A DNA stretch of 51,643 nucleotides from Escherichia phage egaa. Positions 1-51,643 of this stretch are shown here, piece by piece (positions within the stretch are counted from its first letter, which is position 1; every line of letters begins with the position of its first letter). The DNA lies in the sequence record NC_049852.1; one strand, given 5' to 3'. The position numbers were made by a program, and so were the translations under genes. The notes beneath the pieces are model-generated. The model was not told the DNA's origin. It searched no databases and worked only from the letters and a program-made list of their open reading frames with translations.

Positions 1-406
1 CAAGTGTTTCATATTCATCTGGCGAGTAGTTCGCTAGGTTTGGTGAGACCTTAAGCATCGACTCAGCAACCTGGCGTTTTGCTTTCGCTACAGCCTTCTC
101 AAGCGCGGCCTTGTTGTACACCCTGCGATTCGGCGCACTAACAATAGCCACATCAAAGTAATTTTCTCCGAAATATTCGCTATCAGGGCCGTAAGGTTTC
201 TTTGAGACTGAAACTCTCCCCTTCTCCGCCACTTCTGGAACGCGCCCCATAATCTGACGGATATATGATCCAGCATTGCTGGCTGACTTCTTGCCCTCCA
301 GGTGCTGCCTTACCCATCTTTCAGGTATCTGGATCGATTCGTGCAATCCAGATGCGAGCGCAATCGCAACCTTGCGAAGCTCATTTGTAAATACAGATTC
401 ACTCAT
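1..406 (-). CDS. hypothetical early protein, N-terminal part (ORF runs off window start; absent from ORF track)
   Basis: ATG at 406-404 preceded by AGGAGG (rc of 411-420); minus frame open to position 1 (about 135 codons, MSESVFTNELRKVAIALASGL...). In frame with the open reading frame at the window end if the sequence is circular. Confidence 0.55.
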   Translation of the reverse strand, partial: MSESVFTNELRKVAIALASGLHESIQIPERWVRQHLEGKKSASNAGSYIRQIMGRVPEVAEKGRVSVSKKPYGPDSEYFGENYFDVAIVSAPNRRVYNKAALEKAVAKAKRQVAESMLKVSPNLANYSPDEYETL

Positions 407-585
407 GCTTTATACCTCCTCGTGACTCAGTGACTGCATTATCATTTACCGCCACCTGGTGTGTCAACTGTTTTTTGTTGTTACTGGCGGTTTTCCGATG
501 TTATCTTTTCAGAACATAACAAGATTCGCGTTTTTTTTCTTATAAATCAATGTTGTTTTTGCGTGTTATCTAAAAAAGCGCGGAT

Positions 586-720
586 ACGCCCCCACCCCCA
601 TATACACACCAACCAATACACAACCACACACAACCACCAAAAATACATCAGACATCAATATGACCACATAACACACACAACAGATAGTAATTTATAGATA
701 CATATAAATAAATAATCCTT
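586..720. repeat. CA-rich, G-depleted low-complexity tract followed by AT-rich segment
   Basis: cccccaccccca...atacacaaccacacacaacc...; almost no G on plus strand; shares 13-mer atacacaaccaca with 22840-22852; approximate coordinates. Confidence 0.6.
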
Positions 721-729
721 ATTTTTTAG

Positions 730-820
730 TATGTTATATGGATTTCTCTTGTTATTTTTTGTTATGCGATTCCACGCCGGAATAACACGCATAACAGCGA
801 TAACAGAAGATAACAGTTGC
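730..820. promoter_or_regulatory. inverted iteron array: 3x TGTTAT then 4x (G)ATAACAG at 9-10 bp spacing
   Basis: tatgTTATatgg..cttgTTATttttttgTTATgcg ... aATAACAcgcATAACAGcgATAACAGaagATAACAGttg seen directly; helical-turn spacing typical of iterons or operators. Confidence 0.5.
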
Positions 821-1000
821 GCTCGCCAGGATTGCCGAAAAGGATGCGAGAGGATCGCGTTTCTCTATCCCCTCCACACAAAAAGTTAATCACTTGATTA
901 AAATTGATCAAACTCAAAGTCTCACAATCCAGGCGATCGCGAATGATTTATTCCTGTTATTCCTGATTAATGGAATAGGTGGAATAATAACCAGTAAGCA

Positions 1001-1045
1001 AATAGCACTTTTTGTTAAAACTGAATTGCCCTGATCGGGTACATT
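1001..1045 (+). promoter_or_regulatory. conserved 20-bp element AATAGCACTTTTTGTTAAAA + 21-nt spacer + TACATT (-10-like); putative early promoter
   Basis: exact 20-mer at 1001-1020; ATG of downstream gene at 1083; 11-bp inverted repeat ctgatcgggta/tacccatcag encloses the -10. Confidence 0.6.
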
Positions 1046-1082
1046 AGACACATCGAAACGAGATACCCATCAGGAGATAGCA

Positions 1083-1592
1083 ATGAACATCAGCAAAACC
1101 ACTTTCAACTTTGCAAAGCGTCACGGTCTGGATCTGACTGTTGAGGATTTTGGCGATGTTCTGCAACTCTGCATTTGGGAAGCGGATAACGATTGCGAGT
1201 GGCTTTGCTCTTATCGTATCAATTACGATTGCTTAACCTGGCACGACAATATCTATCTGCCGCAAGAAGTGAAAGAGGAATTGCCAGCAACCATCAACAA
1301 CGAAGTTTTTTTTGCGCAAAGTCCTGAAGTTTATTGCCGAGGAGATCAAGAAATGATTAGTGAAGTGGATTTTGAACTTGCAGAGGCCCAGGTAAGGGCC
1401 AAAAAGATGGGGTTGCGGATCTTGACGGAAACAGTCGAGTTCCCGTCGATGCCGTTCGCATCATTCCATAAAGTCACCGTATTAAGTCGCAAACGCGAGT
1501 GTAACGCTCTAATACCTGTCGGTGATGATAAACGCATGGCTAAATTCATTAACGAGTCATGTGATGTTCTGAAGGCTGTTAAACACGGTTAA
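1083..1592 (+). CDS. hypothetical early protein (169 aa)
   Basis: ORF track; RBS caGGAGatagcaATG; downstream of promoter element. Confidence 0.7.
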   Translation: MNISKTTFNFAKRHGLDLTVEDFGDVLQLCIWEADNDCEWLCSYRINYDCLTWHDNIYLPQEVKEELPATINNEVFFAQSPEVYCRGDQEMISEVDFELAEAQVRAKKMGLRILTETVEFPSMPFASFHKVTVLSRKRECNALIPVGDDKRMAKFINESCDVLKAVKHG

Positions 1593-1611
1593 CAACAAAG
1601 GGGAAATAAAG

Positions 1612-1878
1612 ATGGCGCGAATCAATGCACCTATTCCAGTTAAGCGCAAAGCACGTTTGCTCAATAACGGGTGTTACGCCCTGCGGCCTGCATTTAAGGA
1701 TCGCACCTTTCCGGTTATCGTTAACGTGTCGCACGTAAGCCGTAGCGGGAATCTGGCCTTTGTTAACGGTGAGGATCTGTCGGCGCTTGGATTCTATGGC
1801 GGTATTTACGGTGAGGCGCTTGGATTCTGGATTAAAGATCCGTTAACTGGCGAGCGCGAAATCGAATTCCTGGACTAA
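1612..1878 (+). CDS. hypothetical early protein (88 aa)
   Basis: ORF track; RBS gGGGAaataaagATG. Confidence 0.65.
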   Translation: MARINAPIPVKRKARLLNNGCYALRPAFKDRTFPVIVNVSHVSRSGNLAFVNGEDLSALGFYGGIYGEALGFWIKDPLTGEREIEFLD

Positions 1879-1922
1879 ATAGCACTTTTTGTTAAAACTC
1901 AATCCTCGCGATCCGATATATT
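1878..1922 (+). promoter_or_regulatory. conserved 20-bp element + 22-nt spacer + TATATT; putative early promoter
   Basis: aatagcactttttgttaaaa at 1878-1897, TATATT about 1917-1922; 9-bp inverted repeat aatcctcgc/gcgaggatt flanks -10 and overlaps RBS. Confidence 0.6.
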
Positions 1923-1955
1923 ACACACATCGACAACGAATGCGAGGATTTGAAA

Positions 1956-2108
1956 ATGGTTACTCTGATTACCTGGGAACACGAAAACAGCCAGCCGGAA
2001 GTGCGCGAATTTGAAACTGTAGCGGCATGTTATAACCTGGCGAAAAATGGCGGATTCTATAAGGCGCAAATTGTTAACGAATTTGGAGTTGTTGACTATG
2101 AGTTCTAA
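1956..2108 (+). CDS. small hypothetical protein (50 aa), not in ORF track
   Basis: ATG 1956 with RBS GAGGAtttgaaaATG, 58 nt after element; MVTLITWEHENSQPEVREFETVAACYNLAKNGGFYKAQIVNEFGVVDYEF; stop overlaps start of next gene. Confidence 0.5.
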   Translation: MVTLITWEHENSQPEVREFETVAACYNLAKNGGFYKAQIVNEFGVVDYEF

Positions 2109-2388
2109 GTTTTACAGCTATACCGATACAGTGGATTTTGAGGGGATACAATTGCCCCTCCCGAACATATACCGCTATATCACGCGTGACGAACGCGGAT
2201 TTATTGAAGCGTGGCGCTCAAAGCCTGTGCGTGATCTTGAGTTTGGCGGCTTCCGCTCTCTTGAGGGTGAGTTGCCGATCTGCTTCGGTCATCAAAGCGG
2301 TGAAAATCTTCCGGTTGTTGCGCGTCAGTATCGCAGACACAAGATCACAAGGGCACTTATCTCTTTAACTGGATCTGTTGTTGAATAG
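2098..2388 (+). CDS. hypothetical early protein (96 aa; internal ATG of track ORF 2047-2388)
   Basis: Track ORF start at 2047 lies inside upstream ORF; in-frame ATG at 2098 has GGAG 8 nt upstream; TAG stop lies inside next promoter element. Confidence 0.55.
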   Translation: MSSKFYSYTDTVDFEGIQLPLPNIYRYITRDERGFIEAWRSKPVRDLEFGGFRSLEGELPICFGHQSGENLPVVARQYRRHKITRALISLTGSVVE

Positions 2389-2428
2389 CACTTTTTGTTA
2401 AAAACGGTATGCGCCTGAATGGTATATT
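2384..2428 (+). promoter_or_regulatory. conserved 20-bp element + 22-nt spacer + TGgTATATT (extended -10-like)
   Basis: aatagcactttttgttaaaa 2384-2403 containing stop TAG 2386-2388; TATATT 2423-2428. Confidence 0.6.
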
Positions 2429-2459
2429 ACATCCATCGACAACGAACGAGGATTTAAAG

Positions 2460-2654
2460 ATGGAAAATCAAGTTGATGTTAAAGTTGTACAGCGTGAAAC
2501 CACTCACGAGAAAGGAATCTTTAAGAAAGGCGCTATCATCACCATTGATCTTGAGGATATGGTTGCGTATCACTCCGGCCTGACATGGAACGTTGTTAAA
2601 CATGGCAATGCTTTCAAACTGCGTGGATTCAATACTTTTATGGAGGTTGTGTAA
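2460..2654 (+). CDS. hypothetical early protein (64 aa)
   Basis: In-frame ATG (codon 18 of track ORF 2409-2654) with RBS GAGGAtttaaagATG; track start lies inside promoter element. Confidence 0.6.
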   Translation: MENQVDVKVVQRETTHEKGIFKKGAIITIDLEDMVAYHSGLTWNVVKHGNAFKLRGFNTFMEVV

Positions 2655-3037
2655 TGGCCTACACAAACAGCGATTTTAAAAACTCAACTGAAACAATCAA
2701 GGCACAACTCATTAAACAACGCGCTTATAGATTCTGGCTTGATTATCATGATCTAAGGAAAGAGATTGATAATATTATCAAGACTGGTAGCGCGTTCTGT
2801 TCTAACAGGACGGTTTGGCGCAATATGAATGCGCAGTACGGCCATGGAAAAATTCGTGTATTTGGTGAGGCTGTTGAAGCGTATGTGTTTAGCGCAACAA
2901 AAGCTGTAAGTTTTAACGTTGTTGGCATTAATCAGATGAGACTAATAATATTTCATAATTCCTGGATGATTCCCGTTTCTAATGATCATTATGGCGGAGA
3001 CGGAAAGCGAGCAAATCGCCATAGCTATTTCAACTGA
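2654..3037 (+). CDS. hypothetical early protein (127 aa)
   Basis: ORF track; start overlaps upstream stop (gtgtaATGg). Confidence 0.6.
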   Translation: MAYTNSDFKNSTETIKAQLIKQRAYRFWLDYHDLRKEIDNIIKTGSAFCSNRTVWRNMNAQYGHGKIRVFGEAVEAYVFSATKAVSFNVVGINQMRLIIFHNSWMIPVSNDHYGGDGKRANRHSYFN

Positions 3038-3079
3038 TAGCACAAATTGCTAAACAATATTTCTCAAACCTGATATAGT
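3037..3079 (+). promoter_or_regulatory. variant element ATAGCACAAATTGCTAAACA + 21-nt spacer + TATAGT
   Basis: variant of the 20-mer (GAATTG/AAATTG subfamily) directly after TGA stop 3035-3037; ATG of next gene at 3110. Confidence 0.5.
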
Positions 3080-3109
3080 TACCACACCAAATATAATGAG
3101 GATTGCATA

Positions 3110-3337
3110 ATGAAAGCCAAAATCACTAACATCATGCACACTGTTGATGCACATCACCGCGTCGCCATTAAGATGGATAAATCTTGCGGAATCAACCAGT
3201 TAACAATCACGAGCGGTAAAGGTGTGTTTGTTGTTGACTCGCATCCAGGTAGTAAAATCCGCAAATATACGCGCGAAGAATTGATTAAACTTCTTGAAGA
3301 GAACAGCATGTTCATTGAAAGTTGGAAGGCTATCTAA
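3110..3337 (+). CDS. hypothetical early protein (75 aa)
   Basis: ORF track; RBS aatGAGGAttgcataATG. Confidence 0.65.
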   Translation: MKAKITNIMHTVDAHHRVAIKMDKSCGINQLTITSGKGVFVVDSHPGSKIRKYTREELIKLLEENSMFIESWKAI

Positions 3338-3346
3338 TTAATAAAC

Positions 3347-3370
3347 GGGAGGTTTCGCCTCCCTTTAAAT
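3347..3370 (+). terminator. putative intrinsic terminator (GGGAGG-loop-CCTCCC + T/A tract)
   Basis: hairpin gggaggtttcgcctccc followed by tttaaat immediately after stop of 3110-3337. Confidence 0.45.
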
Positions 3371-3383
3371 AAAGGTGATAATA

Positions 3384-3497
3384 ATGACGAAATTTCTTGA
3401 TATTTTATTTGGTGTGATGATGAGCCTTGCTGGTCTTTTAGTTGTCACTGCTGTTATTGCTACTATTCTGATTGTTATCAAGGAGCTTATGAAATGA
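3384..3497 (+). CDS. small hydrophobic membrane peptide (37 aa), not in ORF track
   Basis: ATG 3384 after aaaGGtGAtaataATG; MTKFLDILFGVMMSLAGLLVVTAVIATILIVIKELMK; stop overlaps next start (ATGA). Confidence 0.5.
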   Translation: MTKFLDILFGVMMSLAGLLVVTAVIATILIVIKELMK

Positions 3498-3718
3498 GCC
3501 AGGACGGATTTTTTGAGCGACTGCAAAAAGCGGAAGATGCTGGGCTGAATAAAGAGGCTGCTCTTGAAGTTGCATATAAGATCAGGACACTTGATGATGC
3601 GTTGGGTGAAATGGATATGGAGCATGAATGCGGTGCTGCATTTGCAGATCCAACGATGATTGTTAATGATTGCGGCTGCAATTTTGATCCTAACTGTCCG
3701 CGATGCTTTCCGTTTTGA
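3494..3718 (+). CDS. hypothetical Cys-rich protein (74 aa)
   Basis: ORF track; RBS AGGAGcttatgaaATG; C-terminal CGCNFDPNCPRC. Confidence 0.65.
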   Translation: MSQDGFFERLQKAEDAGLNKEAALEVAYKIRTLDDALGEMDMEHECGAAFADPTMIVNDCGCNFDPNCPRCFPF

Positions 3719-3727
3719 GGTGATGAA

Positions 3728-4438
3728 ATGTATAAGGGTTTAATTTTCTCTTTGTTTGATGGATCTGGTAAAGCCGTTAAAGATTGGGCTGATGCTGGAT
3801 ATAAATGCATTTGCTTTAATTACGATGATGCTGATCACGGTGATTACCACTCAGTGCGCATAATCCATGACAATATCTTTTACGTTAACGCGTGGATTGA
3901 TGATCTATTCAAATATACCGCAAAACTTGAAAATTGGGGTAAGCCTGATTTTATTATGGCGTTCCCTCCATGCACTAACCTTGCAAATAGCGGATCTCGC
4001 CATTGGGCTAAAAAACGCATTGAGAATCCATCGTTCCAGGATGAAGCCGCCGACACTTGCAAAATAGCGGCGCAAATTGCTGATTATTTCGGTGTTCCGT
4101 ACATGATAGAGAATCCTGTAGGCAAGCTGTCAACGCTATGGCGCAAGCCTGATTATACGTTCCATCCGTGCGATTATGCTGGCTATCTGCCGGAAGATGA
4201 TAAACATCCCGACTTTCCTGATATTATTCCGGCACGGGATCGGTACTTTAAGAAAACATGCCTTTGGACTGGAAACGGATTTGTTATTCCTCCGCGCGCA
4301 ACAATCATCCCTAAAGATGGCGACAAGGATAATCCTGGTTGGGCCAAAACTGGCGGAAAATCGTCTCGCACAAAGATGATCCGCTCCCTCACACCGCGCG
4401 GTTTTGCTCGCGCCGTCTTTGAAGCAAACGCAAAATAG
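3728..4438 (+). CDS. putative DNA methyltransferase (cytosine-C5-like motifs)
   Basis: FSLFDGSG (FxGxG AdoMet motif), FPPC (Pro-Cys catalytic motif), MIENPVG (ENV-like); short for a C5-MTase, family call by motif only. Confidence 0.5.
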   Translation: MYKGLIFSLFDGSGKAVKDWADAGYKCICFNYDDADHGDYHSVRIIHDNIFYVNAWIDDLFKYTAKLENWGKPDFIMAFPPCTNLANSGSRHWAKKRIENPSFQDEAADTCKIAAQIADYFGVPYMIENPVGKLSTLWRKPDYTFHPCDYAGYLPEDDKHPDFPDIIPARDRYFKKTCLWTGNGFVIPPRATIIPKDGDKDNPGWAKTGGKSSRTKMIRSLTPRGFARAVFEANAK

Positions 4439-4478
4439 CACTTTTTGTTAAAAGCCAGGTGTAAAAGCCTGGCATAAT
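4434..4478 (+). promoter_or_regulatory. conserved 20-bp element + 22-nt spacer + CATAAT
   Basis: aatagcactttttgttaaaa 4434-4453 with TAG stop 4436-4438 inside; GC hairpin gccagg-tgtaaaa-cctggc in spacer. Confidence 0.6.
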
Positions 4479-4509
4479 CACTTCACCGAAACGAAAGGAG
4501 AAATAAACG

Positions 4510-4896
4510 ATGAAAGTTATCTGCAATAAAACCAACGTTTTGATGAGCGGTCGTTATAAAGCTGTATACGAAAAAATTGCTGGTAGCGATGATGTGATCG
4601 AGTTGGAACAATTCCAGGTAAAGAGCATTACAAAGGGTAGCAAGTGGCAAAACGCTGTTGAGTCTGACTATCGTCATATCAAGACAAAAACAATTAAATG
4701 CACATTTGTAGATCACAAGATCCCGTGCAAAAAGCATTTCAAAGAAGGAAAGCGCTACCAGATTGAGCAAGGGCGCGCGCTTGGTGCTGTTGCTGGTTAT
4801 GTTTTTGATGAAGCTGGCGACCGCTGGACGCTATACCGCGAAGAAGTAGGATTTTCCGCTGGTGGCTGTCATTTATTTGAGGCTATGTATAAGTGA
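4510..4896 (+). CDS. hypothetical early protein (128 aa)
   Basis: ORF track; RBS aaAGGAGaaataaacgATG. Confidence 0.7.
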   Translation: MKVICNKTNVLMSGRYKAVYEKIAGSDDVIELEQFQVKSITKGSKWQNAVESDYRHIKTKTIKCTFVDHKIPCKKHFKEGKRYQIEQGRALGAVAGYVFDEAGDRWTLYREEVGFSAGGCHLFEAMYK

Positions 4897-5114
4897 TCAA
4901 GGCTGAATATCGCTATAAGGTGACTCATTCAGCAACAAAAACCTTCAAGCATGGCGATATAGTCAGGCCAATAAAGAAAACGATGGTTGGATGGCTGATT
5001 GGTCTTTCTTACCACAAATCACTTTATTTTGATTTTGCTGATTCCGTAACCGCGCATTGCCATAGCGCAAGGGAACCAGAAAAAATCTTAGTTAGCATAG
5101 AGCGGATCAAATAG
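4893..5114 (+). CDS. hypothetical early protein (73 aa, GTG start overlapping upstream TGA)
   Basis: ORF track; GTGA overlap; TAG stop inside next element. Confidence 0.5.
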   Translation: MIKAEYRYKVTHSATKTFKHGDIVRPIKKTMVGWLIGLSYHKSLYFDFADSVTAHCHSAREPEKILVSIERIK

Positions 5115-5154
5115 CATTTTTTGTTAAATGCGGGTAGCATTGGTGCGGTATTAT
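5109..5154 (+). promoter_or_regulatory. element variant AATAGCATTTTTTGTTAAAT + 22-nt spacer + TATTAT
   Basis: 5109-5128; hairpin gcggtattattgccgc overlaps -10. Confidence 0.55.
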
Positions 5155-5183
5155 TGCCGCATCAAAAAAAGGAGTTATCATCA

Positions 5184-6767
5184 ATGAATTTTTCGTTTGA
5201 AACCAACAAACTAACACCAAAACAAATTATCGAATTAGCTGATGCACAAGGATTGTCTCCGGTGCGCGTGTCCATTCAGGCAAACGGATACCGTCAATCG
5301 TCCAGCTTTTGGGGTGAGGTTAATGATGTTAATAACGGAAATGATCGCTACCCTGTAATTTCTCTTGGCAATGATGTTGATGTTGTTGGTAAGTTGGCGC
5401 GCAACATTGCTCGCTCAGTTCAGTTCCCTGAATCATCGGCATATATGCATTTTATCGGCTGCGTGTCTGCTGCAATGCTTGGACGCTTCACGGTTGAGTA
5501 TCACGGAACGGATCAGCCGACCGCTCTTTATGTTGTCACAAGCCAGCCTCCTTCAACTGGTAAATCTGCCGTTAACAGCCTGGCACTTGCTCCAATGGTT
5601 GCAGAAGTGGAAAGAATTAACGATCAGCGAAAGAAGGAAAGAAAAAAGATTCAGGCAAAGTTGGCAGGTCTTGCAAAAGAGATGAAAAGCGAGCGCTCCG
5701 GCGCTGATATGGAATCTCTATACCAGGAGAAAGAAGATCTGGAAGAAAAACTGGAAAAGATGTGTGACATTGTTTTCCCTGTGTCCGACACCACGCCGGA
5801 AGGACTTGCAAGAATCAACAATCGCCAGGGTAACTTTGCTGTGATTTCAGACGAGGCAACGAGTATTAACAGCCTTTTAGGTCTGACATATGCTAATAGC
5901 GAACGTAAAACCAACAGCGAACTTGTGCTGAAAGCATGGGATCATGGTCATGTTTCTATAGCTCGTGCAAACGCTGACAACAATATGAGTTTTAAAGCTC
6001 TTGGCTGTATGGCGGTGATTGCCCAGGATGAAACAATCAATGCCATCATGGATGCAGGATCGCGCGGTATCGGTGTGAGTGAGCGTTATTTGCTTGTGCG
6101 TGAGGAATCATTTTTAGGTCGTCGAAAGTTTGTTGATGATAACGGTGATTCTACTTATGAGCCTGTTGATGGAGAACTGAAAAGTCAATATTTTAAGCTG
6201 ATCCATAACATCATGAGTGAATCAAACATCCAGCTTAAGATCAGTAAATCAGCAATGCGAGTTCTTAACATGGCTCGTCAGGAGATGGAGCCGCACCTTG
6301 CTGATGGCGGAAAGTATTCGCATACAATGCTGCGCGGTGCTCTTGGCAAAATGGATAAGCAGGTGATCAGGATTGCTTCGGTTTTGCACACTATCCGCAA
6401 CTGGTTTAATCCTGGTGGATACCCTCAGAAGTCGAAAGAGATTGAAGTTGAAACCGTTCAAGAAGCACTGCTGATGTTTAGCGAGTTGAGCAAAACATAC
6501 ATTAGCGCCGCCAACGCTTCTGGCTATGCTGGTGATGATGCTGAAATGGGTAAACTAATCGAGATTATCACTCGACACGGTAAGGCTAACAAGGGGATCT
6601 TGAATGTTCGCGCCATATATGAGGCTGCACGAAAAGTTAAGCCGTTTGTTGGCCAGGCTGGCGTAATGAAGCGTATGGAAACGCAACTGCTGCCGATGCT
6701 TGAAGAAAGAAATTATATTTGTGTGATTAATGGCGTTGTTTTTGTAAATCCAACATTGCTGGGGTAA
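5184..6767 (+). CDS. P-loop NTPase-like early protein (527 aa)
   Basis: In-frame ATG (codon 22 of track ORF) with RBS aaAGGAGttatcatcaATG; Walker-A-like QPPSTGKSA; coiled-coil KKERKKIQAKLAGLAKEMK; function unknown. Confidence 0.65.
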   Translation: MNFSFETNKLTPKQIIELADAQGLSPVRVSIQANGYRQSSSFWGEVNDVNNGNDRYPVISLGNDVDVVGKLARNIARSVQFPESSAYMHFIGCVSAAMLGRFTVEYHGTDQPTALYVVTSQPPSTGKSAVNSLALAPMVAEVERINDQRKKERKKIQAKLAGLAKEMKSERSGADMESLYQEKEDLEEKLEKMCDIVFPVSDTTPEGLARINNRQGNFAVISDEATSINSLLGLTYANSERKTNSELVLKAWDHGHVSIARANADNNMSFKALGCMAVIAQDETINAIMDAGSRGIGVSERYLLVREESFLGRRKFVDDNGDSTYEPVDGELKSQYFKLIHNIMSESNIQLKISKSAMRVLNMARQEMEPHLADGGKYSHTMLRGALGKMDKQVIRIASVLHTIRNWFNPGGYPQKSKEIEVETVQEALLMFSELSKTYISAANASGYAGDDAEMGKLIEIITRHGKANKGILNVRAIYEAARKVKPFVGQAGVMKRMETQLLPMLEERNYICVINGVVFVNPTLLG

Positions 6768-6769
6768 TT

Positions 6770-7162
6770 ATGTTTCTTCTGGATCTGTATCGCTGGTGTG
6801 AGTCATTCGAATGGTTTACGCGTCAACATATAGCAAAATTTATCTTTCAGCATAGAGAATGTGAGCGGCTCGCAAGGGCCGCAGGATTTACGCCGAGAAT
6901 GTTTGCTACTGCCGTTTCAAAAGAGTTTTGCGCAAGAATGATGACCGCTGGTTATCTTGATGGAGTTGGTGGAAAGTTCTGGTGTAAGAAAGGATCCGCA
7001 AATCGCCCTTTCTCGTTTGAACTTTACAGCCTGGAAGGTATGCAAAACGAATGGGTTAGGGATGTTTTACGGATCGGAGAAATGAGCGATGAAGAACTGT
7101 TTACGTCAAATGCTAATAGACAAAATATTGAAGTTCTGCGCCGTAAGTTCAATCTCACATGA
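6770..7162 (+). CDS. hypothetical early protein (130 aa)
   Basis: ORF track; start 3 nt after upstream stop. Confidence 0.6.
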   Translation: MFLLDLYRWCESFEWFTRQHIAKFIFQHRECERLARAAGFTPRMFATAVSKEFCARMMTAGYLDGVGGKFWCKKGSANRPFSFELYSLEGMQNEWVRDVLRIGEMSDEELFTSNANRQNIEVLRRKFNLT

Positions 7163-7283
7163 AGACTTCATGCACGCAATGTTAACGCTAATTCATTCTG
7201 ACATGCGAGCGTTTAACATATCAGAGCATAATTTGTGTGATGAGGACGGCGTTTTGTTGGTTACTGTAAAGCGTATCGAATAG
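7089..7283 (+). CDS. possible overlapping small ORF (64 aa) ending inside promoter element
   Basis: ORF track; overlaps 6770-7162 by 74 nt; GGAG 10 nt upstream; its TAG is the TAG of the next element; true start uncertain. Confidence 0.3.
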   Translation: MKNCLRQMLIDKILKFCAVSSISHEDFMHAMLTLIHSDMRAFNISEHNLCDEDGVLLVTVKRIE

Positions 7284-7323
7284 CACTTTTTGTTAAAACT
7301 CCCGATCTCGTATCGGGTATATT
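7279..7323 (+). promoter_or_regulatory. conserved 20-bp element + 22-nt spacer + TATATT
   Basis: aatagcactttttgttaaaa 7279-7298; hairpin cccgat-ctcgt-atcggg in spacer. Confidence 0.6.
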
Positions 7324-7356
7324 TGTTTCATCGGAACGAATATGAGGATTTTAAAA

Positions 7357-7578
7357 ATGGCTATCAAAGTAACAAAGAAAGAGACAAAAATCATCAATGT
7401 AACTTTTGATGTTTTCAACGACAAAGGAACTGCGACAAGAGAAGATGGCAGCACGTTTGAAATAAATCGTTACGAATACAATGAAATGTTATGGGATATA
7501 AAGAAGAAAGGTGCTTACATTCTTGTCGAGAATGATTATAGCGGAAACAGCTTTCAAGATTTGATGGATGCACTATAA
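7357..7578 (+). CDS. hypothetical early protein (73 aa)
   Basis: In-frame ATG (codon 6 of track ORF 7342-7578) with RBS GAGGAttttaaaaATG. Confidence 0.6.
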   Translation: MAIKVTKKETKIINVTFDVFNDKGTATREDGSTFEINRYEYNEMLWDIKKKGAYILVENDYSGNSFQDLMDAL

Positions 7579-7581
7579 AAC

Positions 7582-7608
7582 AAAGGAGGCGTTAAGCCTC
7601 CTTTTTGT
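7582..7608. terminator. bidirectional intrinsic terminator between convergent genes
   Basis: aaaggaggc-gttaa-gcctccttt followed by tttgttg (plus) and tttgtttt (minus); spanin stop codon lies in the loop. Confidence 0.65.
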
Positions 7609-7990
7609 TGCCTTTGCGGTAGGAAAAGTAAAGCATTGACAAAAGACCGCTAAAAATTGCAGCGCAATAGATTATGGGATCGTACCACTTCCTTTGCTCA
7701 CCCTGCACAACCTGGATTTTATCAGCCTTGATGGTATTGGCCTGAATGGTTGACGTAGTGAAATCCTTCTTGCTGGAAGTGTCCACCTTATCAACCGCAG
7801 ATTCCTTTATTGTAGTTTCCTGTTTTGTGCTGGTGTCCTGCTTTGCGGTAACGCCAACGGTCTGCTTTACGTTCTCCGCTCCTGCCTGTGCTGTGATTTC
7901 CGGCTTACTACCGATTAATCCGGTCAGTGGCGTAACGCTTGAACATCCAGACAAAATAACAGCGATAGCGATTATTGATAACTTTCGCAT
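7592..7990 (-). CDS. unimolecular spanin (u-spanin; outer-membrane lipoprotein with C-terminal transmembrane domain)
   Basis: N-terminal lipobox ...AVILSGCSS, Thr/Lys-rich periplasmic linker, C-terminal hydrophobic helix YCAAIFSGLLSMLYF; directly downstream of endolysin as in phage T1 gp11. Confidence 0.7.
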   Translation of the reverse strand: MRKLSIIAIAVILSGCSSVTPLTGLIGSKPEITAQAGAENVKQTVGVTAKQDTSTKQETTIKESAVDKVDTSSKKDFTTSTIQANTIKADKIQVVQGEQRKWYDPIIYCAAIFSGLLSMLYFSYRKGNKKEA

Positions 7991-7992
7991 AA

Positions 7993-8481
7993 TTACAGAT
8001 CCTTAATGCAATATTTAAATTCCACCGCGCGGCGGTTGCGCAGTCCTTTAGACGTTTCTTTCTTTCCTGTTTTTGGATTGGTGTATTTTGTCCATCTCCA
8101 TAACTGATCGCACGCTTCCATATAACGACCGTTATTAATCAGCTTAAGCATGGTTGAATTTCTAAAAGCTCCAGTTCCAGCATTGTATGTGAATGAATAC
8201 ATTGCTGCGCGCATTGTATCAGGAATGTCAACCTTTACACGCTTATCAACTTCATCCTTTGCGATTTTGATATGCTTCGCCAGTAGTGCATCGCACTCTC
8301 TTTGTGTGTACGTTTTGCCTTGTATTACGTCAGGGCCAGTTATTCCGGCGCAAACCGTCCATACCCCAGCAATATCTTTGTACGGCTTATGTTTTACTCC
8401 TTCTATTTCCTCCAGTAGCGGAGAAGTAAGGGCAAGAGCAACGCCAAAAGCCGCAGCGGTCACTCTTTGTTTTATACTCAT
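7993..8481 (-). CDS. endolysin, T4-lysozyme-like (GH24), probable SAR (signal-anchor-release) type
   Basis: Catalytic E-x8-D-x5-T triad ([16 protein letters not shown]); weakly hydrophobic Ala/Gly-rich N-terminus [18 protein letters not shown]. Confidence 0.8.
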
Positions 8482-8696
8482 TATTTACCTCTGATCTCAA
8501 TAGCTTTCTTAATATCACCGCATTCAAGCGCGTCACGTAGCGCCTTACTATCACGCCAGCGAAGATAAGCGCCCCACATACCAAATGCAGCCATCAAAAC
8601 GAAGCTGGCTATTGCAATAGTTGTTTGACCAGTTACCGCGCCAGTTATTGACGCGCCGCCAGTGCCGGAAGTTGCAGCGTTTAAAAAATCTTTCAT
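8481..8696 (-). CDS. holin (possibly pinholin)
   Basis: 71 aa, hydrophobic core [29 protein letters not shown], charged C-terminus; immediately upstream of endolysin; RBS cAGGAGatctaATG. Confidence 0.65.
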
Positions 8697-8769
8697 GATT
8701 AGATCTCCTGTAAATAAAAGTCAACAATTAATTGATTGTATCCTAACCATTGAACGCACAAAAAGGAAT

Positions 8770-8810
8770 AAAAAAAGGGCAAAGCAAAATGCCTCGCCCA
8801 ATTAAATTGA
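8770..8810 (-). terminator. possible terminator/attenuator upstream of lysis cassette
   Basis: minus strand gggcgaggc...gctttgccc imperfect hairpin followed by TTTTTTT; approximate. Confidence 0.35.
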
Positions 8811-8827
8811 TGATTTATATTGATATT

Positions 8828-9958
8828 TTAATAATTAAAAGTTCGATCTGCCATTTCTGGATAATGCATAAATCGCCCGACCTCGCCGTATTCTTTATCG
8901 TAAACAATAACAGCCGCACGGCGACGAGAACGCCATCCACCGCGCGCAGCATATGCATCTTTTGCCGCCATAGTGCTATGCACTTCAACAATGCCCAGGC
9001 TTGTTTCAGTTACTGTCTGATGATGCCAGTGCCCTACGTGAGCATACATCATTTTTGAATTGCCGAAATCTTCGCGCCAGTCTGCCGCGCACATCATGAG
9101 CAATGTTTCAGGTTTGCGGATAGTATGCCCGTGATGGTATGCCAGGAACGTTTTGCCATATTGTGTGTGATGAACTACTCGCGGAGACACATCAACATGC
9201 ACTCGCGGCTCATTCTCATATGCTGCCGCCATTGCTGCGCGCAACCAGATCATGCCGCTTTGGTCGTGGTTGCCTTCAATGATCTGAATCTCGACGTTTT
9301 TGTGTTTTGATAACAGCTTTGTGATTGCTCTACGCACTGACCGGATGGCAACATAAACAAGTTTTGCATATCGACTATCTTGGTCTAATACGTGACCGCT
9401 TGCAGGCGTTACCGCTTCCAGTCCGTCGCTGTGAAGCATATCACCACCAATCAGCAAAACAGCCTTCTCACTATCCGGCGCGCACTGGATGGAATAATCA
9501 ATGAAATTATTCATTACGCGCTCTGCTGTTGCTGTATCCCAATTCTCGCCGCATTCATGCTTATGCGCCATTGCGCCCAGGTGCATATCAAAGATCGGAT
9601 ACAGTGATAACGTCTCGCTATAATCCTTTTGTGATTCTGGTTGCGGATCAAGTCGCGGAACTTCTTCGCTAAATGCATCCATAGCGGCCTGCATTAATGC
9701 TTCTAACTGTTCGCGGTCCTTGCTTGTCTTAATCCATGTCATAACCACATTGCCATCTTGATCAATTAGCTTTGATTCTCCAGTAACACCAAAACCAGGT
9801 GATCCGATGGTTGTAACTTTACCTTGCTTTGCTAATCGTGCCGCGCGGCGCTCAATGCTGCGAACGTTCATACCATACTCATTAGCGATCTGCTTATATG
9901 TCTTTCCCTGCTTGCGCTCATTGATAAATTGTTCATCTGTGATTTTGATTTGATTCAT
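8828..9958 (-). CDS. HTH domain - calcineurin-like metallophosphoesterase fusion protein
   Basis: N-terminal helix-turn-helix (KTYKQIANEYGMNVRSIERRAARL); phosphoesterase motifs FDMHLG (DxH), GGDMLHSDG (GDxxH), GNHD; ATG at 9958 with AAGGAG upstream (track start is TTG at 9961). Confidence 0.6.
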   Translation of the reverse strand: MNQIKITDEQFINERKQGKTYKQIANEYGMNVRSIERRAARLAKQGKVTTIGSPGFGVTGESKLIDQDGNVVMTWIKTSKDREQLEALMQAAMDAFSEEVPRLDPQPESQKDYSETLSLYPIFDMHLGAMAHKHECGENWDTATAERVMNNFIDYSIQCAPDSEKAVLLIGGDMLHSDGLEAVTPASGHVLDQDSRYAKLVYVAIRSVRRAITKLLSKHKNVEIQIIEGNHDQSGMIWLRAAMAAAYENEPRVHVDVSPRVVHHTQYGKTFLAYHHGHTIRKPETLLMMCAADWREDFGNSKMMYAHVGHWHHQTVTETSLGIVEVHSTMAAKDAYAARGGWRSRRRAAVIVYDKEYGEVGRFMHYPEMADRTFNY

Positions 9959-10057
9959 CAAAAAATTCTCCTTATCTCATTATGACAACGTATACAATAG
10001 AGATCGCCATCATAACAGGTAATGGCAAAAGTAACAAACGCCACATGATAATAATCC

Positions 10058-10300
10058 TCATTTGTAGTATTTGCGCGGCTCGCGAATTTTCGCCATAGCC
10101 TCTTTGACATCAATTTTTGTTGGTATTGCTGGTACGCGATGCATCTTGCGCGGGCGTTCATTGAGAAATGTCATTTTGTCGCCGCTGATAATGCTTATGT
10201 CAGCAATATCAAAATATTTCGCTATCCTGGATATGTCTTCTGCGATCCCGCATTCCTTTGCGTGATCCCATACAGCCTGCCTACCTTGTTCAACCTTCAT
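10058..10300 (-). CDS. hypothetical protein (80 aa)
   Basis: In-frame ATG (codon 8 of track ORF 10058-10321, whose start is TTG); GGAGG 14 nt upstream; overlaps stop of upstream small ORF. Confidence 0.55.
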   Translation of the reverse strand: MKVEQGRQAVWDHAKECGIAEDISRIAKYFDIADISIISGDKMTFLNERPRKMHRVPAIPTKIDVKEAMAKIREPRKYYK

Positions 10301-10469
10301 GCTTATAATATGCCTCCGCAAATGCTAATGGGTAGTGACCATATGCTACGCGAAGTAGAATCATTGCAGCACCCCAATCAAGATGCATATTGTTTTTCGT
10401 TCCGCCTTTTACCGCCTCGCGTGCGGTTTGTTGTGCCTGATCAAATGCTTTTTTGCTGTATACTACCAT
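10290..10469 (-). CDS. small hypothetical protein (59 aa), not in ORF track
   Basis: ATG 10469 with RBS GAGGAaataaaaATG, 58 nt downstream of promoter element; MVVYSKKAFDQAQQTAREAVKGG... Confidence 0.5.
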   Translation of the reverse strand: MVVYSKKAFDQAQQTAREAVKGGTKNNMHLDWGAAMILLRVAYGHYPLAFAEAYYKHEG

Positions 10470-10500
10470 TTTTATTTCCTCATGTTCGTTTCGATAAAAT

Positions 10501-10546
10501 AATTATGCCCGACACAAGGCCGGGCGTTTTAACAAAAAGTGCTATT
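10501..10546 (-). promoter_or_regulatory. conserved 20-bp element (minus orientation) + 23-nt spacer + ATAATT
   Basis: rc of 10527-10546 = aatagcactttttgttaaaa; contains TAG stop of 10542-10781; hairpin gcccggc-cttgtgt-cgggc in spacer; leader CGAAACGAA...GAGGA. Confidence 0.6.
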
Positions 10547-10781
10547 TTGACGCGGATTCGTAAAACTCTTGCAAGTCTTTACCGATCTGCTCATGCCATT
10601 TTTCAAGCGGTAGTTTTCTTGTTTCCTCAAAGCTCATGTCAAGCGCGCTTGTAAACTCCCACGGATCGCAACCTAATAGCGGTTTTATGAACTCGTTTTT
10701 ATCAAGCGCCTCGCAAACCATAGCGCGAAATAACAACCACTCTCCAGTTTCATTTAAATAAACGCTTCTTTCTTTCTGCAT
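10542..10781 (-). CDS. hypothetical protein (79 aa)
   Basis: In-frame ATG (codon 117 of track ORF 10542-11129) with RBS AAGCGGAGttaatatcATG; longer track ORF overlaps dam. Confidence 0.55.
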   Translation of the reverse strand: MQKERSVYLNETGEWLLFRAMVCEALDKNEFIKPLLGCDPWEFTSALDMSFEETRKLPLEKWHEQIGKDLQEFYESASK

Positions 10782-10785
10782 GATA

Positions 10786-11487
10786 TTAACTCCGCTTTCT
10801 TGCTCGACGCTCTGCCACCGAAGGGCAAATGTCGCTGATTTTAACGTATCGCGTTTTCTGCTGCTCACCTTCTTTAAGTTCTCGCATGATGAAAATAACG
10901 CTGCCTTTGTTGTTGCCCTGCACTGGTTTACCTGTAAGCGCGGAAGTAAACGCCAGGCGTCCGGTGCGGGAATATTCTGTTCCGTCCTCCTGGTAAACTT
11001 CTCCAGTGATCCAGATGATTTCCGCTGCGCGCTGTTGCGCTTCATAAAACCATCCTGTTGATGTGTCGCAAGGTAACAGTATGTCGATCTGGTTGTTGTG
11101 CTCCATTTGCTCAATCGCCTTCTTAACAAATGGAGTAATATTGCTGTACGGTGGATTAAGCCAGATATGCTTATTACTACCCCACCAACGCTTTAAGCAA
11201 TTTGTTTCCTTGCTGTAGAATTTTTCACATACAGCATTTTCTTTGCTCGCCGCCGCGTCGATGTCATAATCACCGTATTCGCTTTCCATCCATTCGACAA
11301 GCTCAGACGGAGTAGACCACAAATCGCGCACAATGTCCGGCGTATTGCTGCCGTTATAGCGGTTGCCAGTCACTTTGAAATATTGATTTGGTTTAACAGC
11401 CTGGTAATGACCACCAGTAGCAAGAGCATTGCCAATGAATGTTTCGCGTTCTATTTGTTCAAATGTCACTTCGGTTTCTTTGCTCAT
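10786..11487 (-). CDS. dam: DNA N6-adenine methyltransferase (phage Dam-like)
   Basis: NPPY catalytic motif (WLNPPYSNITPF) of amino-MTases; position next to nuclease/helicase as in T1-like phages. Confidence 0.8.
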   Translation of the reverse strand: MSKETEVTFEQIERETFIGNALATGGHYQAVKPNQYFKVTGNRYNGSNTPDIVRDLWSTPSELVEWMESEYGDYDIDAAASKENAVCEKFYSKETNCLKRWWGSNKHIWLNPPYSNITPFVKKAIEQMEHNNQIDILLPCDTSTGWFYEAQQRAAEIIWITGEVYQEDGTEYSRTGRLAFTSALTGKPVQGNNKGSVIFIMRELKEGEQQKTRYVKISDICPSVAERRARKRS

Positions 11488-11520
11488 TTCTTAATTACCT
11501 GTTGCTTGTTGAACTGGTGT

Positions 11521-11566
11521 TATTATGGCGCAATCCTTCGCGCCTGTTTTAACAAAAAGTGCTATT
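11521..11566 (-). promoter_or_regulatory. conserved 20-bp element (minus) + 23-nt spacer + ATAATA
   Basis: rc of 11547-11566 exact 20-mer incl. TAG stop of VRR-NUC gene; hairpin ggcgc-gaaggatt-gcgcc; ATG of dam 60 nt downstream. Confidence 0.6.
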
Positions 11567-11981
11567 TCATCATGTATTCTACAGCGATCATGAATTGCTT
11601 ATATCCGTATGTTACTGCGGCGAATCCGCCAAGCTCACGCACACGGCGTAAGAAGGCTTTTTGCTCCTTGCTGACTGGTGAAGCCTTACCCTTGCCAGAC
11701 TTATTGACGCGCTTCATCTCAATAGCTGCGAAAGGGTAGCGGCCTTTTAATCCAATCAGGATGATAAAATCACTTACTCCCTTAACGAGTCCGGCTTGCT
11801 GATCCATCATTGCGGTGGCGATCCCCTTGTCGCCCTCGTTTTTCGTATGCCATGCCAGCAATTCAGGATGAGCATAAGTTAACCATTGAAACCCCCCGAT
11901 CTGGTGCGATTCCTCTTTCAGCGTATCTGTCGGATCTCTTTCGTAAAACTCCAGATAATCGCCTTTATCAGTCATTGCCAT
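11562..11981 (-). CDS. VRR-NUC domain nuclease (PD-(D/E)XK fold)
   Basis: SDFIILIG ... AAIEMKR (D ... E-x-K) motif arrangement; adjacent to helicase. Confidence 0.6.
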   Translation of the reverse strand: MAMTDKGDYLEFYERDPTDTLKEESHQIGGFQWLTYAHPELLAWHTKNEGDKGIATAMMDQQAGLVKGVSDFIILIGLKGRYPFAAIEMKRVNKSGKGKASPVSKEQKAFLRRVRELGGFAAVTYGYKQFMIAVEYMMK

Positions 11982-14007
11982 AATTAAATTCCTTCTTGTA
12001 CAAATTATCTTCTCCCTTGCTAGTCTTGCGGTGAGTCACGCGCGATGGTGGCATGATGTGATTCACATATTGCATTATTTTTCGTGCATTACGATAGCTC
12101 GCCACCATGCCAGCAACGCGGCGATCTGGTATGTGCTTAAGAGCAACGCCTCGCCATTTTGCGCGGCAAATTTGGCTTTCAGATTCAGGGAAAAATATCT
12201 CTCTCGCCCTAAAAGTGTCTGCGCCATCGTAAAGCTCATAATTAAATATTATCCCTTTCTGGTTTTTCGTCATGTCAACAGAGAAAGATTGCACCTTGAA
12301 CCAGTCGTTTTTTGTGTAGTGCTTTCCGCTCAACTTCTCGTTAGGGTCAATCAATGACATGTCGCAATGTCTGCATACCCTGGCCGCAATATCATTTTTC
12401 GTTCCACAACCGCGCTGAATAATCTTTTTAGTGCGCGGGTCAATCTGATCATCACATGTCCTGAATTTAAAGAACCACTCGCATCTGTTGCCGTTTTCGT
12501 CTACGTGCATACAACGACGAGCATAATAGCTATTAAGAGTTCCGCAAACAGGACAAGGCTTCGGATCTTTACCGTTCCTGAATCGCTTCTGATGTTGCGC
12601 CTGTTCCAGTATCGGATCAAAATAAAGCTCACCTAACTCGTCCATCGTTCCTGAAAAATCCATAACCAGGTGATCATCTTTCTTGAAGCCTTGTTCCTTA
12701 TGCCATTTCTTAAGAAGTCGCATTCCGCGTCCTAAAAGCTGAATCAGCAAAGTTAGCGATCCAATCTTACGCAGAATAACAGACGTATCCCAAAACGGCA
12801 CGTTAACGCCAGTAGTTAGCGCCTGAACCTGGAAGATGTACTTTACCTTCCCTTCGTATGCTTCCCTCAACCACTCCTTGCGCTGGTTGTCGCCAGTCTT
12901 ACCAGTAATGATCCTGTAAGTCGTTCCAGGTGGCAATGCCGCCGCTGCCTCTTTGCAATGCCTTTCTCCTGCACATGTCACAAGTACGCCGTTACGGTTT
13001 TTACAGATCTCGTGAACTTTCGCCATGATGCGCTTTGTCATGGTCGCTTCTTCATGAATTTTTTGTTCCATCCTGCGAAGCGTTTTAGCGTCAAAGTCTG
13101 CGACGCCATCCTCGCTGGATGCCTCAAACTCTGAAAGGTCATACCCTAGATCGCCAACGTCGCCAAAATTTGTTGGCACAACAGAACCGAATTTGATCAG
13201 GTAGTTGGTGTCAATATTAGTAACCTGTTCACGCCAGAATCCTTTCTGTTTTTTGTCTTCTACCAGGATCGGGACTACTCCGCGAAACTCCGAACCAGTC
13301 ATACCAAAGATGCGCAGTTCATGACCATATGCTTTCCTGCAACGTCGCATCATTTCCATGATAATAACAGTGTATTGCGTGCGGCCTGTTCCCTCCATTG
13401 GTAAGCCATCCTCACCAATCATGAACTCTTCGCATTCGTTATCGCTCGTTATGTCATAATATGGATTTGGTACTTTTTCGCCTTTCTTCGTTGTCATTTG
13501 TAAAAATGATTCGTCTTTCTCTATTGCGTCGGCAAGGTCTTCCCAATCCACCTGGTGACATTCATCAATCCCGATAACGTGAGGAACATAGTCGCCAAGC
13601 GCTTTAAACAGTCCATTAACTACAGTTCCCTCAGAACCAACAACGATCGGAAAGTATGCGCTTTTTGTCTTCAGTCCTGCACAATAGATGGAGTTCGGCA
13701 CACCAAGATTTGTTATCTCTTCAGAATCCTGATCCACAATCTCAGCCTGGCGAGCAAGGACCATCATTTTCAAGCCCATTTTACGGCACTGGTGAGCAAC
13801 CATTGCAAACATCAATGTTTTGCCAGCCGATACGGACGCTTTAACAAAGAATGGGTGCTCATAATTTTTCATACGCTTTGCGATCTCAGCGTATGCAACG
13901 CACTGGTAAGGGTAAGGCACAATCTCGCCAACAGTGAATCGCTCCTGAATGGATTTAATTACCGCTTCACCAAGTGCTGATATTTGTTTTTCAATGTTTG
14001 GAATCAT
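11968..14007 (-). CDS. SF2 DEAD/DExH-box helicase with C-terminal zinc ribbon
   Basis: Walker A SVSAGKTLM, DECH box (GIDECHQV), C-terminal CPVCG...CRHCD; start moved to in-frame ATG 14007 (codon 23; aaAGGttttagaATG) because track start is TTG inside the promoter element. Confidence 0.8.
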   Translation of the reverse strand: MIPNIEKQISALGEAVIKSIQERFTVGEIVPYPYQCVAYAEIAKRMKNYEHPFFVKASVSAGKTLMFAMVAHQCRKMGLKMMVLARQAEIVDQDSEEITNLGVPNSIYCAGLKTKSAYFPIVVGSEGTVVNGLFKALGDYVPHVIGIDECHQVDWEDLADAIEKDESFLQMTTKKGEKVPNPYYDITSDNECEEFMIGEDGLPMEGTGRTQYTVIIMEMMRRCRKAYGHELRIFGMTGSEFRGVVPILVEDKKQKGFWREQVTNIDTNYLIKFGSVVPTNFGDVGDLGYDLSEFEASSEDGVADFDAKTLRRMEQKIHEEATMTKRIMAKVHEICKNRNGVLVTCAGERHCKEAAAALPPGTTYRIITGKTGDNQRKEWLREAYEGKVKYIFQVQALTTGVNVPFWDTSVILRKIGSLTLLIQLLGRGMRLLKKWHKEQGFKKDDHLVMDFSGTMDELGELYFDPILEQAQHQKRFRNGKDPKPCPVCGTLNSYYARRCMHVDENGNRCEWFFKFRTCDDQIDPRTKKIIQRGCGTKNDIAARVCRHCDMSLIDPNEKLSGKHYTKNDWFKVQSFSVDMTKNQKGIIFNYELYDGADTFRAREIFFPESESQICRAKWRGVALKHIPDRRVAGMVASYRNARKIMQYVNHIMPPSRVTHRKTSKGEDNLYKKEFNYGND

Positions 14008-14040
14008 TCTAAAACCTTTGAGTAATGCCATTTGGCGTGT

Positions 14041-14084
14041 ATAATACACAATCATTAAATCATCGTTTAACAAAAAATGCTATT
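14041..14084 (-). promoter_or_regulatory. element variant (minus) AATAGCATTTTTTGTTAAA + 21-nt spacer + TATTAT; overlaps a plus-strand TATAAT
   Basis: rc of 14066-14084; minus -10 TATTAT = rc of 14041-14046, plus TATAAT at 14039-14044: back-to-back divergent promoters for helicase and 14097 gene. Confidence 0.5.
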
Positions 14085-14096
14085 GGAGAATGAATA

Positions 14097-14570
14097 ATGA
14101 AAGAGCAACGAATCGCAGTATCAACAGGCAAGATTGACAAGCGCACAATTAATGGCAATAACGGAACAAGACGAGGCAAGGATAAGAAGAAGCGCAAGCG
14201 ACCGACAGGTTATTATGTTCTAAAAGATGAGGTGCGTGCCGGGCTAAAAGCGCGACTTGATATCCTTATTGAGTATTACGGAAGTGTATCAGCAATGGCA
14301 AAACGTCTTAACGTTAGCCAGCAAACTGTAAATCAGTGGCGCGTTCGCGGTATGATTTCAGCCGCTGGCGCTCAAAAGGTGCATAACGATTACAAAAAAT
14401 ATGGCTGCCAAGGCTATCGCGCGTCATTCTGCCGTCCAGATCTGCGATTTGATTCCAATGGTAAACCTCTCACAAAGAGATGTGATAAGCGTGAAATGTT
14501 GCGAGTGGTAAGAATGTCAGATTATGAACCTGGCGGATTCCTGTATAAACCTGAAAGCACTAATTGCTAA
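14097..14570 (+). CDS. HTH DNA-binding protein (XRE/Cro-like helix-turn-helix)
   Basis: SVSAMAKRLNVSQQTVNQWRVRGMIS helix-turn-helix; basic N-terminus; RBS GGAGaatgaataATG. Confidence 0.6.
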   Translation: MKEQRIAVSTGKIDKRTINGNNGTRRGKDKKKRKRPTGYYVLKDEVRAGLKARLDILIEYYGSVSAMAKRLNVSQQTVNQWRVRGMISAAGAQKVHNDYKKYGCQGYRASFCRPDLRFDSNGKPLTKRCDKREMLRVVRMSDYEPGGFLYKPESTNC

Positions 14571-14624
14571 AAACAATGCCTGGCATGATGTTATCATCTG
14601 TCAGGCTTTTTGTTTGAGGTGTAT

Positions 14625-15557
14625 ATGAATAACGAAAACTTTATGGTTTATCAAAAGGAAGATGTTCTCCCATATATGCAAGGATTGTGGCGTGAGGCGC
14701 TACAAAGTATTTGCGGTCTTCCAAATGAAGTTTTTAACGGCAAGCATCAATCTTGCCCCCACTGCGGCGGAAAGGATCGCTTCAGATGGACGGATAAACT
14801 TGGCGATAAAAAAGGCGATGGCGGTGCGATCTGCAACGTGTGCGGTAATGATACCGGAATTGGTTGGATCATGAAGCTAACCGGAGAACCTTACAGCGAA
14901 GTGATCAATATTTTGGGCCGTTTTCTTGGAAAAGTTCCGCAGGACTATAGAATAAAGGCAAATAAGCGAGTATCTCGTGATTCTGGTTATTCGTTTGGGA
15001 AACAGGCAAGCCATGAATGCTGCGAGCGCGTTATGTCAAAAACACTAAAATTTGATCGCACGCCGTTAAGCACATATGAAGGAATATACCCGCCTGAAGA
15101 TGGTCATTATGATTGCGGCGTAAAAGATGGTCGATACATTCACGCGTTACCATGTTACCTTGTGCATTCAGATGATATTGATGATGAAATGTGCAATGTG
15201 CTTTTCATTGATGAAGAAGGTAAACAGTCTTTTCTAGCAAAGGACTACACGCGCGGGTCGATTGTGAGAACAGGAAGCACAGATAAGACGATCTATCTTT
15301 GCGTTGACTGGATTGATGCGCAACATATTCACCTTGCAACTGGACAAGAGGTTTGGGCCTGTTTTGATGCAACTAACATTGAGATTGTGGCTTACAGGTA
15401 TAAAGGCAACAGAAGAATGCGAGTTGTCTGTAAGAGCACAGATCGTGACGCTATCATAGCTGCCGAGGAAAGAGGTCTTGAAATTATGATTCCGATTAAT
15501 GATAATTACAGGAAAGGGATAGAGAGGAAGGTTTACAAACCTGAATCTCTTCTCTAA
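14625..15557 (+). CDS. DNA primase (T7 gp4-like zinc ribbon)
   Basis: CPHCGGKDRFRW...CNVCGND zinc ribbon typical of phage primase N-termini; in-frame ATG at codon 6 with GAGGTG upstream (track start TTG). Confidence 0.7.
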   Translation: MNNENFMVYQKEDVLPYMQGLWREALQSICGLPNEVFNGKHQSCPHCGGKDRFRWTDKLGDKKGDGGAICNVCGNDTGIGWIMKLTGEPYSEVINILGRFLGKVPQDYRIKANKRVSRDSGYSFGKQASHECCERVMSKTLKFDRTPLSTYEGIYPPEDGHYDCGVKDGRYIHALPCYLVHSDDIDDEMCNVLFIDEEGKQSFLAKDYTRGSIVRTGSTDKTIYLCVDWIDAQHIHLATGQEVWACFDATNIEIVAYRYKGNRRMRVVCKSTDRDAIIAAEERGLEIMIPINDNYRKGIERKVYKPESLL

Positions 15558-15575
15558 ATGTCACTGCTACTTTTA

Positions 15576-15599
15576 CCCCGCATTGCGGGGTTTTTTTTT
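15576..15599 (+). terminator. intrinsic terminator after primase
   Basis: ccccgc-att-gcgggg followed by T9. Confidence 0.8.
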
Positions 15600-15656
15600 G
15601 CCTTAGCAAATGCTATTATCTGCATTGACATTAACATGCAACATGGGAGAAAACGC

Positions 15657-17984
15657 ATGGCAATTTACAGAACCGGACAGGCGTCAATGGACGCTCAAGG
15701 TTATATAACTGGATACGAAACGAAATGGCGAGAGCAACTAACGCTCATTCGCCCTGGTGCAACAATCTTTTTCATTGATGCACCATTTCAAGCGGCTGTG
15801 ATCAGTGAAGTTATCAGCGATACACAAATCCGCGCCATCACAACTGGCGGCGCTGAAATTGGGCGAAGCAACTACATTATTTTGCTGCATGACTCAATCA
15901 CTGTTGACGGCTTGGCGCAAGATGTTGCTGAAACGCTGCGTTACTATCAAAGTAAGGAAACGCAGATAGAGGAAGCAATTGAATTTTTCAAGAACTTTGA
16001 TCTGCAAAAGCTGATTGATTTACGTGATGAAACAGTGAGGAATGCAGTATCAGCCGCACAAAGCGAGCAAAACGCATTGCAGCAAGCAAACCGAGCCGAA
16101 ACGGAGGCTGACAGAGCGCATCAAGCGGTTGTAGGTTATCAGGGCTGGAAATACGAAAGAACTGTAAACGCTCCAGTGGGTGCGGAAGATGCAAAGTATT
16201 ACCCTGTGATCTTCCAAGAAAAAAACGTGGGTGATATGTCTCATTTAGGCGTTTTCTTCCAGATCTCAACTAGAAATATAACTGGTAATCATCCTTATAA
16301 TTCAGCGTCATTTGCTGGCTATGCTCGTACTTCTGGATGGAGTGACGGCGTTGATAGCGTTTATGGTAATTTCACTATCTATCAGAAAGATGAAAGAACT
16401 ATTGATTCTATTTTGATGCCAGCGAAAGCAACAGAAAAGGCGTTTGCAGTTTACATTCGCGGCGGCGCATTTCCTGTGAGAATTCACTGTGAAAGCAATA
16501 TTGATGTTGTTGTTCCAACATCAGATTATGCTCCAGATGGTTTTGTTGAAAACGCAACAGTGTTTAAGTTTGGCGCGACAGATCCGGGCGCTGAATGTAC
16601 AGAAGTAAGGGCAATGGTTTTAACTAACACAGGATTCTATGCGATTAATGATTATGTTATCCGCGATATTCTTTTGTTTAGGGATGGTCTTGGATTGGGT
16701 GAGAGACAAATACCAAGATTTTCCGATCTAGATCTTGTTCATCAATATTCTGGAGCTGATGAGCTTAGTGGGATCTTGAATTTACACGCAAAGGGTGATG
16801 ATGGTGTTTCTCGCGGTTATTCTCGCGTGTATGCTGAAAAGCAAACTGGATTATGGAAAACAACAATACATACAGCAAACAATGAAGGAGATAAACACGC
16901 ATACCTGCAATTTGATGAAGACTCAAATTTATCAGGTCTAAATTATGTTGAAATCAATGGGGCTGGTGGGCTTTACTCTAACGGGTGGATTACTGCAAAA
17001 CAGGCAATGCGAGTTGGCTGCGGAACTGCCGACGGAGGTAATAAAGATATTTACCTGACAAACGCAGCAGGAGATGGAGGCGCTTGGGGTTGGGTTAACC
17101 TCCTACAAGGTAACTGGCACAGTGGTTACTGGCAATTAGGTGCTGTAAGTGGTGATGCTGCAAATATAGCCCATACAAAACTACTGATTAATAATCAAGG
17201 GACTGACGCTAAAGAGTTTAGATTCCACAATGATTACGGCGGCTACGTGACGGCGCAACGTGGCTTTAATGGTCAGTGCATACAAGGCTCATGGGGGCTT
17301 GAATGGGATTTTATGGGTTCTCCTTTTCATGCCAACTCAGTACAAAACAATGATGGTGGTTGGAGTCCTATTGTTTCTGGTGGCTCTGTATCAACTGGCG
17401 GTTATTCTATGCGAGCTGGTTTTGGTGTGATATCAAACGGTAATGCCGCGTGGCCTGATGTAACGATAAAGTTAAATGGTGATGGTCGTTATCATCGCGC
17501 ATATAATTTTAGTTATTCTGGTAGCATTTATTCTTGGGGTAATGATCCGTGGGGTGGAAATTATGACTTCGCAAGAAATCCAACATCCGATCGTGATTTG
17601 AAACACGACATTAAGTATACAGACGGAAAGGAAAGCTACGATCGCGTAATGCAATGGTTGCCTGCCATGTTTAAATATAACGGATCTGATGTTCAACGTT
17701 TTGGCCTGATAGCTCAAGATCTGTTAAAAATCGATCCACAATATGTGAAACTCGTTCCAGGCTCACCGGTATTTGAGGATGTGATTGGAGTTGACGAAAA
17801 TGGTGAGGAATACATTGATCGTCAGATTGAAACTGACAGAAATGATGATACATTGGCGCTTGATAGCAACGTTATGCTAACTGATATGGCTTGCGCTATG
17901 GTTTACATGGGAGGAATGATCGAAAAACAGCAAAAGGAGATAGACGAATTAAAGGCGGCTGTTGCTGCACTGCTCAATAAATAA
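15657..17984 (+). CDS. side tail fiber protein with C-terminal intramolecular chaperone (peptidase S74-like) domain
   Basis: 775 aa from ATG with RBS GGGAGaaaacgcATG (track start lies within terminator); Gly-rich beta-rich body; C-terminal NPTSDRDLKHDIKYT...FGLIAQDLLKIDPQYVKL matches the S-D-x-x-L-K autoproteolytic chaperone signature. Confidence 0.7.
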   Translation: MAIYRTGQASMDAQGYITGYETKWREQLTLIRPGATIFFIDAPFQAAVISEVISDTQIRAITTGGAEIGRSNYIILLHDSITVDGLAQDVAETLRYYQSKETQIEEAIEFFKNFDLQKLIDLRDETVRNAVSAAQSEQNALQQANRAETEADRAHQAVVGYQGWKYERTVNAPVGAEDAKYYPVIFQEKNVGDMSHLGVFFQISTRNITGNHPYNSASFAGYARTSGWSDGVDSVYGNFTIYQKDERTIDSILMPAKATEKAFAVYIRGGAFPVRIHCESNIDVVVPTSDYAPDGFVENATVFKFGATDPGAECTEVRAMVLTNTGFYAINDYVIRDILLFRDGLGLGERQIPRFSDLDLVHQYSGADELSGILNLHAKGDDGVSRGYSRVYAEKQTGLWKTTIHTANNEGDKHAYLQFDEDSNLSGLNYVEINGAGGLYSNGWITAKQAMRVGCGTADGGNKDIYLTNAAGDGGAWGWVNLLQGNWHSGYWQLGAVSGDAANIAHTKLLINNQGTDAKEFRFHNDYGGYVTAQRGFNGQCIQGSWGLEWDFMGSPFHANSVQNNDGGWSPIVSGGSVSTGGYSMRAGFGVISNGNAAWPDVTIKLNGDGRYHRAYNFSYSGSIYSWGNDPWGGNYDFARNPTSDRDLKHDIKYTDGKESYDRVMQWLPAMFKYNGSDVQRFGLIAQDLLKIDPQYVKLVPGSPVFEDVIGVDENGEEYIDRQIETDRNDDTLALDSNVMLTDMACAMVYMGGMIEKQQKEIDELKAAVAALLNK

Positions 17985-18000
17985 CAATCTTTTTAACTCA

Positions 18001-18027
18001 AGCGCGGCTCCGGCTGCGCTTTTTTTC
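18001..18027 (+). terminator. intrinsic terminator after tail fiber gene
   Basis: agcgcggc-tccg-gctgcgct hairpin followed by T7. Confidence 0.65.
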
Positions 18028-18161
18028 GTCTTTATGCCAGTTGCTTACATATCGTTGACAAATGTTTTATATCTATTCCTGACAGTTAGGCGCATACTCT
18101 TTGTCGTAACATAAATGTTGCAAACTTTTTTTGTTTTTTTAACGTCAAAGAGGAATTTACT

Positions 18162-18863
18162 ATGTCAGATATGACTTTACTCCCTACTGGTGGTGGTTTT
18201 GGTGGCGAAGCTGGCGCGGCTGGTCTTGGTGGTGCTGTTGGCGGCCTGATTGGGTCATGGTTTGGTAACGGCTTTAATGGTCGTGGTGGTTATGGTGGTG
18301 ATGGTGCTGCTGTTGCTGTCGGTGCTAACGCTGTTCTTGATGGTATTAATAACATCCAGACAGGAGTAAACAACCTGGGGCTGCAAACTCTGCAAGGTCA
18401 AAACTCCACAAACCTTGCCGTTGAGCGCTCATCCGCATCAACCTTTAACGGAATTACCAGCCAGAATACGCAAAACCTGCTTGCATCGGTGCAAGGTTTC
18501 GCCGGACTGAATACCGCGATTGTTAGCGGTACTAACCAGACAGTTGCTGCGATTAATGCTGCTGATGTTAATGCTCTTGAGCGTTCCTATCAGGCACAGA
18601 TTGCAGCGGAGAGATGTTGCTGTGAGACTAACCTGAACATTGAGCGACAAGGTAACGCAACGCGAGATCTGATTCGTCAACAGTTCGCTGACTCTCAGGC
18701 TGTTCTGATTTGCGATATGAAAGCTCAGTTGCAGGAAGCGCGCTTTGCTCTTTCTCAGGCAAACCAGACCGCCGCACTGAATTGCAAAATCAACCAGGTG
18801 GAGCAATTGGTAAACTTCAAGTTGCCTACTCCTCAGACTCCGCCTACTGGCTGTTGCGGATGA
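18162..18863 (+). CDS. glycine-rich protein with Cys cluster (function unknown)
   Basis: N-terminus GGGFGGEAGAAGLGGAVGGLIGSWFGNGFNGRGGYGGDG; central CCCE and C-terminal PTGCCG; RBS aAGAGGAatttactATG. Confidence 0.65.
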   Translation: MSDMTLLPTGGGFGGEAGAAGLGGAVGGLIGSWFGNGFNGRGGYGGDGAAVAVGANAVLDGINNIQTGVNNLGLQTLQGQNSTNLAVERSSASTFNGITSQNTQNLLASVQGFAGLNTAIVSGTNQTVAAINAADVNALERSYQAQIAAERCCCETNLNIERQGNATRDLIRQQFADSQAVLICDMKAQLQEARFALSQANQTAALNCKINQVEQLVNFKLPTPQTPPTGCCG

Positions 18864-18912
18864 TAATAAATCAAGCGCCTTTCGGGGCGCTTTTCATCAA
18901 GAGGGCGAGACA

Positions 18913-19236
18913 ATGAAGATCCGTTATGCTGGCTATAAAATACCGCGCATTCATTTGCCGCGAGTTTCAATCGGGAGTGATGATCATGATGATGATTATG
19001 AGCGAGATAGCAAACATGATTCAGTTATGGGAAGTGTTATGGAAAGAACTAAGCACTATTCTAAGACCTGGGACGCGCACATTGACAAGCCAGGCGGCTT
19101 AATGTCGATTGTAGAAATGGAATACAAAGAGCTAATAACCGAAAAGGCAGACGGCTCGCATCATGGCATAGAGAAAGAATTAACCGATCTTGCCGCCGCT
19201 TGTATCTGCGCATTGCGTAAAATGAAATCAATGTAA
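18913..19236 (+). CDS. hypothetical protein (107 aa); C-terminal part weakly MazG-like
   Basis: ORF track; EMEYKELITEK...IEKELTDLAAACICAL resembles NTP-pyrophosphohydrolase helix pair (weak); start uncertain. Confidence 0.45.
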   Translation: MKIRYAGYKIPRIHLPRVSIGSDDHDDDYERDSKHDSVMGSVMERTKHYSKTWDAHIDKPGGLMSIVEMEYKELITEKADGSHHGIEKELTDLAAACICALRKMKSM

Positions 19237-19250
19237 AAAGGTTAACCGAT

Positions 19251-19742
19251 ATGCAAAACATTAATCAAAATGGCGCTGGCGTGACTCAATTCAACGGGAT
19301 GAGGCCGAAACAAATCATTGAGATTGGCGGCGTTAAATGGTCGTTACGGCGTGATGCTACTGATTCATCAATGGCGTTTCCTCACCAGAAAGTAAACTGG
19401 CTTAACGCTGGATGTGATCCGCTTGATGGCAACATTCATTATTGTTGGATAATGGGCGTAATTGCGCCAAATATGGGAACTCTTGAGCGTCCTGCTAATG
19501 TGATGTATATCGGTTTTCACCAACAGAGGATCATGATCGCACCAAATAGCGTTACTGTTGCAGATCTAGACAGGATGCATGTTTATGTAAGCGATAGTTC
19601 AAATTTTGTTGGTGAGTTTGTAGGAAAGTTTTTAGGAATTGAACCTGAAAAGCCAGTAGCAGAAAGGGAATCAATTAGCCCGTGGCCTGTAATGCCAGAA
19701 CAGCAATCAACTCCTGAAGGAAAAGCAAATGACGAAAAGTGA
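19251..19742 (+). CDS. hypothetical protein (163 aa)
   Basis: ORF track. Confidence 0.6.
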   Translation: MQNINQNGAGVTQFNGMRPKQIIEIGGVKWSLRRDATDSSMAFPHQKVNWLNAGCDPLDGNIHYCWIMGVIAPNMGTLERPANVMYIGFHQQRIMIAPNSVTVADLDRMHVYVSDSSNFVGEFVGKFLGIEPEKPVAERESISPWPVMPEQQSTPEGKANDEK

Positions 19743-19986
19743 AGGAATTGATCGGGTAGTTAAAGACCTGTCAGAGAGAGCGCACACAATAGCTGATGAA
19801 GGTCACTCACCAATATCAATCATGAAATCGGCAATGTCAGATTTTAACGGGCTTGGAAGTATGAGCGGAATGTTGTCAATAATGACCACTGGAAAACTTA
19901 ACACTCATCAAACTGAACTTGCAAAGAGAATTGCTGTTAAGGTGATTGCCGTGCTTGGGATGGCTGAAAGTGAAAAAGGGGCGTAA
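19729..19986 (+). CDS. hypothetical protein (85 aa)
   Basis: ORF track; overlaps upstream gene end. Confidence 0.55.
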   Translation: MTKSEGIDRVVKDLSERAHTIADEGHSPISIMKSAMSDFNGLGSMSGMLSIMTTGKLNTHQTELAKRIAVKVIAVLGMAESEKGA

Positions 19987-19996
19987 TGCCCCTTTG
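19975..19996. terminator. bidirectional intrinsic terminator between convergent genes
   Basis: aaggggc-gtaat-gcccctt; T-run on minus side (tttttc); stop of 19729-19986 lies in the loop. Confidence 0.65.
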
Positions 19997-20000
19997 TTGA

Positions 20001-20453
20001 TCAGAAAGGAATGTCGTCGTCAAAGTCCATAGGAGGTTGATTGCTTTGTCTTGGCTGTTGCGGTTGTTGCGGTTGATTCTGTTGTTGTGGTTGGCCCCAT
20101 CCTCCTTGCGTTCGCTGCTGATATTGTTGCTGGCTTTCCCCGCGCTGACTGAAGATAAGATTTGCAAATCCTCCTGGCATTAAACTTGAATACATCTTTC
20201 CGTTATATTCGCGCGTTTCAATGCGCAGCGTGTCGCAAGATACAGAAATAACCTTGCCAACCTGGAATGCCTCATCATACCAAACCTTAAGACCTTCTGT
20301 TTTAGCATTAAAAAAGAAACTGTAGTTTGTATATTGCCAGTTTCCATCTTTATCTTTGTATCTCTCTGAAAGTTCAACTACATAAAGTGTGCTGCCGTTA
20401 GGCATTTGCTTTACTCGCGGCTCTTTTCGGATCTCACCAGTAATAATATGCAT
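20001..20453 (-). CDS. ssb: single-stranded DNA-binding protein
   Basis: OB-fold-like N-terminus, Gly/Gln-rich linker, acidic C-terminal tail DFDDDIPF identical to the E. coli SSB tip. Confidence 0.9.
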   Translation of the reverse strand: MHIITGEIRKEPRVKQMPNGSTLYVVELSERYKDKDGNWQYTNYSFFFNAKTEGLKVWYDEAFQVGKVISVSCDTLRIETREYNGKMYSSLMPGGFANLIFSQRGESQQQYQQRTQGGWGQPQQQNQPQQPQQPRQSNQPPMDFDDDIPF

Positions 20454-20469
20454 TATTTATTCTCCTGTA

Positions 20470-20494
20470 AGAAAGGGGCGCAAGCGCCCCATGT
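20470..20494 (-). terminator. hairpin (possible attenuator/terminator) between erf and ssb
   Basis: ggggcgc-aa-gcgcccc; weak T tract (tttctta) on minus strand directly before ssb RBS. Confidence 0.4.
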
Positions 20495-20497
20495 CAA

Positions 20498-21154
20498 TTA
20501 TTCAAAATCAGTGATACTTTGCGATTTTACTTGCTCGTCGTTTTTTGTGTCAACTTCTGGCGAGGCAAGATTTTGCTTTGGTTGCGCTGGATTAAATCCT
20601 CGTGCTTTGCCGATCTCAAGCTCTGCCTTGCGCTTCTCGTAATGCTCTTTAATTACCTGCTTGCTTGCCGGATCGCTTGCCTTCCATGCTGATTTAAGCA
20701 CTTCTTGCAATTCGTTTACGCTTTCGCATTTCTCAATGTCACGCTTCCAGTCGTTTGCAGATTTAACGGCAATCTGTGCGTCATCGTCTGCCTGGCTTAA
20801 GCCAAATGCTGCGGCGGCTGCATAACGACGCGCGTATGTGAATGCAGATCCGACACCTTGAGGATCGTTTTTAACGATTGGTAGCTCTGCGTAAAATTTC
20901 ACCCACTGACCGGAAACATGAAGAACGGTTGTCTCAACCTTGATGCGGTTAGGTTGTTCGCTTTCAATCATGTCCTGCATCAACATTAGCTCGTTATCAT
21001 TCAATGCCGGAGTGATTGCATCAAGAACTGCATCAAGCGTTGCGTAACGATTTTTAAGGTGAGTGTTTTGCTTGTCCTTTTTGACCTTCACAAACAAGCT
21101 GCGAGCCTTATGCAGCGCTGGTAAAACCTTGTCGAATTGCTCTGATAGTTTCAT
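20498..21154 (-). CDS. Erf-like single-strand annealing protein
   Basis: [13 protein letters not shown] ... [18 protein letters not shown] pattern as recalled for the ERF family; sits next to an exonuclease (recombination module). Confidence 0.7.
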
Positions 21155-21199
21155 GATTAATTCCCATAATTCATGGCGGCTTTCGCCGCCTTATTGCTG

Positions 21200-21481
21200 T
21201 TAATGCTTTGTTTCTTCTTTAGTGTGTAATTTAATCAGATTTTCCATCATGCGATCAGAAATTTCTTTTACCGCCTTGATTGCTTCCTCGTTGTCTTCGC
21301 TCATTGTTGCAACAAGTACGACGTTATCGACTGCATCCATTACCTTTCTGATGTACTGCATTTCTTCTTCGCCTGCTGTTGGGTCAAGCGGCGCTACAAA
21401 GTCACGAAGCAACGTAGCCATTCCAGTTGCAAAATTATTGATGTGAACTGCTACCGCTGATACTTGTTTATTGTTTTCCAT
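21200..21481 (-). CDS. hypothetical protein (93 aa)
   Basis: ORF track. Confidence 0.55.
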   Translation of the reverse strand: MENNKQVSAVAVHINNFATGMATLLRDFVAPLDPTAGEEEMQYIRKVMDAVDNVVLVATMSEDNEEAIKAVKEISDRMMENLIKLHTKEETKH

Positions 21482-21562
21482 ATTTATTTCCTCACGTTTA
21501 CTGTTAACTTGTGCGGTGAATTATAACACCGCATTTTTCATTTGTTTAGCTATTTGTGCTGT

Positions 21563-22624
21563 TTAAATAAGATATTGCTTAAACTGGCGGCGCACCCAAT
21601 CAGGAGTATCAAGACAAACCTCCGGCTCACCGTTTGAATACGAAGGCCAAACGTCATGTTGCTGGCACATGGCAAACTGGTTAATTACGCTCATGTACTG
21701 AATGCGCCCGATCTTCAATTGCTCGCTGTTCATGCGGAAAGCCAACGGCAAATAAGGCTCTTTCTTCTCTTGCGCTAACAGTCGCACAACTATAGGTCGC
21801 TTTTCTTCTGGATACGCTTTTCTGAATAAATCACATTGCAACGCCATTTTCAAATAATAGCCGTGATTGTAAGCCAGGCGCATAAACTCAGCCGGATTCG
21901 CGCTCATTGTAGTTTTGTAGTCTGTGATCACAATGGCCTCTGTATAAATAATATCGCGGCAAATCGGCTGGCCTTTTTCATCGTAACCATCAATCAGCGT
22001 TGCGGTGACGTTCTTTGTTACGTCAACGTGATCGCATCGCACTTTGACTTTTACGCCGTTAATTTCACCGAACAACGATAATTCACGCTGTGCCGTCTTG
22101 CTATTCATGCATGCGTTATGTTCCGGTATTGATTCCAGAACCTGGCGCATTGCCACGCACGAATCGTAATCTTTAGCCTCGATTAACTGAACCCCATCGG
22201 CCCTGGCCTGACTTTCTGCGATCATGTCGATTAACCACATGACGTTAAGGTCTTCTCCGCAGTCAACCATCATTTTTATAAGTTCGGGGTAAGTCTTTCC
22301 GGTTGTACCTTTCAGGCCAAATGATTTCAGCTTTGCAGCAAGCGCCGTTTGGCTGGTTATCAGATCCTTAAAGTCTTCTGGCGCTGGCGCACGGCGATAA
22401 GTTTTTTCGAAAAGCTCCTTGCTTTCAAAGTTGGTATGCGACTGCGTACCAAAAACTAGCGCCTTGCTCTTGTCGTCACGCGGCTTGAACTTCCACGCTG
22501 CCGGGCATGTGCTGTAAATCTCTGCCAGGCTTGAACCGCTAACATAATCAGCCGTCCACGCTTCTGGATCGTGATAAAGCTCGTTGCTCATTTCTTCGCT
22601 GGTGTACGCCATAAACTTATTCAT
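21563..22624 (-). CDS. RecE/YqaJ-like PD-(D/E)XK exonuclease
   Basis: YHDPEAWTADYVSGSSL N-terminal motif and E...VITDYKT (D-x-K) core; upstream of erf-like gene. Confidence 0.65.
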   Translation of the reverse strand: MNKFMAYTSEEMSNELYHDPEAWTADYVSGSSLAEIYSTCPAAWKFKPRDDKSKALVFGTQSHTNFESKELFEKTYRRAPAPEDFKDLITSQTALAAKLKSFGLKGTTGKTYPELIKMMVDCGEDLNVMWLIDMIAESQARADGVQLIEAKDYDSCVAMRQVLESIPEHNACMNSKTAQRELSLFGEINGVKVKVRCDHVDVTKNVTATLIDGYDEKGQPICRDIIYTEAIVITDYKTTMSANPAEFMRLAYNHGYYLKMALQCDLFRKAYPEEKRPIVVRLLAQEKKEPYLPLAFRMNSEQLKIGRIQYMSVINQFAMCQQHDVWPSYSNGEPEVCLDTPDWVRRQFKQYLI

Positions 22625-22779
22625 GATTTGCCCTCGTTTGTTGGTATGCCTGCATTTTAGCTATTTAATGCGTTTAGTCAACAGTTATTTTGTTTTTTCT
22701 GTTCTAACAACGTTCCAGACGAATCGGATAACAAAATTTACATGTAAGTGATTGATAAATATCTTTGTTGTCTTTTTGT

Positions 22780-22980
22780 TCTCTTGTTCCTCCATTTGCG
22801 CCGGATATAGATATATAGACACACACAAGCACTGACACATACACAACCACATAAAAATTACCAGACACACAAAATCACACAAAACATAGATAACAAGAAA
22901 AAACAAATATAAATATATATACTGCTAACTTATTGATTTATATATATGTATATATATTTATCTGTATTTATTACGCTCTA
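22780..22980. repeat. CA-rich G-depleted tract plus (TA)n-rich segment (second copy of element at 586-720)
   Basis: acacacaagcactgacacatacacaaccacataaaaa...tatatatatgtatatatattta; shares atacacaaccaca with 616-628. Confidence 0.6.
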
Positions 22981-23049
22981 TTGTTGCTCACTTTTTGCGC
23001 TAAATTTACGCCTCCGCAGATTTGAGAACGCAGGAAAACAAAAAGAACA

Positions 23050-23093
23050 GAATAGCACTTTTTGCTAAACGACCGCCGCAAGATCGTGTATAG
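23050..23093 (+). promoter_or_regulatory. element variant AATAGCACTTTTTGCTAAAC + 22-nt spacer + TATAGT
   Basis: 57 nt upstream of lipoprotein gene ATG. Confidence 0.55.
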
Positions 23094-23125
23094 TTGCAAC
23101 CAACAACAACTAAGGAGATACCAAG

Positions 23126-23353
23126 ATGAAAAAATTAATCGCCGTTTTGATTGCAGCCGCAACCCTGACTGGTTGCGCAAATATGCCTAAGCGTGAATGC
23201 ACGGCTATTTATGAAAATAGCGGTATGCAGTATTCAGTTGCTATTTTTGGAGTAAAACGAGTTGGCGACCGCACTCTTGTTAAGGCTGGCTATCCGTTTA
23301 ATTTTCAGTGGGTAAGTATTGATAACTTTAAAAACGCTGATTGCAGTATGTAA
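23126..23353 (+). CDS. Llp/Cor-like superinfection-exclusion lipoprotein (putative receptor blocker)
   Basis: Lipoprotein signal MKKLIAVLIAAATLTGC; mature part PKRECTAIYE...VKRVGDRTLV...C resembles, from memory, T5 Llp (FhuA-blocking); single plus gene with own promoter and terminator next to tail tip genes. Confidence 0.6.
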   Translation: MKKLIAVLIAAATLTGCANMPKRECTAIYENSGMQYSVAIFGVKRVGDRTLVKAGYPFNFQWVSIDNFKNADCSM

Positions 23354-23361
23354 ATAAAAAT

Positions 23362-23386
23362 AAAGGGGCGAAAGCCCCTTTTTCAT
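23362..23386. terminator. bidirectional intrinsic terminator
   Basis: aggggc-gaaa-gcccct followed by TTTT (plus) and preceded by A-run (minus). Confidence 0.65.
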
Positions 23387-24024
23387 TGGTCGTAAATATC
23401 AGTCCTTATTGCAATTATTGAATTTCCGTTATTTGTTATAGATCCTGTTCCTGGCGTTGTCCTTGCTGCACCTATCCTTGTGCTTGAACCATCATACCTG
23501 CATGATGTATATATGTCAGAAGCACCCATGCCTACAACCGCACCAAGCCTTGAAGGGCAAACGGCATAAGAACCAGATAACGTTTGATCTATATTCGTTC
23601 CACCTGAAGAACCAGGAGTACCAATTGTAACAAGATCTGTTAGTACCCTGCTTTCATTAGTTAAAACCAACTTGCCGCTTGCATCCCATATAGCCATACC
23701 ATATTTCGGTAGATTTTGAGGGAAGATGGCAAATATATAAACAGTCATTGTAAATGATTGCCCGTATGGATTGCCTCCGTTTACATAAATGTTGCCACCA
23801 TTCCTGTAAGCTATTAATGCAGTTGGCTGCTGTGTGTTTGTTGTTTTTATAAATGCCATACATGGATAAGATTGATTTAATGGTATATTTGCGCTTGCGC
23901 TATGATAGGCAGAAGTGCCAGAAGATGAATAAGTGTACTTGCCATATAAGCAAAATGGCGTTGATTTTGGTGTGATAAATGGATTACCATTTGATAAAGA
24001 TAACATTGCTCCATATTCAGCCAT
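23383..24024 (-). CDS. tail-distal protein encoded downstream of J (candidate receptor-binding module), paralog of 24026-24331
   Basis: In-frame ATG (codon 9 of track ORF) MAEYGAMLSLSNGNPF; internal repeat MAIWDASGK; Gly/Ser/Thr-rich. Confidence 0.5.
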   Translation of the reverse strand: MAEYGAMLSLSNGNPFITPKSTPFCLYGKYTYSSSGTSAYHSASANIPLNQSYPCMAFIKTTNTQQPTALIAYRNGGNIYVNGGNPYGQSFTMTVYIFAIFPQNLPKYGMAIWDASGKLVLTNESRVLTDLVTIGTPGSSGGTNIDQTLSGSYAVCPSRLGAVVGMGASDIYTSCRYDGSSTRIGAARTTPGTGSITNNGNSIIAIRTDIYDQ

Positions 24025-24025
24025 T

Positions 24026-24331
24026 TTAAGCCCTCTCAAGAAAAACAACTAACTCGCACTTTGAAGAAGAATACCTATTTGGACCAACTGACGATGTAGG
24101 ACTAATTCTTATTGTATTTCCAGATGCTACTATTTCCCTTCCAACCCCTCTAGCACCCTCATCAAGCGAAACAACATACCCAACCTTAAAACCACTTGGA
24201 ATGCTAAAGCTCCACGATCCGCTTGTCTGACCAGCCGCAAGGCTAATGACACCAACAACGGAAACTGGCTTGATTCCGTAGTTGTTATACTTCCCGTTAG
24301 CATCCCACGTTGAAACACCATATTCAGCCAT
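24026..24331 (-). CDS. small tail-distal protein (101 aa), paralogous N-terminus MAEYGVSTWDANGK
   Basis: In-frame ATG (codon 33 of track ORF 24026-24427) with RBS GGAGGtttaataATG; track ORF start overlaps J. Confidence 0.5.
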   Translation of the reverse strand: MAEYGVSTWDANGKYNNYGIKPVSVVGVISLAAGQTSGSWSFSIPSGFKVGYVVSLDEGARGVGREIVASGNTIRISPTSSVGPNRYSSSKCELVVFLERA

Positions 24332-24374
24332 TATTAAACCTCCATAAATGCGGGGCAAATGCCCCGCTTTGATT

Positions 24375-27300
24375 TTACCACGTACCAGTAAGCCTACCGA
24401 TCTGAACACGCAAAACGCCGTTTGCATCCCTAACGCTGATCGTTTCGTTTGTCATTTTCATGGCCCCCTCTCCAGGAGTAGAACCATAATTTTCAAACGT
24501 TCCGTTTTTATCCAGCCTCCATCCTGTTTGATTCCAAACGTAATTATTTGATTGGATGAAGTTACCGATCATGGCGTTTGTGATTGATCCGTTTTTCACT
24601 AACAGGCTGTTAATGAAAACTTGGTTATTTTCAACCACAAAAGGCAATGTATACGACCCTCCGGTCGAACTTGTCATGATAGCGAACCTGTTCGCATCAA
24701 ACAAAATCTGCGAAATAAGGCCGGATGAACCCTGCGAAAGCTGCATCACCATACCAGCACTGTACTTCTGACCGTTGTATGTCAATCCAAGTTTCATTGC
24801 GTACTGTGCGCCAACTCCATTAACGCCAGCCCATGAATCAAGTTTTTCCGTCAGCGCTGATTCAACATCTCCAAACTTCGCTGTTAATGCTGTGTCAGCA
24901 GAAACGCGCGCCTCTGTTTCGCTTGCAATCGCCTCCTCAACTCTCGTTAACTGCCCCTGAATATCATCTCCAATCTGTGATTTCAATTCCTCAATGGCTG
25001 TTGCTCTCGTTTCCGATTCTGTTGCAATTGCCTGATCAAGCCTCGTTACTTCGCTAGTTATTTCCTCGTCAAATTCAGCCTTGAGTTGCGTCATTGCGGT
25101 AACGCGCGCCTCAGTTTCATCTGCGATCAACTGTATTGATTGCCTGAATTCGGCTTTGCGTTTTCCGTTTTCCTTCCTCATAATCCTAACGTCTGCATCA
25201 TTCGCCAATGCGTTTTGAATGATGCTTTGCGCCTGATCCTTGATTTTGTTTGCGCTATCAATGGCATTCTCTTTCAGATCCTTCCCTGCTTCGGTATCAA
25301 AAATCTTATCAAGAATATTGCCTAAAACAGCCTCCACATCATCTGAAGCCATGCCTCTAACAAAATCAGTCCATCCGGAAACGTTGCCGATTCTGTCAAC
25401 ACTGCGGATTCTATACCATACAACATGACCAGCCGGAAGCGTACCGTGCCAGTATTCATATTGTGGATATGGGATCAGAGTTAACAGGCTTGAGTTTTCA
25501 GCCGTTCCATCCGGCGACTGATGAAGCTCAATGTATGCCGTGTCTCCGCTGCCTTCTGGCATCCCCCACTTAACACGAATGCCAAACACCTCATTGTCGG
25601 ATGCAGTTAAGTTAACTGGCGCGCCTGGCTCTCCTACCTTACCAGTCAGTGAAGCTGTTACAATTCTGGACCACGGCGACGTCGAACCTGAAGCAGAAAC
25701 AGATCTAACCCTTACCTGGTAGTTTCCTGAATAAATACCTTCAACCTCAATTTCTTTGTTTGCAGTCTGTGGTGTATTCAGCCAGTTGCCATCACCTTTT
25801 CGCCACTGCATTTCATACAGCGATGCGTAAGGTACTTTATCCCACGACACAACCATTGTTTCAACGCTTGCACCCTGGACAATTCGCGAGTAGGAGGATA
25901 TTTGCACATTTTCAGGCGCTGCCATTGTGTCAGGCTGGACAATTGAAGTTGGCCTGTCGTCAATGTTTACTCCATAATCAATCTCGTCGTATTTGTTCGG
26001 GTCATATTCAACAGCCGTGATGGAGTATGTAAATTCATCATCATCATCACCTTTGCCGATACTCGTTACAACGTATTGCTGCAATGCAATATCAGTGCGG
26101 TCGATTGCAAAAACCGTGTCAGGTTTAACCTCAAATCCAAACCCAATATTTAGCTCAATGGTTTTTCCGTCACCGCTTACTTTTGAGATTGTGCGCTTAA
26201 CTGGCTTCCCGTCTGGCTTGTTGATGATAATGAAATCACCTGGTCGCGCGTCAATCTTAAACGGAGCGAACACCTGCAAGCCTGAAACTTCCATCACGCG
26301 CCCTGATAGGTTTAACTTAAGGTTGCTGCTGTGAAAGTTGTCAGCAATAGCAATCACATCACCTATTGATGGGATCATGCCTTCCAGTCCAGTAGCAAAG
26401 TTTACCGTAGTGCTGCGCAAGTTAGTTTTTAGTATCCATCGACCGCGCCGATTAGCCTCACTCCTGCGTGTACATCCAATCGCTGTTATGCTTGTAGGAT
26501 TGTATCCAAATCGCAATGCTGCCTCGGTGTCGAATACGCCCTCTACGTCCTGTTGGTACATGTTTTGTTCGTCGTCGAACGTCACGTTGCACTGCGTGTA
26601 CATGCTCTTTTCGCTTGCTGTTGTGTACTGAAAATCACCATCAACAACGTTGTCATTGGTGAAGATGTACGACGGATCGCGCGGCTTATCAATGACGATT
26701 GACAAGCTCTCGCCATTCCAAAAGCTCATGCCTCGGAAGATTGAGCAAATATCACGAATAAGCTGATAAGCCTCAATCTGGCTTTGAATCACAACGTCGC
26801 ATAGATAACGCGGCTCTGTACCGCCTTTTCCATCCGGCACTTTCTGATCGCAGTATTGCGCCGCTTCGTAAAGACTCCATTTGTCAACCTGCACGCCAAG
26901 TTCTCGCTGATCTAATCCGTATCGCTGGTTTGTGATAATGTCATAAAGAACCCACGCCGGATTGTTCGACCACGCTTTCTTGAAAGTACCATCCCATGAA
27001 CCGTGATACTCTCGCATTACCGGATCGTAATTGCTCGGAACATTAATTAACTTCCATTTCTTCTTGATTGAAATGTTAGGGATCTGGTTAGGGAACAACT
27101 CACTGTCAAATTCAACGTATACAAGACCAGTCAGAGGATAACGGAATTTTGCATCAATAACCTCAGCGTAACTTTGTAGCTTAATCAGATCAGTAACGCG
27201 AGAGGATGCGCTGTCTGCCGTAACCCTTCTAACCCTAAGCAATACGCGATCATTAAATGCCGGAAGGTCAATCCTTCGGCTTCTGTCGTAACCGGAACGC

Positions 27301-27800
27301 GTTTTACCTTCGATGGTGTCTAGCAATACTTCTTTGTAAGAGTCTCCGTCAACAGCCATATCAACAGCATAAGTAACCTTAACGCCGACAAGATCGCCGT
27401 TATCCTCTTGCTTAATGCCTGTTGGCATTAGCATTTTGATTCTGATAGCCGATAATGTTTTGTTTGTTACAGAAATTACATAAGGATTTGATGTAGTAAT
27501 GTCACGCGCCAGCGTCACTTCGCTTGATGTGTCAGTAAATCCCTGGATGTAATCTTGCGTCTGCGTTCCAGGGCGAAATTCAGCTTTCACACCCTGGTAG
27601 TTAACAGTTCCGTCGTCTGCAATTACCGGAACATCATCAAGATACAGATCGCGAAGTGTAAAACTTGGATCGCACTCACCATCGGAAACGGCAAGAAGTA
27701 TTTTGATTTTGTTGATTGAGATCAGGTTATCTTCCATCTCTTTCGGAACATAAGGTTTTGATGATCCACCCTTACTGCCCGTTATCATATTTTCAGCCAT
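24375..27800 (-). CDS. central tail fiber / tail tip protein (lambda J-like host specificity protein)
   Basis: 1141 aa; position after I/K/L/M homologs; size and conserved gene order of lambda-like tail tip. Confidence 0.85.
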   Translation of the reverse strand: MAENMITGSKGGSSKPYVPKEMEDNLISINKIKILLAVSDGECDPSFTLRDLYLDDVPVIADDGTVNYQGVKAEFRPGTQTQDYIQGFTDTSSEVTLARDITTSNPYVISVTNKTLSAIRIKMLMPTGIKQEDNGDLVGVKVTYAVDMAVDGDSYKEVLLDTIEGKTRSGYDRSRRIDLPAFNDRVLLRVRRVTADSASSRVTDLIKLQSYAEVIDAKFRYPLTGLVYVEFDSELFPNQIPNISIKKKWKLINVPSNYDPVMREYHGSWDGTFKKAWSNNPAWVLYDIITNQRYGLDQRELGVQVDKWSLYEAAQYCDQKVPDGKGGTEPRYLCDVVIQSQIEAYQLIRDICSIFRGMSFWNGESLSIVIDKPRDPSYIFTNDNVVDGDFQYTTASEKSMYTQCNVTFDDEQNMYQQDVEGVFDTEAALRFGYNPTSITAIGCTRRSEANRRGRWILKTNLRSTTVNFATGLEGMIPSIGDVIAIADNFHSSNLKLNLSGRVMEVSGLQVFAPFKIDARPGDFIIINKPDGKPVKRTISKVSGDGKTIELNIGFGFEVKPDTVFAIDRTDIALQQYVVTSIGKGDDDDEFTYSITAVEYDPNKYDEIDYGVNIDDRPTSIVQPDTMAAPENVQISSYSRIVQGASVETMVVSWDKVPYASLYEMQWRKGDGNWLNTPQTANKEIEVEGIYSGNYQVRVRSVSASGSTSPWSRIVTASLTGKVGEPGAPVNLTASDNEVFGIRVKWGMPEGSGDTAYIELHQSPDGTAENSSLLTLIPYPQYEYWHGTLPAGHVVWYRIRSVDRIGNVSGWTDFVRGMASDDVEAVLGNILDKIFDTEAGKDLKENAIDSANKIKDQAQSIIQNALANDADVRIMRKENGKRKAEFRQSIQLIADETEARVTAMTQLKAEFDEEITSEVTRLDQAIATESETRATAIEELKSQIGDDIQGQLTRVEEAIASETEARVSADTALTAKFGDVESALTEKLDSWAGVNGVGAQYAMKLGLTYNGQKYSAGMVMQLSQGSSGLISQILFDANRFAIMTSSTGGSYTLPFVVENNQVFINSLLVKNGSITNAMIGNFIQSNNYVWNQTGWRLDKNGTFENYGSTPGEGAMKMTNETISVRDANGVLRVQIGRLTGTW

Positions 27801-27834
27801 GCTTTTTCACCTTTTGTGCTATTTGATTTGTTGA

Positions 27835-27868
27835 ATTATACGGGCAAAAAAAAAGCCGCGCAACGCGC
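27835..27868 (-). promoter_or_regulatory. terminator hairpin with T8 followed by TATAAT (putative promoter for J)
   Basis: minus strand cgcgcg-ttg-cgcggc + TTTTTTTT then TATAAT (rc of 27835-27840); approximate. Confidence 0.4.
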
Positions 27869-27880
27869 GACTCTTTTATA

Positions 27881-28477
27881 TTAAGCCTTATCTTCTGCAT
27901 AACTACCAGCCGACCAGATAGCTCCGCCGACGGTCCTTTGACCGTATGGCAATGGTATTGGGTATCCTGCCGCCGTTGTGTTAACTGCACCGCCAAAAGC
28001 GTAAGACGGCTTATTCTCTGCTGATTGGGATGATAACCGCGACCCGCCTTGCTGTGGTGAAATCATTTGCATTACGCCGCCAAGCACCATAGCACCACCC
28101 ATCATGAAAGCAGACGATGCAAAAGCACCCATCAACGCAAGTGAAGCGCCGCCAGTGAAAAATGCAGTCGCCATAATAACCGCCCCAAGAACAACCTGAA
28201 ACAACCCACCAGACTTTGAACCTGTTGGGATTGGAATAATCCTCACTTCCTTTGCGCATTGCCACGCTTTTTCATCGTGCTGTCCTACATTCTTACCGTC
28301 AACAAATACAGCGTAACGCATACGCGATCCTACTTCGCTTTGCATGTAGTCCTTGAATCCTTCCACCTGCGAAGATAGTGCGCGTATTGCTTCTGGGTAT
28401 GAATCAACAGCCAGCTTATGAAATACTCCAAATCTTCGGCCTAAAGATCCAGATAATTTAATTACCTTCAAAGTCAT
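27881..28477 (-). CDS. tail assembly protein (lambda gpI-like)
   Basis: 198 aa, hydrophobic Gly/Ala-rich C-terminal half; gene order M-L-K-I-J. Confidence 0.7.
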   Translation of the reverse strand: MTLKVIKLSGSLGRRFGVFHKLAVDSYPEAIRALSSQVEGFKDYMQSEVGSRMRYAVFVDGKNVGQHDEKAWQCAKEVRIIPIPTGSKSGGLFQVVLGAVIMATAFFTGGASLALMGAFASSAFMMGGAMVLGGVMQMISPQQGGSRLSSQSAENKPSYAFGGAVNTTAAGYPIPLPYGQRTVGGAIWSAGSYAEDKA

Positions 28478-29189
28478 ATTTTAGATCCTTATGTCTACAA
28501 ACCATTTTTGCATGTTCCTGATACCATCCAGAATACAAATCAACCCTTGACAACTTGCCAAAGGCATGATGGAGCAATTGGTTGTTGCCAAGATAAATAC
28601 CTGCATGATTCCACACTGGCGCGGAAAGCTGAAAGATAACCATATCACCAGGTTTTGGCGGCTCTCCTGTTTCAATAAATCCCTCTTTCAGATAATTTTC
28701 TTGATAAAGATTTTCACCGTGCTCAGGCTTCCACCATTCATATGGTTTCCTGAAGTCATTCAGGATAACGCCATGTTGCTTATGCCATGCCATAATAAGC
28801 CCCCAGCAATCATACGCCCCAAGCGACCACGGGCGACCAATCAGAGGACGAGATTCAGGCTCAATGATTCTCATATCACCTTCGGGCCATGACACAATAA
28901 CCCATGAAACACCCATTTCATCACACATGCATGTATCATGGGCGCTTGGAATTGTACTTGCCCCGTCTCCAGTGTGGCTATGCACAACAGCAATAAGCTC
29001 GCCACTTTCACACGCCTCAACGTATTCAATTGCGTCCATCTCAAAATGGTTTTCAGGATCATCATGCACGTTGGTTATGCGGTGGTATTTTTGCACGCGT
29101 GATTTTTGAGTGATAACACCGCACGCCTCGCGCGGGTATTCATCTTTTACGTGCTGCATTATTTCAAGTTTTATTTTTGCACTAATCAT
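28458..29189 (-). CDS. tail assembly protein (lambda gpK-like; JAMM/MPN + NlpC/P60 domains)
   Basis: JAMM motif HSHTGDGASTIPSAHD (HxHx7Sx2D); C-terminal DCWGLI...H of NlpC/P60; ATG 29189 overlaps L stop (ATGA); track start is GTG at 29192. Confidence 0.85.
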   Translation of the reverse strand: MISAKIKLEIMQHVKDEYPREACGVITQKSRVQKYHRITNVHDDPENHFEMDAIEYVEACESGELIAVVHSHTGDGASTIPSAHDTCMCDEMGVSWVIVSWPEGDMRIIEPESRPLIGRPWSLGAYDCWGLIMAWHKQHGVILNDFRKPYEWWKPEHGENLYQENYLKEGFIETGEPPKPGDMVIFQLSAPVWNHAGIYLGNNQLLHHAFGKLSRVDLYSGWYQEHAKMVCRHKDLKYDFEGN

Positions 29190-29950
29190 CACTGATTTCT
29201 CCTTAACAGGCTTGCTACTGGTGCACCGCCAAAATCAAGCTGCTGATCTGCACCAAAACGAAGTTTGCACGCTGTTACAGTTCCTGCGCAAAAGTCTTGA
29301 GATGGATCTGTCACAGGATTATTGTCTTTGTCAAACATTCGCGATCCATTGTATCCGCAACCTTTTCCGCTGCGATACCATCCACGCTGCGCCCAATAAC
29401 AAACGCTTTGAGTTATTCGCGGAGGAATCATTATTCCATCCATATCATAAGGCGATGTCAGGTCAAATTTCGCCATCATTCTATTGTAATGGCTTGGGCG
29501 CTCAATGTAGTAAACCAGCTTTCTTGAGGCTCCATCTTTAATGCTGCCATCTTTCCCCATTAATTCCGCTGGCGTGATCCAGATTGTAACCTTAGCTTGC
29601 ATCATGCCGTTAAAGTTGCGAATCATCGCGCTCACCTGGCTGTCAAGGTTTGATAGTATCAATTGTGGCTTATCAGCCTTTCCGTTGCTTGTGAAGTTGA
29701 TTCCAGATATTCCGAATGGTCGCGCGCCGTAAACCTCACCACGGAATGTAATCTCTTTCGGCGGAAGAACTCCAGTTTCCCGCGCCTGCAATAATTCTTC
29801 CGCAGTGTATGAGATGTTCTCATTGTGTATGCGGTAAATGTTTGCGCCAAACTTTGTGCCGTCAATCTCAATTAGCGTGATAATCTCGCCAGGGTAAAGG
29901 CTTTGCAGACAATTTTCAAGATCCGCGCGACCTGTTGTTTCATTAGCCAT
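29189..29950 (-). CDS. minor tail protein (lambda gpL-like)
   Basis: In-frame ATG at codon 12 with RBS aAAGGAGGtgcaattATG; gene order. Confidence 0.75.
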   Translation of the reverse strand: MANETTGRADLENCLQSLYPGEIITLIEIDGTKFGANIYRIHNENISYTAEELLQARETGVLPPKEITFRGEVYGARPFGISGINFTSNGKADKPQLILSNLDSQVSAMIRNFNGMMQAKVTIWITPAELMGKDGSIKDGASRKLVYYIERPSHYNRMMAKFDLTSPYDMDGIMIPPRITQSVCYWAQRGWYRSGKGCGYNGSRMFDKDNNPVTDPSQDFCAGTVTACKLRFGADQQLDFGGAPVASLLRRNQ

Positions 29951-29986
29951 AATTGCACCTCCTTTCGTGCATTGTATCATCAATAA

Positions 29987-30008
29987 AAAAGCCGCACAAA
30001 GGCGGCTT
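29987..30008 (-). terminator. hairpin + T-run between M and L (attenuator-like)
   Basis: minus strand agccgc-ctttgt-gcggct followed by TTTTTTATT. Confidence 0.45.
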
Positions 30009-30011
30009 GAA

Positions 30012-30368
30012 TTATTGCATTGATGTAAATTGCTCAGTAAATGTTGCTTTCACTTCCTGAACGGTTGCTGATATTGGAGTTAATCCAACGCTACCAGATT
30101 TTACCCTGAATAGACCAGGTTGACCGTCAGGCATAAACCATAAAAACGGCTTCAGCCTGTGTCCATTCAGGAAGTCAACAACGTCTCTGTAATCCTTGCC
30201 AACATAGACAATGGAAAACTCCCTGCGTACCGTGTTAAACCCTCCTGAAGCAACCTGCGTGTAACCATTACCAAATGAGATTTCCCTGTCGTTATTTGAT
30301 GTGGTCATAGTGCCGCCGCCTCCTTGCGTTTGCGTGCACCATTTGAATTGCTCAAGTTTCACTATCAC
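30012..30368 (-). CDS. minor tail protein (lambda gpM-like)
   Basis: 118 aa; GTG start overlapping tape-measure stop (GTGA); gene order. Confidence 0.65.
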
Positions 30369-33037
30369 CCCCGCTTAGACATAACAAATTCGTAAACTTC
30401 CCCACCCTGCGTACAGGAACGCTTAATCATATCAGTGAAAATCATTTTTACGCCAGTCTCTAACCCCTTCGGATCGTTTCCGTTATTAATATCAACGCTA
30501 ATCCCACCAATATTAAGGTTTGTTGCTCCTGATGAAACGCCGCCGCCAGTGTATGAAGTGCCGCCAACAACGCCGCCATTTGCATAACCGCGCATCATTT
30601 TGTAAAGGTTTCCAACTCCGATCCGCTTCGTGGCCTCCTTCGTCATGACAAACTCGCCTTTATGAACAACACCTGCTGGCTCATACTTCCCGCCGTCGCC
30701 AGTGTATCCACCAGTTGCAAATCCAACATTTTTAAGAAGGCTTCCAATCGTCCAAGTGTCACCGCCAATCGCACCGGATATGGCATTAAAGATAACCATC
30801 TTTGTGATCATCTGGATAATCATTTGGATGATTGACGTTGCGAAGCTCTTAAAGTTTGCCTTGCCTGTTGCAAGGAATGTAGCCATTTGGTTGGTTAGAC
30901 CGTTGAGCGCCTCGCTTGCAATATCTTGCACGTTGCCGTACATATCCATTGCATCTTGTCCGTAAACCTCCCATGCGTTTTTCGCTCCTGCAATCCAGTT
31001 ACTTCTAAGCTGATCTTCAGTGTCGTAATACTCCTTCAGCTTTGCTTCCATCTGCTGATAAATTTCATCGTCGATACTACCGCCGCCAGCAACATAATCA
31101 GTTCGCAACTTCTTCAACTCAAGCTCTCGCTGGATTTGCAGATCTGTAGCTCCAGACTGTCGCAAGTTCATAGCGTCAATAGCATCTGATGTTTGCTGAA
31201 TGAATTTAAGCCCTTCCTGGTATTGCTTGTTCTTTCTTTGTTGTAAAACAATCTGATCGCCTATCTCGGCCTTTTCTTTTGCCATAGCAATAACTGCTTT
31301 TTGCTCGTTTAGTAACGCCTGTTCAGCCTTTGTCAGCTTGCGTTTGCTTTGCGCTTCCTCCAGGATCTGGATCTGCTTTTCAATGCTCCACAAAGATTGC
31401 CTCTGGCGTGAAATAACATCATTTACAGTTCGGTGCTCTTTCAGCGTTTCAAGTTGCGCCTTGAGAACATATAGCTCCTTATCAAGCTGCTCTGTTGGTG
31501 CTTTTACAACTCCACCAACTTTTTCCTTTTGCTGCTGCGCCTTCTTCGCCTCTTCAAGCTCTTTTCGCCTGAACTCCACGTTCTCAGCCGCTCGCTTTTT
31601 CAACTCTTCGTCTGCTGTCCTTGCTACGTTCTTCTGATCCTCTATGGCTTTGTTTAAAGCCTCTTGCGCCGCTCGAACTCTGTTTAAGGAAAGGTTTTCT
31701 CTGTCGATGCGTGCTGCTCGTTCCGCCATATCCTTATTCGCATCTTTTACAATCTTTCCTATATCCTCATAGGTGTTCTTCGCAAATTGCAGCATTGGAT
31801 TCACATAACCAAGCTCTTTCCCCAGCAGCCCGCCGGACGGTGAAGCATAATCACGTTTTGCTTTTAAGACCGCATACCATGAATCGCCAAGCTCAAGAAC
31901 TTTGTTTTTGTGATCAGCAATTTCATTGTTAAGACTTACAAAACTTGATGCGTTTTTGTATTCGTTTACTTTTGCCTTTGCTTCGTCATAGGTAAATCCA
32001 ACATCGACGAGTTTTTGTATAGCCTCGCTTGCTCCATCCTTAGTGCTTATGTAAGCCTTTGCGATATTGTCTGCGCTCTCTCCTGTCTTGTCAGATAGCG
32101 CCTGGATTCCAGTTGCGATCCGCTCTGCAAACTCACCGGAAAGACCTGTTGCATCCTGAACGGTTTTTGTGATCTCCTTCAGTTGTGCGTTGGCTTTGTA
32201 AGCGTTATATGCTGCATACCCAAGAGCACCAGTCAGCGCCGTCATTCCAACACTTAGCGGCGTGACAAATGTCATTAGCGCTTTAAAAGTATTAGCAACA
32301 CCGCCGAATGAGTCCTTGATTTGCCCACCCTGCTGGATTGCGATCATCCATACTGGCATACCTGAAGCAAGAGAAGTAACAACGTCAGTGATCTGCATTG
32401 GCAATTGCGCCATTGCTTGCTTGTACTGCCCCATAGAAACGCCAAGTTTTGAGGCTTGTTTTTCCTGCTCCTTCATTTTTGCAATAAATGGCGCTGCCTC
32501 TGCACTAACTCCAAGTTGTGCGGCTCTCATTTCGACAAGCTCTGATTTTGTTTTTTCCGCTGCGTCAGCTTGCGCCTGCAATGCCGCAATAAACTTTCTT
32601 GCCTCAGACTCTGCCCTTGCCTTGTTTTTTGCTTCCTCAAGCGCCGCGCGGCCTTCTTCAGTTAGCGCCTTTTTAGTTGCGATCAGTTTGTTTTGCTGCG
32701 TCTCAAGAATTGATCCTAACTCAAAGAATGTATCATCCGGCACAATTCCTTTTTTCCAAAGCGCATCAAGCTGTGTTGCTGCCTGGCGCAACTTATCCAT
32801 TTTGCTTGCTGTCGGATCTATTGCCGACTGAATTGCTTTAAATTCTTGCTTCTGCTTTGCCAATTCCTCAGCCAGTTGTTTGGCTCTTTGTCTTGCAACA
32901 ACCTCTGAATCAACAAAACTCTCAACGCTTCCCTTTGCGTCGTCGTTTGCCTTCTTGAATTGCTGCAAAGACTTTACAGCATTGTTGAGTTGAGAAACAT
33001 CAACCCCAAGCGTCAAGCCTGCGTATTGTTCTGACAT
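30365..33037 (-). CDS. tail tape measure protein
   Basis: 890 aa, long Ala/Gln/Lys-rich coiled coils, Gly-rich C-terminus; between G/GT chaperone and M; RBS tGGAGGattaataATG. Confidence 0.9.
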
Positions 33038-33076
33038 TATTAATCCTCCAGGTAATAAAAAAGCGCCCGTAGGCGC

Positions 33077-33397
33077 TTATTTTGAATGCATCATTTCAAG
33101 TGCTTTTTGCTCCATGATTCGCAAGTCGTTTAGCGCCATCTCGCGATCCTCAACCTTGTAAATCTCAAAAAGCATAGGCAAGACATTATAATCAAATCCG
33201 TAAGCGCCACCGCCAGAACATCTCCATTGCGTTTGCATTGCGCAAAATATATCCCATGATTGCATCATGCTTTCATCAAATATAACCTCTGGCGGATCTT
33301 CTCCTTCATAGTCTGCCCTTGTAAGGCCAACGGCCTCAAGCTCTGCATCTGTCGGCGGTTTCTGATAAAACAGGTAAACCGCCCTTTTTAGTTTTTT
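33077..33397 (-). CDS. T-extension of tail assembly chaperone, expressed as G-T fusion by programmed -1 ribosomal frameshift
   Basis: -1 frame is open from slippery heptamer A_AAA_AAC (33391-33397) to stop at 33077 and contains track ORF 33077-33268; G frame stops 1 codon after the heptamer. Confidence 0.75.
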   Translation of the reverse strand, partial: KKLKRAVYLFYQKPPTDAELEAVGLTRADYEGEDPPEVIFDESMMQSWDIFCAMQTQWRCSGGGAYGFDYNVLPMLFEIYKVEDREMALNDLRIMEQKALEMMHSK

Positions 33398-33705
33398 ACT
33401 CGCTGCCCCGCAAGCGCTTTCATGTATGCGCTAGTTAATCCGATTGCTGTTGCTGGGTAGTAATCAAGAAGCTGTTTAATATTTTCTTCGTTAAATTCAT
33501 CATCAAGATTCCAACCGGAAGCAAGGAAGGTGATCATTTCAACATCGCTCATTGGGGTATCTGACGTGTATCGCTCGTGAATCTCACTTGTTTTGCGGTG
33601 GCGAACTGTGAAGATAATTGTTTGATCTTCTCCGTTAGGCATTGCAAATTTTACTGGTAATTTAAAGTCAGGAAGCGGCCCAATCGTCAATTTCATTTTT
33701 GACAT
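33388..33705 (-). CDS. tail assembly chaperone (lambda gpG-like)
   Basis: 105 aa between major tail protein and tape measure; ends ...GQRVKN with slippery site at its last codons; RBS cAAGGAGaaagaaATG. Confidence 0.8.
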   Translation of the reverse strand: MSKMKLTIGPLPDFKLPVKFAMPNGEDQTIIFTVRHRKTSEIHERYTSDTPMSDVEMITFLASGWNLDDEFNEENIKQLLDYYPATAIGLTSAYMKALAGQRVKN

Positions 33706-33718
33706 TTCTTTCTCCTTG

Positions 33719-33737
33719 ATAGCACTTTTTGTTAAAA
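33719..33737 (+). promoter_or_regulatory. copy of conserved element (ATAGCACTTTTTGTTAAAA) in inverted orientation relative to surrounding late genes
   Basis: plus-strand copy inside minus-strand late operon, 14-32 nt upstream of the G gene start on the opposite strand. Confidence 0.4.
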
Positions 33738-33775
33738 GAATTGATTATGAATCGTGTAGCATGATTGTACAGTAA

Positions 33776-33800
33776 CAAAAAAAGGGGCGCAACGCCCCTT
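33776..33800 (-). terminator. intrinsic terminator after major tail protein gene
   Basis: minus strand ggggcg-ttg-cgcccc followed by TTTTTTTG. Confidence 0.75.
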
Positions 33801-33804
33801 GTGA

Positions 33805-34467
33805 TTATGCTACTTGAGAAGGTAGGAAGGTGAATCGACCTTTCAGTGATACAGACAGGGAAACAGTTTCCATTTCGTTAACTGTGGTCTGTGGGATTTC
33901 GTTAAACGAAAGGACACCAGCCCAGCAACGCATCTCTTTCGCTTTCGGTACATACATGCGAAGCGCTGTCACTTCACCGGATTCGTCTGCTGCACGAAGT
34001 AACGGATAGATCGCGTTATCGTATTCGTGCGCAAAAGTGTATGTCAGAGAAACGGCGCTCTTATAGGTAGGTAACTGCTGTTCCTGGTCGTCTGCCAAAC
34101 ACTGATAAGTATAGTACTGCTGTTCGCCGCCGTCCTGCGACAAATCTTGAACGCAAGGGATCTCAGTCCATGCATCAATTTTGGCAAAAGATGCAGTACC
34201 GCCAGACGGGAAAACGTTCTGATCAGTAGTATCTACACCTTCAAGAGTCACGCTTGTTTCTTCACCGTTAGCCTTTACACGCATAACACGATCAATCAGC
34301 TTGCCCCAAGAAGACGCAGTGATGATCACATAATCACCTTTCTTATACGCAGTGCCGCCAGATGCAACAGTGAAAACAGGATCTTTGGCGTTTGACACTG
34401 CTGTTGCTTGGATTTCGCCGCCTCGATTGCTCTCAACGAAAATTTGAGATCCATTTGGTAAATGCAT
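33805..34467 (-). CDS. major tail (tube) protein
   Basis: 220 aa directly upstream of G/GT chaperone pair; strong terminator downstream; RBS cAAAGGAGtaaaaattATG. Confidence 0.75.
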   Translation of the reverse strand: MHLPNGSQIFVESNRGGEIQATAVSNAKDPVFTVASGGTAYKKGDYVIITASSWGKLIDRVMRVKANGEETSVTLEGVDTTDQNVFPSGGTASFAKIDAWTEIPCVQDLSQDGGEQQYYTYQCLADDQEQQLPTYKSAVSLTYTFAHEYDNAIYPLLRAADESGEVTALRMYVPKAKEMRCWAGVLSFNEIPQTTVNEMETVSLSVSLKGRFTFLPSQVA

Positions 34468-34472
34468 AATTT

Positions 34473-34871
34473 TTACTCCTTTGTTTCAATTCGAACATAA
34501 AATCTTATTGGGAGAAGCCAGCCACTTTCACTCTTGAGCGGCTTGTGAACTCTTGCACCCTCATATATATAACCATTCTCCAGCATTTTACCATCGTAAA
34601 AGAATTGCGCAATCTCTTTAGCTAGAACGCGCGGCCTGTCAGTTCCGCAACCTGGTGGAAACACAATGCCAACCTGAATCATTCCGATATAAGAAACGCA
34701 TTTGCGATCCAATGACAAGTATTCTGTGTCAACTTCGGTATAGTCAAACTTCAACCACGGCGATCCGTCACCAGGTGGCGTAAACTCTACGTTTTCATAA
34801 GCGATCATGAATCTGCTCTCGTATTCAGTCGCCAGCGCCTTACGCGCCGATAGCATTAATTCATAGTGCAT
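34473..34871 (-). CDS. tail terminator-like protein (gpU-like position)
   Basis: 132 aa immediately upstream of major tail gene; positional inference. Confidence 0.5.
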   Translation of the reverse strand: MHYELMLSARKALATEYESRFMIAYENVEFTPPGDGSPWLKFDYTEVDTEYLSLDRKCVSYIGMIQVGIVFPPGCGTDRPRVLAKEIAQFFYDGKMLENGYIYEGARVHKPLKSESGWLLPIRFYVRIETKE

Positions 34872-35304
34872 TTTTAGCCCTCGACTCTTTTATTGCTTCA
34901 GCCATATATGAACGCAACTTAACGGCAACAATCCCAAGTACACCCGCTGGCGCTTGTTTTGAATGACCGTACTCAAGCGCGTTAGCATAAATAAGCATGT
35001 TAGAAAAATAAATGGCTCTTACTGCGCCACCACCTCGTAAAATCGCGTATATGGCGCGCTTTCCTTCCGCGATCGTTTTGTCTCCGTGCTTATCGTACTG
35101 GTTAAGCGCATACAATGGCGGCTTGTTTGCTGTTACCTGCCAGTTCGCACGGTAACGCCCAGTATCAACCGGAGAACGCTTAACAAGATCTGTATGCACT
35201 TTTTCGGCGAACAACTCAACGCAATCTTTCAGGCCATTATCAACGGCGTTTATCCACGCATCAATGTTGCCGTGAAATTCCCTTATCGTGTAGTTTTTAG
35301 CCAT
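34861..35304 (-). CDS. HK97 gp10-like neck/tail completion protein
   Basis: DTGRYRANWQV resembles the recalled HK97 gp10-family signature (D-T-G-x-L/Y-R-x-S/N-W); position in head-tail joining module. Confidence 0.55.
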   Translation of the reverse strand: MAKNYTIREFHGNIDAWINAVDNGLKDCVELFAEKVHTDLVKRSPVDTGRYRANWQVTANKPPLYALNQYDKHGDKTIAEGKRAIYAILRGGGAVRAIYFSNMLIYANALEYGHSKQAPAGVLGIVAVKLRSYMAEAIKESRAKNAL

Positions 35305-35668
35305 GTACAGAAATCCTTCTCAAAATAGGCCGATAAGCAACAGTGACATTGGTTTGTTTGATTGGTCTTGCTTCAACTACAACATATAATTCACCATCAA
35401 CATCAATATGATACCCGTTCTTAATTTCAACTTTATTGTTAAAAACTCCCAACTTATCGGTTACTCGTATTGTCTCGCCGTCAACCTCTCGAACTTTTGG
35501 GGATCGAATTAAACCCTTAATCATTACACTAATCTCTGGCTTTTCTACTTCTTCGCCTCCGATGATTTCAACGCTTCCACGCTGCGTTATGCACTTAAAC
35601 TCACCGTTGCCATCACTAAAGAAGTTAATTCCTTCGGTTGCCATTCTTGCGATCTCGTTATAGTTCAT
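35297..35668 (-). CDS. head-tail joining / head closure protein
   Basis: 123 aa; position; RBS tcGGAGGcgctgcaaATG; ATGA overlap with upstream gene. Confidence 0.5.
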
Positions 35669-36081
35669 TTGCAGCGCCTCCGAAATCCAGTCACAAGGCC
35701 AAATCCACCGCCTTTTTTTCTATTTAAAGTCTCATACATTTTGCCCCACGGAGTTTGTCTAATCTCTTTTCCGCTTGAATCTCCGGACACGCGATCAAAT
35801 GTCTGGCTAAATTCACCAGTCAGGGAAAATGACGCCACGCGCCGTGAGTAACTCTCTACGCTTTCCCCTTCTTGCTTCATAGCTCCATCAAGCGTCATAA
35901 GGTGCAAAGTATAAAGGGCAACCGCTTTTGGATATGATTCTTTAAACCGCTTCTTGCAAACAAACTCCTTTGCAAGCTCAATCCATGCCACCATTAAATC
36001 TGGATCAATCTGCTTCATCGGTGGCGCTAATTTCACGATTTGCTGCGTGATTTCTGCGTCAGTGAAAAATTCATCAACCAT
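35665..36081 (-). CDS. head-tail connector (adaptor) protein
   Basis: 138 aa; first gene of neck module; RBS tGGAGGaaacacaATG. Confidence 0.5.
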
Positions 36082-36128
36082 TGTGTTTCCTCCAGATATG
36101 ACAAAGGGCGCTTATAGCGCCCTCTTTA

Positions 36129-36401
36129 TTAATAGATGCCGCCGTCTTCAAGTTCGGCTTTGCTCTTGCCCTCTCGTGGGTCTTTTTTACGTTTGCTTGC
36201 TGCGCTCTGTTTGATTTCTTCGTTCAATGCGGAGTTATCTTTAACCTCCAGATCGCCTTTTGCAATTAGATATTCAAACGCGCTTGTTTTCAATTTTGAT
36301 TCTTCTACGTCAAACTCTTTGCCTGGATGATAATGCTCACCATCAACAATAATAAGGCATACGCCGGAAACCTTTAGCGTTACAGTTTTTTCTTTAGCCA
36401 T
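36129..36401 (-). CDS. hypothetical protein downstream of major capsid gene (90 aa)
   Basis: ORF track; RBS tGGAGGttatgaaATG right after capsid-gene terminator. Confidence 0.6.
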   Translation of the reverse strand: MAKEKTVTLKVSGVCLIIVDGEHYHPGKEFDVEESKLKTSAFEYLIAKGDLEVKDNSALNEEIKQSAASKRKKDPREGKSKAELEDGGIY

Positions 36402-36408
36402 TTCATAA

Positions 36409-36437
36409 CCTCCAATAAAAAAGGGAATCCAGTTAAG
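36409..36437 (-). terminator. intrinsic terminator after major capsid protein gene
   Basis: minus strand gggaatcc-ttaact-ggattccc followed by TTTTTTATT. Confidence 0.8.
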
Positions 36438-36457
36438 GATTCCCCAATGTTATACGA

Positions 36458-37432
36458 TTAACTTGATTTTTTCAAGCCAGTAATAAGCACTAGCGTAAAC
36501 GGACGGTAAATCGTCAGGCCAGTACATTTTGAAGTGCACGGAACTTTGAAATGCAGATCTTTTGGTTGCGCCGGAAGCATGTTAAATGCTTCTGGAATTT
36601 CGATCGACATATTCATTGGGTCTTTCTCATATACCAGGCAACCTTTAGTTCCAGTGCCATCAATATCCTCAAGCTCTGCGATTGAGTCGATGGTGATTCC
36701 GCTGTTTTGTTTCTGGAAGTATTCCAGATAACTTTCAGTGGTGTTTTCCATTCGAACGGAAAGAACCTTGCGCATAGACGGCGGAATCAAGATATTTGTT
36801 GCGCGGTGCTGACCATTGGTGATGGTCTGAATGGTTTCAATAGCCTTTTCCAGTTCATCAGATGCAGCCTGCGGGAACTTAGTGTTTTCATCATTACTTA
36901 ACCAGCCAGAAGACACGATCTTTGTCAGGTTAGGATGTTCGAACACCGAAAGAATCTTATGCGGCTTTGAACCCTTAAACACCAGGCGGTTAACTTCCTG
37001 ATCGTGAGCGTTTTGCGCTGCGTTTGCCTTGCGAGTGGAAAGGCTCTTACCAGTGCGCTGACCAGCCTTGATTTCGTCGATGGAGATCAAGAACGCGTTA
37101 CCCAAGCGGAACACTTTACCAAATTCGCTGGACATCAGTGCGTCAACGGTCGGCAGGTCGTCGGTATAATCAGCGATAATTTTTGCGTAACCAACCTTGT
37201 CAAACATCTGATATTCAAAAGTCTTATCAGTATCAGAAAGCTCATTAGTTACAGGGAATACACGAAGCGCTGAACCTGCCGGATATTCTTTCTCGTAAGC
37301 AGTTGAGCGGATCTTGTGAAGCTCTTGCGCCGTCCAGATACCCATATCGGACGCATCACCTTTAACGCCGCTAGTAGCCAGATAGCTAGAAACAATATCC
37401 GCATCTAGCTGATCAAATTTTTCTTTTTCCAT
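36458..37432 (-). CDS. major capsid protein (HK97-fold expected)
   Basis: 324 aa from ATG with RBS atatGGAGGaagaaaATG (track start is GTG 42 nt upstream); downstream of scaffold, followed by strong terminator. Confidence 0.75.
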   Translation of the reverse strand: MEKEKFDQLDADIVSSYLATSGVKGDASDMGIWTAQELHKIRSTAYEKEYPAGSALRVFPVTNELSDTDKTFEYQMFDKVGYAKIIADYTDDLPTVDALMSSEFGKVFRLGNAFLISIDEIKAGQRTGKSLSTRKANAAQNAHDQEVNRLVFKGSKPHKILSVFEHPNLTKIVSSGWLSNDENTKFPQAASDELEKAIETIQTITNGQHRATNILIPPSMRKVLSVRMENTTESYLEYFQKQNSGITIDSIAELEDIDGTGTKGCLVYEKDPMNMSIEIPEAFNMLPAQPKDLHFKVPCTSKCTGLTIYRPFTLVLITGLKKSS

Positions 37433-37477
37433 TTTCTTCCTCCATATATAAAGGCTGTTAGTATGTAACGCCACAAT

Positions 37478-37496
37478 GATAGCATTTTTTGTTAAA
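37478..37496 (+). promoter_or_regulatory. copy of conserved element (ATAGCATTTTTTGTTAAA) in inverted orientation, in leader region of major capsid gene
   Basis: plus-strand copy about 50 nt upstream (opposite strand) of capsid ATG. Confidence 0.4.
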
Positions 37497-37515
37497 CGTG
37501 CAACATAATTTTGTG

Positions 37516-37950
37516 TTATGCGCTAATGCTCACCCCGACAATATATGAATCATGATCAACCTTTACATGTTCGCCAGTAAAGATCCAACCGCTCAGTAAA
37601 TCGCCTTCACTGTATGCCGCATCTCCATCTTGCGTTACAAATACTTTATCTCCATATTCTGGCGCTTCGCTCTCAGAAGTTAAGCACCACACACTACCTA
37701 TACTAACCACATTAACGGGATCACCCTCCTCATATATGCACGAGTCCGGCGGCCTTACTGCCACGCCAATAACAAGACCCCCATTAACACTGGCTATTTT
37801 GTATCCATTTGTTGTATGTGATAGTCGCACAATCTTACCTGGCGCAATAAATTCATCTCCGCACACGAAAGATCCGTTAATCACCATTATTGAAGAATCG
37901 ACCATGCACCCTGGCGACTCAACGCCAACAATGACTGAATAATCACTCAT
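37516..37950 (-). CDS. putative capsid-associated/decoration protein (paralog of 37997-38509)
   Basis: 144 aa from ATG with GGAG upstream (track start TTG); Gly/Val-rich beta protein between scaffold and capsid genes. Confidence 0.45.
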   Translation of the reverse strand: MSDYSVIVGVESPGCMVDSSIMVINGSFVCGDEFIAPGKIVRLSHTTNGYKIASVNGGLVIGVAVRPPDSCIYEEGDPVNVVSIGSVWCLTSESEAPEYGDKVFVTQDGDAAYSEGDLLSGWIFTGEHVKVDHDSYIVGVSISA

Positions 37951-37977
37951 GAGAAACTCCAAATATAAAAAAGGCGC

Positions 37978-38000
37978 TCAGTGAGCGCCATATTTATTAA
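37978..38000 (-). terminator. intrinsic terminator
   Basis: minus strand ggcgctc-act-gagcgcc followed by TTTTTTATATTT. Confidence 0.7.
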
Positions 38001-38509
38001 ACTGATGAAACTGCAGGAACTTTTTGCACCTGAACCTCTACCAGATTCAAGTCTTGAAACTTGGTGAAATCACCAGTCGCGATCCAGTTTGTTTCGATAG
38101 TGCCAGGCCCGGTATCAACCTGACCATCCTCAGACAGTTTGATTGTAGCGCCGAACTCTGGCGCGGTGGCGTCTTTAGCCAACATCCAAACACGCCCTTC
38201 AGTCATTACGTTGATTCCGCCGCCAGATTCATAAATCATTCGACCGTCAGCCGAAGTTGTCTGGAAGTGAGATCGAATTGCAACGCCGTAAGCCTTGCCG
38301 CTTGCCGCCATCGGCTTAATTAGCTTATTGCCCATAGCATCAACGCCGCCATGCTGGACAGCCACACCAACAAAAACAGACTTATTCTGATTTCCTGCTG
38401 CATTCTCAAGAACACAAGCGCCATCAATATTATAAGCTGAAGTGTCAGAAACCTGACCAGGTAACGCACGAGACATTACAGCAAAATAACTTGCTCCAAT
38501 TGTAGCCAT
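37997..38509 (-). CDS. putative capsid-associated/decoration protein
   Basis: 170 aa; RBS GGAGaaataaacATG; followed by terminator; position between scaffold and capsid. Confidence 0.45.
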   Translation of the reverse strand: MATIGASYFAVMSRALPGQVSDTSAYNIDGACVLENAAGNQNKSVFVGVAVQHGGVDAMGNKLIKPMAASGKAYGVAIRSHFQTTSADGRMIYESGGGINVMTEGRVWMLAKDATAPEFGATIKLSEDGQVDTGPGTIETNWIATGDFTKFQDLNLVEVQVQKVPAVSSV

Positions 38510-38521
38510 GTTTATTTCTCC

Positions 38522-39634
38522 TTATTTAAGTTTTTTCAAACGCGCAGTCGGATCAAGGGAGTCGGTTTTTTCACTCTTGCCAGATTCGAAAGAATCGCCC
38601 TTAACAGATTTACGCTGCGCCGCCATTTTATCAGACTGCTTCGCAAGGTCAAAAGCTGTTTCAATATATGCATCGGCTTTTTCTGAAATATCAGCGCCAG
38701 TGACTTCTTTGACGTAAGCAACTTTGATCGCTTTAGCGTCCAGGCCGTCACACTTGATGCCAATTTCAGTTGCATCTGCAACCAGCTTGGCGTGTTCTTC
38801 TGCGTCAGTCTTTGCCTTCTTAACAGCTTCTGCAATCTGCGTCGGAATGCCATCGACTTTAGTTTTCAGGGCGTCGCGCTCGGCCTCAAGGCCATCAGCT
38901 TTTTCGGTTGCAGCTTTTGCATCTGCCTTTAACGCCTCAATATGATCAGCAACGGCCTTTGGAACATCAAATTCTACCGCGCCATCAAGTTTAATTTTTA
39001 CTGTCATTTCCTCATCTCCTTTGTCATTTAGAACCTCGTCACTATACGGAAAATCCTGTTCACTATCAAGATTTAATTTGGCAATTCCAGCACGACCACG
39101 AAAGACGAGCGCAATGTGATTAACACGGATATTCGTCTGAATGGCGTCAAATTTAACCCAATCAGGGGAATCAGGCTTCCAGTCTTCCTTTAGGTCTTCC
39201 TCAAACAAGTAATCACCTGTTTTATTATTACCCCAACCTGGCTTGTCAATATCAACCGATGTGTAACCAACTGAAATTTCCGCCGTGTCTTTCTTTTTTG
39301 CGCTCTCAATTGCTCGCTTTGAATAAATGCTTAACGGAACTTCAACGCCAATCCCATTTGGAACACCAGCGCCAGCGCATGAGCCAACAACAACCTGATC
39401 CGCATTATCTGGCGTCACTGTGACGTGACCGATAGTGATCGGCTTGCCTGCGAACGTAGCAAGCGAATCAGCCTTAAACACCTCTGACGCTGGTCGGAAC
39501 TCTCGTCTGATTCCATACGGTGTGCGGTACTCCTGCAAACCAATTCGCGCCACAATTGGGCGATCCACTAAAAAGCCATTATCATCAAAATGCGCCTTAA
39601 CCTGGACGCTATCAAATCTTTGTTTTGCCTTCAT
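38522..39634 (-). CDS. head scaffolding protein, possibly with N-terminal prohead-protease-like domain
   Basis: 370 aa; C-terminal half is Ala/Lys/Asp/Glu-rich coiled coil (KADAKAATEKADGLEAERDALKTKVDG...); position between head-morphogenesis and capsid genes. Confidence 0.6.
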   Translation of the reverse strand: MKAKQRFDSVQVKAHFDDNGFLVDRPIVARIGLQEYRTPYGIRREFRPASEVFKADSLATFAGKPITIGHVTVTPDNADQVVVGSCAGAGVPNGIGVEVPLSIYSKRAIESAKKKDTAEISVGYTSVDIDKPGWGNNKTGDYLFEEDLKEDWKPDSPDWVKFDAIQTNIRVNHIALVFRGRAGIAKLNLDSEQDFPYSDEVLNDKGDEEMTVKIKLDGAVEFDVPKAVADHIEALKADAKAATEKADGLEAERDALKTKVDGIPTQIAEAVKKAKTDAEEHAKLVADATEIGIKCDGLDAKAIKVAYVKEVTGADISEKADAYIETAFDLAKQSDKMAAQRKSVKGDSFESGKSEKTDSLDPTARLKKLK

Positions 39635-39637
39635 TAA

Positions 39638-40402
39638 TTATTCTCCTTTACTATTCCAATCTGGAATCGCCCAGCAACGGCAACCCCACGGCTCACCAGG
39701 GAAATCATGAATTGCATCAAGCGCTATTCTTTTTCCTTCCCATAATACATGCTGCAAACGCTCTCTATCATCTAACATTCCATGCCAGAAATAATGAGTC
39801 ACCTTAGCATCATAAAGGCGCTGGCGCATCAGGCGACTATTCCACGCGCCGATAATGTTTTCTGATCTAGTTTTACCCCAGGAGCTATAAACAGCAAATC
39901 TCTTTTCTGCAAGATCATTAACCTGTTTATCATTGCTTCCGCGAAAGTTTGCATTGCGAATGTTTGTTGACCAGTCAGACACAATATTTGTGAATAACTT
40001 CCTTAGCGATGATTCTGTAAGGCCGTGCCATTGACCGTAAAGCGTCTGATACCAATCCTCGTTAGCGTTAGCGCCGACCGCAATCAAAACAATTACCGCC
40101 GTATTATCCTTTCCGCCAGTTGACTTGGCAACATTGATAAACTGCTTCGCATTGAATTTATAAATTGTCAACGCGATTGCGGGAAGAGTTGAAACAATGC
40201 CAGCTATAAGGTCAGTTGCCAGGCTGTTAATTTCATCTTCTGCGCTGTTGATCTCATTATCTGTTGCGTCAAACTTCATCGCTTTTGTTCGCTTGCGCAT
40301 GAGAACTACAAGATCTCTAATTGCCTCCTGAATTGAGCGGCTAAATTGCCGCTCGCTTGCTTCAGGAAAGCGCCATTGTTTAACGACGCCCTTCACTTTC
40401 AT
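39638..40402 (-). CDS. head morphogenesis protein (SPP1 gp7 / Mu F-like)
   Basis: C-terminal GEPWGCRCWAIP matches the conserved x-N/G-C-R-C motif of the Mu F/SPP1 gp7 family; directly after portal. Confidence 0.8.
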   Translation of the reverse strand: MKVKGVVKQWRFPEASERQFSRSIQEAIRDLVVLMRKRTKAMKFDATDNEINSAEDEINSLATDLIAGIVSTLPAIALTIYKFNAKQFINVAKSTGGKDNTAVIVLIAVGANANEDWYQTLYGQWHGLTESSLRKLFTNIVSDWSTNIRNANFRGSNDKQVNDLAEKRFAVYSSWGKTRSENIIGAWNSRLMRQRLYDAKVTHYFWHGMLDDRERLQHVLWEGKRIALDAIHDFPGEPWGCRCWAIPDWNSKGE

Positions 40403-41682
40403 TACTCATTCCCCTGTGTGCCTGGCTCCGGCTCAGTTGGCTCCGGCAGCTTGATTTTATTGGTGTCCTTTAGTTTAACGCTTGGTGCGATTGCTCGCAA
40501 CGTGTCGCGCGCTTCTTCAACATCAAGGAACTGACCATCAATAGCCTTGCTGATTGAGTCGATATTCTTATTCAGAATTTCAGCCTGATCTTTATCGCTA
40601 GGTACGCTCAAAGGTGAAAACTCAATGCTCCATTCCTGCTCACTAATGATGAACGGTAATAGAAATTCAAGGATAGGCTTGTAATCCTCAATGCGCTTTC
40701 GTTCAATCAGTTTATAGAATGTTTCAAGCGCCGTGTTTTGGCTTGCGCTAACGCCGCCAACGTTTTTATTTTTCAGGATGATTTCATGAATACCTGAAAG
40801 GGAAACGATGCGATCCATTTTCTTTTCCAGAAAAGAATCAACGCCGCTAATATCAGAGTTAAGAACATCATATTCCTCATCCTCAGCATCAATACCAATG
40901 GCCTTGCCTACTCCACCCTCATCGTCAACCTGCGCAAGTCTCAGGCGTGCCGCGCTAACTCCCTCCTCATCATCGCACAAGTCAGCGAGTCCTTTAGCTT
41001 TCCATACTGCCTGTTGCTTCCGCCGCAATAATTGCGTTGCCAATGTTTCACAATAGTTATAATCAACAATGGCCTCAACAAGTCTCTTGTTAAGAACTGA
41101 CTCACCCCATCCATCATTGCTGCGTCGCTTTGCGTTAGGTATCCGCTCACCGTCGATAATGCAAACACGCGTGTAGTGTACCTGGTATTCCGGCAAATCT
41201 CCGCCTGGCGTTACAGTGTAAAGCACTGGCTCACCATAGCGAACCTTGCGGGGATTAGTTTCGCGCGCTTCAACGCGAATCTGATAACGATCATAAACGC
41301 GCACATCTTCCAGAATAGCTCCAGGCTTTACAGGTGATTTGAGCGCTCGCCCATCCTGAACAAGAGCAATGATTGCAGATCCGCCAAACAAACGCGACCA
41401 GCAAAGCGCATCAATGATTTTTGCATTCAATCGCTTCTCATCCCACAAAGAACGGAATGCCGCCTCGTCTGCCACGCCGTCAACAGTAAAGCCAGGGGAA
41501 ACCATTTCCTCTGGTACTACGTCAATAATCCTTTTTGCCAAGCCATCTTTTTCGTAAAAGTCAGCAAGTGTCTTGTATGGCATTGATTGCATGTAGAATG
41601 GTTGCTCTACTCGCGATTTGCAATTCTCGCCTTTAAAGATCTCGTTATAGCCGTCAGCCTTAACGATTCGTGATTTACTCAT
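40402..41682 (-). CDS. portal protein
   Basis: 426 aa directly downstream of terL and upstream of Mu F-like gene; RBS tGGAGGaaagataATG. Confidence 0.8.
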   Translation of the reverse strand: MSKSRIVKADGYNEIFKGENCKSRVEQPFYMQSMPYKTLADFYEKDGLAKRIIDVVPEEMVSPGFTVDGVADEAAFRSLWDEKRLNAKIIDALCWSRLFGGSAIIALVQDGRALKSPVKPGAILEDVRVYDRYQIRVEARETNPRKVRYGEPVLYTVTPGGDLPEYQVHYTRVCIIDGERIPNAKRRSNDGWGESVLNKRLVEAIVDYNYCETLATQLLRRKQQAVWKAKGLADLCDDEEGVSAARLRLAQVDDEGGVGKAIGIDAEDEEYDVLNSDISGVDSFLEKKMDRIVSLSGIHEIILKNKNVGGVSASQNTALETFYKLIERKRIEDYKPILEFLLPFIISEQEWSIEFSPLSVPSDKDQAEILNKNIDSISKAIDGQFLDVEEARDTLRAIAPSVKLKDTNKIKLPEPTEPEPGTQGNE

Positions 41683-41698
41683 TATCTTTCCTCCAATA

Positions 41699-41723
41699 AA
41701 AAAGGCTGGATTTACCAGCCTTT
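41699..41723 (-). terminator. hairpin + T-run between terL and portal
   Basis: minus strand aggctgg-taaat-ccagcct followed by TTTTTTATT. Confidence 0.6.
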
Positions 41724-41750
41724 GATTATATATTGGTTTGTCGATTCGTG

Positions 41751-43319
41751 CTATTTGTTCCGCAAACCTGCCAATTTTTTCATTCTTCCTACCGGATCAT
41801 CTGCCATGTTCATTTCAATGTTAACAGCATCAATGATGTTATCAACAATATCATCATGAGGATGCGAATCATCGAATGTAAACGCCGCAACTTCAGCCAG
41901 TATCTCAGCCAGCATAGGGTGGGATTCTGGAAGTGCTACGCGTCCGGCGCGCATTACTGGCGCTGCGTCCATTGCACGAGTAACCTTGTCTTTATCGCGC
42001 TGAACAGGATTGATCTTGATCATGATTTTTTTCGCTGCGCTCTGAATCAAGCCAGTGCCAGACGATTTATCTTCAACATGAATCCTTCTCAACGTTCCGC
42101 ATTCTTTATTGCGCTTCCAGCACTGATTAACGAACGCAACAAAATTAGTCTCAAGGTCTGGCGCTTCCCATTTTCCGCGAACACCATCAATGAAGTAAAC
42201 GCGATCTTTATACATCCCCCAATAACAGATCACGGAGTAGTCGTTAAGCTCCCCTGTTTTCTGCGCGGTATCAACCGTGATAAATGTATATTCAAAGCGA
42301 TCCGGTTTTGGTAGCGTGCATTTCTCGCTGCTTCCGTAATACTGAAACCACTCTGTTTTAAACACGTTGCCGCCAAGCGCAACAGGCTGTTGCTGATACT
42401 GACTAGCAAACGTGTACGGATCAGCATTTCGAAGTGCAAGTAATTCCTCCGCGCTTTCCTTAGCAGGCCAGAATGAATAATGAGCAACACCATCAATCAT
42501 TACTGGCTTACTGGACAAAACATCGCGATCAAACTCAGGCTTTAACCAATCAGGAAGCGTTTCGCGATATTCCTTAGTAACGAGCGCCGGAATACTGACC
42601 ACCTTAAACTGGATGCCGCCCATGCCGCCGTTTGTCATGAACCATGTTGAATCATTGACGTGTAGCCGTTGCTGGACCATTACGATTGGCGTGGTGTCCT
42701 TCATTCGACGTGATCGCACCGTGTTCTTTAGGCGCATGTGTCCGGCTTCGCGCTTCACCTTAGAAAGCATATCATCCGGCTTGTCTGGATCGTCAAGAAC
42801 CAGCATACCAGTAAATCCATCATCCATGTAGCCGCCACGCAGACCAGTAACCTGACCACCGATAGAACGCGAGTTGACTTGTAATTTAACCTTGCCGCCA
42901 TCTGTTACAATCAAATCCTTTGCACTAGCCTTTGCCAGCTTTCCAGGCCATAGCTCCTGCCATTCTGGAGAACCAATAATCTCTTTGATGCGGTTGCTAT
43001 TCTGCTGGACAAGGCCATCACTAAACGAAAGATTAAGATTTCGCACCTTCTTACTTTTCAATGACGCATAAGGTGACATGTGGATCGAGAATATCTCTGT
43101 TTTACCACTACCTGGCGTTATGTTGAAAATTACATTCTGTGACTCGCCTTTGATGATTTTTTCAACTTCGCTGCATAGGTAACTGAAATGCCAGTTTCCC
43201 AAGAACCTTTGCCCCTGGAGAAGTTGAAACCAAATGCGGATCATCTTTTCGAATGAATATTCGCTCATTTCCTTAACGGCGCGTTTTTGCGCCGCTGTTA
43301 AGTCTTCCCAAATCAGCAT
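41751..43319 (-). CDS. terL: terminase large subunit
   Basis: 522 aa; Walker A ITPGSGKTE; C-terminal nuclease-like region; start overlaps terS stop (TAATG). Confidence 0.85.
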   Translation of the reverse strand: MLIWEDLTAAQKRAVKEMSEYSFEKMIRIWFQLLQGQRFLGNWHFSYLCSEVEKIIKGESQNVIFNITPGSGKTEIFSIHMSPYASLKSKKVRNLNLSFSDGLVQQNSNRIKEIIGSPEWQELWPGKLAKASAKDLIVTDGGKVKLQVNSRSIGGQVTGLRGGYMDDGFTGMLVLDDPDKPDDMLSKVKREAGHMRLKNTVRSRRMKDTTPIVMVQQRLHVNDSTWFMTNGGMGGIQFKVVSIPALVTKEYRETLPDWLKPEFDRDVLSSKPVMIDGVAHYSFWPAKESAEELLALRNADPYTFASQYQQQPVALGGNVFKTEWFQYYGSSEKCTLPKPDRFEYTFITVDTAQKTGELNDYSVICYWGMYKDRVYFIDGVRGKWEAPDLETNFVAFVNQCWKRNKECGTLRRIHVEDKSSGTGLIQSAAKKIMIKINPVQRDKDKVTRAMDAAPVMRAGRVALPESHPMLAEILAEVAAFTFDDSHPHDDIVDNIIDAVNIEMNMADDPVGRMKKLAGLRNK

Positions 43320-43840
43320 TATATCTTCTCCAGAATGTCAATTACCGCCTCTTTGACTTCCTCCGCCGTTACAGCGTCAACGCTGGCGCTTGTGTTATTC
43401 TCAATGGTAACGGTGGCTGGCTTTTCAATGCCGATCTCCTTACCGATGAATCCGGCGTTAACAATATTGTTTGCGGCAAGCTGGAATTTTTGCTCGTAAA
43501 CAACGCCGTCGATAAAGTCCATAACCTCGCTGAATCCTGGCTCACGTCGCCATTTTTCAAGTACGGAAGCAGAAAGGCCAGCGAATAATCGGAATCCGTT
43601 TAAGGTGAACACTCGCGGCTTGTGAATCTTGCTTTCGTATACGTCACCCTGAAAGGATGCCGTTTCCGCAGCCTGTATATGGTTTTCCTCCGCCCACGTA
43701 AAGTAACGTACAGCCAGATCAAATACCTGTTCCGGCGTGTACTTGTGCGCCTTTGTCATTTTTGCAATATCGCCATATTGCTTATTATATAGTTTTTTAA
43801 AGTTGCAAGCCTTTACTGCTGGCTCAACGTTTTTAGCCAT
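43319..43840 (-). CDS. terS: terminase small subunit
   Basis: 173 aa from ATG with RBS aAAGGAGGgcgcattATG (codon 58 of track ORF); immediately upstream of terL. Confidence 0.6.
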   Translation of the reverse strand: MAKNVEPAVKACNFKKLYNKQYGDIAKMTKAHKYTPEQVFDLAVRYFTWAEENHIQAAETASFQGDVYESKIHKPRVFTLNGFRLFAGLSASVLEKWRREPGFSEVMDFIDGVVYEQKFQLAANNIVNAGFIGKEIGIEKPATVTIENNTSASVDAVTAEEVKEAVIDILEKI

Positions 43841-43859
43841 AATGCGCCCTCCTTTATAA

Positions 43860-43913
43860 CAAAGACTCATTATAGACAAATTGCAGGCAATAAAAAACCC
43901 GCCATTTGGCGGG
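43860..43913 (-). promoter_or_regulatory. terminator hairpin (cccgcc/ggcggg + T-run) followed by TATAAT: putative packaging-operon promoter
   Basis: minus strand cccgcc-aaat-ggcggg + TTTTTATT then tgtcTATAAT about 25 nt before terS RBS. Confidence 0.45.
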
Positions 43914-43920
43914 TAGTTGT

Positions 43921-44160
43921 TCAATACTTGTATTTTACTTTTTCTGGATTTGTCTTCATAGTGCTGTGAATCCTGCCACCGATTGATAAGTAGTGACCGC
44001 GAACCTGCCAAACTTTCTGATCTTCATCCCAAAACGCTAAAGCAAACTCACCCTTTTTTGACTTATAGCGAACACCAACAGCCACCACGAAAGATACAGC
44101 AACAAAGCCGATTAGAACACCAATGATTAAAGCAACAAAACCAATAATTACAGAACTCAT
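43921..44160 (-). CDS. small membrane protein (79 aa)
   Basis: N-terminal transmembrane helix IIGFVALIIGVLIGFVAVSFVVAV; ATGA overlap with upstream gene. Confidence 0.6.
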   Translation of the reverse strand: MSSVIIGFVALIIGVLIGFVAVSFVVAVGVRYKSKKGEFALAFWDEDQKVWQVRGHYLSIGGRIHSTMKTNPEKVKYKY

Positions 44161-44342
44161 GATATTTTCCTTACAAGATCTATTGAAAACTGGTGAGTGT
44201 CTTGATTAGCGCCGGACAACTCTTTTGCTCTTGCTGCTGCCTCAAGCTCTCCGCGCGCTTCAACCTCACATTCAAAACTTTGTTTGCATGACGAGCAATT
44301 ACGCCCCATCCGTCTGATCGTCAACCTTACCTTGTACATCAT
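44157..44342 (-). CDS. hypothetical Cys-containing protein (61 aa)
   Basis: ORF track; weak RBS. Confidence 0.45.
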   Translation of the reverse strand: MMYKVRLTIRRMGRNCSSCKQSFECEVEARGELEAAARAKELSGANQDTHQFSIDLVRKIS

Positions 44343-44532
44343 CTTTTACGATCTCGCGCTTGATGCAATTGATATTGTGCACTGGGTAAAAGCATTCACC
44401 AATTCGAATGAATTTGCCATCATCACCAATGTCGTCCTCGGATACAGTTACGGTAAAACTGTTGCAGTGGCAGCCATTGAAAGGATGAAAAACAAGACCG
44501 CCAAAAAGAATTGTTAATTTGTACTTTTCCAT
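44299..44532 (-). CDS. hypothetical protein (77 aa)
   Basis: In-frame ATG (codon 27 of track ORF 44299-44610) with RBS tAGGTGAatatATG. Confidence 0.5.
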   Translation of the reverse strand: MEKYKLTILFGGLVFHPFNGCHCNSFTVTVSEDDIGDDGKFIRIGECFYPVHNINCIKREIVKDDVQGKVDDQTDGA

Positions 44533-44678
44533 ATATTCACCTATAAAAAAGGCGATACGTCTTACGGTAAAAACCTGCATATCGCCGTTGTTGCGTGGCA
44601 ACCGCGCCACCCGTTCGGCACTAATGCCGCTCTTATGTAAACGCTGAATATGCTAACCAATCAGGAAATCGTTGTCAA
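44533..44678 (-). promoter_or_regulatory. non-coding region with sigma70-like promoter (TTGACA-17-TAGCAT) followed by hairpin + T6
   Basis: minus strand gaTTGACAacgatttcctgattggtTAGCATattc ... ggcgata-(22 nt)-tatcgcc TTTTTT just before RBS of 44299-44532. Confidence 0.4.
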
Positions 44679-44909
44679 TCATTCGCGGTCAAATGCGTTT
44701 CCCCATCTACCACGAAGATAACCACACAACCAGATGAATTTGGTAATTGTCAGCATTGGCGCAACTGGCTGATAATGTTCGGCAATAATGCCCTTCATGA
44801 CTTCATCAACATACTTCCCGCGCTTTTCAACATCCGCCTTCATTGCCTCGCCGCACTTCTTAGCCTGGCGTTTTGCAGCGTTGAATTGCGCCTCATTCAT
44901 TCCAAACAT
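44679..44909 (-). CDS. hypothetical protein (76 aa)
   Basis: ORF track. Confidence 0.55.
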   Translation of the reverse strand: MFGMNEAQFNAAKRQAKKCGEAMKADVEKRGKYVDEVMKGIIAEHYQPVAPMLTITKFIWLCGYLRGRWGNAFDRE

Positions 44910-45037
44910 TACAGACCTCTACCCTTCCACAAGTTGTACATTTCGAAATAGTGAATTGCTGTTTCAGTATCGCCGCGCTCTAATGCTTCCTCTTGCTTCT
45001 GTGCGCACCACTGCGACGGTTTTATGTAGCTATCCAT
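44909..45037 (-). CDS. small hypothetical protein (42 aa), not in ORF track
   Basis: ATG 45037 with RBS tAAGGTGAttcaATG; stop overlaps next start (TAATG); MDSYIKPSQWCAQKQEEALERGDTETAIHYFEMYNLWKGRGL. Confidence 0.35.
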   Translation of the reverse strand: MDSYIKPSQWCAQKQEEALERGDTETAIHYFEMYNLWKGRGL

Positions 45038-45049
45038 TGAATCACCTTA

Positions 45050-45092
45050 CCTAAAAAAAATGCCTCGTCAAAATGCGTCCTATTCGCTGTAT
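45050..45092 (-). terminator. intrinsic terminator closing the leftward early operon
   Basis: minus strand atgcctca-(22 nt)-gacgaggcat followed by TTTTTTTT. Confidence 0.55.
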
Positions 45093-45109
45093 GAGGCATT
45101 CAATTTTAA

Positions 45110-45424
45110 TTAAAAATCGTCGAGCAACTCACGAAAGTTGTTAAGCGTTGCAACCTTAGCGCAATCCCACTCCGTCGATCCAGCTTCTTCCCACGGAGAA
45201 CCAGGCCCGTGATTTGTCATGTCGTCGATTAGTGATGAAATTTCATCAACAACAATCTCTTTCAAATGCTCTCTGTGCTCTATGTCTTCCACTGGCTCAA
45301 AAGCCTGAATAACACCGCCTAAAACCTGTTGCTGGGCTTTTGCCTTGTCAAAATCATCATGAATGAAACGATGCTCTTTCTTGTTCTCGTTTGTCCCTAT
45401 CTGGTAGTAGTGAATGTAAATCAT
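45110..45424 (-). CDS. hypothetical acidic protein (104 aa)
   Basis: ORF track; ATGA overlap with upstream gene. Confidence 0.6.
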   Translation of the reverse strand: MIYIHYYQIGTNENKKEHRFIHDDFDKAKAQQQVLGGVIQAFEPVEDIEHREHLKEIVVDEISSLIDDMTNHGPGSPWEEAGSTEWDCAKVATLNNFRELLDDF

Positions 45425-45654
45425 AATCCTGCATCCTCCGCAGTCTCGTTTTTGCGCTTCCAGTCTTCAATAGCTTTCTGAATGTATCCTGCCTCGTTAC
45501 GCCAGGCGGCAGTTTCTGCCGCTCGCGTTGGTGCTGGTGTGAGTTGACGACAAATCTGATCCGCAACCTCACCCATAGCGCCTTCCATACCAAAGCCAGA
45601 AATGTAGCACATAACTTGATATGCTTGCTTCTCTGAAAGGTTAATCGTGATCAT
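45421..45654 (-). CDS. hypothetical protein (77 aa)
   Basis: In-frame ATG (codon 7 of track ORF 45421-45672) overlapping upstream stop (ATGA). Confidence 0.55.
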   Translation of the reverse strand: MITINLSEKQAYQVMCYISGFGMEGAMGEVADQICRQLTPAPTRAAETAAWRNEAGYIQKAIEDWKRKNETAEDAGL

Positions 45655-45863
45655 TCTTCTACTACCTCGCATTCGTCATGGTTTACGCCGATGTTATCAC
45701 CGATTCGAATTTCTTCTGTGTTGCGGATTGCTAACACGCAGTAAGAACCATCGCGAAAGAATCCGTCAACCTCTACAATGTCACCAACTTTGAACCCGCA
45801 TTGTTCAAGGGTAATGCTTCCGTCGTTGCGGTCAATGTCAACCCTGGTAATTCGAATTTTCAC
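45651..45863 (-). CDS. hypothetical protein (70 aa, GTG start)
   Basis: ORF track; RBS aGAGGAaataaaaGTG; 58 nt downstream of promoter element. Confidence 0.55.
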   Translation of the reverse strand: MKIRITRVDIDRNDGSITLEQCGFKVGDIVEVDGFFRDGSYCVLAIRNTEEIRIGDNIGVNHDECEVVEE

Positions 45864-45894
45864 TTTTATTTCCTCTGTTTCGCTTCAATGAGGA

Positions 45895-45940
45895 CACTTT
45901 AACAAATGCCCTCGCGGAAGTTTTAACAAAAAGTGCTATT
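45895..45940 (-). promoter_or_regulatory. conserved 20-bp element (minus orientation); -10 not clearly assignable
   Basis: rc of 45921-45940 = aatagcactttttgttaaaa overlapping the stop of 45939-46226. Confidence 0.5.
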
Positions 45941-46226
45941 AGCTCATGTAATAGATTTCATCGCGCACAAAATCGTCAAAATCAGATTGCGTTAATGGTC
46001 GATCCTCTAATGCTGCCTGCTCAATCATTTCAACCAGGGCGCAATCCATATCAAGGTAATGCGCATCAAGATCATACCATGAAGCCATTTCACGCGCCCA
46101 GGAGCGGCAATTCTTGAATCCGTAACGGCGGATACAGTTTGCTGTGTGAAATGAGTCATTCCAGCCACGCTCAAGCGCTGCCTTTTCGAATGCGTTAATC
46201 AACATTTTACGATTGCTTTTAGCCAT
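45939..46226 (-). CDS. hypothetical protein (95 aa)
   Basis: In-frame ATG (codon 9 of track ORF) with RBS aAAGGAGGaaacaaaATG. Confidence 0.6.
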   Translation of the reverse strand: MAKSNRKMLINAFEKAALERGWNDSFHTANCIRRYGFKNCRSWAREMASWYDLDAHYLDMDCALVEMIEQAALEDRPLTQSDFDDFVRDEIYYMS

Positions 46227-46269
46227 TTTGTTTCCTCCTTTTAGCGCCACCTGAGCGGCGCGGTTAACA

Positions 46270-46449
46270 TTACTTCTTTTTTCCGGTCAGCATGTAACGC
46301 TTTCCGTTTTCGAATCCATCACAATAGCCAGCATACCCGCCAGCCATGAAGATAATCAACCCGCCGATTGACTCAACAATGCCGCTATAATTATATGCCA
46401 GGTAGCAACCAGCGATAAGGGCAATAAAAATGATAATTACTCTTTTCAT
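46270..46449 (-). CDS. small membrane protein (59 aa)
   Basis: In-frame ATG (codon 8) overlapping upstream stop (ATGA); hydrophobic VIIIFIALIAGCYLAY and GGLIIFMAGGYAGY segments. Confidence 0.55.
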   Translation of the reverse strand: MKRVIIIFIALIAGCYLAYNYSGIVESIGGLIIFMAGGYAGYCDGFENGKRYMLTGKKK

Positions 46450-46709
46450 TCGTGATCCCACACATCGCATTTTTTGACAACCAGCAAACGCAGCTTGTAA
46501 GGTCTGAACTTGTGCAACTTTTTAGCGTACTCACGCGCTTCGCTGTAGCTATTGAACTCCATAGCCCAAAAGCCGAAAGCATCATCCGTCAGATATTCCC
46601 AATCCCCACTAATAACGCGGCGGCGTTGCAGGTAATAAATCTTACATTCTGTGCAAGCAACGATCCGGTATTCAGGTTTAAAGATTCGTTTTAGTGCATT
46701 AAAAACCAT
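46446..46709 (-). CDS. hypothetical protein (87 aa)
   Basis: ORF track; RBS GTGAGGGccgcaatATG. Confidence 0.55.
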   Translation of the reverse strand: MVFNALKRIFKPEYRIVACTECKIYYLQRRRVISGDWEYLTDDAFGFWAMEFNSYSEAREYAKKLHKFRPYKLRLLVVKKCDVWDHE

Positions 46710-46822
46710 ATTGCGGCCCTCACTGAATAAACAACTAAGAGAATCAAGAATAACACAATCATTATTTCATGAAAATCAAATGGCGGCTTTGGATTGGTTG
46801 CGTTGTTGTTATTTCCCAGCAT
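46691..46822 (-). CDS. possible small membrane protein (43 aa)
   Basis: In-frame ATG (codon 32) of track ORF 46691-46915, chosen to avoid overlap with 46809-47210; hydrophobic C-terminus IMIVLFLILLVVYSV; weak RBS. Confidence 0.3.
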   Translation of the reverse strand: MLGNNNNATNPKPPFDFHEIMIVLFLILLVVYSVRAAIWFLMH

Positions 46823-47210
46823 TTCGCGCAATCCCTTTGTACATTCTGTAAAAATTACTGCCAGGCTTTTTGAACTTGATCGCATTTCGAGCAAGTCGGC
46901 GCATACGTCGCGCATCGTATCGCGCTCGCTGAAATGGTGTTTTCATTGTCTTAACATGACAGCCGCGATGATCGCTGATTCGCTCAAGCTCAATCAAAAC
47001 TCCTTGAGTTGCCACTACGCAATAATAATCAAATCCAAGACGGCGAGTTATTATATAGCCATTCTTGATGCGTGGGCGGCGAAAGTCTTTGCTGTACCCG
47101 CGATAAATACTATCCACCGTAACAACCTGACCCTTGCTAACTCCGCAATATTTATCTGCCCAGGTTACGCGAAATTTTGTTCCAACGCGAATGTCGTTAA
47201 GTTCTAACAT
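46809..47210 (-). CDS. hypothetical basic protein (133 aa), possibly nucleic-acid binding
   Basis: ORF track; RBS GAGAGGActtgaaacATG; Arg/Lys-rich C-terminus RRMRRLARNAIKFKK. Confidence 0.6.
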   Translation of the reverse strand: MLELNDIRVGTKFRVTWADKYCGVSKGQVVTVDSIYRGYSKDFRRPRIKNGYIITRRLGFDYYCVVATQGVLIELERISDHRGCHVKTMKTPFQRARYDARRMRRLARNAIKFKKPGSNFYRMYKGIARNAGK

Positions 47211-47241
47211 GTTTCAAGTCCTCTCGTTGATTGGTGTTTGC

Positions 47242-47286
47242 ATTATAGCGAGGCATTGCGCCCCGCTTTTAGCAATTCGTGCTATT
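47242..47286 (-). promoter_or_regulatory. variant element AATAGCACGAATTGCTAAAA + hairpin + TATAAT
   Basis: rc of 47267-47286 incl. TAG stop of kinase gene; TATAAT = rc of 47242-47247; ATG of 46809-47210 57 nt downstream. Confidence 0.55.
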
Positions 47287-47872
47287 CAATCTTTGTGTGT
47301 TTCCACTGCACCGATTTGATGATCTCGTCAACAGTCTTTTCTGGCTCGCCATCAATCATTGTGAAGTCGTAATGCTTGACTCGTTGATGGTATCCGCTCA
47401 GGTCAATATAGTTTCGCGAATCTCCATCAAACGTGAATCCCTCGCGATGCAGTCGGCAAATGTGAACTTCATGGCCTGCCTTAACGAGCGGCTTGATTTC
47501 TTCAGGGAATCCGCCATCACTAATTACAACAGCCAAATCTCTGTACATCTCGTGTACTTGCTCAACCATGCGATTCCCAAAATATTGATCGCCAAAAGCT
47601 GGCTTCATAACTTCTTCGCTAATCCAGATCATGAATTGTCGCGGAGACTTGCCTTGCAAGATTGCTTGAGGCTTTTCTTTCTGCTCGCGGTCGTTATACA
47701 GATCAATGAACTCGTCATATCTGTAAACGCCAAGCATGGAGAATGCAATATCAAACATCGGCTGTTTAAACGACGCTTCAACCGCTGCGTAACGATGGCC
47801 CGTTAAGTATGCGGCAAGCGTATCTTTGCCAACTCCTGGCGGTCCGTTAAGGATGATAATGTCTCGTTTCAT
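47282..47872 (-). CDS. deoxynucleoside monophosphate kinase-like P-loop kinase
   Basis: Walker A ILNGPPGVGKDT; overall resemblance (recalled) to T4 gp1 dNMP kinase; in-frame ATG at codon 6 with GGAG upstream. Confidence 0.6.
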   Translation of the reverse strand: MKRDIIILNGPPGVGKDTLAAYLTGHRYAAVEASFKQPMFDIAFSMLGVYRYDEFIDLYNDREQKEKPQAILQGKSPRQFMIWISEEVMKPAFGDQYFGNRMVEQVHEMYRDLAVVISDGGFPEEIKPLVKAGHEVHICRLHREGFTFDGDSRNYIDLSGYHQRVKHYDFTMIDGEPEKTVDEIIKSVQWKHTKIE

Positions 47873-47873
47873 A

Positions 47874-48011
47874 TTAGTTGTCTCCATATCGGCTTGAATG
47901 TTTACCTGGGCGCTGTCGCTTTTTGCGATAGCGTTGATTCATCTCTTGGCGCTCGTGGTAGCTGTATCGCTTCTTTTTGGATACGATTTTTTCGAAGTTT
48001 CGCATCTTCAT
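47874..48011 (-). CDS. small highly basic protein (45 aa), not in ORF track
   Basis: Translated directly: MKMRNFEKIVSKKKRYSYHERQEMNQRYRKKRQRPGKHSSRYGDN; stop TAA abuts kinase ATG; weak RBS. Confidence 0.3.
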   Translation of the reverse strand: MKMRNFEKIVSKKKRYSYHERQEMNQRYRKKRQRPGKHSSRYGDN

Positions 48012-48066
48012 GATCTCATGTTGTTATCTCAACATAGCGCACTGCATGAATGCGCTATAGTAAGAG

Positions 48067-48252
48067 TCACCACTTAAAGCCGCTTTCATCCCGTACAATC
48101 TGGTAAAGCGCCACCCAAAACCACACAAACCAGAACATCAGAACAAGAGGCTGATCTTTATCAGTGCAATCACACTCTTTAACCAATGCGCGGAAGATGA
48201 ATAAACCTGAAATATAAAAGAAAACCACTAAAAATACAAGTAACCAAATCAT
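48067..48252 (-). CDS. small membrane protein (61 aa)
   Basis: Two hydrophobic helices (IWLLVFLVVFFYISGLFIF; LVLMFWFVWFWVALY); RBS AAGGAGtcaacaaATG; ATGA overlap. Confidence 0.6.
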   Translation of the reverse strand: MIWLLVFLVVFFYISGLFIFRALVKECDCTDKDQPLVLMFWFVWFWVALYQIVRDESGFKW

Positions 48253-48512
48253 TTGTTGACTCCTTCAATTACCAGCGTGTAAAGCAGAACTGGATTTTGC
48301 ATGTCGCTTCGGCGCGGCTCTCGTGGCGAATCTGGCCATGCGCATTTCCCGTTTGCCACAATATAACCCACCAGATCACTAAGTTTTGATATACCGTCTC
48401 GACTAATCACGTTGTATGCAACGTCTTCGCCGTCAATGGAATGGATAGCAAAGAAACTTGGCGCGCCGTCAATCTTGCCTACCGCTTTGAAAAACTCAAC
48501 TTTATTAACCAT
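48249..48512 (-). CDS. hypothetical protein (87 aa)
   Basis: ORF track; RBS aacGAGGAttaaatcATG, 57 nt downstream of element variant. Confidence 0.6.
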   Translation of the reverse strand: MVNKVEFFKAVGKIDGAPSFFAIHSIDGEDVAYNVISRDGISKLSDLVGYIVANGKCAWPDSPREPRRSDMQNPVLLYTLVIEGVNK

Positions 48513-48543
48513 GATTTAATCCTCGTTTGTTGTCGATGGGCTT

Positions 48544-48588
48544 ACTATACCGCAAGCCCGATAATCTGTTTTTGCAAAAAGTGCTACT
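48544..48588 (-). promoter_or_regulatory. variant element AGTAGCACTTTTTGCAAAAA + 22-nt spacer + TATAGT
   Basis: rc of 48569-48588 incl. TAG stop of small ORF; leader CATCGACAACAAACGAGGA conserved. Confidence 0.55.
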
Positions 48589-48745
48589 TACGAACGCAGA
48601 ATACTTCAACTTCTTTATCGTTATCTGACATATGCAAAATTACTTGCTCTCTCGCGGCCTGACATCTTGATTCACCGTGGAACTCGCGAGACTCAATTGC
48701 GGCTGAATTGTAGCTTGTGATAATCACAAATAGAATCCAGGTCAT
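48584..48745 (-). CDS. small protein (53 aa) with hydrophobic N-terminus, not in ORF track
   Basis: ATG 48745 overlapping upstream stop (ATGA) with RBS GGAGGAattgaaATG; MTWILFVIITSYNSAAIESREFHGESRCQAAREQVILHMSDNDKEVEVFCVRK. Confidence 0.5.
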   Translation of the reverse strand: MTWILFVIITSYNSAAIESREFHGESRCQAAREQVILHMSDNDKEVEVFCVRK

Positions 48746-49281
48746 TTCAATTCCTCCACGCCATGCGATTGGATATGATTATGTGGCTTGTCGTATTCCG
48801 TGACCTGATAGGTTGTGATTCCCAGGCTGCGGAAGTGATTAACCACGTTCGGCGAATCATCAAAAGCGCACACGATGTTTTCTAGGCCGATAGCGCGCAA
48901 GACTTCTTCTTTGATGATCGTGTCTTTTCGGTTGTCTTCCTTGCGTCGCATGATTAACGCGTCGTACTTGATGCCGTTTTCGTTAAGCCATTTGCAGGTG
49001 TCCTCAATCACTTCATCGCTACGTCCGGTCAGGATAACGATGGCAAATCCTGACATCCACAATCCGTTAACCACTGCAACCGTGCTCTTAATCGGCGAAT
49101 CTCCAACAGCCGCTTTGTTGAACTCAGACCAGCTTTCTGTAAGGTGTAAATCTTCTGTCGGCAGCAGATGCAAGCGATGAGTCCCATCGGATAACGTGCC
49201 GTCAAGGTCAACGACAACAATCGGCTTGCTCGTGGAAAAATGGTATTTGCTTCCCCAAAGTTCAAATTCGTATTTTTTCAT
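48742..49281 (-). CDS. HAD-family phosphatase resembling the 3'-phosphatase domain of T4 polynucleotide kinase
   Basis: VVVDLDGTL (DxDGT), ILTGRSDEV, MRRKEDNRKDTIIKEEVL, AFDDSPNVVNHF align to recalled T4 Pnk phosphatase motifs; in-frame ATG at codon 6 (track start TTG). Confidence 0.7.
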   Translation of the reverse strand: MKKYEFELWGSKYHFSTSKPIVVVDLDGTLSDGTHRLHLLPTEDLHLTESWSEFNKAAVGDSPIKSTVAVVNGLWMSGFAIVILTGRSDEVIEDTCKWLNENGIKYDALIMRRKEDNRKDTIIKEEVLRAIGLENIVCAFDDSPNVVNHFRSLGITTYQVTEYDKPHNHIQSHGVEELK

Positions 49282-49292
49282 TATCAAACCTA

Positions 49293-49514
49293 TCAATTAA
49301 AATGGATTTGCTTGTATTCGATTTCATCTGCCAGATCATTTAACTTATCCGCCAGCTTGCGCACCTGGTCAGCGGTGAGTATCGACCTAAAATCCGGTCT
49401 GCGACCACCTTCAAACGTGCCATCAATAAACACTCTATCGCCGAACTTATATACTTCAAGTGCATCGCCATGATTATCAATAAACTTGTGCTTAACGCGC
49501 TTATTTGTTTCCAT
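49293..49514 (-). CDS. hypothetical protein (73 aa)
   Basis: ORF track; RBS aaGAGGTGAaagATG. Confidence 0.6.
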   Translation of the reverse strand: METNKRVKHKFIDNHGDALEVYKFGDRVFIDGTFEGGRRPDFRSILTADQVRKLADKLNDLADEIEYKQIHFN

Positions 49515-49731
49515 CTTTCACCTCTTCAAATTCAGCAATTACCATAGCGTGCGCCATAACCTTAGTGCCTTCGCCACCGTTCAGGAACATGCGATGCCCT
49601 TTACTATTGCTCACGTAAAAAGATCCGGTTGATGATTTCAACTTTTGCGCCATATAGATTTCGCCAGGCTTGAACATGCCAGAGCAACCATAGTTAACGG
49701 AAATGCATTTCATCTTCTTGTTAATGTACAT
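49501..49731 (-). CDS. hypothetical Cys-containing protein (76 aa)
   Basis: In-frame ATG (codon 22 of track ORF 49501-49794) with RBS cgAAGGAGataaaacgATG; track start lies inside promoter element. Confidence 0.55.
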   Translation of the reverse strand: MYINKKMKCISVNYGCSGMFKPGEIYMAQKLKSSTGSFYVSNSKGHRMFLNGGEGTKVMAHAMVIAEFEEVKDGNK

Positions 49732-49760
49732 CGTTTTATCTCCTTCGTTGAAAGTGAGGC

Positions 49761-49804
49761 CATTATACTTGGCCCCACATTTGAGTTTTAACAATTCGTG
49801 CTAT
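49761..49804 (-). promoter_or_regulatory. variant element AATAGCACGAATTGTTAAAA + spacer + TATAAT
   Basis: rc of 49785-49804; TATAAT = rc of 49761-49766. Confidence 0.55.
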
Positions 49805-49872
49805 TTAATAATGCATTAGGATGTATAAAAACAGTCCTATCCAGCCTGCAATGTGCATCAACGTGTAAATGC

Positions 49873-50760
49873 TCATGCTCTAACCTTCCACTTAACCATC
49901 GTTCCGCGCTTGATGCTAATCTCACCAGCAACTGTACGGTTTTTTGCGCTACCGTAATGAAGCAGAAGAATAACAACATCATCATGAATCTCGATCGTCT
50001 TTGGTTTTGCCGTTACTTCAAACCACATACCATCATCAAGCTGAACTCCTTTTAGCGTGGCGGCAACTGGCATGTCTTCAATTGCGCCCTGCGTTACGAT
50101 TTCTTGATTTGCAAAGGCGCTCTTATCAATACGCCAGCCTCCAGGCGCTTTCATTTCAACGGCTGCCTTGTGGATCTCCTCGCCAATGATTTTTTGAATT
50201 GACGTCTTTCCGCCGCCGAATGGTGTTTCTCCAAACAAGTGTTTTGTAATGTCTTCCACGTAGTACACCTTATCTTTTTCATTGTGCGGATTGAATTTGT
50301 TGTGACCATTAACAAAGAAATCAACTTTCAACTCTGATTTCTGACCATCGCTATAAACGCCATTGTCGCGCGATGTGAACCTGATTGTTGAACCGCCACA
50401 ATGAAAAACAATCGGATACTTGATATTGTCCACACTTAAGCACCACAATTTTTTGTAGTCGCAGGTTTTCATATCTACCGTATGAATCTCTGCGCGTTCA
50501 GGCGAGCGCGCTGGTAACACCTGGCCTTTATATGGCTTGTAGTGAAAACATGTGTATCCTGGCATTGCGTAACCGTAGTCTCTGAGTGAGTTGTAGTGTT
50601 TATTGTGCGCTTCAATGAAGTGTTCAATCTCCATTGTTGAAGCGTTTGGACTTCCGTATTCGTTAAACTTAGTGCATGTCTTCTCGTCGGTAAACATGAA
50701 ATGACCAACGCCGCGAGATTCGAAGGTGATCGGGAATTTAATGTTAGCAAGTTTTAACAT
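49873..50760 (-). CDS. hypothetical early protein (295 aa)
   Basis: ORF track; RBS AAGGAGaaagtaccATG; contains FGGGKTS (not a canonical Walker A); no confident family assignment. Confidence 0.7.
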   Translation of the reverse strand: MLKLANIKFPITFESRGVGHFMFTDEKTCTKFNEYGSPNASTMEIEHFIEAHNKHYNSLRDYGYAMPGYTCFHYKPYKGQVLPARSPERAEIHTVDMKTCDYKKLWCLSVDNIKYPIVFHCGGSTIRFTSRDNGVYSDGQKSELKVDFFVNGHNKFNPHNEKDKVYYVEDITKHLFGETPFGGGKTSIQKIIGEEIHKAAVEMKAPGGWRIDKSAFANQEIVTQGAIEDMPVAATLKGVQLDDGMWFEVTAKPKTIEIHDDVVILLLHYGSAKNRTVAGEISIKRGTMVKWKVRA

Positions 50761-50814
50761 GGTACTTTCTCCTTATTGGTTTAACTGGGCGACGCCGTGC
50801 CGCCCTATGTGATT

Positions 50815-50860
50815 TATTATGCCTGGTTATCGTTTTTGAGTTTTAACAAAAAGTGCTATT
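50815..50860 (-). promoter_or_regulatory. conserved 20-bp element (minus) + 23-nt spacer + ATAATA
   Basis: rc of 50841-50860 overlapping TAA stop of 50860-51045; hairpin gggcggc-acggcgt-cgccc in leader. Confidence 0.55.
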
Positions 50861-51045
50861 TAGAATTTTACCTCTTCCACAAGCTCGACCATTTTATAAC
50901 CAAGACGATAAGAGTCACCGAACAACAAGATCCCCATAAATTCATCGTGGCTTATTGACTCTTTGCCAACCGTTCTAAGCTCGCCGTTGTGAATCACAGT
51001 ATCGCCGATCTTGATTTCTGATTTATGGACTAATTTCGTTTTCAT
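50860..51045 (-). CDS. hypothetical protein (61 aa)
   Basis: ORF track; RBS gcAGGTGAataaATG. Confidence 0.55.
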   Translation of the reverse strand: MKTKLVHKSEIKIGDTVIHNGELRTVGKESISHDEFMGILLFGDSYRLGYKMVELVEEVKF

Positions 51046-51060
51046 TTATTCACCTGCTAA

Positions 51061-51246
51061 TTAAAAGAAAGCCACATAGTTTGCAATGCCTTTTGCGTCG
51101 TCGTTTGGCATTGCTTTTACAGCCATGTCATAACCTGCCTCTACCTTCTGCTTTGCTGCTTCTTCGTTGTATCCCCAGATAACCAGGATTTTAACTACGT
51201 TTTCTTTGTTCAGGACTTTAAGGTCTTTGGTGATGCGACGTGCCAT
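51061..51246 (-). CDS. hypothetical protein (61 aa)
   Basis: ORF track; RBS ttGAGGAaacaaaaATG; 58 nt downstream of element. Confidence 0.6.
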   Translation of the reverse strand: MARRITKDLKVLNKENVVKILVIWGYNEEAAKQKVEAGYDMAVKAMPNDDAKGIANYVAFF

Positions 51247-51277
51247 TTTTGTTTCCTCAATCTCGTTTCGATGAGGC

Positions 51278-51323
51278 TATTATGCCAGGTTTTGCGCCTG
51301 GCGTTTTAACAAAAAGTGCTATT
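51278..51323 (-). promoter_or_regulatory. conserved 20-bp element (minus) + hairpin spacer + ATAATA
   Basis: rc of 51304-51323 exact 20-mer; hairpin gccagg-cgcaaaa-cctggc; leader CATCGAAACGAGA...GAGGA. Confidence 0.6.
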
Positions 51324-51328
51324 TCCGC

Positions 51329-51577
51329 TCAGAGTCCGACATTCTCCTCATCGAATGCAGCCACAAGCCTTGCAAATACCGGATCTCTAGGCATTTCAAT
51401 TTCAATGACTTTGATTTCTCTTCCGCATAGGCTTGTGTAAATCTCGCTCGCATCAGATAGCATGTCGCTAAACTCCTGCGCGGTGATTTCACATGCGGTC
51501 AAGTGGAAATCAACCAGTTTGTTAAAGCCAATTTCATCAATTTTTTCCATCAGTTCATCAAGAGTAAGTTTGCTCAT
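51329..51577 (-). CDS. hypothetical acidic protein (82 aa)
   Basis: In-frame ATG (codon 6 of track ORF) with RBS atGAGGAGtaataaaATG. Confidence 0.55.
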   Translation of the reverse strand: MSKLTLDELMEKIDEIGFNKLVDFHLTACEITAQEFSDMLSDASEIYTSLCGREIKVIEIEMPRDPVFARLVAAFDEENVGL

Positions 51578-51581
51578 TTTA

Positions 51582-51643
51582 TTACTCCTCATCGGTAAGA
51601 TATGTTTCTTTAATGATCGCGTGAAAGTCTGCGATCGCCTTAG
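51582..51643 (-). CDS. C-terminal fragment of a gene entering from beyond the window end (probable continuation of the 1-406 ORF across a circular junction)
   Basis: Frame starting at 51641 reads KAIADFHAIIKETYLTDEE-stop, TAA at 51582-51584 overlapping the RBS of the next gene; this frame joins in phase with the 1-406 ORF. Confidence 0.4.
   Translation of the reverse strand, partial: KAIADFHAIIKETYLTDEE

Follow-up and report, generated by a model that had tools for sequence, protein, structure and literature searches.

A 37-codon gene for a predicted membrane-helix peptide among the short open reading frames of the T1-like Escherichia phage egaa

The locus and its gene family

The window analysed here is the whole 51,643-nucleotide sequence of Escherichia phage egaa (NC_049852.1), which, to judge from its length, gene order and best matches, is a complete genome of the genus Hanrivervirus (Drexlerviridae, Tempevirinae), that is, of a T1-like siphovirus. 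An open reading frame of 37 codons at positions 3384 to 3497 was described in the original prediction as the hydrophobic member of a group of short ORFs missing from the ORF track. All of the genes flanking this focal ORF lie on the plus strand, and the features of the locus are as follows.

3110..3337, plus strand: 75-aa gene (VOG2803-type), the upstream bound of the slot that holds the peptide gene
3347..3363, no strand assigned: G+C hairpin GGGAGG-TTTCG-CCTCCC, between the 75-aa gene and the peptide gene
3372..3378, plus strand: Shine-Dalgarno sequence AAGGTGA, 5 nt before the ATG at 3384
3384..3497, plus strand: focal peptide gene, 37 aa, MTKFLDILFGVMMSLAGLLVVTAVIATILIVIKELMK; the same gene as pSf-1 gp23 and JakobBernoulli bas07_0056
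3480..3485, plus strand: Shine-Dalgarno sequence AAGGAG of the downstream gene, within peptide codons 33-34 (K-E)
3494..3718, plus strand: Cys-rich 74-aa gene, highly conserved (76-95% amino acid identity across clades) and used as the synteny anchor

The stop codon of the peptide gene overlaps the start of the Cys-rich 74-aa gene in an ATGA arrangement, and relatives keep equivalent GGTG or GAGGTGG sites before the ATG of the corresponding gene (family A in what follows). The codons AAG GAG at positions 33-34 are invariant or nearly so in the family alignment. Because the Shine-Dalgarno sequence of the downstream gene lies inside them, these two codons are doubly constrained, and part of the conservation of the last five codons (K-E-x-x-K) can likewise be ascribed to the AAGGAG site together with the ATGA start overlap. 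On the upstream side, the stem of the hairpin is kept among relatives and its sequence varies by clade (GGGAGG/CCTCCC, GGCGGC/GCCGCC or GGGCGGG/CCCGCCC); L012 and L013 lack the hairpin. Its probable role is that of a terminator or attenuator within the operon, or else of an RNA-stabilising stem.

The original prediction also invoked element promoters at the canonical distance, and this part of it could not be confirmed. Sigma-70-like sites are not enriched in bases 1-8000 (15 found, against 17.2 expected from shuffles), and the promoter scan places none just upstream of 3384, where the G+C hairpin is found instead. On the minus strand, a scan of 3300-3600 gave no promoter-like site, which is a weak negative. 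Rfam had no match to the locus or to the whole window, with gathering thresholds and equally with a limit of E <= 1.

Homology and synteny assign the focal gene to the pSf-1 gp23 family. The gene is annotated in phages pSf-1, JakobBernoulli, KarlJaspers, grams, BEK7 and Fulano1, and G29-2, herni, vojen, slyngel, aaroes and damhaus have it without an annotation, the last two in the form of a 33-aa variant. Even near-identical GenBank records thus differ in whether the 37-aa gene is called, as it is in pSf-1 and the BASEL phages. Every Hanrivervirus examined has the gene, with amino acid identities of 57-97% inside the genus, and so does a sister clade at 37-46% identity. Throughout the family the order is the VOG2803-type gene, the peptide and the Cys-rich 74-aa gene, with the peptide stop overlapping the ATG of the last. 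The annotated homologues pSf1_0023 (AGI61406.1), bas07_0056, bas06_0057 (KarlJaspers), grams_3 and FULANO1_57 share the position and the ATGA overlap, and are 57-81% identical in amino acid sequence to the window peptide. The window shares its allele with G29-2 and herni; in it, two glycines common elsewhere have been replaced (G14S and G24V).

Larger collections contain further homologues. A profile search of 5.8 billion proteins, for which the query was the peptide alignment with a 40-aa GTG-start version as its first row, recovered 36 homologous clusters of 33-54 aa with E values from 1e-6 to 5e-17. All 36 come from phage contigs that reach ~52 kb at most, many being full-length (~50 kb), and none has been named. 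An exhaustive HMM search across 1.84 billion representatives likewise recovered family A and nothing else. The focal peptide has no match in Pfam, PHROG, NCBIfam or PDB sequences; the family is missing from PHROG, a library that draws on many phage genomes. PADLOC gave no match for the focal peptide, nor for the second peptide family described below, and a search of the literature on small membrane proteins of Hanrivervirus and Drexlerviridae found no paper addressing the focal gene. The original prediction had named host takeover and anti-defence as frequent roles of small membrane peptides from early regions, and neither the database matches nor the papers found speak for such a role here.

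Two records in this comparison deserve separate mention. MG065669.1 (L030) and MG065675.1, deposited as 'Campylobacter phage A123/A118' (UNVERIFIED, unannotated), belong to the T1-like Drexlerviridae and encode a family-A peptide of 41 aa, generated by a 12-nt duplication of the codons that contain the Shine-Dalgarno sequence. The attribution to a Campylobacter host looks doubtful. In pSf-1, the homologue of the Cys-rich 74-aa protein (gp22; 2996-3244 of L003) has a longer, divergent C-terminus ending in NCPDAFRFEVMKCIKV, and the methylase gene that follows gp22 has a shorter annotation, which suggests an indel or frameshift at the junction of the two genes.

Six short ORFs and the genome around them

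The original prediction named six short ORFs, the focal one included, and all of them are found with the coordinates and lengths that it gave. It left unsaid that the last four are on the minus strand.

1956-2108, plus strand: 50 aa, Pfam DUF7170 / phrog_4653; Shine-Dalgarno sequence GAGGA
3384-3497, plus strand: 37 aa, hydrophobic, family A (the focal ORF); AAGGTGA
10290-10469, minus strand: 59 aa, phrog_2180; GAGGAA
44909-45037, minus strand: 42 aa, phrog_1312; AAGGTG
47874-48011, minus strand: 45 aa, very basic, overlapping the start of a P-loop NTPase gene
48584-48745, minus strand: 53 aa, with a hydrophobic N-terminus, phrog_5579; GGAGGA

The six are indeed absent from the ORF track, because of its 60-aa cut-off; their absence is an artefact of that threshold, and as a discovery the claim does not stand. 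Short ORFs are also abundant by chance: the window contains 180 ATG-initiated ORFs of 30-59 aa in its six frames. The existence of an ORF alone is not beyond chance, and the six are distinguished by their intergenic position and by their conservation in relatives. Hydrophobicity places the 37-aa ORF fifth among the 180, and the other equally hydrophobic short ORFs are off-frame artefacts within large genes.

Initiation signals were part of the original case. A Shine-Dalgarno sequence lies 5-7 nt before the ATG in five of the six ORFs, among them the four that had been rated as the better supported (1956, 3384, 10290 and 48584). The exception is 47874-48011, which has no recognisable site upstream and had already been called weaker. 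The proposed ATGA/TAATG coupling can likewise be read from the overlaps: beside that of the focal ORF, there is an ATGA where the polynucleotide-kinase gene ends and 48584-48745 begins, and a TAATG where 44909-45037 ends on the next ATG.

That these are genuine small genes agrees with public annotation, where one or more published relatives list each of the six as a 'hypothetical protein'. The first is annotated in G29-2, herni, pSf-1 (gp28) and JakobBernoulli, and matches DUF7170 with 99 bits (cut-off 27), residues 1-50 aligning to positions 1-50 of the 52-position profile. The ORF at 10290-10469 corresponds to JakobBernoulli bas07_0043 and to vojen_66; those at 44909-45037, 47874-48011 and 48584-48745 correspond to KarlJaspers bas06_0085, bas06_0075 and bas06_0072, respectively. 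Four of the six match families in a PHROG search, and a fifth (47874-48011) matches phrog_8176 weakly. Homologues that span the whole of this last ORF occur in 137 phage records, with identity falling to ~50% in Klebsiella phages, and the ORF is a real gene, its weak initiation signal notwithstanding. It scores 15.8 bits against Pfam Phage_1_1 (T7 gene 1.1 protein), which is under the cut-off of 21, and the likeness is one of size and basicity only. Small genes of this kind are common in the group (eight CDS shorter than 60 aa are annotated in the first 50 kb of JakobBernoulli), and because they are already in public annotations, the finding of the six is an ordinary one.

Adjoining the listed small ORFs on the minus strand, at 48067-48252, is a 61-aa ORF with two hydrophobic segments and cysteine; an annotation in the relative JLBYU09 around this region reads 'FeoB-associated Cys-rich membrane protein'. 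With this candidate, the phage may encode further small membrane proteins.

The left part of the genome (bases 1000-8000) is 99.2% identical to Escherichia phage vB_EcoS_G29-2 and 98.8% identical to phage herni, in both cases over the full length of the 7 kb, with weaker matches to pSf-1, JakobBernoulli and other members of Hanrivervirus. For bases 44600-49400 the top matches are grams and KarlJaspers (93-96%), and G29-2 and herni are both outside the 12 best-ranked records. On these matches the genome is mosaic, G29-2-like in its left region and grams/KarlJaspers-like at 44600-49400. The left region has one peculiarity of its own in ORF 2654-3037, where a TAG at position 2933 is CAG in the window and a single ORF of 127 aa results. 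In herni, G29-2, JakobBernoulli and pSf-1 there are two genes at this place, of 93 aa and 33 aa, joined by TAGATG (bas07_0059 and bas07_0058). The fusion could be a true read-through allele or a sequencing difference.

Selection on the focal reading frame

AlphaFold2 predicts the focal peptide, in keeping with its earlier description as hydrophobic, as one continuous helix over residues 2-36 (pLDDT 95.3). The helix has an apolar core of 26 residues (7-32), flanked by K3/D6 on one side and K33/E34/K37 on the other, and the KD value of the core is at least 2.4 in all members of the family. What one looks for in a single-pass membrane protein, namely 20 or more apolar residues in one unbroken helix between charged flanks, is thus present both in the sequence and in the AlphaFold2 model.

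Synonymous constraint had been proposed as a check on the short ORFs, and for the focal ORF this check came out negative. Tree-based counts of 23.5 synonymous and 68.5 non-synonymous events give an omega of ~0.91, compared with ~0.16 for the upstream 75-aa gene and ~0.06 for the downstream 74-aa gene in the same genomes (Fisher P ~3e-12 for the difference between the focal ORF and its neighbours). A test for an omega well below 1 thus gives no sign of purifying selection on the residues of the peptide. Pairwise pN/pS does not discriminate the frame either, being 0.63 in the ORF frame versus 0.52 and 0.69 in the other two.

Taken alone, an omega of ~0.9 is the pattern of a non-functional or neutral ORF. 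The focal ORF might accordingly be a T-rich intergenic insertion, possibly arisen de novo, which is open and hydrophobic by chance, would be translated weakly or not at all and has no selected function. A very narrow distribution, the lack of any PHROG or Pfam family, the absence of the ORF from most T1-like phages and the 180 chance ORFs of similar size in the window would all fit such an origin. However, a neutral ORF would hardly be kept in every Hanrivervirus examined and again in a sister clade that has diverged to 37-46% amino acid identity, nor would one expect its Shine-Dalgarno sequence and ATG to be conserved among relatives, as they are.

The behaviour of the frame itself bears on this question. 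Conservation of the reading frame in relatives was the other check proposed, and here the result is positive: the frame is open in all 16 distinct sequences, and the +1 and +2 frames contain 1-7 stops in each. Length variants are without exception multiples of three (+3, -3, +12, -12 and an in-frame extension of ~40 codons in L101, described below), the 41-aa variants being produced by the 12-nt duplication of the AAGGAG element. These five independent in-frame indel events also argue against neutrality.

An open frame on the other strand raises the further alternative that the true feature of the locus is an antisense ORF (3365-3625, 86 aa), or else a structured non-coding RNA. The antisense ORF is present in the mechanical ORF list and its frame is open in 14 of the 16 sequences, but L009 and L011 each carry a stop in it. 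It also crosses the strongly conserved 74-aa gene, against the direction of flanking genes that are all on the plus strand, and is best seen as the usual shadow of an NTN-rich sense frame. An RNA feature is opposed by the Rfam result, negative at both thresholds. The stops and the Rfam result together exclude this reading, the chance of which we put as very slight indeed.

In the core, between residues 7 and 32, every sequence lacks D, E, K, R, N, Q, H and P. Neutral evolution was simulated on an NJ tree from a consensus root, with 86 substitutions that followed the observed mutation spectrum; a Fitch-reconstructed root was discarded, since its nucleotide-wise tie-breaks place Asp and Pro codons in the root. 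Survival of all tips without a stop is not significant by itself (P = 0.23), which is what chance would allow. The complete lack of polar or charged core residues in all tips has a P of ~0.0009, and the combination of apolar core and stop-free tips a P of ~0.0002. Under neutrality, about 12 of the 16 tips should have gained a polar core residue, but the hydrophobic core has been kept in all. The open frame, the in-frame indels, the apolar core and the simulation argue that the selected property is an open, hydrophobic helix rather than a particular sequence, and a neutral origin is given only a small probability. Conservation along the peptide shows no significant helical periodicity (P = 0.38 at 100 degrees), and so does not point to any particular face of the helix as a site of interaction.

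The slot, its other occupants and a possible role of the peptide

The distribution of the gene was followed in a survey of 62 T1-like loci from IMG/VR, anchored on the conserved downstream Cys-rich protein. Family A occupies the slot in seven of the 62 loci. A 40-aa hydrophobic ORF, MMNSVEKLIKILIAVFIFLDCLLIGGMAFLLFDEIWRSLL, which we call family B, occupies it in six, and the remaining loci are empty, including contigs that equal T1 (48,836 bp) and TLS (49,902 bp) exactly in size. When the slot is empty, the anchor gene stands directly behind the upstream gene or the hairpin, with a Shine-Dalgarno sequence of its own. The survey argues that the focal ORF is a dispensable, lineage-specific accessory.

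These loci are also informative about a purely regulatory role. The focal ORF could be a coupling or leader ORF, translated only to bring ribosomes past the hairpin or to tune expression of the 74-aa gene, with a functionless peptide as its product. Several features of the locus are those that one might expect of such an ORF, namely the ATGA overlap, the location of the downstream Shine-Dalgarno sequence inside the ORF, the hairpin immediately upstream and a frame that survives all indels; the omega of ~0.9 would then mean that residue identity is irrelevant. However, the downstream gene can draw on a strong AAGGAG site of its own, 8 nt away, and in clades that lack the small ORF the 74-aa gene follows directly after the hairpin with its own site. 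Coupling is therefore unnecessary, and a pure coupling or leader role is disfavoured, because the downstream gene can be translated without the small ORF. Nor does coupling call for hydrophobicity, yet the core excludes polar residues (P ~0.001), and the two unrelated ORFs found in the slot are both hydrophobic helices. The maintained hydrophobicity and the unrelated hydrophobic ORF in the same slot weaken the coupling and the neutral explanations alike, and we consider a role in coupling alone improbable.

Family B, which is found in the Klebsiella T1-like phages P-K7R and RCIP0096, resembles family A in its slot, in the order of hairpin, Shine-Dalgarno sequence, ORF and overlap, in its size and in its single hydrophobic helix; its dN is also raised, several-fold over that of its flanks. 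Homology between the two families was considered and rejected, as none is detectable (hhalign probability 3%). Family B differs from family A in having acidic C-terminal residues (DEIW), and some of its members have an Asp inside the hydrophobic stretch. In one family-B locus (L064/L027, IMGVR_UViG_3300015188_000018) the stop TGA at about 1499-1501 of L064 has become TTA, and the ORF consequently does not end at the ATG of the anchor gene.

A further variant of family A, 73 aa in length, is found at 1827-2048 of L101, an 8.3-kb metagenomic contig (ENA ERZ1034973). It shares the hairpin, Shine-Dalgarno sequence and start of the window, continues through ~40 extra in-frame hydrophobic codons and ends with a 33-aa family-A peptide. 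The product would be a two-helix protein, or the ORF would contain two nested starts. In tblastn searches the extra helix has no match in isolated phages.

A broader interpretation of the slot is that it serves T1-like phages as a place where tiny transmembrane genes are born or exchanged. Unrelated hydrophobic mini-ORFs would have originated in it or moved into it on at least two occasions (family A, family B and the extra L101 helix). Their omega near 1, with hydrophobicity kept, might then reflect an arms race with a component of the host membrane, for example a membrane-bound defence effector or an exclusion target, or a recent de novo birth. We regard this as possible, though unlikely.

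The comparison of the peptide with characterized small membrane proteins is instructive mainly for its architecture. Enterobacteria produce small single-pass proteins, such as AcrZ, MgrB, MgtS, KdpF and CydX, that act through their transmembrane helix. The focal peptide is like these in having 30-50 aa, one hydrophobic helix, short charged ends and no soluble domain; because it has no soluble domain, any activity of the peptide must come from the helix in the membrane. It is unlike them in being phage-encoded, in lacking any sequence similarity to them and in having no conserved helical face. The type I toxins (Hok/Gef, Ldr, TisB and Fst) also consist of a short hydrophobic helix with a charged tail, and in them generic hydrophobicity outweighs exact sequence, which is the selection regime that the focal peptide fits. 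However, the locus has no evident antisense RNA gene, and the focal ORF belongs to a sense operon, with coupling to the gene that follows. In searches against Hok_Gef, Ldr, TisB and Fst, the peptide has no Pfam match at E <= 1 and no NCBIfam match. The likeness to bacterial small membrane proteins and to type I toxins is thus one of size and architecture only.

Phages themselves encode membrane proteins for exclusion or lysis timing, among them T4 Imm, Sp and RI, HK97 gp15 and the T1 holin with its single TMD. The focal peptide shares with these that it is phage-encoded, accessory, lineage-specific and, by prediction, membrane-spanning. Unlike the peptide, they are larger and have extramembrane parts, and their sequences are unrelated to it. 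A holin or antiholin function was considered and rejected: the lysis cassette (holin, endolysin and u-spanin) is at 7592-8696 on the minus strand, ~4 kb away and on the other strand from the focal gene.

We think it likely that all six ORFs are genuine, ordinary small genes, and that 3384-3497 is translated into a single-pass membrane-helix peptide that is accessory at the level of the genus. The course of events that we infer, from translation through membrane insertion to any cellular role, would be as follows. The 75-aa gene, the peptide gene, the Cys-rich 74-aa gene and a Dcm-like methyltransferase gene would be carried on one polycistronic message from the plus strand. Ribosomes would start at the ATG at 3384 by means of AAGGTGA and end on the ATGA overlap with the next gene, and the product would insert into the host inner membrane as a single-pass helix. 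Selection would act to keep an open hydrophobic helix, with the identity of its residues hardly selected, and the helix itself would exert a dispensable, membrane-level function on the host inner membrane or on a membrane protein. As to what that function might be, exclusion, host takeover or modulation of the host membrane, and lysis timing are examples offered as guesses.

The locus is only mildly unusual, in its near-neutral amino acid turnover with hydrophobicity kept and in the recurrence of unrelated mini-transmembrane ORFs in one slot. It does carry a lesson for annotation, in that an ORF threshold of 60 aa hides at least six real genes in a phage of ~51 kb. A filter based on dN/dS or synonymous constraint would wrongly drop the focal gene, which is kept by tests of frame, indels and hydrophobicity. 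For the biology of these phages, the focal gene encodes one more phage micro-protein, which would gain in interest only with the discovery of a membrane target or of a phenotype linked to defence.

Follow-up and report, generated by a model that had tools for sequence, protein, structure and literature searches.

The gene at 3728-4438 of Escherichia phage egaa very probably (we put the probability at roughly 0.88) encodes an active AdoMet-dependent DNA cytosine-C5 methyltransferase that belongs to a compact phage lineage of about 210-260 aa (PHROG 757) and acts by the mechanism proposed below. The window analyzed here is the whole 51,643-nucleotide stretch of sequence record NC_049852.1, and within it the open reading frame was found exactly as the original prediction had described it, with 236 aa, on the plus strand and starting at an ATG. 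Judged from its sequence, egaa carries two orphan methyltransferases, this compact C5-cytosine enzyme and a T1-type Dam, and the claim of two such enzymes in one phage therefore holds (Table 1). The C5 gene is a feature that is already known: it is annotated in public genomes and an orthologue has been characterized experimentally. Of wider interest is the way in which a 236-aa enzyme lacking a normal target-recognition domain (TRD) reads its site, and whether this site is really CCWGG.

The egaa window is that of a T1-like Hanrivervirus. Over positions 3000-5200 it matches Escherichia phage herni with 99.7% and vB_EcoS_G29-2 with 99.5% identity, and among the relatives listed pSf-1, slyngel, JakobBernoulli and KarlJaspers are 92-97% identical over the same region; the records of JakobBernoulli and KarlJaspers give Drexlerviridae, Tempevirinae, genus Hanrivervirus. 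In both of these BASEL phages the gene recurs with 711 bp and 236 aa and in the same place, flanked by small early ORFs and by the DUF3987 helicase. The protein of KarlJaspers (Bas06; QXV82308.1) is 96% identical to that of egaa (226/236, ten residues differing) and the protein of JakobBernoulli (QXV80729.1) 94%. In JakobBernoulli the two orthologues are annotated as 'Dcm-like C5 cytosine methyltransferase' and 'Dam-like N6-adenine methyltransferase'.

Table 1. Features of the two methyltransferase genes and of their flanks in the egaa window; aa numbers refer to the C5-methyltransferase protein.
Feature	Position	Strand	Remarks
Shine-Dalgarno-like GAGGTGA	3717..3723	+	sequence read; 4 nt before the ATG of the methyltransferase gene
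C5-methyltransferase gene	3728..4438	+	ATG start, 236 aa; PHROG 757; BASEL label 'Dcm-like C5 cytosine methyltransferase'
Motif I, FDGSG, aa 10-14	3755..3769	+	AdoMet-binding loop after strand beta1 (strand aa 5-9)
Motif IV, FPPC, aa 79-82	3962..3973	+	catalytic nucleophile Cys82
Motif VI, ENP (canonical ENV), aa 128-130	4109..4117	+	Glu128, would protonate cytosine N3
Motif VIII-like strand, Y173-F-K175-K176-T177-C-L-W180	4244..4267	+	divergent replacement of canonical QxRxR
Motif IX-like C-terminal segment RSLTPRGFARAV, aa 219-230	4382..4417	+	local BLASTP match to RRLTPRECARLM of E. coli Dcm
Hairpin GCCAGG-tgtaaaa-CCTGGC, 7 bp, without T-run	4454..4473	+	16 nt past the methyltransferase stop codon
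T1-type Dam, N6-adenine, GATC by homology, 233 aa	10786..11487	-	NPPY motif (LNPPYS)

Sequence comparison placed the protein in a large phage family and linked it only faintly to classical methyltransferases. The Pfam check suggested with the original prediction gave a divided answer: the egaa protein itself had no match even at E<=10, whereas three homologues about 57% identical to it passed the gathering score of PF00145 (24.7-28.5 bits, the cut-off being 22), with a match confined to the first ~90 aa. At E<=0.01, PF00145 matched two of 70 family members. Neither phmmer with the single protein nor a 70-sequence profile found a methyltransferase among PDB sequences, the best chance matches having E values of at least 0.23. 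The match to PHROG 757 ('DNA methyltransferase') was strong (E=2.5e-85, aa 2-235 on profile positions 13-219 of 247), and phrog_363, a 327-position profile of full-length methyltransferases, matched weakly (E=2.7e-4). Taken by itself, Pfam would have wrongly pointed to 'not a C5-MTase'.

The family is widespread. A HMMER search of 1.84 billion representative proteins returned 1269 clusters at E<=1e-3, and among the 150 clusters listed of these 1269 the length is mostly 210-260 aa. With tblastn, homologues were detected in 1502 of 50,697 phage records; their carriers include other Drexlerviridae, Jersey-like Salmonella phages, the BASEL phages Oekolampad and EmilHeitz and many Klebsiella phages, and the record labels vary between DNA methyltransferase, dcm, cytosine methylase and hypothetical. 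The length of 236 aa is thus genuine and a trait that is normal throughout a very large phage family, and the gene is not truncated. The enzyme had been called unusually short and either minimal or atypical: it is indeed short, has a divergent motif VIII and shows no recognizable motif X, but all of this is normal for the family and not specific to egaa.

The AlphaFold2 model of the egaa protein is confident (pLDDT 93.6, pTM 0.91) and has a class I AdoMet-MTase fold that specifically resembles C5-MTases. A Foldseek search of the PDB returned DNMT3A and DNMT3B on top (E~4e-8, probability 1.0), and in a viral structure library the neighbours of the model were named phage 'DNA-cytosine methylases'. 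DNA enzymes ranked above DNMT2 in these structural comparisons, and DNMT3B and DNMT3A scored at least as high as CmoX (PDB 8yf3). It is the predicted structure that settles the assignment to the C5-MTase fold, the sequence methods being weak.

Conservation was read from an alignment of 70 full-length homologues that are 35-56% identical to the egaa protein. The original prediction had seen FxGxG, FPPC and ENV-like motifs in the order of a C5 enzyme, and the order I < IV < VI stands. The nucleophile C82 is present in 70/70 sequences, P80 in 64/70 and F79 in 63/70, and T83 is at least 90% conserved; in motif VI, E128 is found in 70/70 and N129 in 67/70, with an invariant Pro (P130) in place of Val. 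With three residues (C82, E128, P130) invariant and four more (F79, P80, T83, N129) at 90% or above among the 70 homologues, these motifs are not a product of chance. Motif I is a different matter. Across the family it reads [FY]-D-x-[TS]-G, G14 occurring in 57/70, and its canonical FxGxG look in egaa appears partly fortuitous since the first Gly (G12) is not conserved in the family. The Asp of motif II after beta2, which occurs in 66/70, is Asn31 in the egaa and KarlJaspers proteins. ENP also occurs at aa 99-101; the conserved copy is that at aa 128-130.

Toward the C-terminus the protein departs further from the textbook layout. Canonical QxRxR of motif VIII is absent from the egaa protein and is replaced by Y173-x-K175-x-T177; Y173 and W180 are invariant, K175 and T177 each occur in 69/70, and the model has a strand at aa 177-182 that corresponds to the motif VIII position. 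We regard YxKxT for QxRxR as lineage divergence that does not count against C5 chemistry. About 40 residues separate W180 from R219 at the TRD position. In the motif IX-like segment RSLTPRGFARAV, residues R219, S220, P223, G225 and A229 are each kept in 90% or more of the sequences, and the protein ends six residues past it, with no separate motif X (GNxV) recognizable.

From these features we propose the following mechanism. Cys82 would attack C6 of a flipped-out cytosine, Glu128 would protonate N3, and AdoMet, held by the beta1 loop, would give its methyl group to C5. DNA would be recognized from two short loops at about aa 148-172 and 186-212 and not from a full TRD, in a manner resembling the catalytic domain of DNMT3A and DNMT3B, which are small-TRD enzymes. 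Made during infection, the enzyme would methylate phage DNA as well as any other DNA in the cell.

The protein is set apart from each of the C5 enzymes with which we compared it. Its best structural matches, the catalytic domains of DNMT3A and DNMT3B (PDB 6u8p, 4u7t, 6f57), share only 11-17% identity with it and belong to eukaryotic, CpG-specific enzymes that form DNMT3L-containing tetramers and possess motif X, which is not recognizable in egaa. M.HhaI (PDB 10mh), the archetype of the bacterial C5-methyltransferases, has 327 aa, a TRD of ~80 aa, a QxRxR motif VIII and a GNSV motif X; the egaa protein is ~90 residues shorter, has YxKxT and lacks a recognizable motif X. With E. coli Dcm, an enzyme of the M.EcoRII type, it shares the chemistry (C5 methylation, Pro-Cys nucleophile, ENV Glu), the collinear order of motifs I, IV, VI and IX and, reportedly, the target site. 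By the motif positions of M.HhaI, about 60 residues fewer lie between motifs VI and IX in egaa.

We considered and rejected the possibility that the gene is an orthologue of E. coli dcm. Dcm is 472 aa long, carries PF18284 at its N-terminus, matches PF00145 in full (E=3.9e-77), possesses a large TRD and motif X, and is encoded by a gene that overlaps vsr. None of these traits is recognizable in egaa, where the C5 gene is surrounded by small ORFs and the DUF3987 helicase and vsr is absent. BLASTP of the egaa protein against E. coli K-12 Dcm gave E=1.9, with no similarity including the TRD, and hhalign reached a probability of 0.5%, which is not significant, albeit with an alignment collinear through motifs I, IV, VI and IX. 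On this sequence evidence 'Dcm-like' is a label of function, not of orthology.

Activity can be judged from work on a close orthologue. Wang et al. (bioRxiv 10.1101/2023.08.16.553469; Cell Rep 2024;43:114857) selected escapers of retron Ec86 with the KarlJaspers-like phage K42, and the 711-bp dcm gene of K42 was mutated in all four of them (bioRxiv 10.1101/2023.08.16.553469). Expression of K42 dcm was toxic only if the retron was present, and LC-MS with a 5mC standard found high msDNA 5mC with wild-type K42 Dcm and low msDNA 5mC with a C82A/E128A/K175A/K176A mutant or the empty vector (bioRxiv 10.1101/2023.08.16.553469). The four mutated residues lie at identical positions in the egaa protein; that the two proteins are nearly the same follows from the 95.4% identity of the K42 and Bas06 genomes, not from the K42 sequence. 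Ec86 defence was lost on substitution of either C in the CCTGG of the msDNA stem, and in dcm+ MG1655 with Ec86, msDNA 5mC was low and toxicity absent until the phage enzyme was expressed (bioRxiv 10.1101/2023.08.16.553469). The CCWGG specificity of K42 Dcm was assumed from E. coli Dcm, with the msDNA mutation as its sole test, and BL21 was named as the native host of the retron (bioRxiv 10.1101/2023.08.16.553469). Later papers cite the triggering of Ec86 by phage Dcm as established. By our analysis, fold, conservation and the literature on the orthologue together show C5 methylation of DNA cytosine via Cys82 and Glu128. The predicted identity as a C5-cytosine methyltransferase is accordingly borne out by the AlphaFold2 fold, by the 70/70 conservation of C82 and E128 and by the 5mC that a near-identical orthologue produces.

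Three readings would deny the protein this activity or this substrate, and we give little weight to any of them. That the motifs are coincidental, or that the gene has decayed and lost its activity, is hardly credible: the missing Pfam match and the Asn in place of a near-invariant motif II Asp would suit such a view, yet a very large family keeps the catalytic residues without exception, the confident model has the C5-MTase fold and the near-identical orthologue, of the same 711-bp length and residue numbering, is active. It is also very improbable that the fold transfers another group and leaves a base other than 5mC. The precedent would be CmoX (PDB 8yf3; PMC12783734), a DNA cytosine C5-carboxymethyltransferase that uses Cx-SAM via an Arg replacing the motif X Asn and that comes with phage CmoA and a ligase, whereas the orthologue of the egaa gene yields 5mC. 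The LC-MS result, the plain methyltransferases DNMT3B and DNMT3A scoring no lower than CmoX against the model, and the 20-kb region around the JakobBernoulli orthologue, in which no cmoA or ligase typical of CmoX systems is annotated, all speak against this reading. Equally far-fetched appears a substrate other than the duplex phage genome, be it RNA in the manner of DNMT2 and tRNA C38 or only single-stranded or hairpin DNA. DNA enzymes outrank DNMT2 in the structural ranking, the msDNA target lies in a double-stranded stem, and the occurrence of homologues in 1502 phage records, many of them of T1-like phages with Dam, fits genome modification.

The base composition of the egaa genome speaks of restriction but says less about the target. 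Of the 64 palindromes of 6 bp, 19 are absent from it; CCSGG occurs at 5 sites (0.09x expected), GGWCC at 7 (0.10x) and GGATCC at one, and by comparison GATC occurs at 282 sites (1.44x) and CCWGG at 122 (1.78x). The avoidance of palindromes with GATC and CCWGG spared would be consistent with protective Dam and Dcm-type methylation. In our control, phage T1, which does without the C5 gene, CCWGG is likewise not avoided (1.16x), so that host Dcm alone could explain the sparing, and we have dropped it as evidence for specificity. GCGC, enriched 2.97x, was also considered as a target and is unlikely, GGCGCC having 0 sites and GCGC being enriched 1.94x in T1 too.

We infer that the target is probably CCWGG, the published target and the site of host Dcm, for which the demonstration is indirect. 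A real DNA C5-methyltransferase aiming elsewhere than at the inner C of CCWGG, at a shorter or different motif or at the outer C, seems unlikely to us, though it has some points to its credit. The published specificity was inferred and not mapped, the enzyme has a very short TRD region and does not resemble E. coli Dcm or the Dcm TRD in sequence, and the quiet of Ec86 in dcm+ MG1655 until the phage enzyme came would be odd if both enzymes targeted the same base. Against it stand the loss of defence upon changing either C of the msDNA CCTGG and the abundance of CCWGG in a genome from which CCSGG and GGWCC are depleted some tenfold. McrBC of K-12 recognizes and cuts R-5mC. As relatives of egaa plate on McrBC+ K-12, targets that create R-5mC, such as GCGC, are disfavoured, and methylation of the inner C of CCWGG creates no R-5mC sites. 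A wider form of the same idea, that PHROG 757 is a distinct lineage without canonical TRD and motif X and with YxKxT for QxRxR, whose egaa member reads another cytosine or a shorter motif, possibly as a DNMT3-like dimer, we likewise hold to be improbable; if true, another target would explain why host Dcm does not trigger Ec86 in dcm+ cells and the phage enzyme does. The silence of Ec86 in dcm+ MG1655 leaves room for a specificity, or at least an efficiency on msDNA, unlike that of host Dcm.

What the phage gains from the enzyme is a separate question. The likely benefit would be a pre-emptive and full methylation of fast-replicating phage DNA, also in dcm-minus hosts, with marks that would protect against restriction enzymes blocked by them; the proposal that a hanrivervirus evades restriction by means of Dam together with a cytosine methylase has already been published. 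E. coli B strains, BL21 among them, lack dcm. A phage-borne CCWGG methylase would therefore make a real difference there, and a dcm-minus BL21 background would suit a retron that senses CCWGG methylation. For the C5 enzyme we infer the anti-restriction role that was originally proposed, and we hold it to be plausible. A selective value of another kind, such as control of replication or packaging, protection from a phage nuclease or counter-defence unrelated to RM, is doubtful but to be taken seriously: among the BASEL Drexlerviridae there is no simple correlation of methyltransferase genes with RM resistance, T1 manages without the gene, and E. coli K-12 hosts supply Dcm themselves. Against this, strong palindrome avoidance indicates heavy RM pressure and spares both putatively methylated sites, and in BL21 the phage copy would matter. 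Anti-restriction, the role we favour, would come at a cost that the literature has demonstrated, methylated msDNA of retron Ec86/Eco1 activating abortive infection. The gene thus cuts both ways, being a probable shield from some restriction enzymes and yet a documented Ec86/Eco1 trigger, so that its presence predicts sensitivity to that defence.

The second enzyme is a T1-type Dam. The Dam-like ORF has the coordinates originally given for it, lies on the minus strand and scores 203.6 bits with Pfam PF05869, for which the cut-off is 28.1 (E=2.2e-60). Dam of phage T1 (ST20) is 66% identical to it, belongs to the same length class and also has NPPY. T1 carries this Dam alone and without a C5 enzyme: no homologue of the C5 gene was found in phage T1 with tblastn, the best match being E=0.017 over 42 aa.

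The C5 gene lies in a plus-strand block of small ORFs upstream of the DUF3987 helicase-type protein (5121-6767). The stop codon of the 74-aa ORF in front of it (3716-3718) runs into the Shine-Dalgarno-like sequence of the C5 gene, and this overlap suggests that the two genes may be co-transcribed and coupled in translation. A scan of 2200-5200 found no promoter-like site above chance near the methyltransferase gene, promoter and terminator counts being at chance level and giving no backing to its description as an early gene, and an Rfam scan of the whole window gave no match. The hairpin behind the gene (fold -17.7 kcal/mol, z=-2.78) contains two CCWGG sites and was not picked up by the terminator scan; it is possibly a transcript-end or stability element. 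The G29-2 record has a terminator feature somewhere within the 2.2-kb match that covers the hairpin region. About 1 kb upstream of the methyltransferase gene, the ORF at 2409-2654 belongs by its Pfam match (PF25180, E=1e-36) with 'Phage antiviral trigger protein Gp54', so that the block has two proteins of families linked to triggering host defences. Two minus-strand ORFs (3487..3810 and 4136..4441) overlap the methyltransferase gene.

The compact cytosine-C5 methyltransferase lies in a same-strand block with an 81-aa ORF about 1 kb 5' of it, which matches a family of phage antiviral triggers (see table). By this profile match, the methyltransferase block encodes two members of families linked to the triggering of host defence. 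The hairpin that follows the methyltransferase gene is more stable on folding than shuffled sequences (z=-2.78), and its stem carries two CCWGG sites. In this respect it loosely recalls retron msDNA, where a stem with a CCTGG site is the reported methylation target of the enzyme.

Features around the methyltransferase gene (window coordinates)
Feature	Position	Strand	Description
81-aa ORF	2409-2654	+	Pfam PF25180 'Phage antiviral trigger protein Gp54', E=1e-36, 124.9 bits
Hairpin	4454-4473	+	GCCAGG-tgtaaaa-CCTGGC; 16 nt past the methyltransferase stop codon; no T-run
DUF3987 helicase-type protein	5121-6767	+	Mechanical ORF, TTG start, 548 aa

Within the enzyme itself, one residue departs from the family pattern. 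An Asp after strand beta2, a motif II-type contact to the AdoMet ribose, is near-invariant in the alignment (66 of 70 homologues, which are 35-56% identical to the window protein), whereas residue 31 (codon 3818-3820) is Asn here and also in the orthologue of the hanrivervirus KarlJaspers. Because the closely related enzyme of phage K42 is active, the Asn31 substitution is presumably tolerated.

Related domains that are about 28-30% identical to the window protein were matched in BFVD inside giant proteins (1126-1397 aa) of uncultured Caudovirales phages; one of these proteins carries the name 'Helicase/UvrB, N-terminal' (A0A6J5SE15, 1397 aa). The compact module is thus also used as a fusion domain. 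Phage T1 (NC_005833), our control genome, has an annotated Dam gene (ST20) and lacks a compact C5-methyltransferase homologue, both by annotation and by tblastn, in which the best match reached only E=0.017 over 42 aa. Judged from this comparison, presence of the compact gene varies within the Drexlerviridae. Searches of public records also returned 20 to 39 'Campylobacter phage' entries matching region 3000-5200 of the window or the methyltransferase protein (for example A12a and A141; 135-141 kb; host given as C. jejuni). Escherichia phages with records of 136-142 kb, EmilHeitz among them, show similar protein identities (~54%), and the Campylobacter host labels may be questionable.

Palindrome avoidance is very strong across the window, with 19 of the 64 6-bp palindromes missing. 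CCSGG (5 sites, 0.09x expected) and GGWCC (7 sites, 0.10x) are scarce, while GATC and CCWGG are exempt; 282 GATC sites stand against a single GGATCC. GCGC, CGCG, GCSGC and CGSCG exceed the base-composition expectation 2-3x, and despite the GCGC excess (363 sites, 2.97x) GGCGCC is absent from the whole window. T1 is likewise enriched in GCGC (1.94x), CGCG and GCSGC, the T1 counts not including CGSCG.

Downstream, the annotated DUF3987 orthologue of the hanrivervirus JakobBernoulli spans 1584 bp (527 aa), which is shorter than the window ORF, and the true start of this gene is probably an internal ATG.

Follow-up and report, generated by a model that had tools for sequence, protein, structure and literature searches.

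The gene at positions 5184–6767 of Escherichia phage egaa is very probably that of the replicative helicase of the phage, a divergent MCM-like AAA+ (superfamily 6) motor of the DUF3987 family. That the 527-aa product belongs to DUF3987 and has an AAA+/MCM-like fold is as good as certain. ATP-dependent helicase activity is highly probable, given the conserved catalytic residues of the protein and one characterized relative; a role at the replication fork together with the phage primase, the phage SSB and host DNA polymerase III is probable from the genomic context. A preliminary description, made from the DNA sequence, had treated the protein as one of unknown function, which no longer holds: the family has been classed among the SF6/MCM-like replicative helicases (PMC4889955) and one member is a proven helicase (PMC11724360).

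Genome and gene call

The window—the whole stretch of 51,643 nt that was analyzed—covers essentially the entire genome of a coliphage of the T1-like group (Drexlerviridae, Tempevirinae, Hanrivervirus). The DNA of region 5184–6767 is 99.8% identical to that of Escherichia phage vB_EcoS_G29-2 and 99.5% identical to that of phage herni. The features at the start of the gene, and the gene itself, are as follows.

5110–5154, + strand: putative promoter-like cassette, comprising the 20-nt repeat AATAGCACTTTTTGTTAAAA at 5110–5129 (2 mismatches), 19 nt, and a −10-like TATTAT at 5149–5154
5169–5174, + strand: Shine-Dalgarno sequence AAGGAG, 9 nt before the ATG at 5184
5184–6767, + strand: coding sequence of the DUF3987-family AAA+ helicase (527 aa, 58.3 kDa, stop included), called from the open reading frame, Pfam, PHROG, tblastn and purifying selection

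The first ATG of the open reading frame 5121–6767 (+) is at 5184 and yields the 527-aa protein; the start Met is common to 47 aligned homologues. Start codon, Shine-Dalgarno sequence, homologue starts and codon-level substitution thus all agree with the gene as first delimited. The TTG at 5121 was rejected as a start codon, since it lies inside the promoter-like repeat and is not preceded by a Shine-Dalgarno sequence, and homologues begin at the ATG at 5184. In comparison with phage SECphi27, 198 codons carry synonymous changes only and 62 change the amino acid, with nucleotide differences at codon positions 1, 2, and 3 numbering 60, 26, and 229; to judge from these substitutions, the gene evolves as coding sequence under purifying selection. 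Opposite-strand and overlapping reading frames inside the gene found no support, the plus-strand frame being the one with coding-type substitution, and an Rfam search of both strands of 4400–7700 returned no match. The 20-nt repeat AATAGCACTTTTTGTTAAAA is present in 17 copies in the window (0.02 expected), the copies have a common layout, and the same repeat has been described in the paper on phage TLS (PMC11447400). These features suggest that the cassette may function as a promoter.

Family membership and fold

The protein matches Pfam DUF3987 (PF13148), the family that had been proposed for checking, with 149.6 bits against a gathering cutoff of 27 (E 1.8e-43; residues 82–431 on profile positions 3–350 of 364), and PHROG 2373, "DNA helicase," from end to end (E 1e-245); residues 442–526 also match a second, separate PHROG of unknown function. 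No confident homology to a non-ATPase family, the outcome that was to count against the ATPase reading, emerged; the match was to DUF3987 instead. Three characteristics of DUF3987 are found in the protein, namely the HMM score, the Walker A and B motifs and the C-terminal winged helix; fusion or immediate adjacency to a primase, a frequent feature of the family, is absent in egaa. An NCBIfam scan gave no match, and a Pfam scan at E ≤ 1 matched neither the MCM family (PF00493) nor DnaB_C. Sequence searches of the PDB, with the single protein or with a 47-sequence profile, brought up nothing but coiled-coil noise (E ≥ 0.17), so that sequence comparison detects no homologue of solved structure. 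At the level of structure, the nearest folds to the AAA+ core are MCM ATPase domains and other AAA+ proteins of the pre-sensor-1-hairpin clade; matches to ORC/Cdc6 align only 80–100 residues, mostly in the winged helix. Foldseek comparison with predicted viral structures recovered phage DUF3987 proteins, many of them fused to PrimPol, TOPRIM or NrS-1-type primase modules.

The family is large and, among T1-like phages, pervasive. An exhaustive profile search with a cutoff of E ≤ 1e-3 yielded 5,816 cluster representatives, of which 3,273 also passed E ≤ 1e-10; the distant members were reached by this search, a profile re-search of a word-indexed database having returned the same 167 proteins. 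By tblastn the helicase is found in 919 phage records, full-length in 898, including a 100% identical copy annotated "helicase" in phage Henu8 and the T1 counterpart, ST9 (57.5% identity; RefSeq label "DNA helicase"). Synteny of the gene is kept in T1 and in Klebsiella phage MezzoGao, and the DUF3987 helicase is a core gene of T1-like phages.

Domain organization and catalytic motifs

The following domains and motifs were delimited from an AF2 model, fold comparison and residue conservation (all on the + strand).

5184–5483: N-terminal all-helical domain (aa 1–100; AF2 helices within 12–98), clade-specific and fast-evolving
aa 101–310: AAA+ core (AF2 model and fold comparison)
5544–5567: Walker A/P-loop Q121-P-P-S-T-G-K127-S128 (aa 121–128; conservation)
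5562–5759: charged antiparallel helical hairpin (aa 127–192) extending the P-loop helix; AF2 helices 127–169 and 173–192, pLDDT 84–97
5835–5855: Walker B/helicase motif II F218-A-V-I-S-D223-E224 (AF2 strand 218–222; conservation)
5949–5996: predicted pre-sensor-1 β-hairpin (aa 256–271; AF2 strands 256–259 and 268–271, between Walker B and the sensor-1 strand)
6018–6032: putative sensor-1 region I279-A-Q281-D-E283, at the end of AF2 strand 274–280
6078–6089: putative arginine-finger motif S299-E300-R301-Y302, directly before strand 302–306 (conservation)
6171–6521: helical lid domain (aa 330–446) with R384-G-x-x-G-K389-x-D391, the sensor-2 region (AF2; conservation)
6522–6764: C-terminal winged-helix domain (aa 447–527)

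A bare GK[ST] arises in 26% of shuffles of the protein, and GK[ST] together with hhh.DE at the observed spacing in 0.34%. The STGKS at residues 124–128 is taken to be a real P-loop because the motif Q121-P-P-S-x-G126-K127-S128 is invariant in the 47 aligned homologues and lies after a β strand in the AAA+ fold, which bears out the initial assignment of the protein to the P-loop NTPases. The same description saw no clear helicase motif II; the Walker B motif is nevertheless present, with E224 conserved at 95–100% family-wide and D223 at 91% in the close T1-like clade, Ser or Ala often standing in place of D223 in distant DUF3987 members. Family-wide percentages refer to 273 proteins aligned to the DUF3987 family HMM and divided into close, middle and distant groups, across which Q121 is conserved at 93–95%, K127 at 95–97%, and Q281 and K389 at 93–98% each. 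E300 and R301 are invariant in the 47 homologues and conserved at 87–98% over the 273 proteins (R301 alone, 93–98%); this S-E-R-Y/F motif resembles the "SRF" arginine finger of MCM and would act in trans. The assignment of I279–E283 to sensor 1 is suggested by its position, and the hairpin at aa 256–271 is, in the model, a likely DNA-contacting pore loop.

The long charged coiled coil noted at the outset is a charged helical stretch, with 43–53% charged residues in aa 136–195 compared with 24% overall; AF2 folds it into an antiparallel hairpin, and such a hairpin does not speak for a coiled coil between molecules. The two Walker motifs, A and B, are 97 residues apart here (median 81 in distant members); the charged insert between them is found family-wide and is longest in this protein. 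Within the T1-like clade the P-loop and core are most conserved and the N-terminal domain, hairpin and winged helix least, the winged helix being the fastest-evolving domain, as would be anticipated for an enzyme whose docking surfaces are lineage-specific. The N-terminal helical domain may be a module for binding a partner or the primase.

Replication genes of the phage

Three further genes bear on the role of the helicase.

6770–7162, + strand: 130-aa winged-helix protein, starting 3 nt past the helicase stop; syntenic
11968–14073, − strand: SF2 helicase open reading frame (701 codons), with a promoter-type repeat at 14084
14610–15557, + strand: phage primase with a T7-gp4-type Zn ribbon (Pfam Zn_Ribbon_Prim, E 1.8e-12), without a helicase half

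The primase matches only positions 5–316 of the 667-position primase PHROG 510, i.e., the N-terminal half, and therefore lacks the helicase part that is often found in primases of this kind. The genes annotated in the near-identical phage herni include SSB, Erf annealase, exonuclease VIII, VRR-NUC, the SF2 helicase and two methyltransferases; a DNA polymerase, an initiator and a helicase loader are absent from them. This inventory and the helicase-less primase together leave the DUF3987 protein as the sole candidate for a ring-shaped fork helicase, and the primase is presumed to be its functional partner. Two observations count against the fork-helicase reading: the gene is not beside the primase, though fusion or adjacency is usual in DUF3987, and a second helicase, of SF2, is encoded near the primase with one small regulator gene between them. 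The latter protein is taken as "the" helicase in the phage TLS paper (PMC11447400). Its 701 codons and promoter-type repeat, the same as that of the DUF3987 gene, also mean that the DUF3987 protein is the largest early protein, as had been claimed, within the rightward block 1083–7578 and not overall.

The helicase and primase genes are 7.8 kb apart, and between them lie the lysis cassette and a block on the opposite strand. The proposal of a primase-associated ATPase is fair for the family, given that relatives come joined to primase modules of the DnaG, PriCT-2 and BT4734 types. Among these distant relatives, one (P0158) combines an N-terminal DnaG-type CHC2 zinc finger with the N-terminal domain of the egaa helicase itself; in another (P0194) a DnaB N-terminal domain replaces the helical N-terminal domain of the clade, and others carry PriCT-2 (P0245) or a BT4734-type AEP primase (P0260). 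BLASTP detected no homology between the primase part of P0158 and the egaa primase, so the fusion ties the helicase to primases only as a class.

In other genera, too, the gene of the 130-aa protein immediately follows that of the helicase (50% identity to T1 ST10, 47% to MezzoGao_36), and all 117 of its 117 homologues are on T1-like contigs; searches gave no Pfam match and no PDB sequence match. To judge by synteny and fold, the protein may be a partner of the helicase or an accessory that binds DNA.

Intergenic repeats and a possible role in initiation

A second question is whether the helicase also selects the origin, as an initiator that binds the repeats at 730–820 would.

731–816, no strand assigned: cluster of ATAACA/TGTTAT hexamers in the divergent early intergenic region (7 copies in 120–150 nt, compared with 57 in 51.6 kb)

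The cluster is 4.4 kb from the gene, in keeping with the 4 kb first noted for this iteron hub, and lies between the two early arms beside CA-rich and AT-rich tracts. The equivalent place holds CGATTAACA three times in T1 and GTTTGGTAA three times in MezzoGao, each beside an AT-rich tract; such different repeats at one place indicate a position that is origin-like or operator-like, with genus-specific repeats. In herni, megablast and realignment revealed a degenerate version of the ATAACA repeat under the annotated "gp31."

Initiator-helicases such as SaPI Rep, the α protein of P4 and papillomavirus E1 recognize an origin, melt it and load themselves. It is possible, if unlikely, that the C-terminal winged helix of the egaa protein likewise recognizes an origin (for instance, the 731–816 cluster) and that the protein melts the origin and loads itself, which would account for the absence of an annotated initiator or loader gene. 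The presence of the winged helix and its status as the fastest-evolving domain fit such a role, as does the fact that the winged helices of the genera differ along with their intergenic repeats. The herni helicase, however, differs from that of egaa at only 3 residues and herni keeps the same repeat in degenerate form, and everything else also differs between the genera; the correlation of repeat with winged helix therefore does not discriminate. The repeats are 4.4 kb away and no iteron-like repeats were found in the helicase gene or its flanks, C-terminal winged helices of the MCM type are often regulatory and not sequence-specific, the coupled 130-aa protein and a Cro/YdaS-like regulator beside the primase are other candidate binders, and the cluster could equally be an operator. 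Binding of the iterons by a replication initiator, as suggested in the preliminary description, is thus left with no positive support. More doubtful still is the fuller form of the idea, in which the winged helix, alone or with the coupled 130-aa protein (6770–7162), would read the genus-specific repeats, melt the adjacent AT-rich tract and assemble there, making replication independent of host DnaA, DnaC and DnaB.

Improbable, too, is a motor for recombination and repair, i.e., a branch-migration or fork-remodeling AAA+ helicase (ComM/RuvB-like) that would serve recombination-dependent replication and concatemers while host DnaB acts as the main fork helicase. A non-unwinding ATPase—a loader or remodeler for the host helicase or a host-takeover factor, with ATP binding as a switch—has precedent in AAA+ loaders such as DnaC and in the Ser or Ala that some distant family members have for the Walker B Asp, but is very improbable, given a fold in the MCM/pre-sensor-1-hairpin clade and not the DnaA/DnaC clade, a conserved catalytic Glu and arginine finger, a family member that unwinds DNA, and a PADLOC search with nothing meaningful (JetC at E 0.005 is a coiled-coil artefact), which leaves the earlier suggestion of host takeover unsupported as well.

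Comparison with known systems

Phage DUF3987 proteins were described as divergent SF6 (MCM-like) helicases with a C-terminal wHTH and an association with primases, and were concluded to be replicative helicases (Kazlauskas et al., 2016; PMC4889955); the same prediction was made from primase fusions (Kazlauskas et al., 2018; PMC5862659). In the literature, fusion or adjacency to a primase is presented as common and not as obligatory for DUF3987. Members considered in the 2016 study include the helicase of Mycobacterium phage Corndog and N4 dns, a protein required for replication (PMC4889955). With these the egaa protein shares the family, the predicted MCM-like AAA+ core with C-terminal winged helix, and the proposed role; N4 dns, however, has a C-terminal AEP domain and many SF6 members are fused or adjacent to a primase, whereas the egaa helicase stands alone.

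The one characterized DUF3987 helicase is AgaPH, a PriCT-DUF3987 protein of a Seonamhaeicola mobile element, which as purified in 2025 is an oligomeric, ATP/dATP-dependent 5′–3′ helicase that binds its PrimPol and is inactive when either of its Walker motifs, A or B, is mutated (PMC11724360). Compared by description, AgaPH resembles the egaa protein in its DUF3987 domain, in a Walker A whose first position is non-canonical and a Walker B, in its small C-terminal domain and in working with a primase. It differs in having an N-terminal PriCT and a gene beside that of an AEP PrimPol; egaa has a helical N-terminus, a longer charged hairpin and a T7-type Zn-ribbon primase 7.8 kb off.

The likeness to MCM (archaeal MCM, MCM2-7, MCM8/9) lies in the nearest solved folds, the predicted pre-sensor-1 hairpin and the "SRF"-type arginine finger. 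The differences are several: Pfam gives no MCM match at E ≤ 1, with identity of 11–18%; the OB-fold/Zn N-terminal domain of MCM is replaced by the helical domain; the MCM helix-2 insert is absent from the egaa model, in which helix 205–215 runs directly into the Walker B strand; and a charged hairpin of 65 residues is added after the P-loop helix. MCM has 3′–5′ polarity and AgaPH the opposite. The egaa motor works like MCM and is not a member of the MCM family. T7 gp4 is a functional analogue, whose job the egaa primase, with its gp4-type Zn ribbon, and the DUF3987 protein would do together; the helicase of gp4 is a RecA-fold SF4 (DnaB-like) motor fused to the primase, whereas the egaa motor is an unrelated AAA+ protein on a separate polypeptide, lacks a DnaB_C match and does not have the RecA fold of SF4 enzymes. 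Cch of SCCmec and the SaPI primase-helicase/Rep are MCM-like proteins of the DUF927 type, a different Pfam family, and SaPI Rep has demonstrated iteron-specific origin binding.

Proposed mechanism

As a replicative helicase, the protein would be transcribed from its own copy of the repeated promoter-like cassette and would most likely assemble, as 58-kDa subunits, into a ring. ATP would be bound at the subunit interfaces, where K127/S128 (Walker A) and D223/E224 (Walker B) of one subunit meet R301 of its neighbor, and hydrolysis would drive the pore β-hairpin (aa 256–271) along single-stranded DNA, so that the helicase unwinds the phage duplex ahead of host DNA polymerase III, which enters the model because the phage encodes no polymerase. 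Primers would come from the Zn-ribbon primase (14610–15557), and the displaced strand would be covered by the phage SSB (20001–20453); the N-terminal helical domain, the charged hairpin and the winged helix are likely surfaces for docking and DNA handling. In classical T1 genetics, genes 1 and 2 are DNA-negative. A search of the accessible literature turned up neither biochemistry nor genetics of a T1-like DUF3987 member, and nothing on classical T1 genetics or the host dna-gene requirements of T1; of the literature on triggers of phage defense, an Avs paper and an escape-mutant preprint were found, neither of which concerns the DUF3987 helicase.

Significance

The gene is an ordinary T1-like DUF3987 helicase gene, its family and an identical protein ("helicase" in GenBank) being already known. 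As a discovery it amounts to little, the MCM-like nature and replicative role of the family having been proposed in 2016 and unwinding by a member shown in 2025. Its practical value is in annotation: GenBank labels for the same gene vary among "hypothetical protein," "putative ATPase," "DNA replication protein," and "DNA helicase," while the neighboring SF2 enzyme is taken as the replication helicase in at least one genome paper on the T1 group. For the biology of these phages, the helicase, its coupled winged-helix neighbor and the helicase-less primase offer a compact and tractable system in which to study an MCM-like replisome of a bacterial virus that would use host Pol III. If the doubtful self-loading initiator reading were true, the origin of a classical T-phage would be defined, along with the first origin-recognition mechanism for DUF3987.

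A Repeated Promoter-Like Cassette

The 20-nt promoter-like repeat AATAGCACTTTTTGTTAAAA occurs 17 times, counted on both strands of the window with ≤3 mismatches allowed, vs. 0.02 copies expected.

Positions of the 20-nt repeat copies
+ strand: 1001, 1878, 2384, 4434, 5110, 7279, 23051, 33718, 37478
− strand: 10546, 11566, 14084, 45940, 48588, 49805, 50860, 51323

At these copies the order of elements is invariant: the repeat is followed after ∼19 nt by a TATAAT-like hexamer, and then come a conserved CATCGAAACGA, the SD and the ATG; the ∼19-nt spacer is often a GC-rich dyad, with a sequence that varies from copy to copy. TTGTTA and the −10-like hexamer are separated by 22 nt, a wider gap than a standard σ70 promoter allows. 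The repeat itself is already known from phage TLS, where it was reported as aaATAGCACnnnTTGnTAAAA in 21 copies, its function unsettled (PMC11447400). Two copies, 33718–33737 (+) and 37478–37497 (+), face opposite to the long structural ORFs encoded there on the − strand; they could direct antisense transcription or the expression of small + strand genes that have escaped annotation.

The Divergent Early Intergenic Region

Three features lie between the two early arms of the window:

604–637, CA-rich tract
about 690–720, AT-rich tract
731–816, seven ATAACA/TGTTAT hexamers

At positions equivalent to window 600–820, three copies of a short repeat adjoin an AT-rich tract in T1 (CGATTAACA; L004:1–540) and in Klebsiella phage MezzoGao (GTTTGGTAA; L003:3187–3539), and the short repeats differ among the three phages. 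This arrangement resembles an origin or operator; the deposited linear T1 record has its ends at this position.

Phage-collection searches with window 5184–6767 and 560–1082 matched this coliphage to about 20 GenBank "Campylobacter phage" records (MG0656xx; stated host Campylobacter jejuni). Identity to these records is 83.5–91.5% for intergenic region 560–1082 and, among the matches listed, 96.7% to MG065638 for the helicase gene (5184–6767); T1-like coliphage sequence under this name looks like the product of contamination or a wrong host label.

The Primase and Helicase Loci

14097–14570, Cro/YdaS-like regulator, directly 5′ of the primase gene
14610–15557 (+), phage primase with a T7-gp4-type Zn ribbon, without the helicase half
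4510–4896 (+), 128-aa ORF of unassigned function (PHROG 2684), two genes 5′ of the helicase gene

The primase aligns to positions 5–316 only of the 667 in primase PHROG 510. The SF2 helicase and VRR-NUC genes lie on the opposite strand, divergent from it.

The product of 4510–4896 is 75% identical to that of a syntenic 128-aa ORF of SECphi27 (L006:1825–2211). The type I Mokosh defence trigger is reported to be a SECphi27 "protein of unknown function (128aa)" (bioRxiv 10.1101/2022.08.27.505566), and this SECphi27 homologue may be that protein.

HNH homing-endonuclease genes lie immediately 5′ of the helicase gene in T1 (ST8, L002:2213–2752) and immediately 3′ of it in MezzoGao (MezzoGao_37, L003:8569–9111); the window has no such gene at either helicase-flanking position. 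Mobile endonucleases appear to land repeatedly at the helicase locus.

Follow-up and report, generated by a model that had tools for sequence, protein, structure and literature searches.

The stretch of DNA analyzed here (the window; 51,643 nucleotides of Escherichia phage egaa, sequence record NC_049852.1) is a nearly complete Hanrivervirus genome (Drexlerviridae, Tempevirinae), from a T1-like siphophage. Its minus strand carries, between positions 7592 and 8696, three tightly packed open reading frames. An earlier note, made from the sequence alone, had proposed the gene order holin, endolysin and 132-aa protein, and the coordinates and sizes match the list of open reading frames exactly. 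The stop codon of the holin gene and the start codon of the endolysin gene overlap by one base (TAATG), the endolysin stop is separated by 2 nt from the ATG of the spanin gene, and a Shine-Dalgarno-like motif can be read from the sequence before each of the three starts. The gene for the protein of the unimolecular spanin (u-spanin) type is the last in this holin-endolysin cassette. The features of the cassette and of its flanks are as follows:

8777-8799, minus strand: terminator-like hairpin of 10 pairs with T7, located after the exonuclease/phosphoesterase gene at 8828-9961
8481-8696, minus strand: holin, homologue of T1 gp13, 71 aa (open reading frame; PHROG 2877; 59% identity to T1 gp13)
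7993-8481, minus strand: endolysin of the signal-anchor-release (SAR) type by prediction, a GH24/T4-lysozyme-like muramidase and homologue of T1 gp12, 162 aa (PF00959; 65% identity to T1 gp12)
8413-8463, minus strand: codons of the predicted SAR segment V7-L23 of the endolysin (hydropathy, composition, alignment with the SAR segment of R21)
8356-8403, minus strand: codons of the catalytic triad E27-x8-D36-x5-T42 of the endolysin (regular expression match; invariant in alignment)
7592-7990, minus strand: u-spanin of the T1 gp11 family, 132 aa (PHROG 1804; 47% identity to T1 gp11; 602 homologues)
7943-7990, minus strand: predicted lipoprotein signal peptide of the spanin, residues 1-16, with lipobox L13-S14-G15-C16 (motif; C16 invariant)
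7619-7675, minus strand: C-terminal transmembrane helix of the spanin, I106-Y124 (hydropathy; helix in the AlphaFold2 model; homologues)
7582-7604, both strands: bidirectional hairpin resembling an intrinsic terminator (9-bp stem; folding; conservation)
7342-7578, plus strand: convergent 78-aa open reading frame without a Pfam match (listed for KarlJaspers and G29-2 as a hypothetical protein)

The cassette and its flanks are 99.0% identical at the nucleotide level to those of Escherichia phage vB_EcoS_G29-2, which is also a Hanrivervirus, and 94.7-98.1% identical to those of herni, KarlJaspers and Shigella phage pSf-1, where 94.7% is the whole-cassette identity to pSf-1. All differences from these four Hanrivervirus phages, across the range of 94.7-99% identity, are point changes. 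The corresponding genes of G29-2, herni, KarlJaspers and pSf-1 are annotated as holin, endolysin and either "u-spanin" or "Rz-like spanin", with the spanin gene named RzlA in the GenBank record of herni, and the 28 u-spanins of the T1 family include that of pSf-1 (PMC6139136 Table 5). Hence, this cassette has been described and annotated before in near-identical phages, there is nothing new in it, and nothing contradicts its assignment.

The similarity to the more distant cassette of phage T1, which consists of genes for gp13, gp12 and gp11, extends to the gene order and to the protein sizes of 71, 162 and 132-133 aa, as well as to the LSGC lipobox, the C-terminal transmembrane domain (TMD) with a KKEA tail, and the terminator hairpin whose loop holds the stop codon, although the TMD sequences have diverged. 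Another difference lies upstream, where T1 carries an HNH gene and the SH3/DUF7244 gene for gp14 between the exonuclease and the holin, while the window has a gap of 131 bp. A homologue of the T1 gp14 gene is absent from the window, because a tblastn search of the window for this SH3/DUF7244 gene returned nothing better than E=1.8. Such a small SH3/DUF7244 gene, with the exonuclease on one side and the pinholin on the other, has been described as a frequent but non-universal accessory (PMC13164509). The 131-bp gap contains the hairpin at 8777-8799, which marks the upstream border of the cassette. A convincing sigma-70 promoter was not found directly upstream of the holin gene; the only sigma-70-like match upstream, at 8724-8695, extends over the holin start codon and does not exceed the expectation from shuffled sequence, and it was set aside.

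The assignment of the 132-aa protein to the u-spanins relied on its homology and on two predicted membrane anchors. The protein is 47% identical to T1 gp11 over 127 of 132 aa (E=1e-36), and it matches PHROG 1804, "Rz-like spanin," with E=1.6e-49. Membership of the T1 gp11 u-spanin family has been defined by at least 40% identity to a member across 40% or more of the length (Kongari et al. 2018), a threshold above which the alignment with T1 gp11 lies in both respects. The u-spanins themselves are defined by an N-terminal outer-membrane lipoprotein signal together with a C-terminal TMD (Kongari et al. 2018; PMC6139136). This architecture, with T1 gp11 as its model, was the one that the earlier note had proposed for the 132-aa protein, from an LSGC lipobox at one end and a transmembrane helix at the other, and both elements were recovered. 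The lipobox motif occupies residues 13-16 and is followed by Ser17, which at position +2 predicts sorting to the outer membrane. The 19 residues from I106 to Y124 have a Kyte-Doolittle (KD) hydropathy of 2.16 and are followed by the basic tail RKGNKKEA, which is predicted to be cytoplasmic. The part between the anchors comprises 88 residues and is hydrophilic, being rich in Thr, Lys, Ser, Val and Gln. The only cysteines of the protein are C16 in the lipobox and C109 inside the TMD, with none in the periplasmic part, and a periplasmic cysteine is present in 0 of the 58 u-spanins surveyed earlier (PMC6139136).

To see how general this arrangement is among related proteins, a search of 5.8 billion proteins was used, which yielded 602 relatives, and motifs were counted in the best 120 of these 602. 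The data showed a canonical lipobox in 116 of the best 120 homologues (LSGC in 111), with LPGC in three others and one fragment, and a serine at position +2 in 115. A C-terminal window of 17 aa with KD of at least 1.6 was present in 119 of the 120, a cysteine between the lipobox and the TMD was seen in one of them, and the lipobox cysteine was invariant in both spanin family alignments. Because the lipobox and the hydrophobic C-terminus are near-universal among these 120 homologues, the sequence comparison indicates that the two-anchor architecture of the spanin is a trait kept by selection across the family and not one due to chance.

The AlphaFold2 model of the spanin, which was built from an alignment of 67 sequences, had a mean pLDDT of 55, with helices modeled for the signal (residues 3-13) and for residues 105-127. 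The latter helix, with pLDDT values of 72-87, is the sole confident part of the model, and residues 17-104 showed neither secondary structure nor a compact fold, with pLDDT below 50. The periplasmic domain of u-spanins has been predicted to be dominated by beta-strands (Kongari et al. 2018; PMC6139136), which the model, at its low confidence in this region, did not reproduce but does not refute either. The maximum extended length of the 88-residue periplasmic part is about 30 nm, and consequently it would span the periplasm only if it were largely extended, a need which fits the published collapse-and-fuse model of spanin action.

The window's spanin would share the task of the lambda Rz/Rz1 pair, which is to link the inner and the outer membrane and, after murein degradation, to disrupt the outer one, and its gene likewise closes the cassette. 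It differs from Rz/Rz1 in being a single polypeptide without a coiled-coil helix, a periplasmic cysteine or an embedded gene, and no sequence similarity to Rz/Rz1 is left once the signal peptide is removed. The lysis defect of lambda RzRz1 is reported to be complemented by T1 gene 11 (PMC6139136; PMC7830690). Homologous periplasmic domains, 41-46% identical to that of the window's spanin, are present in u-spanins of KP34-like podophages (Autographiviridae, Slopekvirinae: phiKDA1, SU503 and Minorna), which likewise have a lipobox and a C-terminal TMD, while their cassettes differ in the order spanin-holin-endolysin, in having a different holin, and in a longer endolysin. A candidate link between u-spanins and o-spanins, given by matches of the window's protein to the NCBIfam model spanin2_3 (E=4.6e-5) and to PHROG Cor, was rejected, as both matches disappeared on removal of the signal peptide.

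A lipoprotein encoded by a phage could also serve in superinfection exclusion, as Cor does, or as some other outer-membrane lipoprotein, and weak full-length matches of the 132-aa protein to PHROG 1119, Cor (E=1.8e-5), and to the TraV and lipoprotein models of NCBIfam could be read in this way. However, these matches vanish when the signal peptide is left out of the search, while the match to the spanin family PHROG 1804 is retained with E=6.6e-35. Moreover, the protein has a C-terminal TMD, its gene sits last in a lysis cassette, and its homologue T1 gp11 has been tested functionally; it is therefore extremely improbable that it is a Cor-like or other outer-membrane lipoprotein and not a spanin.

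The endolysin belongs to the Pfam family Phage_lysozyme (PF00959, E=5e-38), and its PHROG family is likewise assigned as endolysin. The regular expression E.{8}D.{5}T matched its sequence once, at E27, and the residues E27, D36 and T42 were invariant among 10 aligned homologues from siphophages and podophages, which agrees with the E-x8-D-x5-T triad that had been recognized before. The claim of an Ala/Gly-rich, SAR-like N-terminal segment fared less evenly: the segment V7-L23 is SAR-like and rich in alanine, of which it has five, but with a single glycine it is not Gly-rich. This segment of 17 aa, whose best 15-aa mean Kyte-Doolittle value is 1.85, consists to 53% of Ala, Gly, Ser and Thr. It is preceded by K4 and R6 and followed by the acidic pair E24 E25, which lies only three positions ahead of the catalytic Glu27. 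For hydropathy, P1 Lyz, lambda R and T4 E provided N-terminal segments as rough comparators only.

The best solved relatives of the endolysin are R21 of phage 21 (3HDE, 3HDF) and the RrrD prophage enzyme (4ZPU), with E about 1e-40, while P1 Lyz (1XJT/1XJU) is a distant match only, with E about 1e-4. The alignment with R21 (3HDE, E=2e-41) starts as early as residue 3 and covers the SAR segment. Crystal structures of R21 have been obtained both for the full-length form and for the form without the SAR domain (3HDE, 3HDF). The endolysin of the window resembles R21 in its GH24 fold family, in the E-D-T triad, in the weakly hydrophobic N-terminus that aligns with that of R21, and in a SAR segment free of cysteine. 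It differs in that R21 has a 6-residue linker, TGPSGN, between the SAR segment and the catalytic Glu, which the window's enzyme lacks, and in a 6-residue insertion of its own near residues 133-143. The predicted SAR segment is also short, with its 17 aa shorter than that of R21. A single-sequence AlphaFold2 model of the endolysin reached a pLDDT of 49.9, which was too low for use.

The shortness of this segment, and the triplet A15-L16-A17, which fits the -3/-1 rule, could alternatively suggest an ordinary cleavable Sec signal peptide and hence a soluble, secreted enzyme. However, among the 10 aligned endolysin homologues, T1 included, the hydrophobic character of the segment is conserved but an AxA cleavage motif is not, and this disfavors a cleaved signal peptide, as does the alignment of the whole N-terminus with the SAR domain of R21, which is uncleaved. 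Additionally, a constitutively secreted, active lysozyme would lead to early lysis and would deprive the holin, which is in fact conserved, of its purpose. A cleavable signal peptide is therefore quite unlikely, and the N-terminus is better read as a SAR segment. Since there is neither a conserved AxA site nor a cysteine in the segment, the sequence points to an endolysin that, if it is SAR-regulated, would be of the R21 type and not of the disulfide-caged P1 Lyz type. The SAR status of the T1-family endolysins is itself a prediction in the papers cited here.

The 71-aa protein matches the holin family PHROG 2877 with E=1.2e-35. A weak similarity to Pfam DUF3262 (E about 1e-3) fell below the cut-off and was set aside. 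Hydropathy analysis showed one clear TMD in this protein, at approximately residues 25-45, where the best 17-aa KD value is 1.94, followed by a charged C-terminal tail. The N-terminal 24 aa consist to 62% of Gly, Ala, Ser and Thr, and their best 17-aa KD value is just 0.64. The glycines G13, G14 and G23 are invariant in the alignment of T1-type holins. A dual-start antiholin/holin motif was not found in the holin reading frame, which opens with a single Met, the next Met being residue 35; a dual start is not obligatory for class II pinholins. The holin gene adjoins and overlaps the gene of the predicted SAR endolysin, as expected for the pairing of a class II pinholin.

The T1-type holin has been called a two-TMD class II pinholin (PMC11447400, for TLS/T1; PMC6139136), and because the N-terminal 24 aa are barely hydrophobic this topology is uncertain. 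No sequence relation to the prototype S21 68 was detected, compared to which the first "TMD" of the T1-type holin is far less hydrophobic. The alternative is a holin with a single TMD in an N-out, C-in orientation, unlike S21 68. It is suggested by the hydropathy of the N-terminal 24 residues in six family members, with best 17-aa KD values of 0.59-0.95 versus 1.9-2.5 for the clear TMD, and also by the GenBank notes for the T1 and G29-2 holins, which give "1TMD" or "single transmembrane domain." On the other hand, a content of 58-67% Gly, Ala, Ser and Thr in the N-terminal region, together with the invariant glycines, has the flavor of a releasable, SAR-like TMD1, and the published analyses cited above count two TMDs. 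A single TMD is thus a possible but doubtful topology, and it may still be compatible with a small-hole depolarizer, although of an uncharacterized topology; if it were true, a holin topology that has not been characterized would be serving a SAR endolysin.

In view of the gene content, motifs, homology and conservation observed in the window, the cassette is very probably the module with which this T1-like siphophage lyses its host late in infection, and it would attack the three layers of the envelope in turn. The same reading has been given in the literature: the cassettes of all but two of the T1-family u-spanins also encode a pinholin and a SAR endolysin (PMC6139136), and the combination of pinholin, SAR endolysin and u-spanin has also been described for TLS/T1 (PMC11447400) and for KanT1/T1 (PMC13164509). 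By analogy with R21, S21 and T1 gp11, we infer how export, tethering, triggering, lipoylation and membrane fusion might proceed in this phage. During late gene expression the endolysin would be exported by the host Sec system and tethered by its SAR segment to the periplasmic side of the inner membrane, where it would be inactive because the catalytic Glu27 lies only about 3 residues from the membrane-embedded segment. The 71-aa holin would build up in the inner membrane and, at a set time, would trigger and collapse the proton-motive force in the manner of a pinholin. Upon depolarization, the SAR segment would leave the bilayer, and the lysozyme would refold into its active form and degrade the peptidoglycan. 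Such refolding to the active form has been shown for the homologue R21.

The last layer would be the task of the u-spanin, which by then would have received its lipid at Cys16 and reached the outer membrane, with its C-terminal helix still in the inner membrane. Its 88-residue periplasmic part would be threaded through, and thus caged by, the murein meshwork. Once the murein was gone, the u-spanins could move laterally, oligomerize and collapse, by which the inner and outer membranes would be fused or disrupted and the virions released. How a single u-spanin, beta-rich or extended, fuses two membranes is a general question to which this cassette adds no new handle. The cassette is instead a textbook example of the pinholin/SAR-endolysin/u-spanin route, which occurs in hundreds of sequenced T1-like phages, and it is useful as a positive control, since its gene functions, motifs and terminator had been identified correctly from the raw sequence alone.

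The cassette and the convergent genes on the opposite strand probably end at one shared hairpin terminator. The nearest convergent open reading frame (7342-7578), which is not a lysis gene, stops 4 nt ahead of the hairpin stem. In the hairpin at 7582-7604 a 9-bp stem, AAAGGAGGC/GCCTCCTTT, encloses a 5-nt loop at 7591-7595, and this stem is flanked on both strands by an A-rich run on the 5′ side and a T-rich run on the 3′ side. The predicted folding energies are -16.6 kcal/mol for the plus strand (z=-3.8) and -15.3 kcal/mol for the minus strand (z=-3.3). The TAA stop codon of the spanin gene, at 7592-7594, is located within the loop, and consequently the last three spanin codons form the stem, whose left arm on the spanin strand encodes the final residues K-E-A. 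The prediction of a bidirectional, terminator-like hairpin with the spanin stop in its loop is thus borne out by the stem, by the A and T runs on both strands and by the folding z-scores.

The arrangement is not specific to the window. The hairpin was kept in 7 of the 7 Drexlerviridae examined, which were T1, BananaBelafonte, ESP2949-1, KMI8, SRT8 and DTL besides the window, with compensatory changes in the stem and the stop codon always placed in or at the loop. The stems of the relatives vary (GGAGGC, GGGGCT, GGCCC, GGAGCC, GCCTCC), yet remain fully complementary. Both the topology of the holin and the placement of the stop codon in the loop are points that concern the whole family. It is conceivable, but on balance unlikely, that the 71-aa T1-type holin is a depolarizer with a single N-out, C-in TMD and that the stop in the loop lets the ribosome finishing the spanin mask the hairpin, thereby tuning read-through into the convergent genes. 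The RefSeq record of T1 and the record of G29-2 already carry a terminator annotation at the equivalent hairpin.

The u-spanin encoded in the egaa lysis cassette was compared with those of the KP34-like podophages phiKDA1, SU503 and Minorna (Autographiviridae, Slopekvirinae). The alignment showed that the podophage proteins are homologous to that of the window, with 41-46% identity. On the other hand, the cassette order in these phages is spanin-holin-endolysin, and their holin is different from that of the window. The presence of a homologous u-spanin next to a different holin and in a changed gene order indicates that the spanin gene moved independently of its partners. Hence, the spanin gene has been transferred between unrelated phage families without its partner genes travelling along.

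In every u-spanin gene examined, that is, in the window (hairpin at 7582-7604) and in the other Drexlerviridae loci compared (L002, L004-L008), the final two to three spanin codons double as the 5′ arm of the terminator's stem, and across the same loci the C-terminal residues (KEA, KGA, KAQ, KEP or KAS) co-vary with the stem sequence. Further upstream in the gene, positions 7709-7753 encode three tandem pentads, STIQA, NTIKA and DKIQV (residues 80-94), located in the periplasmic domain immediately ahead of the transmembrane domain. Residues I82, A84 and A89 were unchanged throughout both spanin alignments, while T86 and I87 were each invariant in one of the two. The pentads may constitute a short beta-ladder or an oligomerisation element.

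The surroundings of the cassette contain the following features:

5121-6767, plus strand: 548-aa ORF, DUF3987 protein (E=2e-43)
8697-8827: gap of only 131 bp that separates the holin gene from the exonuclease/phosphoesterase gene
8777-8799, minus strand: terminator-like hairpin inside this gap
8828-9961, minus strand: gene upstream of the lysis cassette, annotated in relatives as "DNA repair exonuclease" or "phosphoesterase"

While T1 (gp14) and many Drexlerviridae carry an SH3/DUF7244 accessory lysis gene at the position of the 131-bp gap, a search of the whole window found no homologue of it. The Pfam search of the 8828-9961 product returned a sub-threshold HTH_28 match at the N-terminus and no metallophosphatase match; its counterpart in KarlJaspers is annotated as shorter (1116 bp). 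The counterparts of the 5121-6767 ORF in relatives are annotated as helicase. Because this gene is annotated in KarlJaspers as 1584 bp (527 aa), as compared to 548 aa from the called TTG start, an internal ATG is probably the true start.

The region 7400-8900 was also 96-98% identical to about 20 GenBank records named "Campylobacter phage", with C. jejuni as the stated host, including MG065638.1 (A15a) and MG065649.1 (A143). T1-like phages are notorious for contaminating laboratories (PMC13164509), so T1-like contamination or mislabelling probably accounts for these records matching a coliphage cassette.

A search of the whole window for tRNA genes gave no hits. The window's length of 51,643 bp nearly matches the 51,739 bp of the full G29-2 genome, which shows that it is an essentially complete phage genome.

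Follow-up and report, generated by a model that had tools for sequence, protein, structure and literature searches.

At class II promoters the activator site overlaps and replaces the -35 element, its centre lying near -41.5. Examples are Mu Mor at Pm, lambda cI, whose OR2 site at PRM is centred at -42, and CRP, whose site at galP1 is centred at -41.5 and accompanied by an extended -10. In T1-like phages, a short repeat has been reported in TLS, T1, Rtp and Rogue1; it was described in TLS in 2024 as a 21-nt direct repeat, aaATAGCACnnnTTGnTAAAA, its function was left open, and stoperator, enhancer or UP-like roles were suggested (PMC11447400). Reporter assays with fragments of up to 150 bp upstream of T1 genes showed that the T1 regulator Pir activates dam and represses pir, with the dam fragment, orthologous to the dam region considered here, driving GFP and responding to Pir (PMC6737242).

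We analyzed the whole of sequence record NC_049852.1 (Escherichia phage egaa; 51,643 nucleotides, hereafter the window), a T1-like phage (Drexlerviridae, Hanrivervirus-like) with ∼94-96% identity to Hanrivervirus phages and the gene order of T1 and TLS. The window carries the TLS repeat, with the same sequence, the same orientation with transcription and the same central-triplet subgroups, at a similar distance from start codons (74-82 nt, compared with about 76 nt in TLS) and with inverted copies in both genomes (two in the window, DR7 in TLS). Nothing essential differs between them, and the window is another carrier genome of a repeat that is already known and not a new discovery. The features that go beyond the earlier description (PMC11447400) are a fixed spacing to a -10 hexamer, a G at -14, a dyad, embedded stop codons, the registers of the hairpins and a link to Pir.

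Copies of the repeat in the window and in related phages

The 20-mer AATAGCACTTTTTGTTAAAA has 15 matches at ≤3 mismatches in the whole window, compared with 0.03 expected, and none of 100 shuffles reached 15 matches; the relaxed core ATAGCACNNNTTGNTAAA yields 22 copies at ≤2 mismatches. A sequence-only reading of positions 10501-23093 had named four copies, all of which are present (Table 1), although those before the helicase gene and cor are shifted by one base from the coordinates it gave, and it overlooked two variant copies in the same interval, before the primase gene and before ORF 21200-21481. Its proposal that the module is genome-wide and not confined to one hub is borne out by the 22 copies distributed over the window and by the retention of both architecture and spread across genera. 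It had also claimed a common spacing at the four named copies, and we found that the -10-like hexamers (CATAAT, CATAAT, TATTAT and TATAGT) lie 19, 19, 18 and 18 nt past the 20-mer, and the start codons 57, 59, 57 and 55 nt past it. Copies are intergenic and mostly oriented with transcription, the start codon lies 54-62 nt past the 20-mer for most gene-facing copies (one at 80 nt), and the stop codon of the upstream gene (TAG or TAA) is often inside the motif. Canonical sigma-70 promoters were found at only four intergenic positions of the window (a gp01-like gene, pir, ssb and recE), in agreement with the three reported for TLS. The ∼22 copies probably mark compact promoter cassettes that switch on most early and DNA-metabolism genes.

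Table 1. Features of the repeat cassettes and neighbouring genes in the window
Feature	Position	Strand	Remarks
20-mer AATAGCACTTTTTGTTAAAA	10527-10546	-	its TAG ends the upstream 80-aa ORF (10542-10784) as stop codon
Spacer stem-loop GCCCGgccttgtgtCGGGC (10507-10525) into -10 CATAAT (10502-10507)	10502-10525	-	T-rich tail; flagged terminator-like
Predicted start of cassette 10527-10546	A at 10495 of ATCGAAACGA	-	
59-aa ORF, phrog_2180 (function unknown)	10290-10469	-	start codon 57 nt past 20-mer
20-mer	11547-11566	-	its TAG ends the VRR-NUC gene (11562-11981) as stop codon
Spacer stem-loop GGCGCgaaggattGCGCC, then -10 CATAAT (11522-11527)	11522-11544	-	predicted start near 11515
dam (Pfam Dam, E 2e-60)	10786-11487	-	start codon 59 nt past 20-mer
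Superfamily 2 helicase gene	11968-14007	-	ATG at 14007, 57 nt past 20-mer
Overlapping divergent promoters	14018-14046	both	plus: TTGAGT (14018-14023)-16-TATAAT (14040-14045) for the regulator; minus: -10 TATTAT (14046-14041) for the helicase
20-mer variant AATAGCATTTTTTGTTAAAC	14065-14084	-	faces the helicase gene
Pir homologue	14097-14570	+	60% identical to T1 Orf23/Pir; Cro-like HTH at residues 57-90; invariant basic N-terminal arm
Variant copy GAAAGCACTAATTGCTAAAA	14553-14572	+	contains the stop codon of the regulator gene (TAA, 14568-14570)
Extended -10 TGTTATCAT (hexamer 14592-14597) in a terminator-like hairpin, then primase ATG at 14625	14589-14627	+	
Variant copy AACAGCACAAATAGCTAAAC	21544-21563	-	begins 3 nt past the stop codon of the exonuclease VIII gene
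-10 TATAAT (21520-21525) in the loop of TGCGGTG...CACCGCA, then 93-aa ORF 21200-21481	21200-21525	-	
20-mer variant AATAGCACTTTTTGCTAAAC	23051-23070	+	upstream of cor
-10 TATAGT (23089-23094) and cor gene (23126-23353)	23089-23353	+	
Inverted copy	33718-33737	+	12 nt from the ATG of minus-strand tail gene 33388-33705; faces no gene
Inverted copy	37478-37497	+	just upstream of the minus-strand major capsid gene; faces no gene; -10 crippled, without T at -7
Seven more copies, early arm (20-mer starts 1001, 1878, 2384, 3036, 4434, 5110, 7279)	1001-7298	+	
Seven more copies (core starts 41737, 45922, 47268, 48570, 49787, 50842, 51305)	41736-51323	-	copy at 41737 has a degenerate core, with a terminator

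Because the two inverted copies face no gene, the element is not only a driver of genes. Both positions are occupied in relatives as well: T1 has a copy at the equivalent tail-gene place (18832-), and T1 and TLS have copies at the equivalent capsid-gene place. The lipoprotein gene downstream of the copy at 23051-23070 had been read as Llp-like, but its product is Cor, a superinfection-exclusion lipoprotein; among protein families it matches phrog_1119 best (Cor superinfection exclusion protein, E 3e-28), and it is 56% identical to T1 Cor. We rejected identity with T5 Llp on the match to the Cor family, Pfam giving only a lipoprotein signal.

T1, TLS, Klebsiella phage NJR15, Vibrio phage Vc1 and one metagenomic lineage all retain the cassette, which was not found in the non-Drexlerviridae control. 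Two complete cassettes are present in the T4-like Klebsiella phage KP15; if KP15 has no Pir homologue and these cassettes are functional, then the cassettes work without Pir.

Anatomy and conservation of the cassette

The distance between the core and a -10-like hexamer is fixed. A hexamer lies 19-20 nt past the core at 20 of the 22 window copies (background 0.022 per position; binomial tail 1e-25), exactly 20 nt past it in 62 of 81 copies from four genera (with 8 more at 19 nt), and exactly 20 nt past it in 464 of 529 distinct IMG/VR cassettes (∼88%). For base-by-base conservation we used 515 distinct cassettes from related phages, chosen for a -10-like hexamer (at least 4/6 matches, including A2 and T6) at the fixed position. 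A G is present at -14 in 456 of these (89%), an A at the predicted +1 in 451 (88%) and a C at -1 in 77%. T occurs at -15 in only 208 of the 515, so preselected for the hexamer, and the full TG at -15/-14 in 201. The best -35 match is ≤3/6 in 498 (97%), that is, there is no -35 element.

The core is an 18-bp site, ATAGCAC-N3-TTG-N-TAAA, that holds the inverted repeat TAGCA-N5-TG(C/T)TA. Among 62 copies A3, G4, C5, A6 and G13 are invariant and A16 is nearly so, while the central triplet is free (TTT, GAA, TAA or AAA). A free centre between two invariant, reverse-complementary arms is the pattern expected for the site of a dimeric HTH protein. Counted from the first base of the -10 hexamer, the dyad centre is 30 bp upstream, or at about -42 relative to the predicted start; assuming that start site, the element is placed as a class II site is, near -41.5 and at the position of the -35. 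The 20-mer is not by itself a promoter; this geometry places it upstream, from about -50 to -33, in what is probably a -35-less promoter of the extended -10 type. Two other assignments were rejected. UP elements consist of A/T tracts between -57 and -38 in which no particular position must be G or C, whereas in this site G4, C5 and G13 are invariant and the A-tract is at about -35 to -32. The sigma-54 consensus, TGGCAC-N5-TTGCW, lacks a -10 and has its GG and GC separated by one helical turn; the motif TAGCAC-N3-TTGC has AG for GG, a spacer 2 nt shorter and a -10 at a fixed distance.

Between core and predicted start there is usually a stem-loop of variable sequence. Forty-nine of 72 cassettes fold with z < -2 (mean z -2.7), and perfect stems of at least 5 bp are present in 342 of 515. 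About 150 of the 515 have the -10 in the loop and, after the 3′ arm, CATCGAAACGA in place of a U-tract; their stem-loops are not intrinsic terminators, yet TAnnnT, G at -14 and the predicted C-A start stay at fixed positions in these loop-type cassettes. Several cassette stem-loops are annotated as rho-independent terminators in the T1 record. An Rfam search of the cassettes matched no family. Cassettes also coincide with junctions between gene modules: in a comparison of relatives, 12 of 36 alignment block ends were ≤2 nt from a cassette (6.6% expected), and three clean indels run from cassette to cassette.

A candidate mechanism, Pir and competing explanations

That the element is part of a promoter cassette is, in our judgement, very probable. 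Each copy would be the upstream part of an ∼80-bp intergenic cassette that T1-like phages place between genes, with six parts from 5′ to 3′: the upstream stop codon, the 18-bp site, a G+C-rich variable stem-loop, a -10 hexamer of the extended type (G at -14, no -35), a C-A start followed by the conserved short leader ATCGAAACGA, and the ribosome binding site and start codon. Host sigma-70 RNA polymerase would start 7 nt past the hexamer, and a sequence-specific dimeric protein at about -42 would replace the missing -35 contact by class II activation. The most likely such protein would be Pir, whose own gene has one of the few canonical sigma-70 promoters. Attenuation or termination of upstream read-through, or its stabilisation or processing, is the probable role of the stem-loops, and the repeated cassettes also act as junctions for the exchange of gene modules. 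With this arrangement the element would drive dam, the helicase gene, a small ORF and the lipoprotein gene, as first suggested. What stands of the sequence-only reading is the architecture of the cassette, its spread over the genome and, at 14040-14046, the overlap of the divergent promoters; a 20-mer that is a promoter by itself, an exclusive role as gene driver and the Llp identity do not stand. We lean toward the whole explanation, an activator-dependent, -35-less extended -10 promoter with Pir as its likely reader, by a modest degree. Against this explanation, an extended -10 promoter can work without an activator, and three conserved copies, those at the pir, capsid and tail genes, have no gene ahead of them that they could drive.

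In the helicase/pir region, the near-palindrome tgtataataca noticed earlier is present at 14038-14048, and the back-to-back promoters do overlap, the plus-strand TATAAT and the minus-strand TATTAT using the same -10 base pairs. This arrangement is kept in six lineages, across which conservation of the intergenic region is confined to three blocks: the pir -35, the shared -10 and the 20-mer. The 20-mer covers about +13 to +32 of the predicted pir leader and is separated by 12 nt from the ATG of that divergent gene. With the same site in the pir leader and overlapping -10 hexamers, any occupancy in favour of the helicase promoter would silence pir and so account for Pir autorepression.

Pir (14097-14570), which the sequence-only reading had put forward to bind the 20-mer, is the best current candidate for its reader, and we regard that assignment as evenly balanced. 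The best matches to a structural model of Pir (pLDDT 86) are all-helical Cro proteins, which as dimers bind operators that are pseudo-palindromic. Pir is present in 841 phage records, apparently all T1-like, and no homologue of Orf65, the second T1 regulator, was found in the window. The T1 dam and pir reporter fragments both contain the 20-base element. Against Pir as the reader, T1 Pir additionally activates hol and represses recE; the element was not found in the 150-bp fragments of these two genes, the hol fragment having only the half-site AATAGCA and the recE fragment a canonical TTGACT-16-TATAAT. Also against it, the predicted recognition helix of Pir (residues 75-84) is highly variable among homologues and very different in Vibrio phage Vc1, whereas the DNA motif hardly changes; in Pir it is instead the disordered basic N-terminal arm that is invariant.

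One alternative is that the cassettes are constitutive early promoters used by host RNA polymerase alone, the extended -10 being sufficient and the 20-mer an unusual UP-like or sigma/alpha contact element. The frequency of G at -14 and the good -10 hexamers fit this explanation, as do the complete cassettes in KP15 and the fact that most small, early-looking genes at the genome ends are without another promoter; a motif near-invariant in Escherichia, Klebsiella and Vibrio phages is also easier to reconcile with a highly conserved reader from the host than with the variable helix of Pir, and a UP-like role was raised for TLS (PMC11447400). However, the invariant G4, C5 and G13 (with A6 and A16 invariant or nearly so) in reverse-complementary arms are unlike A-tract recognition by alpha-CTD, the A/T tracts are about 6-10 bp nearer the start than UP subsites, and TTGNTA, 22 bp from the -10, is too far away for a -35 role. 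In addition, the conserved copies in the pir leader and at the capsid and tail genes, which have no usable -10 or no gene ahead of them, point to a function that does not involve polymerase, and the T1 dam promoter responds to Pir (PMC6737242). We consider action by host polymerase alone unlikely.

The same inverted and leader copies could act only negatively, and the bias of the repeat toward the direction of transcription led the TLS authors to the stoperator idea (PMC11447400). The 20-mer might then be mainly a stoperator-like element or operator at which a phage repressor blocks elongating or initiating polymerase, silencing most genes in the reported carrier or lysogen-like state of T1; T1 can persist as an extrachromosomal prophage, and Pir represses its own promoter (PMC6737242). 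Yet a roadblock has no need of a fixed 20-nt distance to the -10 in about 88% of >500 cassettes, a site upstream of -33 would not block polymerase starting downstream, and the element-bearing dam promoter is activated by Pir (PMC6737242), which makes a mainly negative role very unlikely. We find it similarly improbable that motif and hairpin serve as a processing, stability or termination signal in read-through RNA, with the repeats a homologous recombination substrate for shuffling modules and the -10 an incidental T-rich terminator tail. The enriched stem-loops, the terminators annotated in the T1 record, the indels that end in cassettes and the occurrence of cassettes in a T4-like phage are all consistent with such a role, but the ∼150 loop-type cassettes are not intrinsic terminators and nevertheless keep the promoter positions, no Rfam family was matched, and recombination alone leaves the base-by-base invariance across genera unexplained. 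An RNA or recombination role is also compatible with promoter function as a second role and so is not a true alternative to it.

Returning to the activator-dependent promoter, a broader and more doubtful possibility is that the ∼20 cassettes form one regulon, in which the Cro-like Pir would turn on nearly the whole early and middle T1-like programme from -42 sites, recognising DNA through its invariant N-terminal arm and not its variable HTH helix. Each cassette might also be a self-contained, recombining gene linker (stop codon, operator, attenuator, promoter and leader) that shuffles orphan genes and may even cross into unrelated T4-like phages such as KP15.

Comparison with described promoter and repeat systems

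Like class II promoters, the cassette has its dyad ∼30 bp upstream of the -10, no -35, a -10 of putative extended type and a candidate reader with a Cro/cI-type HTH. In contrast to them, the activator is here a candidate, the site is asymmetric outside its 5-bp arms with an extra A-tract on the promoter side, and it is used about 20 times per genome within a full gene-linker cassette. The cassettes also resemble the T4-type promoter-early stem-loop (PeSL; PMC2839356, PMC4122927) in containing a stable stem-loop, in concentrating among and flanking small orphan genes, and in coinciding with indel junctions of close relatives. PeSLs, however, have consensus sigma-70 -35 and -10 elements, an AT-rich upstream region and a stem-loop outside the promoter (PMC2839356, PMC4122927), whereas the T1-like cassette has no -35, a specific G/C-containing dyad site instead, and a stem-loop that is internal to the promoter, where it occupies the spacer or surrounds the -10. 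The mycobacteriophage L5 stoperators, to which the TLS authors compared the repeat (PMC11447400), are likewise many short, asymmetric, genome-scattered sites oriented with transcription. They work by blocking elongation, and their position relative to a -10 hexamer is not fixed; the T1-like cassette, in contrast, keeps a fixed spacing to its -10, and the one orthologous promoter tested, that of T1 dam, is activated.

The repeated cassette and its anatomy

The window belongs to a T1-like siphovirus with the gene order of T1 and TLS, and its segment 10001-24000 is ~94-96% identical to the Hanrivervirus phages SFP17, vojen, G29-2 and damhaus. At up to 3 mismatches the 20-mer matched 15 places in the window (0.03 expected), and a relaxed core, ATAGCACNNNTTGNTAAA, recovered 22 copies. 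A sequence-only reading had named four copies between 10501 and 23093; all four are present with the common spacing it described, the -10-like hexamer lying 18-19 nt and the start codon 55-59 nt past the 20-mer, and two additional copies in this range had been overlooked (see table). Among the 22 window copies, 20 have a -10-like hexamer 19-20 nt past the core (binomial tail 1e-25). The near-palindrome that this reading placed between the helicase and HTH genes is also real (14038-14048), with plus-strand TTGAGT-16-TATAAT and minus-strand TATTAT using common -10 base pairs. Its assignment of the lipoprotein gene as Llp-like was not borne out, because the product matches phrog_1119 and shares 56% identity with T1 Cor. 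The observation itself is correct and the promoter reading attached to it is reasonable.

The element is already in the literature. A re-annotation of TLS reported a 21-nt direct repeat, aaATAGCACnnnTTGnTAAAA, present also in T1, Rtp and Rogue1, raised a stoperator, an enhancer site or a UP-like role as candidate functions, and listed just three sigma-70-like promoters for TLS, those of recE and the regulator gene among them (PMC11447400). To this the present analysis adds the exact anatomy and a mechanism open to testing. The window itself has four canonical intergenic promoters, for a gp01-like gene, pir, ssb and recE. A canonical promoter at 406-467 (minus strand; TTGACA-18-GATAAT, then an RBS and an ATG near 406) precedes a minus-strand gene that continues past the window's left edge; this promoter is the counterpart of TLS P01/gp01 and heads the minus-strand early arm.

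The anatomy of the cassette, which includes the 20-mer, a stem-loop, a -10 hexamer, a leader and the start codon, was determined from 81 copies pooled from the window, T1, TLS and Klebsiella phage NJR15. The hexamer lies exactly 20 nt past the core in 62 of these and 19 nt in 8 more; A3, G4, C5, A6, G13 and A17 are invariant, A16 is nearly so, and the central triplet is variable. Core positions 2-6 (TAGCA) are reverse-complementary to 12-16 (TG[C/T]TA), and the centre of this dyad falls 30 bp 5′ of the hexamer's first base, or at about -42. The same cassette is retained in Vibrio phage Vc1, and no copy of the element was found in a non-Drexlerviridae control phage.

Between core and predicted start lies a stem-loop of variable sequence (z below -2 in 49 of 72 folded cassettes), which occurs in two registers. 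Either the stem-loop occupies the spacer, with the T-rich -10 as its tail, a form of which several examples are annotated as terminators in the T1 record, or the loop encloses the -10 and the 3′ arm extends to -1. The bases of the central triplet and of position 14 covary with each other and with the hairpin register, and cassette sub-lineages therefore exist. Rfam and tRNA scans of the window gave no matches. The motif-internal TAG (aATAGcac) is the upstream gene's stop codon in 10 of the 22 window copies, a TAA near the motif's 3′ end serves in 2, and in 5 the upstream stop codon lies at most 3 nt 5′ of the motif; stop codons are likewise embedded in the motif in TLS.

Coordinates of cassette copies, neighbouring genes and related features (window positions unless another phage is named)
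Feature	Position	Strand	Remark
20-mer copy	10527-10546	-	named by the sequence-only reading
20-mer copy	11547-11566	-	named by the sequence-only reading
20-mer copy	14065-14084	-	named by the sequence-only reading
20-mer copy	23051-23070	+	named by the sequence-only reading
20-mer copy	14553-14572	+	additional
20-mer copy	21544-21563	-	additional
20-mer copy	33718-33737	+	just upstream of tail gene, 12 nt from ATG
20-mer copy	37478-37497	+	just upstream of capsid gene; crippled -10
Copies with motif-internal TAG or TAA as upstream stop (including)	2384, 4434, 5110, 7279, 10527, 11547, 41736, 47267, 48569
Predicted starts, A of CATCGAAACGA	near 10495, 11515, 14033/4	-
Predicted start, A of CATCGAAACGA	near 23101/2	+
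59-aa ORF	10290-10469		preceded by copy
dam	10786-11487		preceded by copy
Helicase gene	11968-14007		preceded by copy
Primase	ATG at 14625		preceded by copy
93-aa ORF	21200-21481		preceded by copy
cor lipoprotein gene	23126-23353		preceded by copy
Indel	1960-2383		missing from phage damhaus
Indel	2454-3094		missing from vB_EcoP_06
Indel	50780-50860		Henu8 has an additional gene between two copies of this window cassette
(T)CATCACCTTA	T1 42761-42780		once
(T)CATCACCTTA	NJR15 42640-42655, 42708-42722		twice

Proposed promoter function and Pir as candidate reader

The promoter reading of the cassette is well supported by this anatomy. We propose that host sigma-70 polymerase would initiate ~7 nt past an extended -10, and that a dimeric protein at about -42 would substitute for the -35 contact by class II activation, as is known at lambda cI/PRM and CRP/galP1. 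The main rival is that host polymerase alone recognises the cassette. Base frequencies were counted in 515 distinct cassettes, drawn largely from IMG/VR contigs about as long as a T1-like genome and chosen for a -10-like hexamer at a fixed position. Of these, 456 have G at -14 and 208 have T at -15; C at -1 is found in 397 and A at the predicted +1 in 451, and in 498 the best -35 match is three of six or fewer.

Other assignments were rejected. TTGNTA as a -35 lies 22 bp from the -10, with no -10 at 17 bp after it, and the motif-internal TGcTAAAAc, considered as an extended -10, has no T at -7 in almost every copy. By-eye comparison with consensus sequences for sigma-54, CRP, IHF, Fis and the T4 MotA box revealed a misfit in sequence or spacing for all. 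T1 Orf65 was rejected as reader, having no homologue in the window.

For the proposed activator the best candidate is Pir, the product of the HTH gene 14097-14570 and a homologue of T1 Orf23 (60% identity); we give its identity as the reader of the 20-mer an even chance. In T1 reporter assays, which used fragments of up to 150 bp upstream, Pir activates the promoters of hol and dam and represses those of recE and of pir itself (PMC6737242). When we searched these fragments to account for all four effects, the element was present in those of dam and pir and absent from those of hol and recE; the sequences upstream of the holin genes in the window, TLS and NJR15 contained no element either. Those of T1 and NJR15 have another short motif in its stead, (T)CATCACCTTA, adjoining a terminator hairpin; this motif may be a late-promoter or Pir-related signal.

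Across six lineages, just three blocks of the pir-helicase intergenic region are kept, the pir -35, the shared -10 and the 20-mer, which makes the 20-mer the most economical operator for pir autorepression. Since the two -10 hexamers overlap and the 20-mer lies within the pir leader, at about +13 to +32, activation of the helicase promoter would exclude pir transcription.

Homologues of Pir were found in 841 phage records, all of them apparently from T1-like phages. About 20 'Campylobacter phage' records (e.g., A15a, 22.7 kb) have a Pir with the same sequence as that of the window; they appear to be T1-like coliphage sequences entered under the name of a Campylobacter host. The best matches to the confident Pir structure model (pLDDT 86) were all-helical Cro proteins. 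Caution over Pir as reader is called for because the predicted recognition helix is variable among homologues and the basic N-terminal arm invariant; the most conserved segment is not the HTH but basic N-terminal residues 10-35 (DKRxxNGNNGTRRGxDKKxRK; invariant D14, R16, N19, G20, N21, N22, R26, D29 and R33), modelled with low confidence. We looked for co-variation of Pir and motif among the lineages that have diverged furthest: Vc1 has kept the motif almost without change, and the 46%-identity lineage offered four cassettes only, too few for this comparison.

Two copies are oriented against minus-strand structural genes, upstream of the tail and capsid genes; copies are also found in T1 at both positions and in TLS next to the capsid gene. 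A roadblock and a weak antisense promoter are possibilities for these. The stretch 22700-23000, which separates the divergently oriented genes for exonuclease VIII and Cor, is AT-rich (28-34% G+C) and contains TA runs and other short tandem repeats (CACACAAAAT, ATTTATATAT), and its T1 counterpart has repeated GTGTAACAG words; this region may be a replication origin or regulatory region.

T1-like phages are frequent laboratory contaminants and phage therapy candidates. A literature search for start-site or RNA-seq data on them found none, and to our knowledge hardly anything of their transcription programme has been mapped. Should the cassette prove to be a promoter that depends on Pir, a single regulator acting through a single 18-bp site would account for switching on most non-structural genes and would explain the genome-wide spread of the reported T1 lysis/carrier-state switch. 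From an unexplained repeat the analysis leads to specific, cheap experiments.

Cassettes as probable recombination junctions

When the two early arms were aligned with five close relatives, 12 of 36 alignment block ends fell within 2 nt of a cassette (6.6% expected), a significance that is overstated because block ends are common to relatives and favour gene boundaries anyway. Three clean cassette-to-cassette indels, relative to damhaus, vB_EcoP_06 and Henu8, start and stop within cassettes and leave one hybrid cassette. It looks like recombination between repeats moves whole genes, a role that would account for the mosaic arms of T1-like genomes.

The exact 21-mer was also found in the T4-like Klebsiella phage KP15 (GU295964, 174 kb, Slopekvirus). 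Positions 10000-10460 of this record hold two adjacent complete T1-type cassettes, each with 20-mer, hairpin, -10 and CATCGAAAC leader, before the orphan genes KP15_13A and KP15_13B near dexA; both are annotated as putative middle promoters, and >130 T4-like phage records contain this segment at 95% identity or more. Tested for a T1-like phage origin, the orphan genes had no match among the compared loci. The cassette would offer phage engineering a portable, ready-made expression unit. The PeSL cassettes of T4-type phages show similar indel-junction behaviour (PMC2839356, PMC4122927) but, unlike T1-type cassettes, have a consensus -35.
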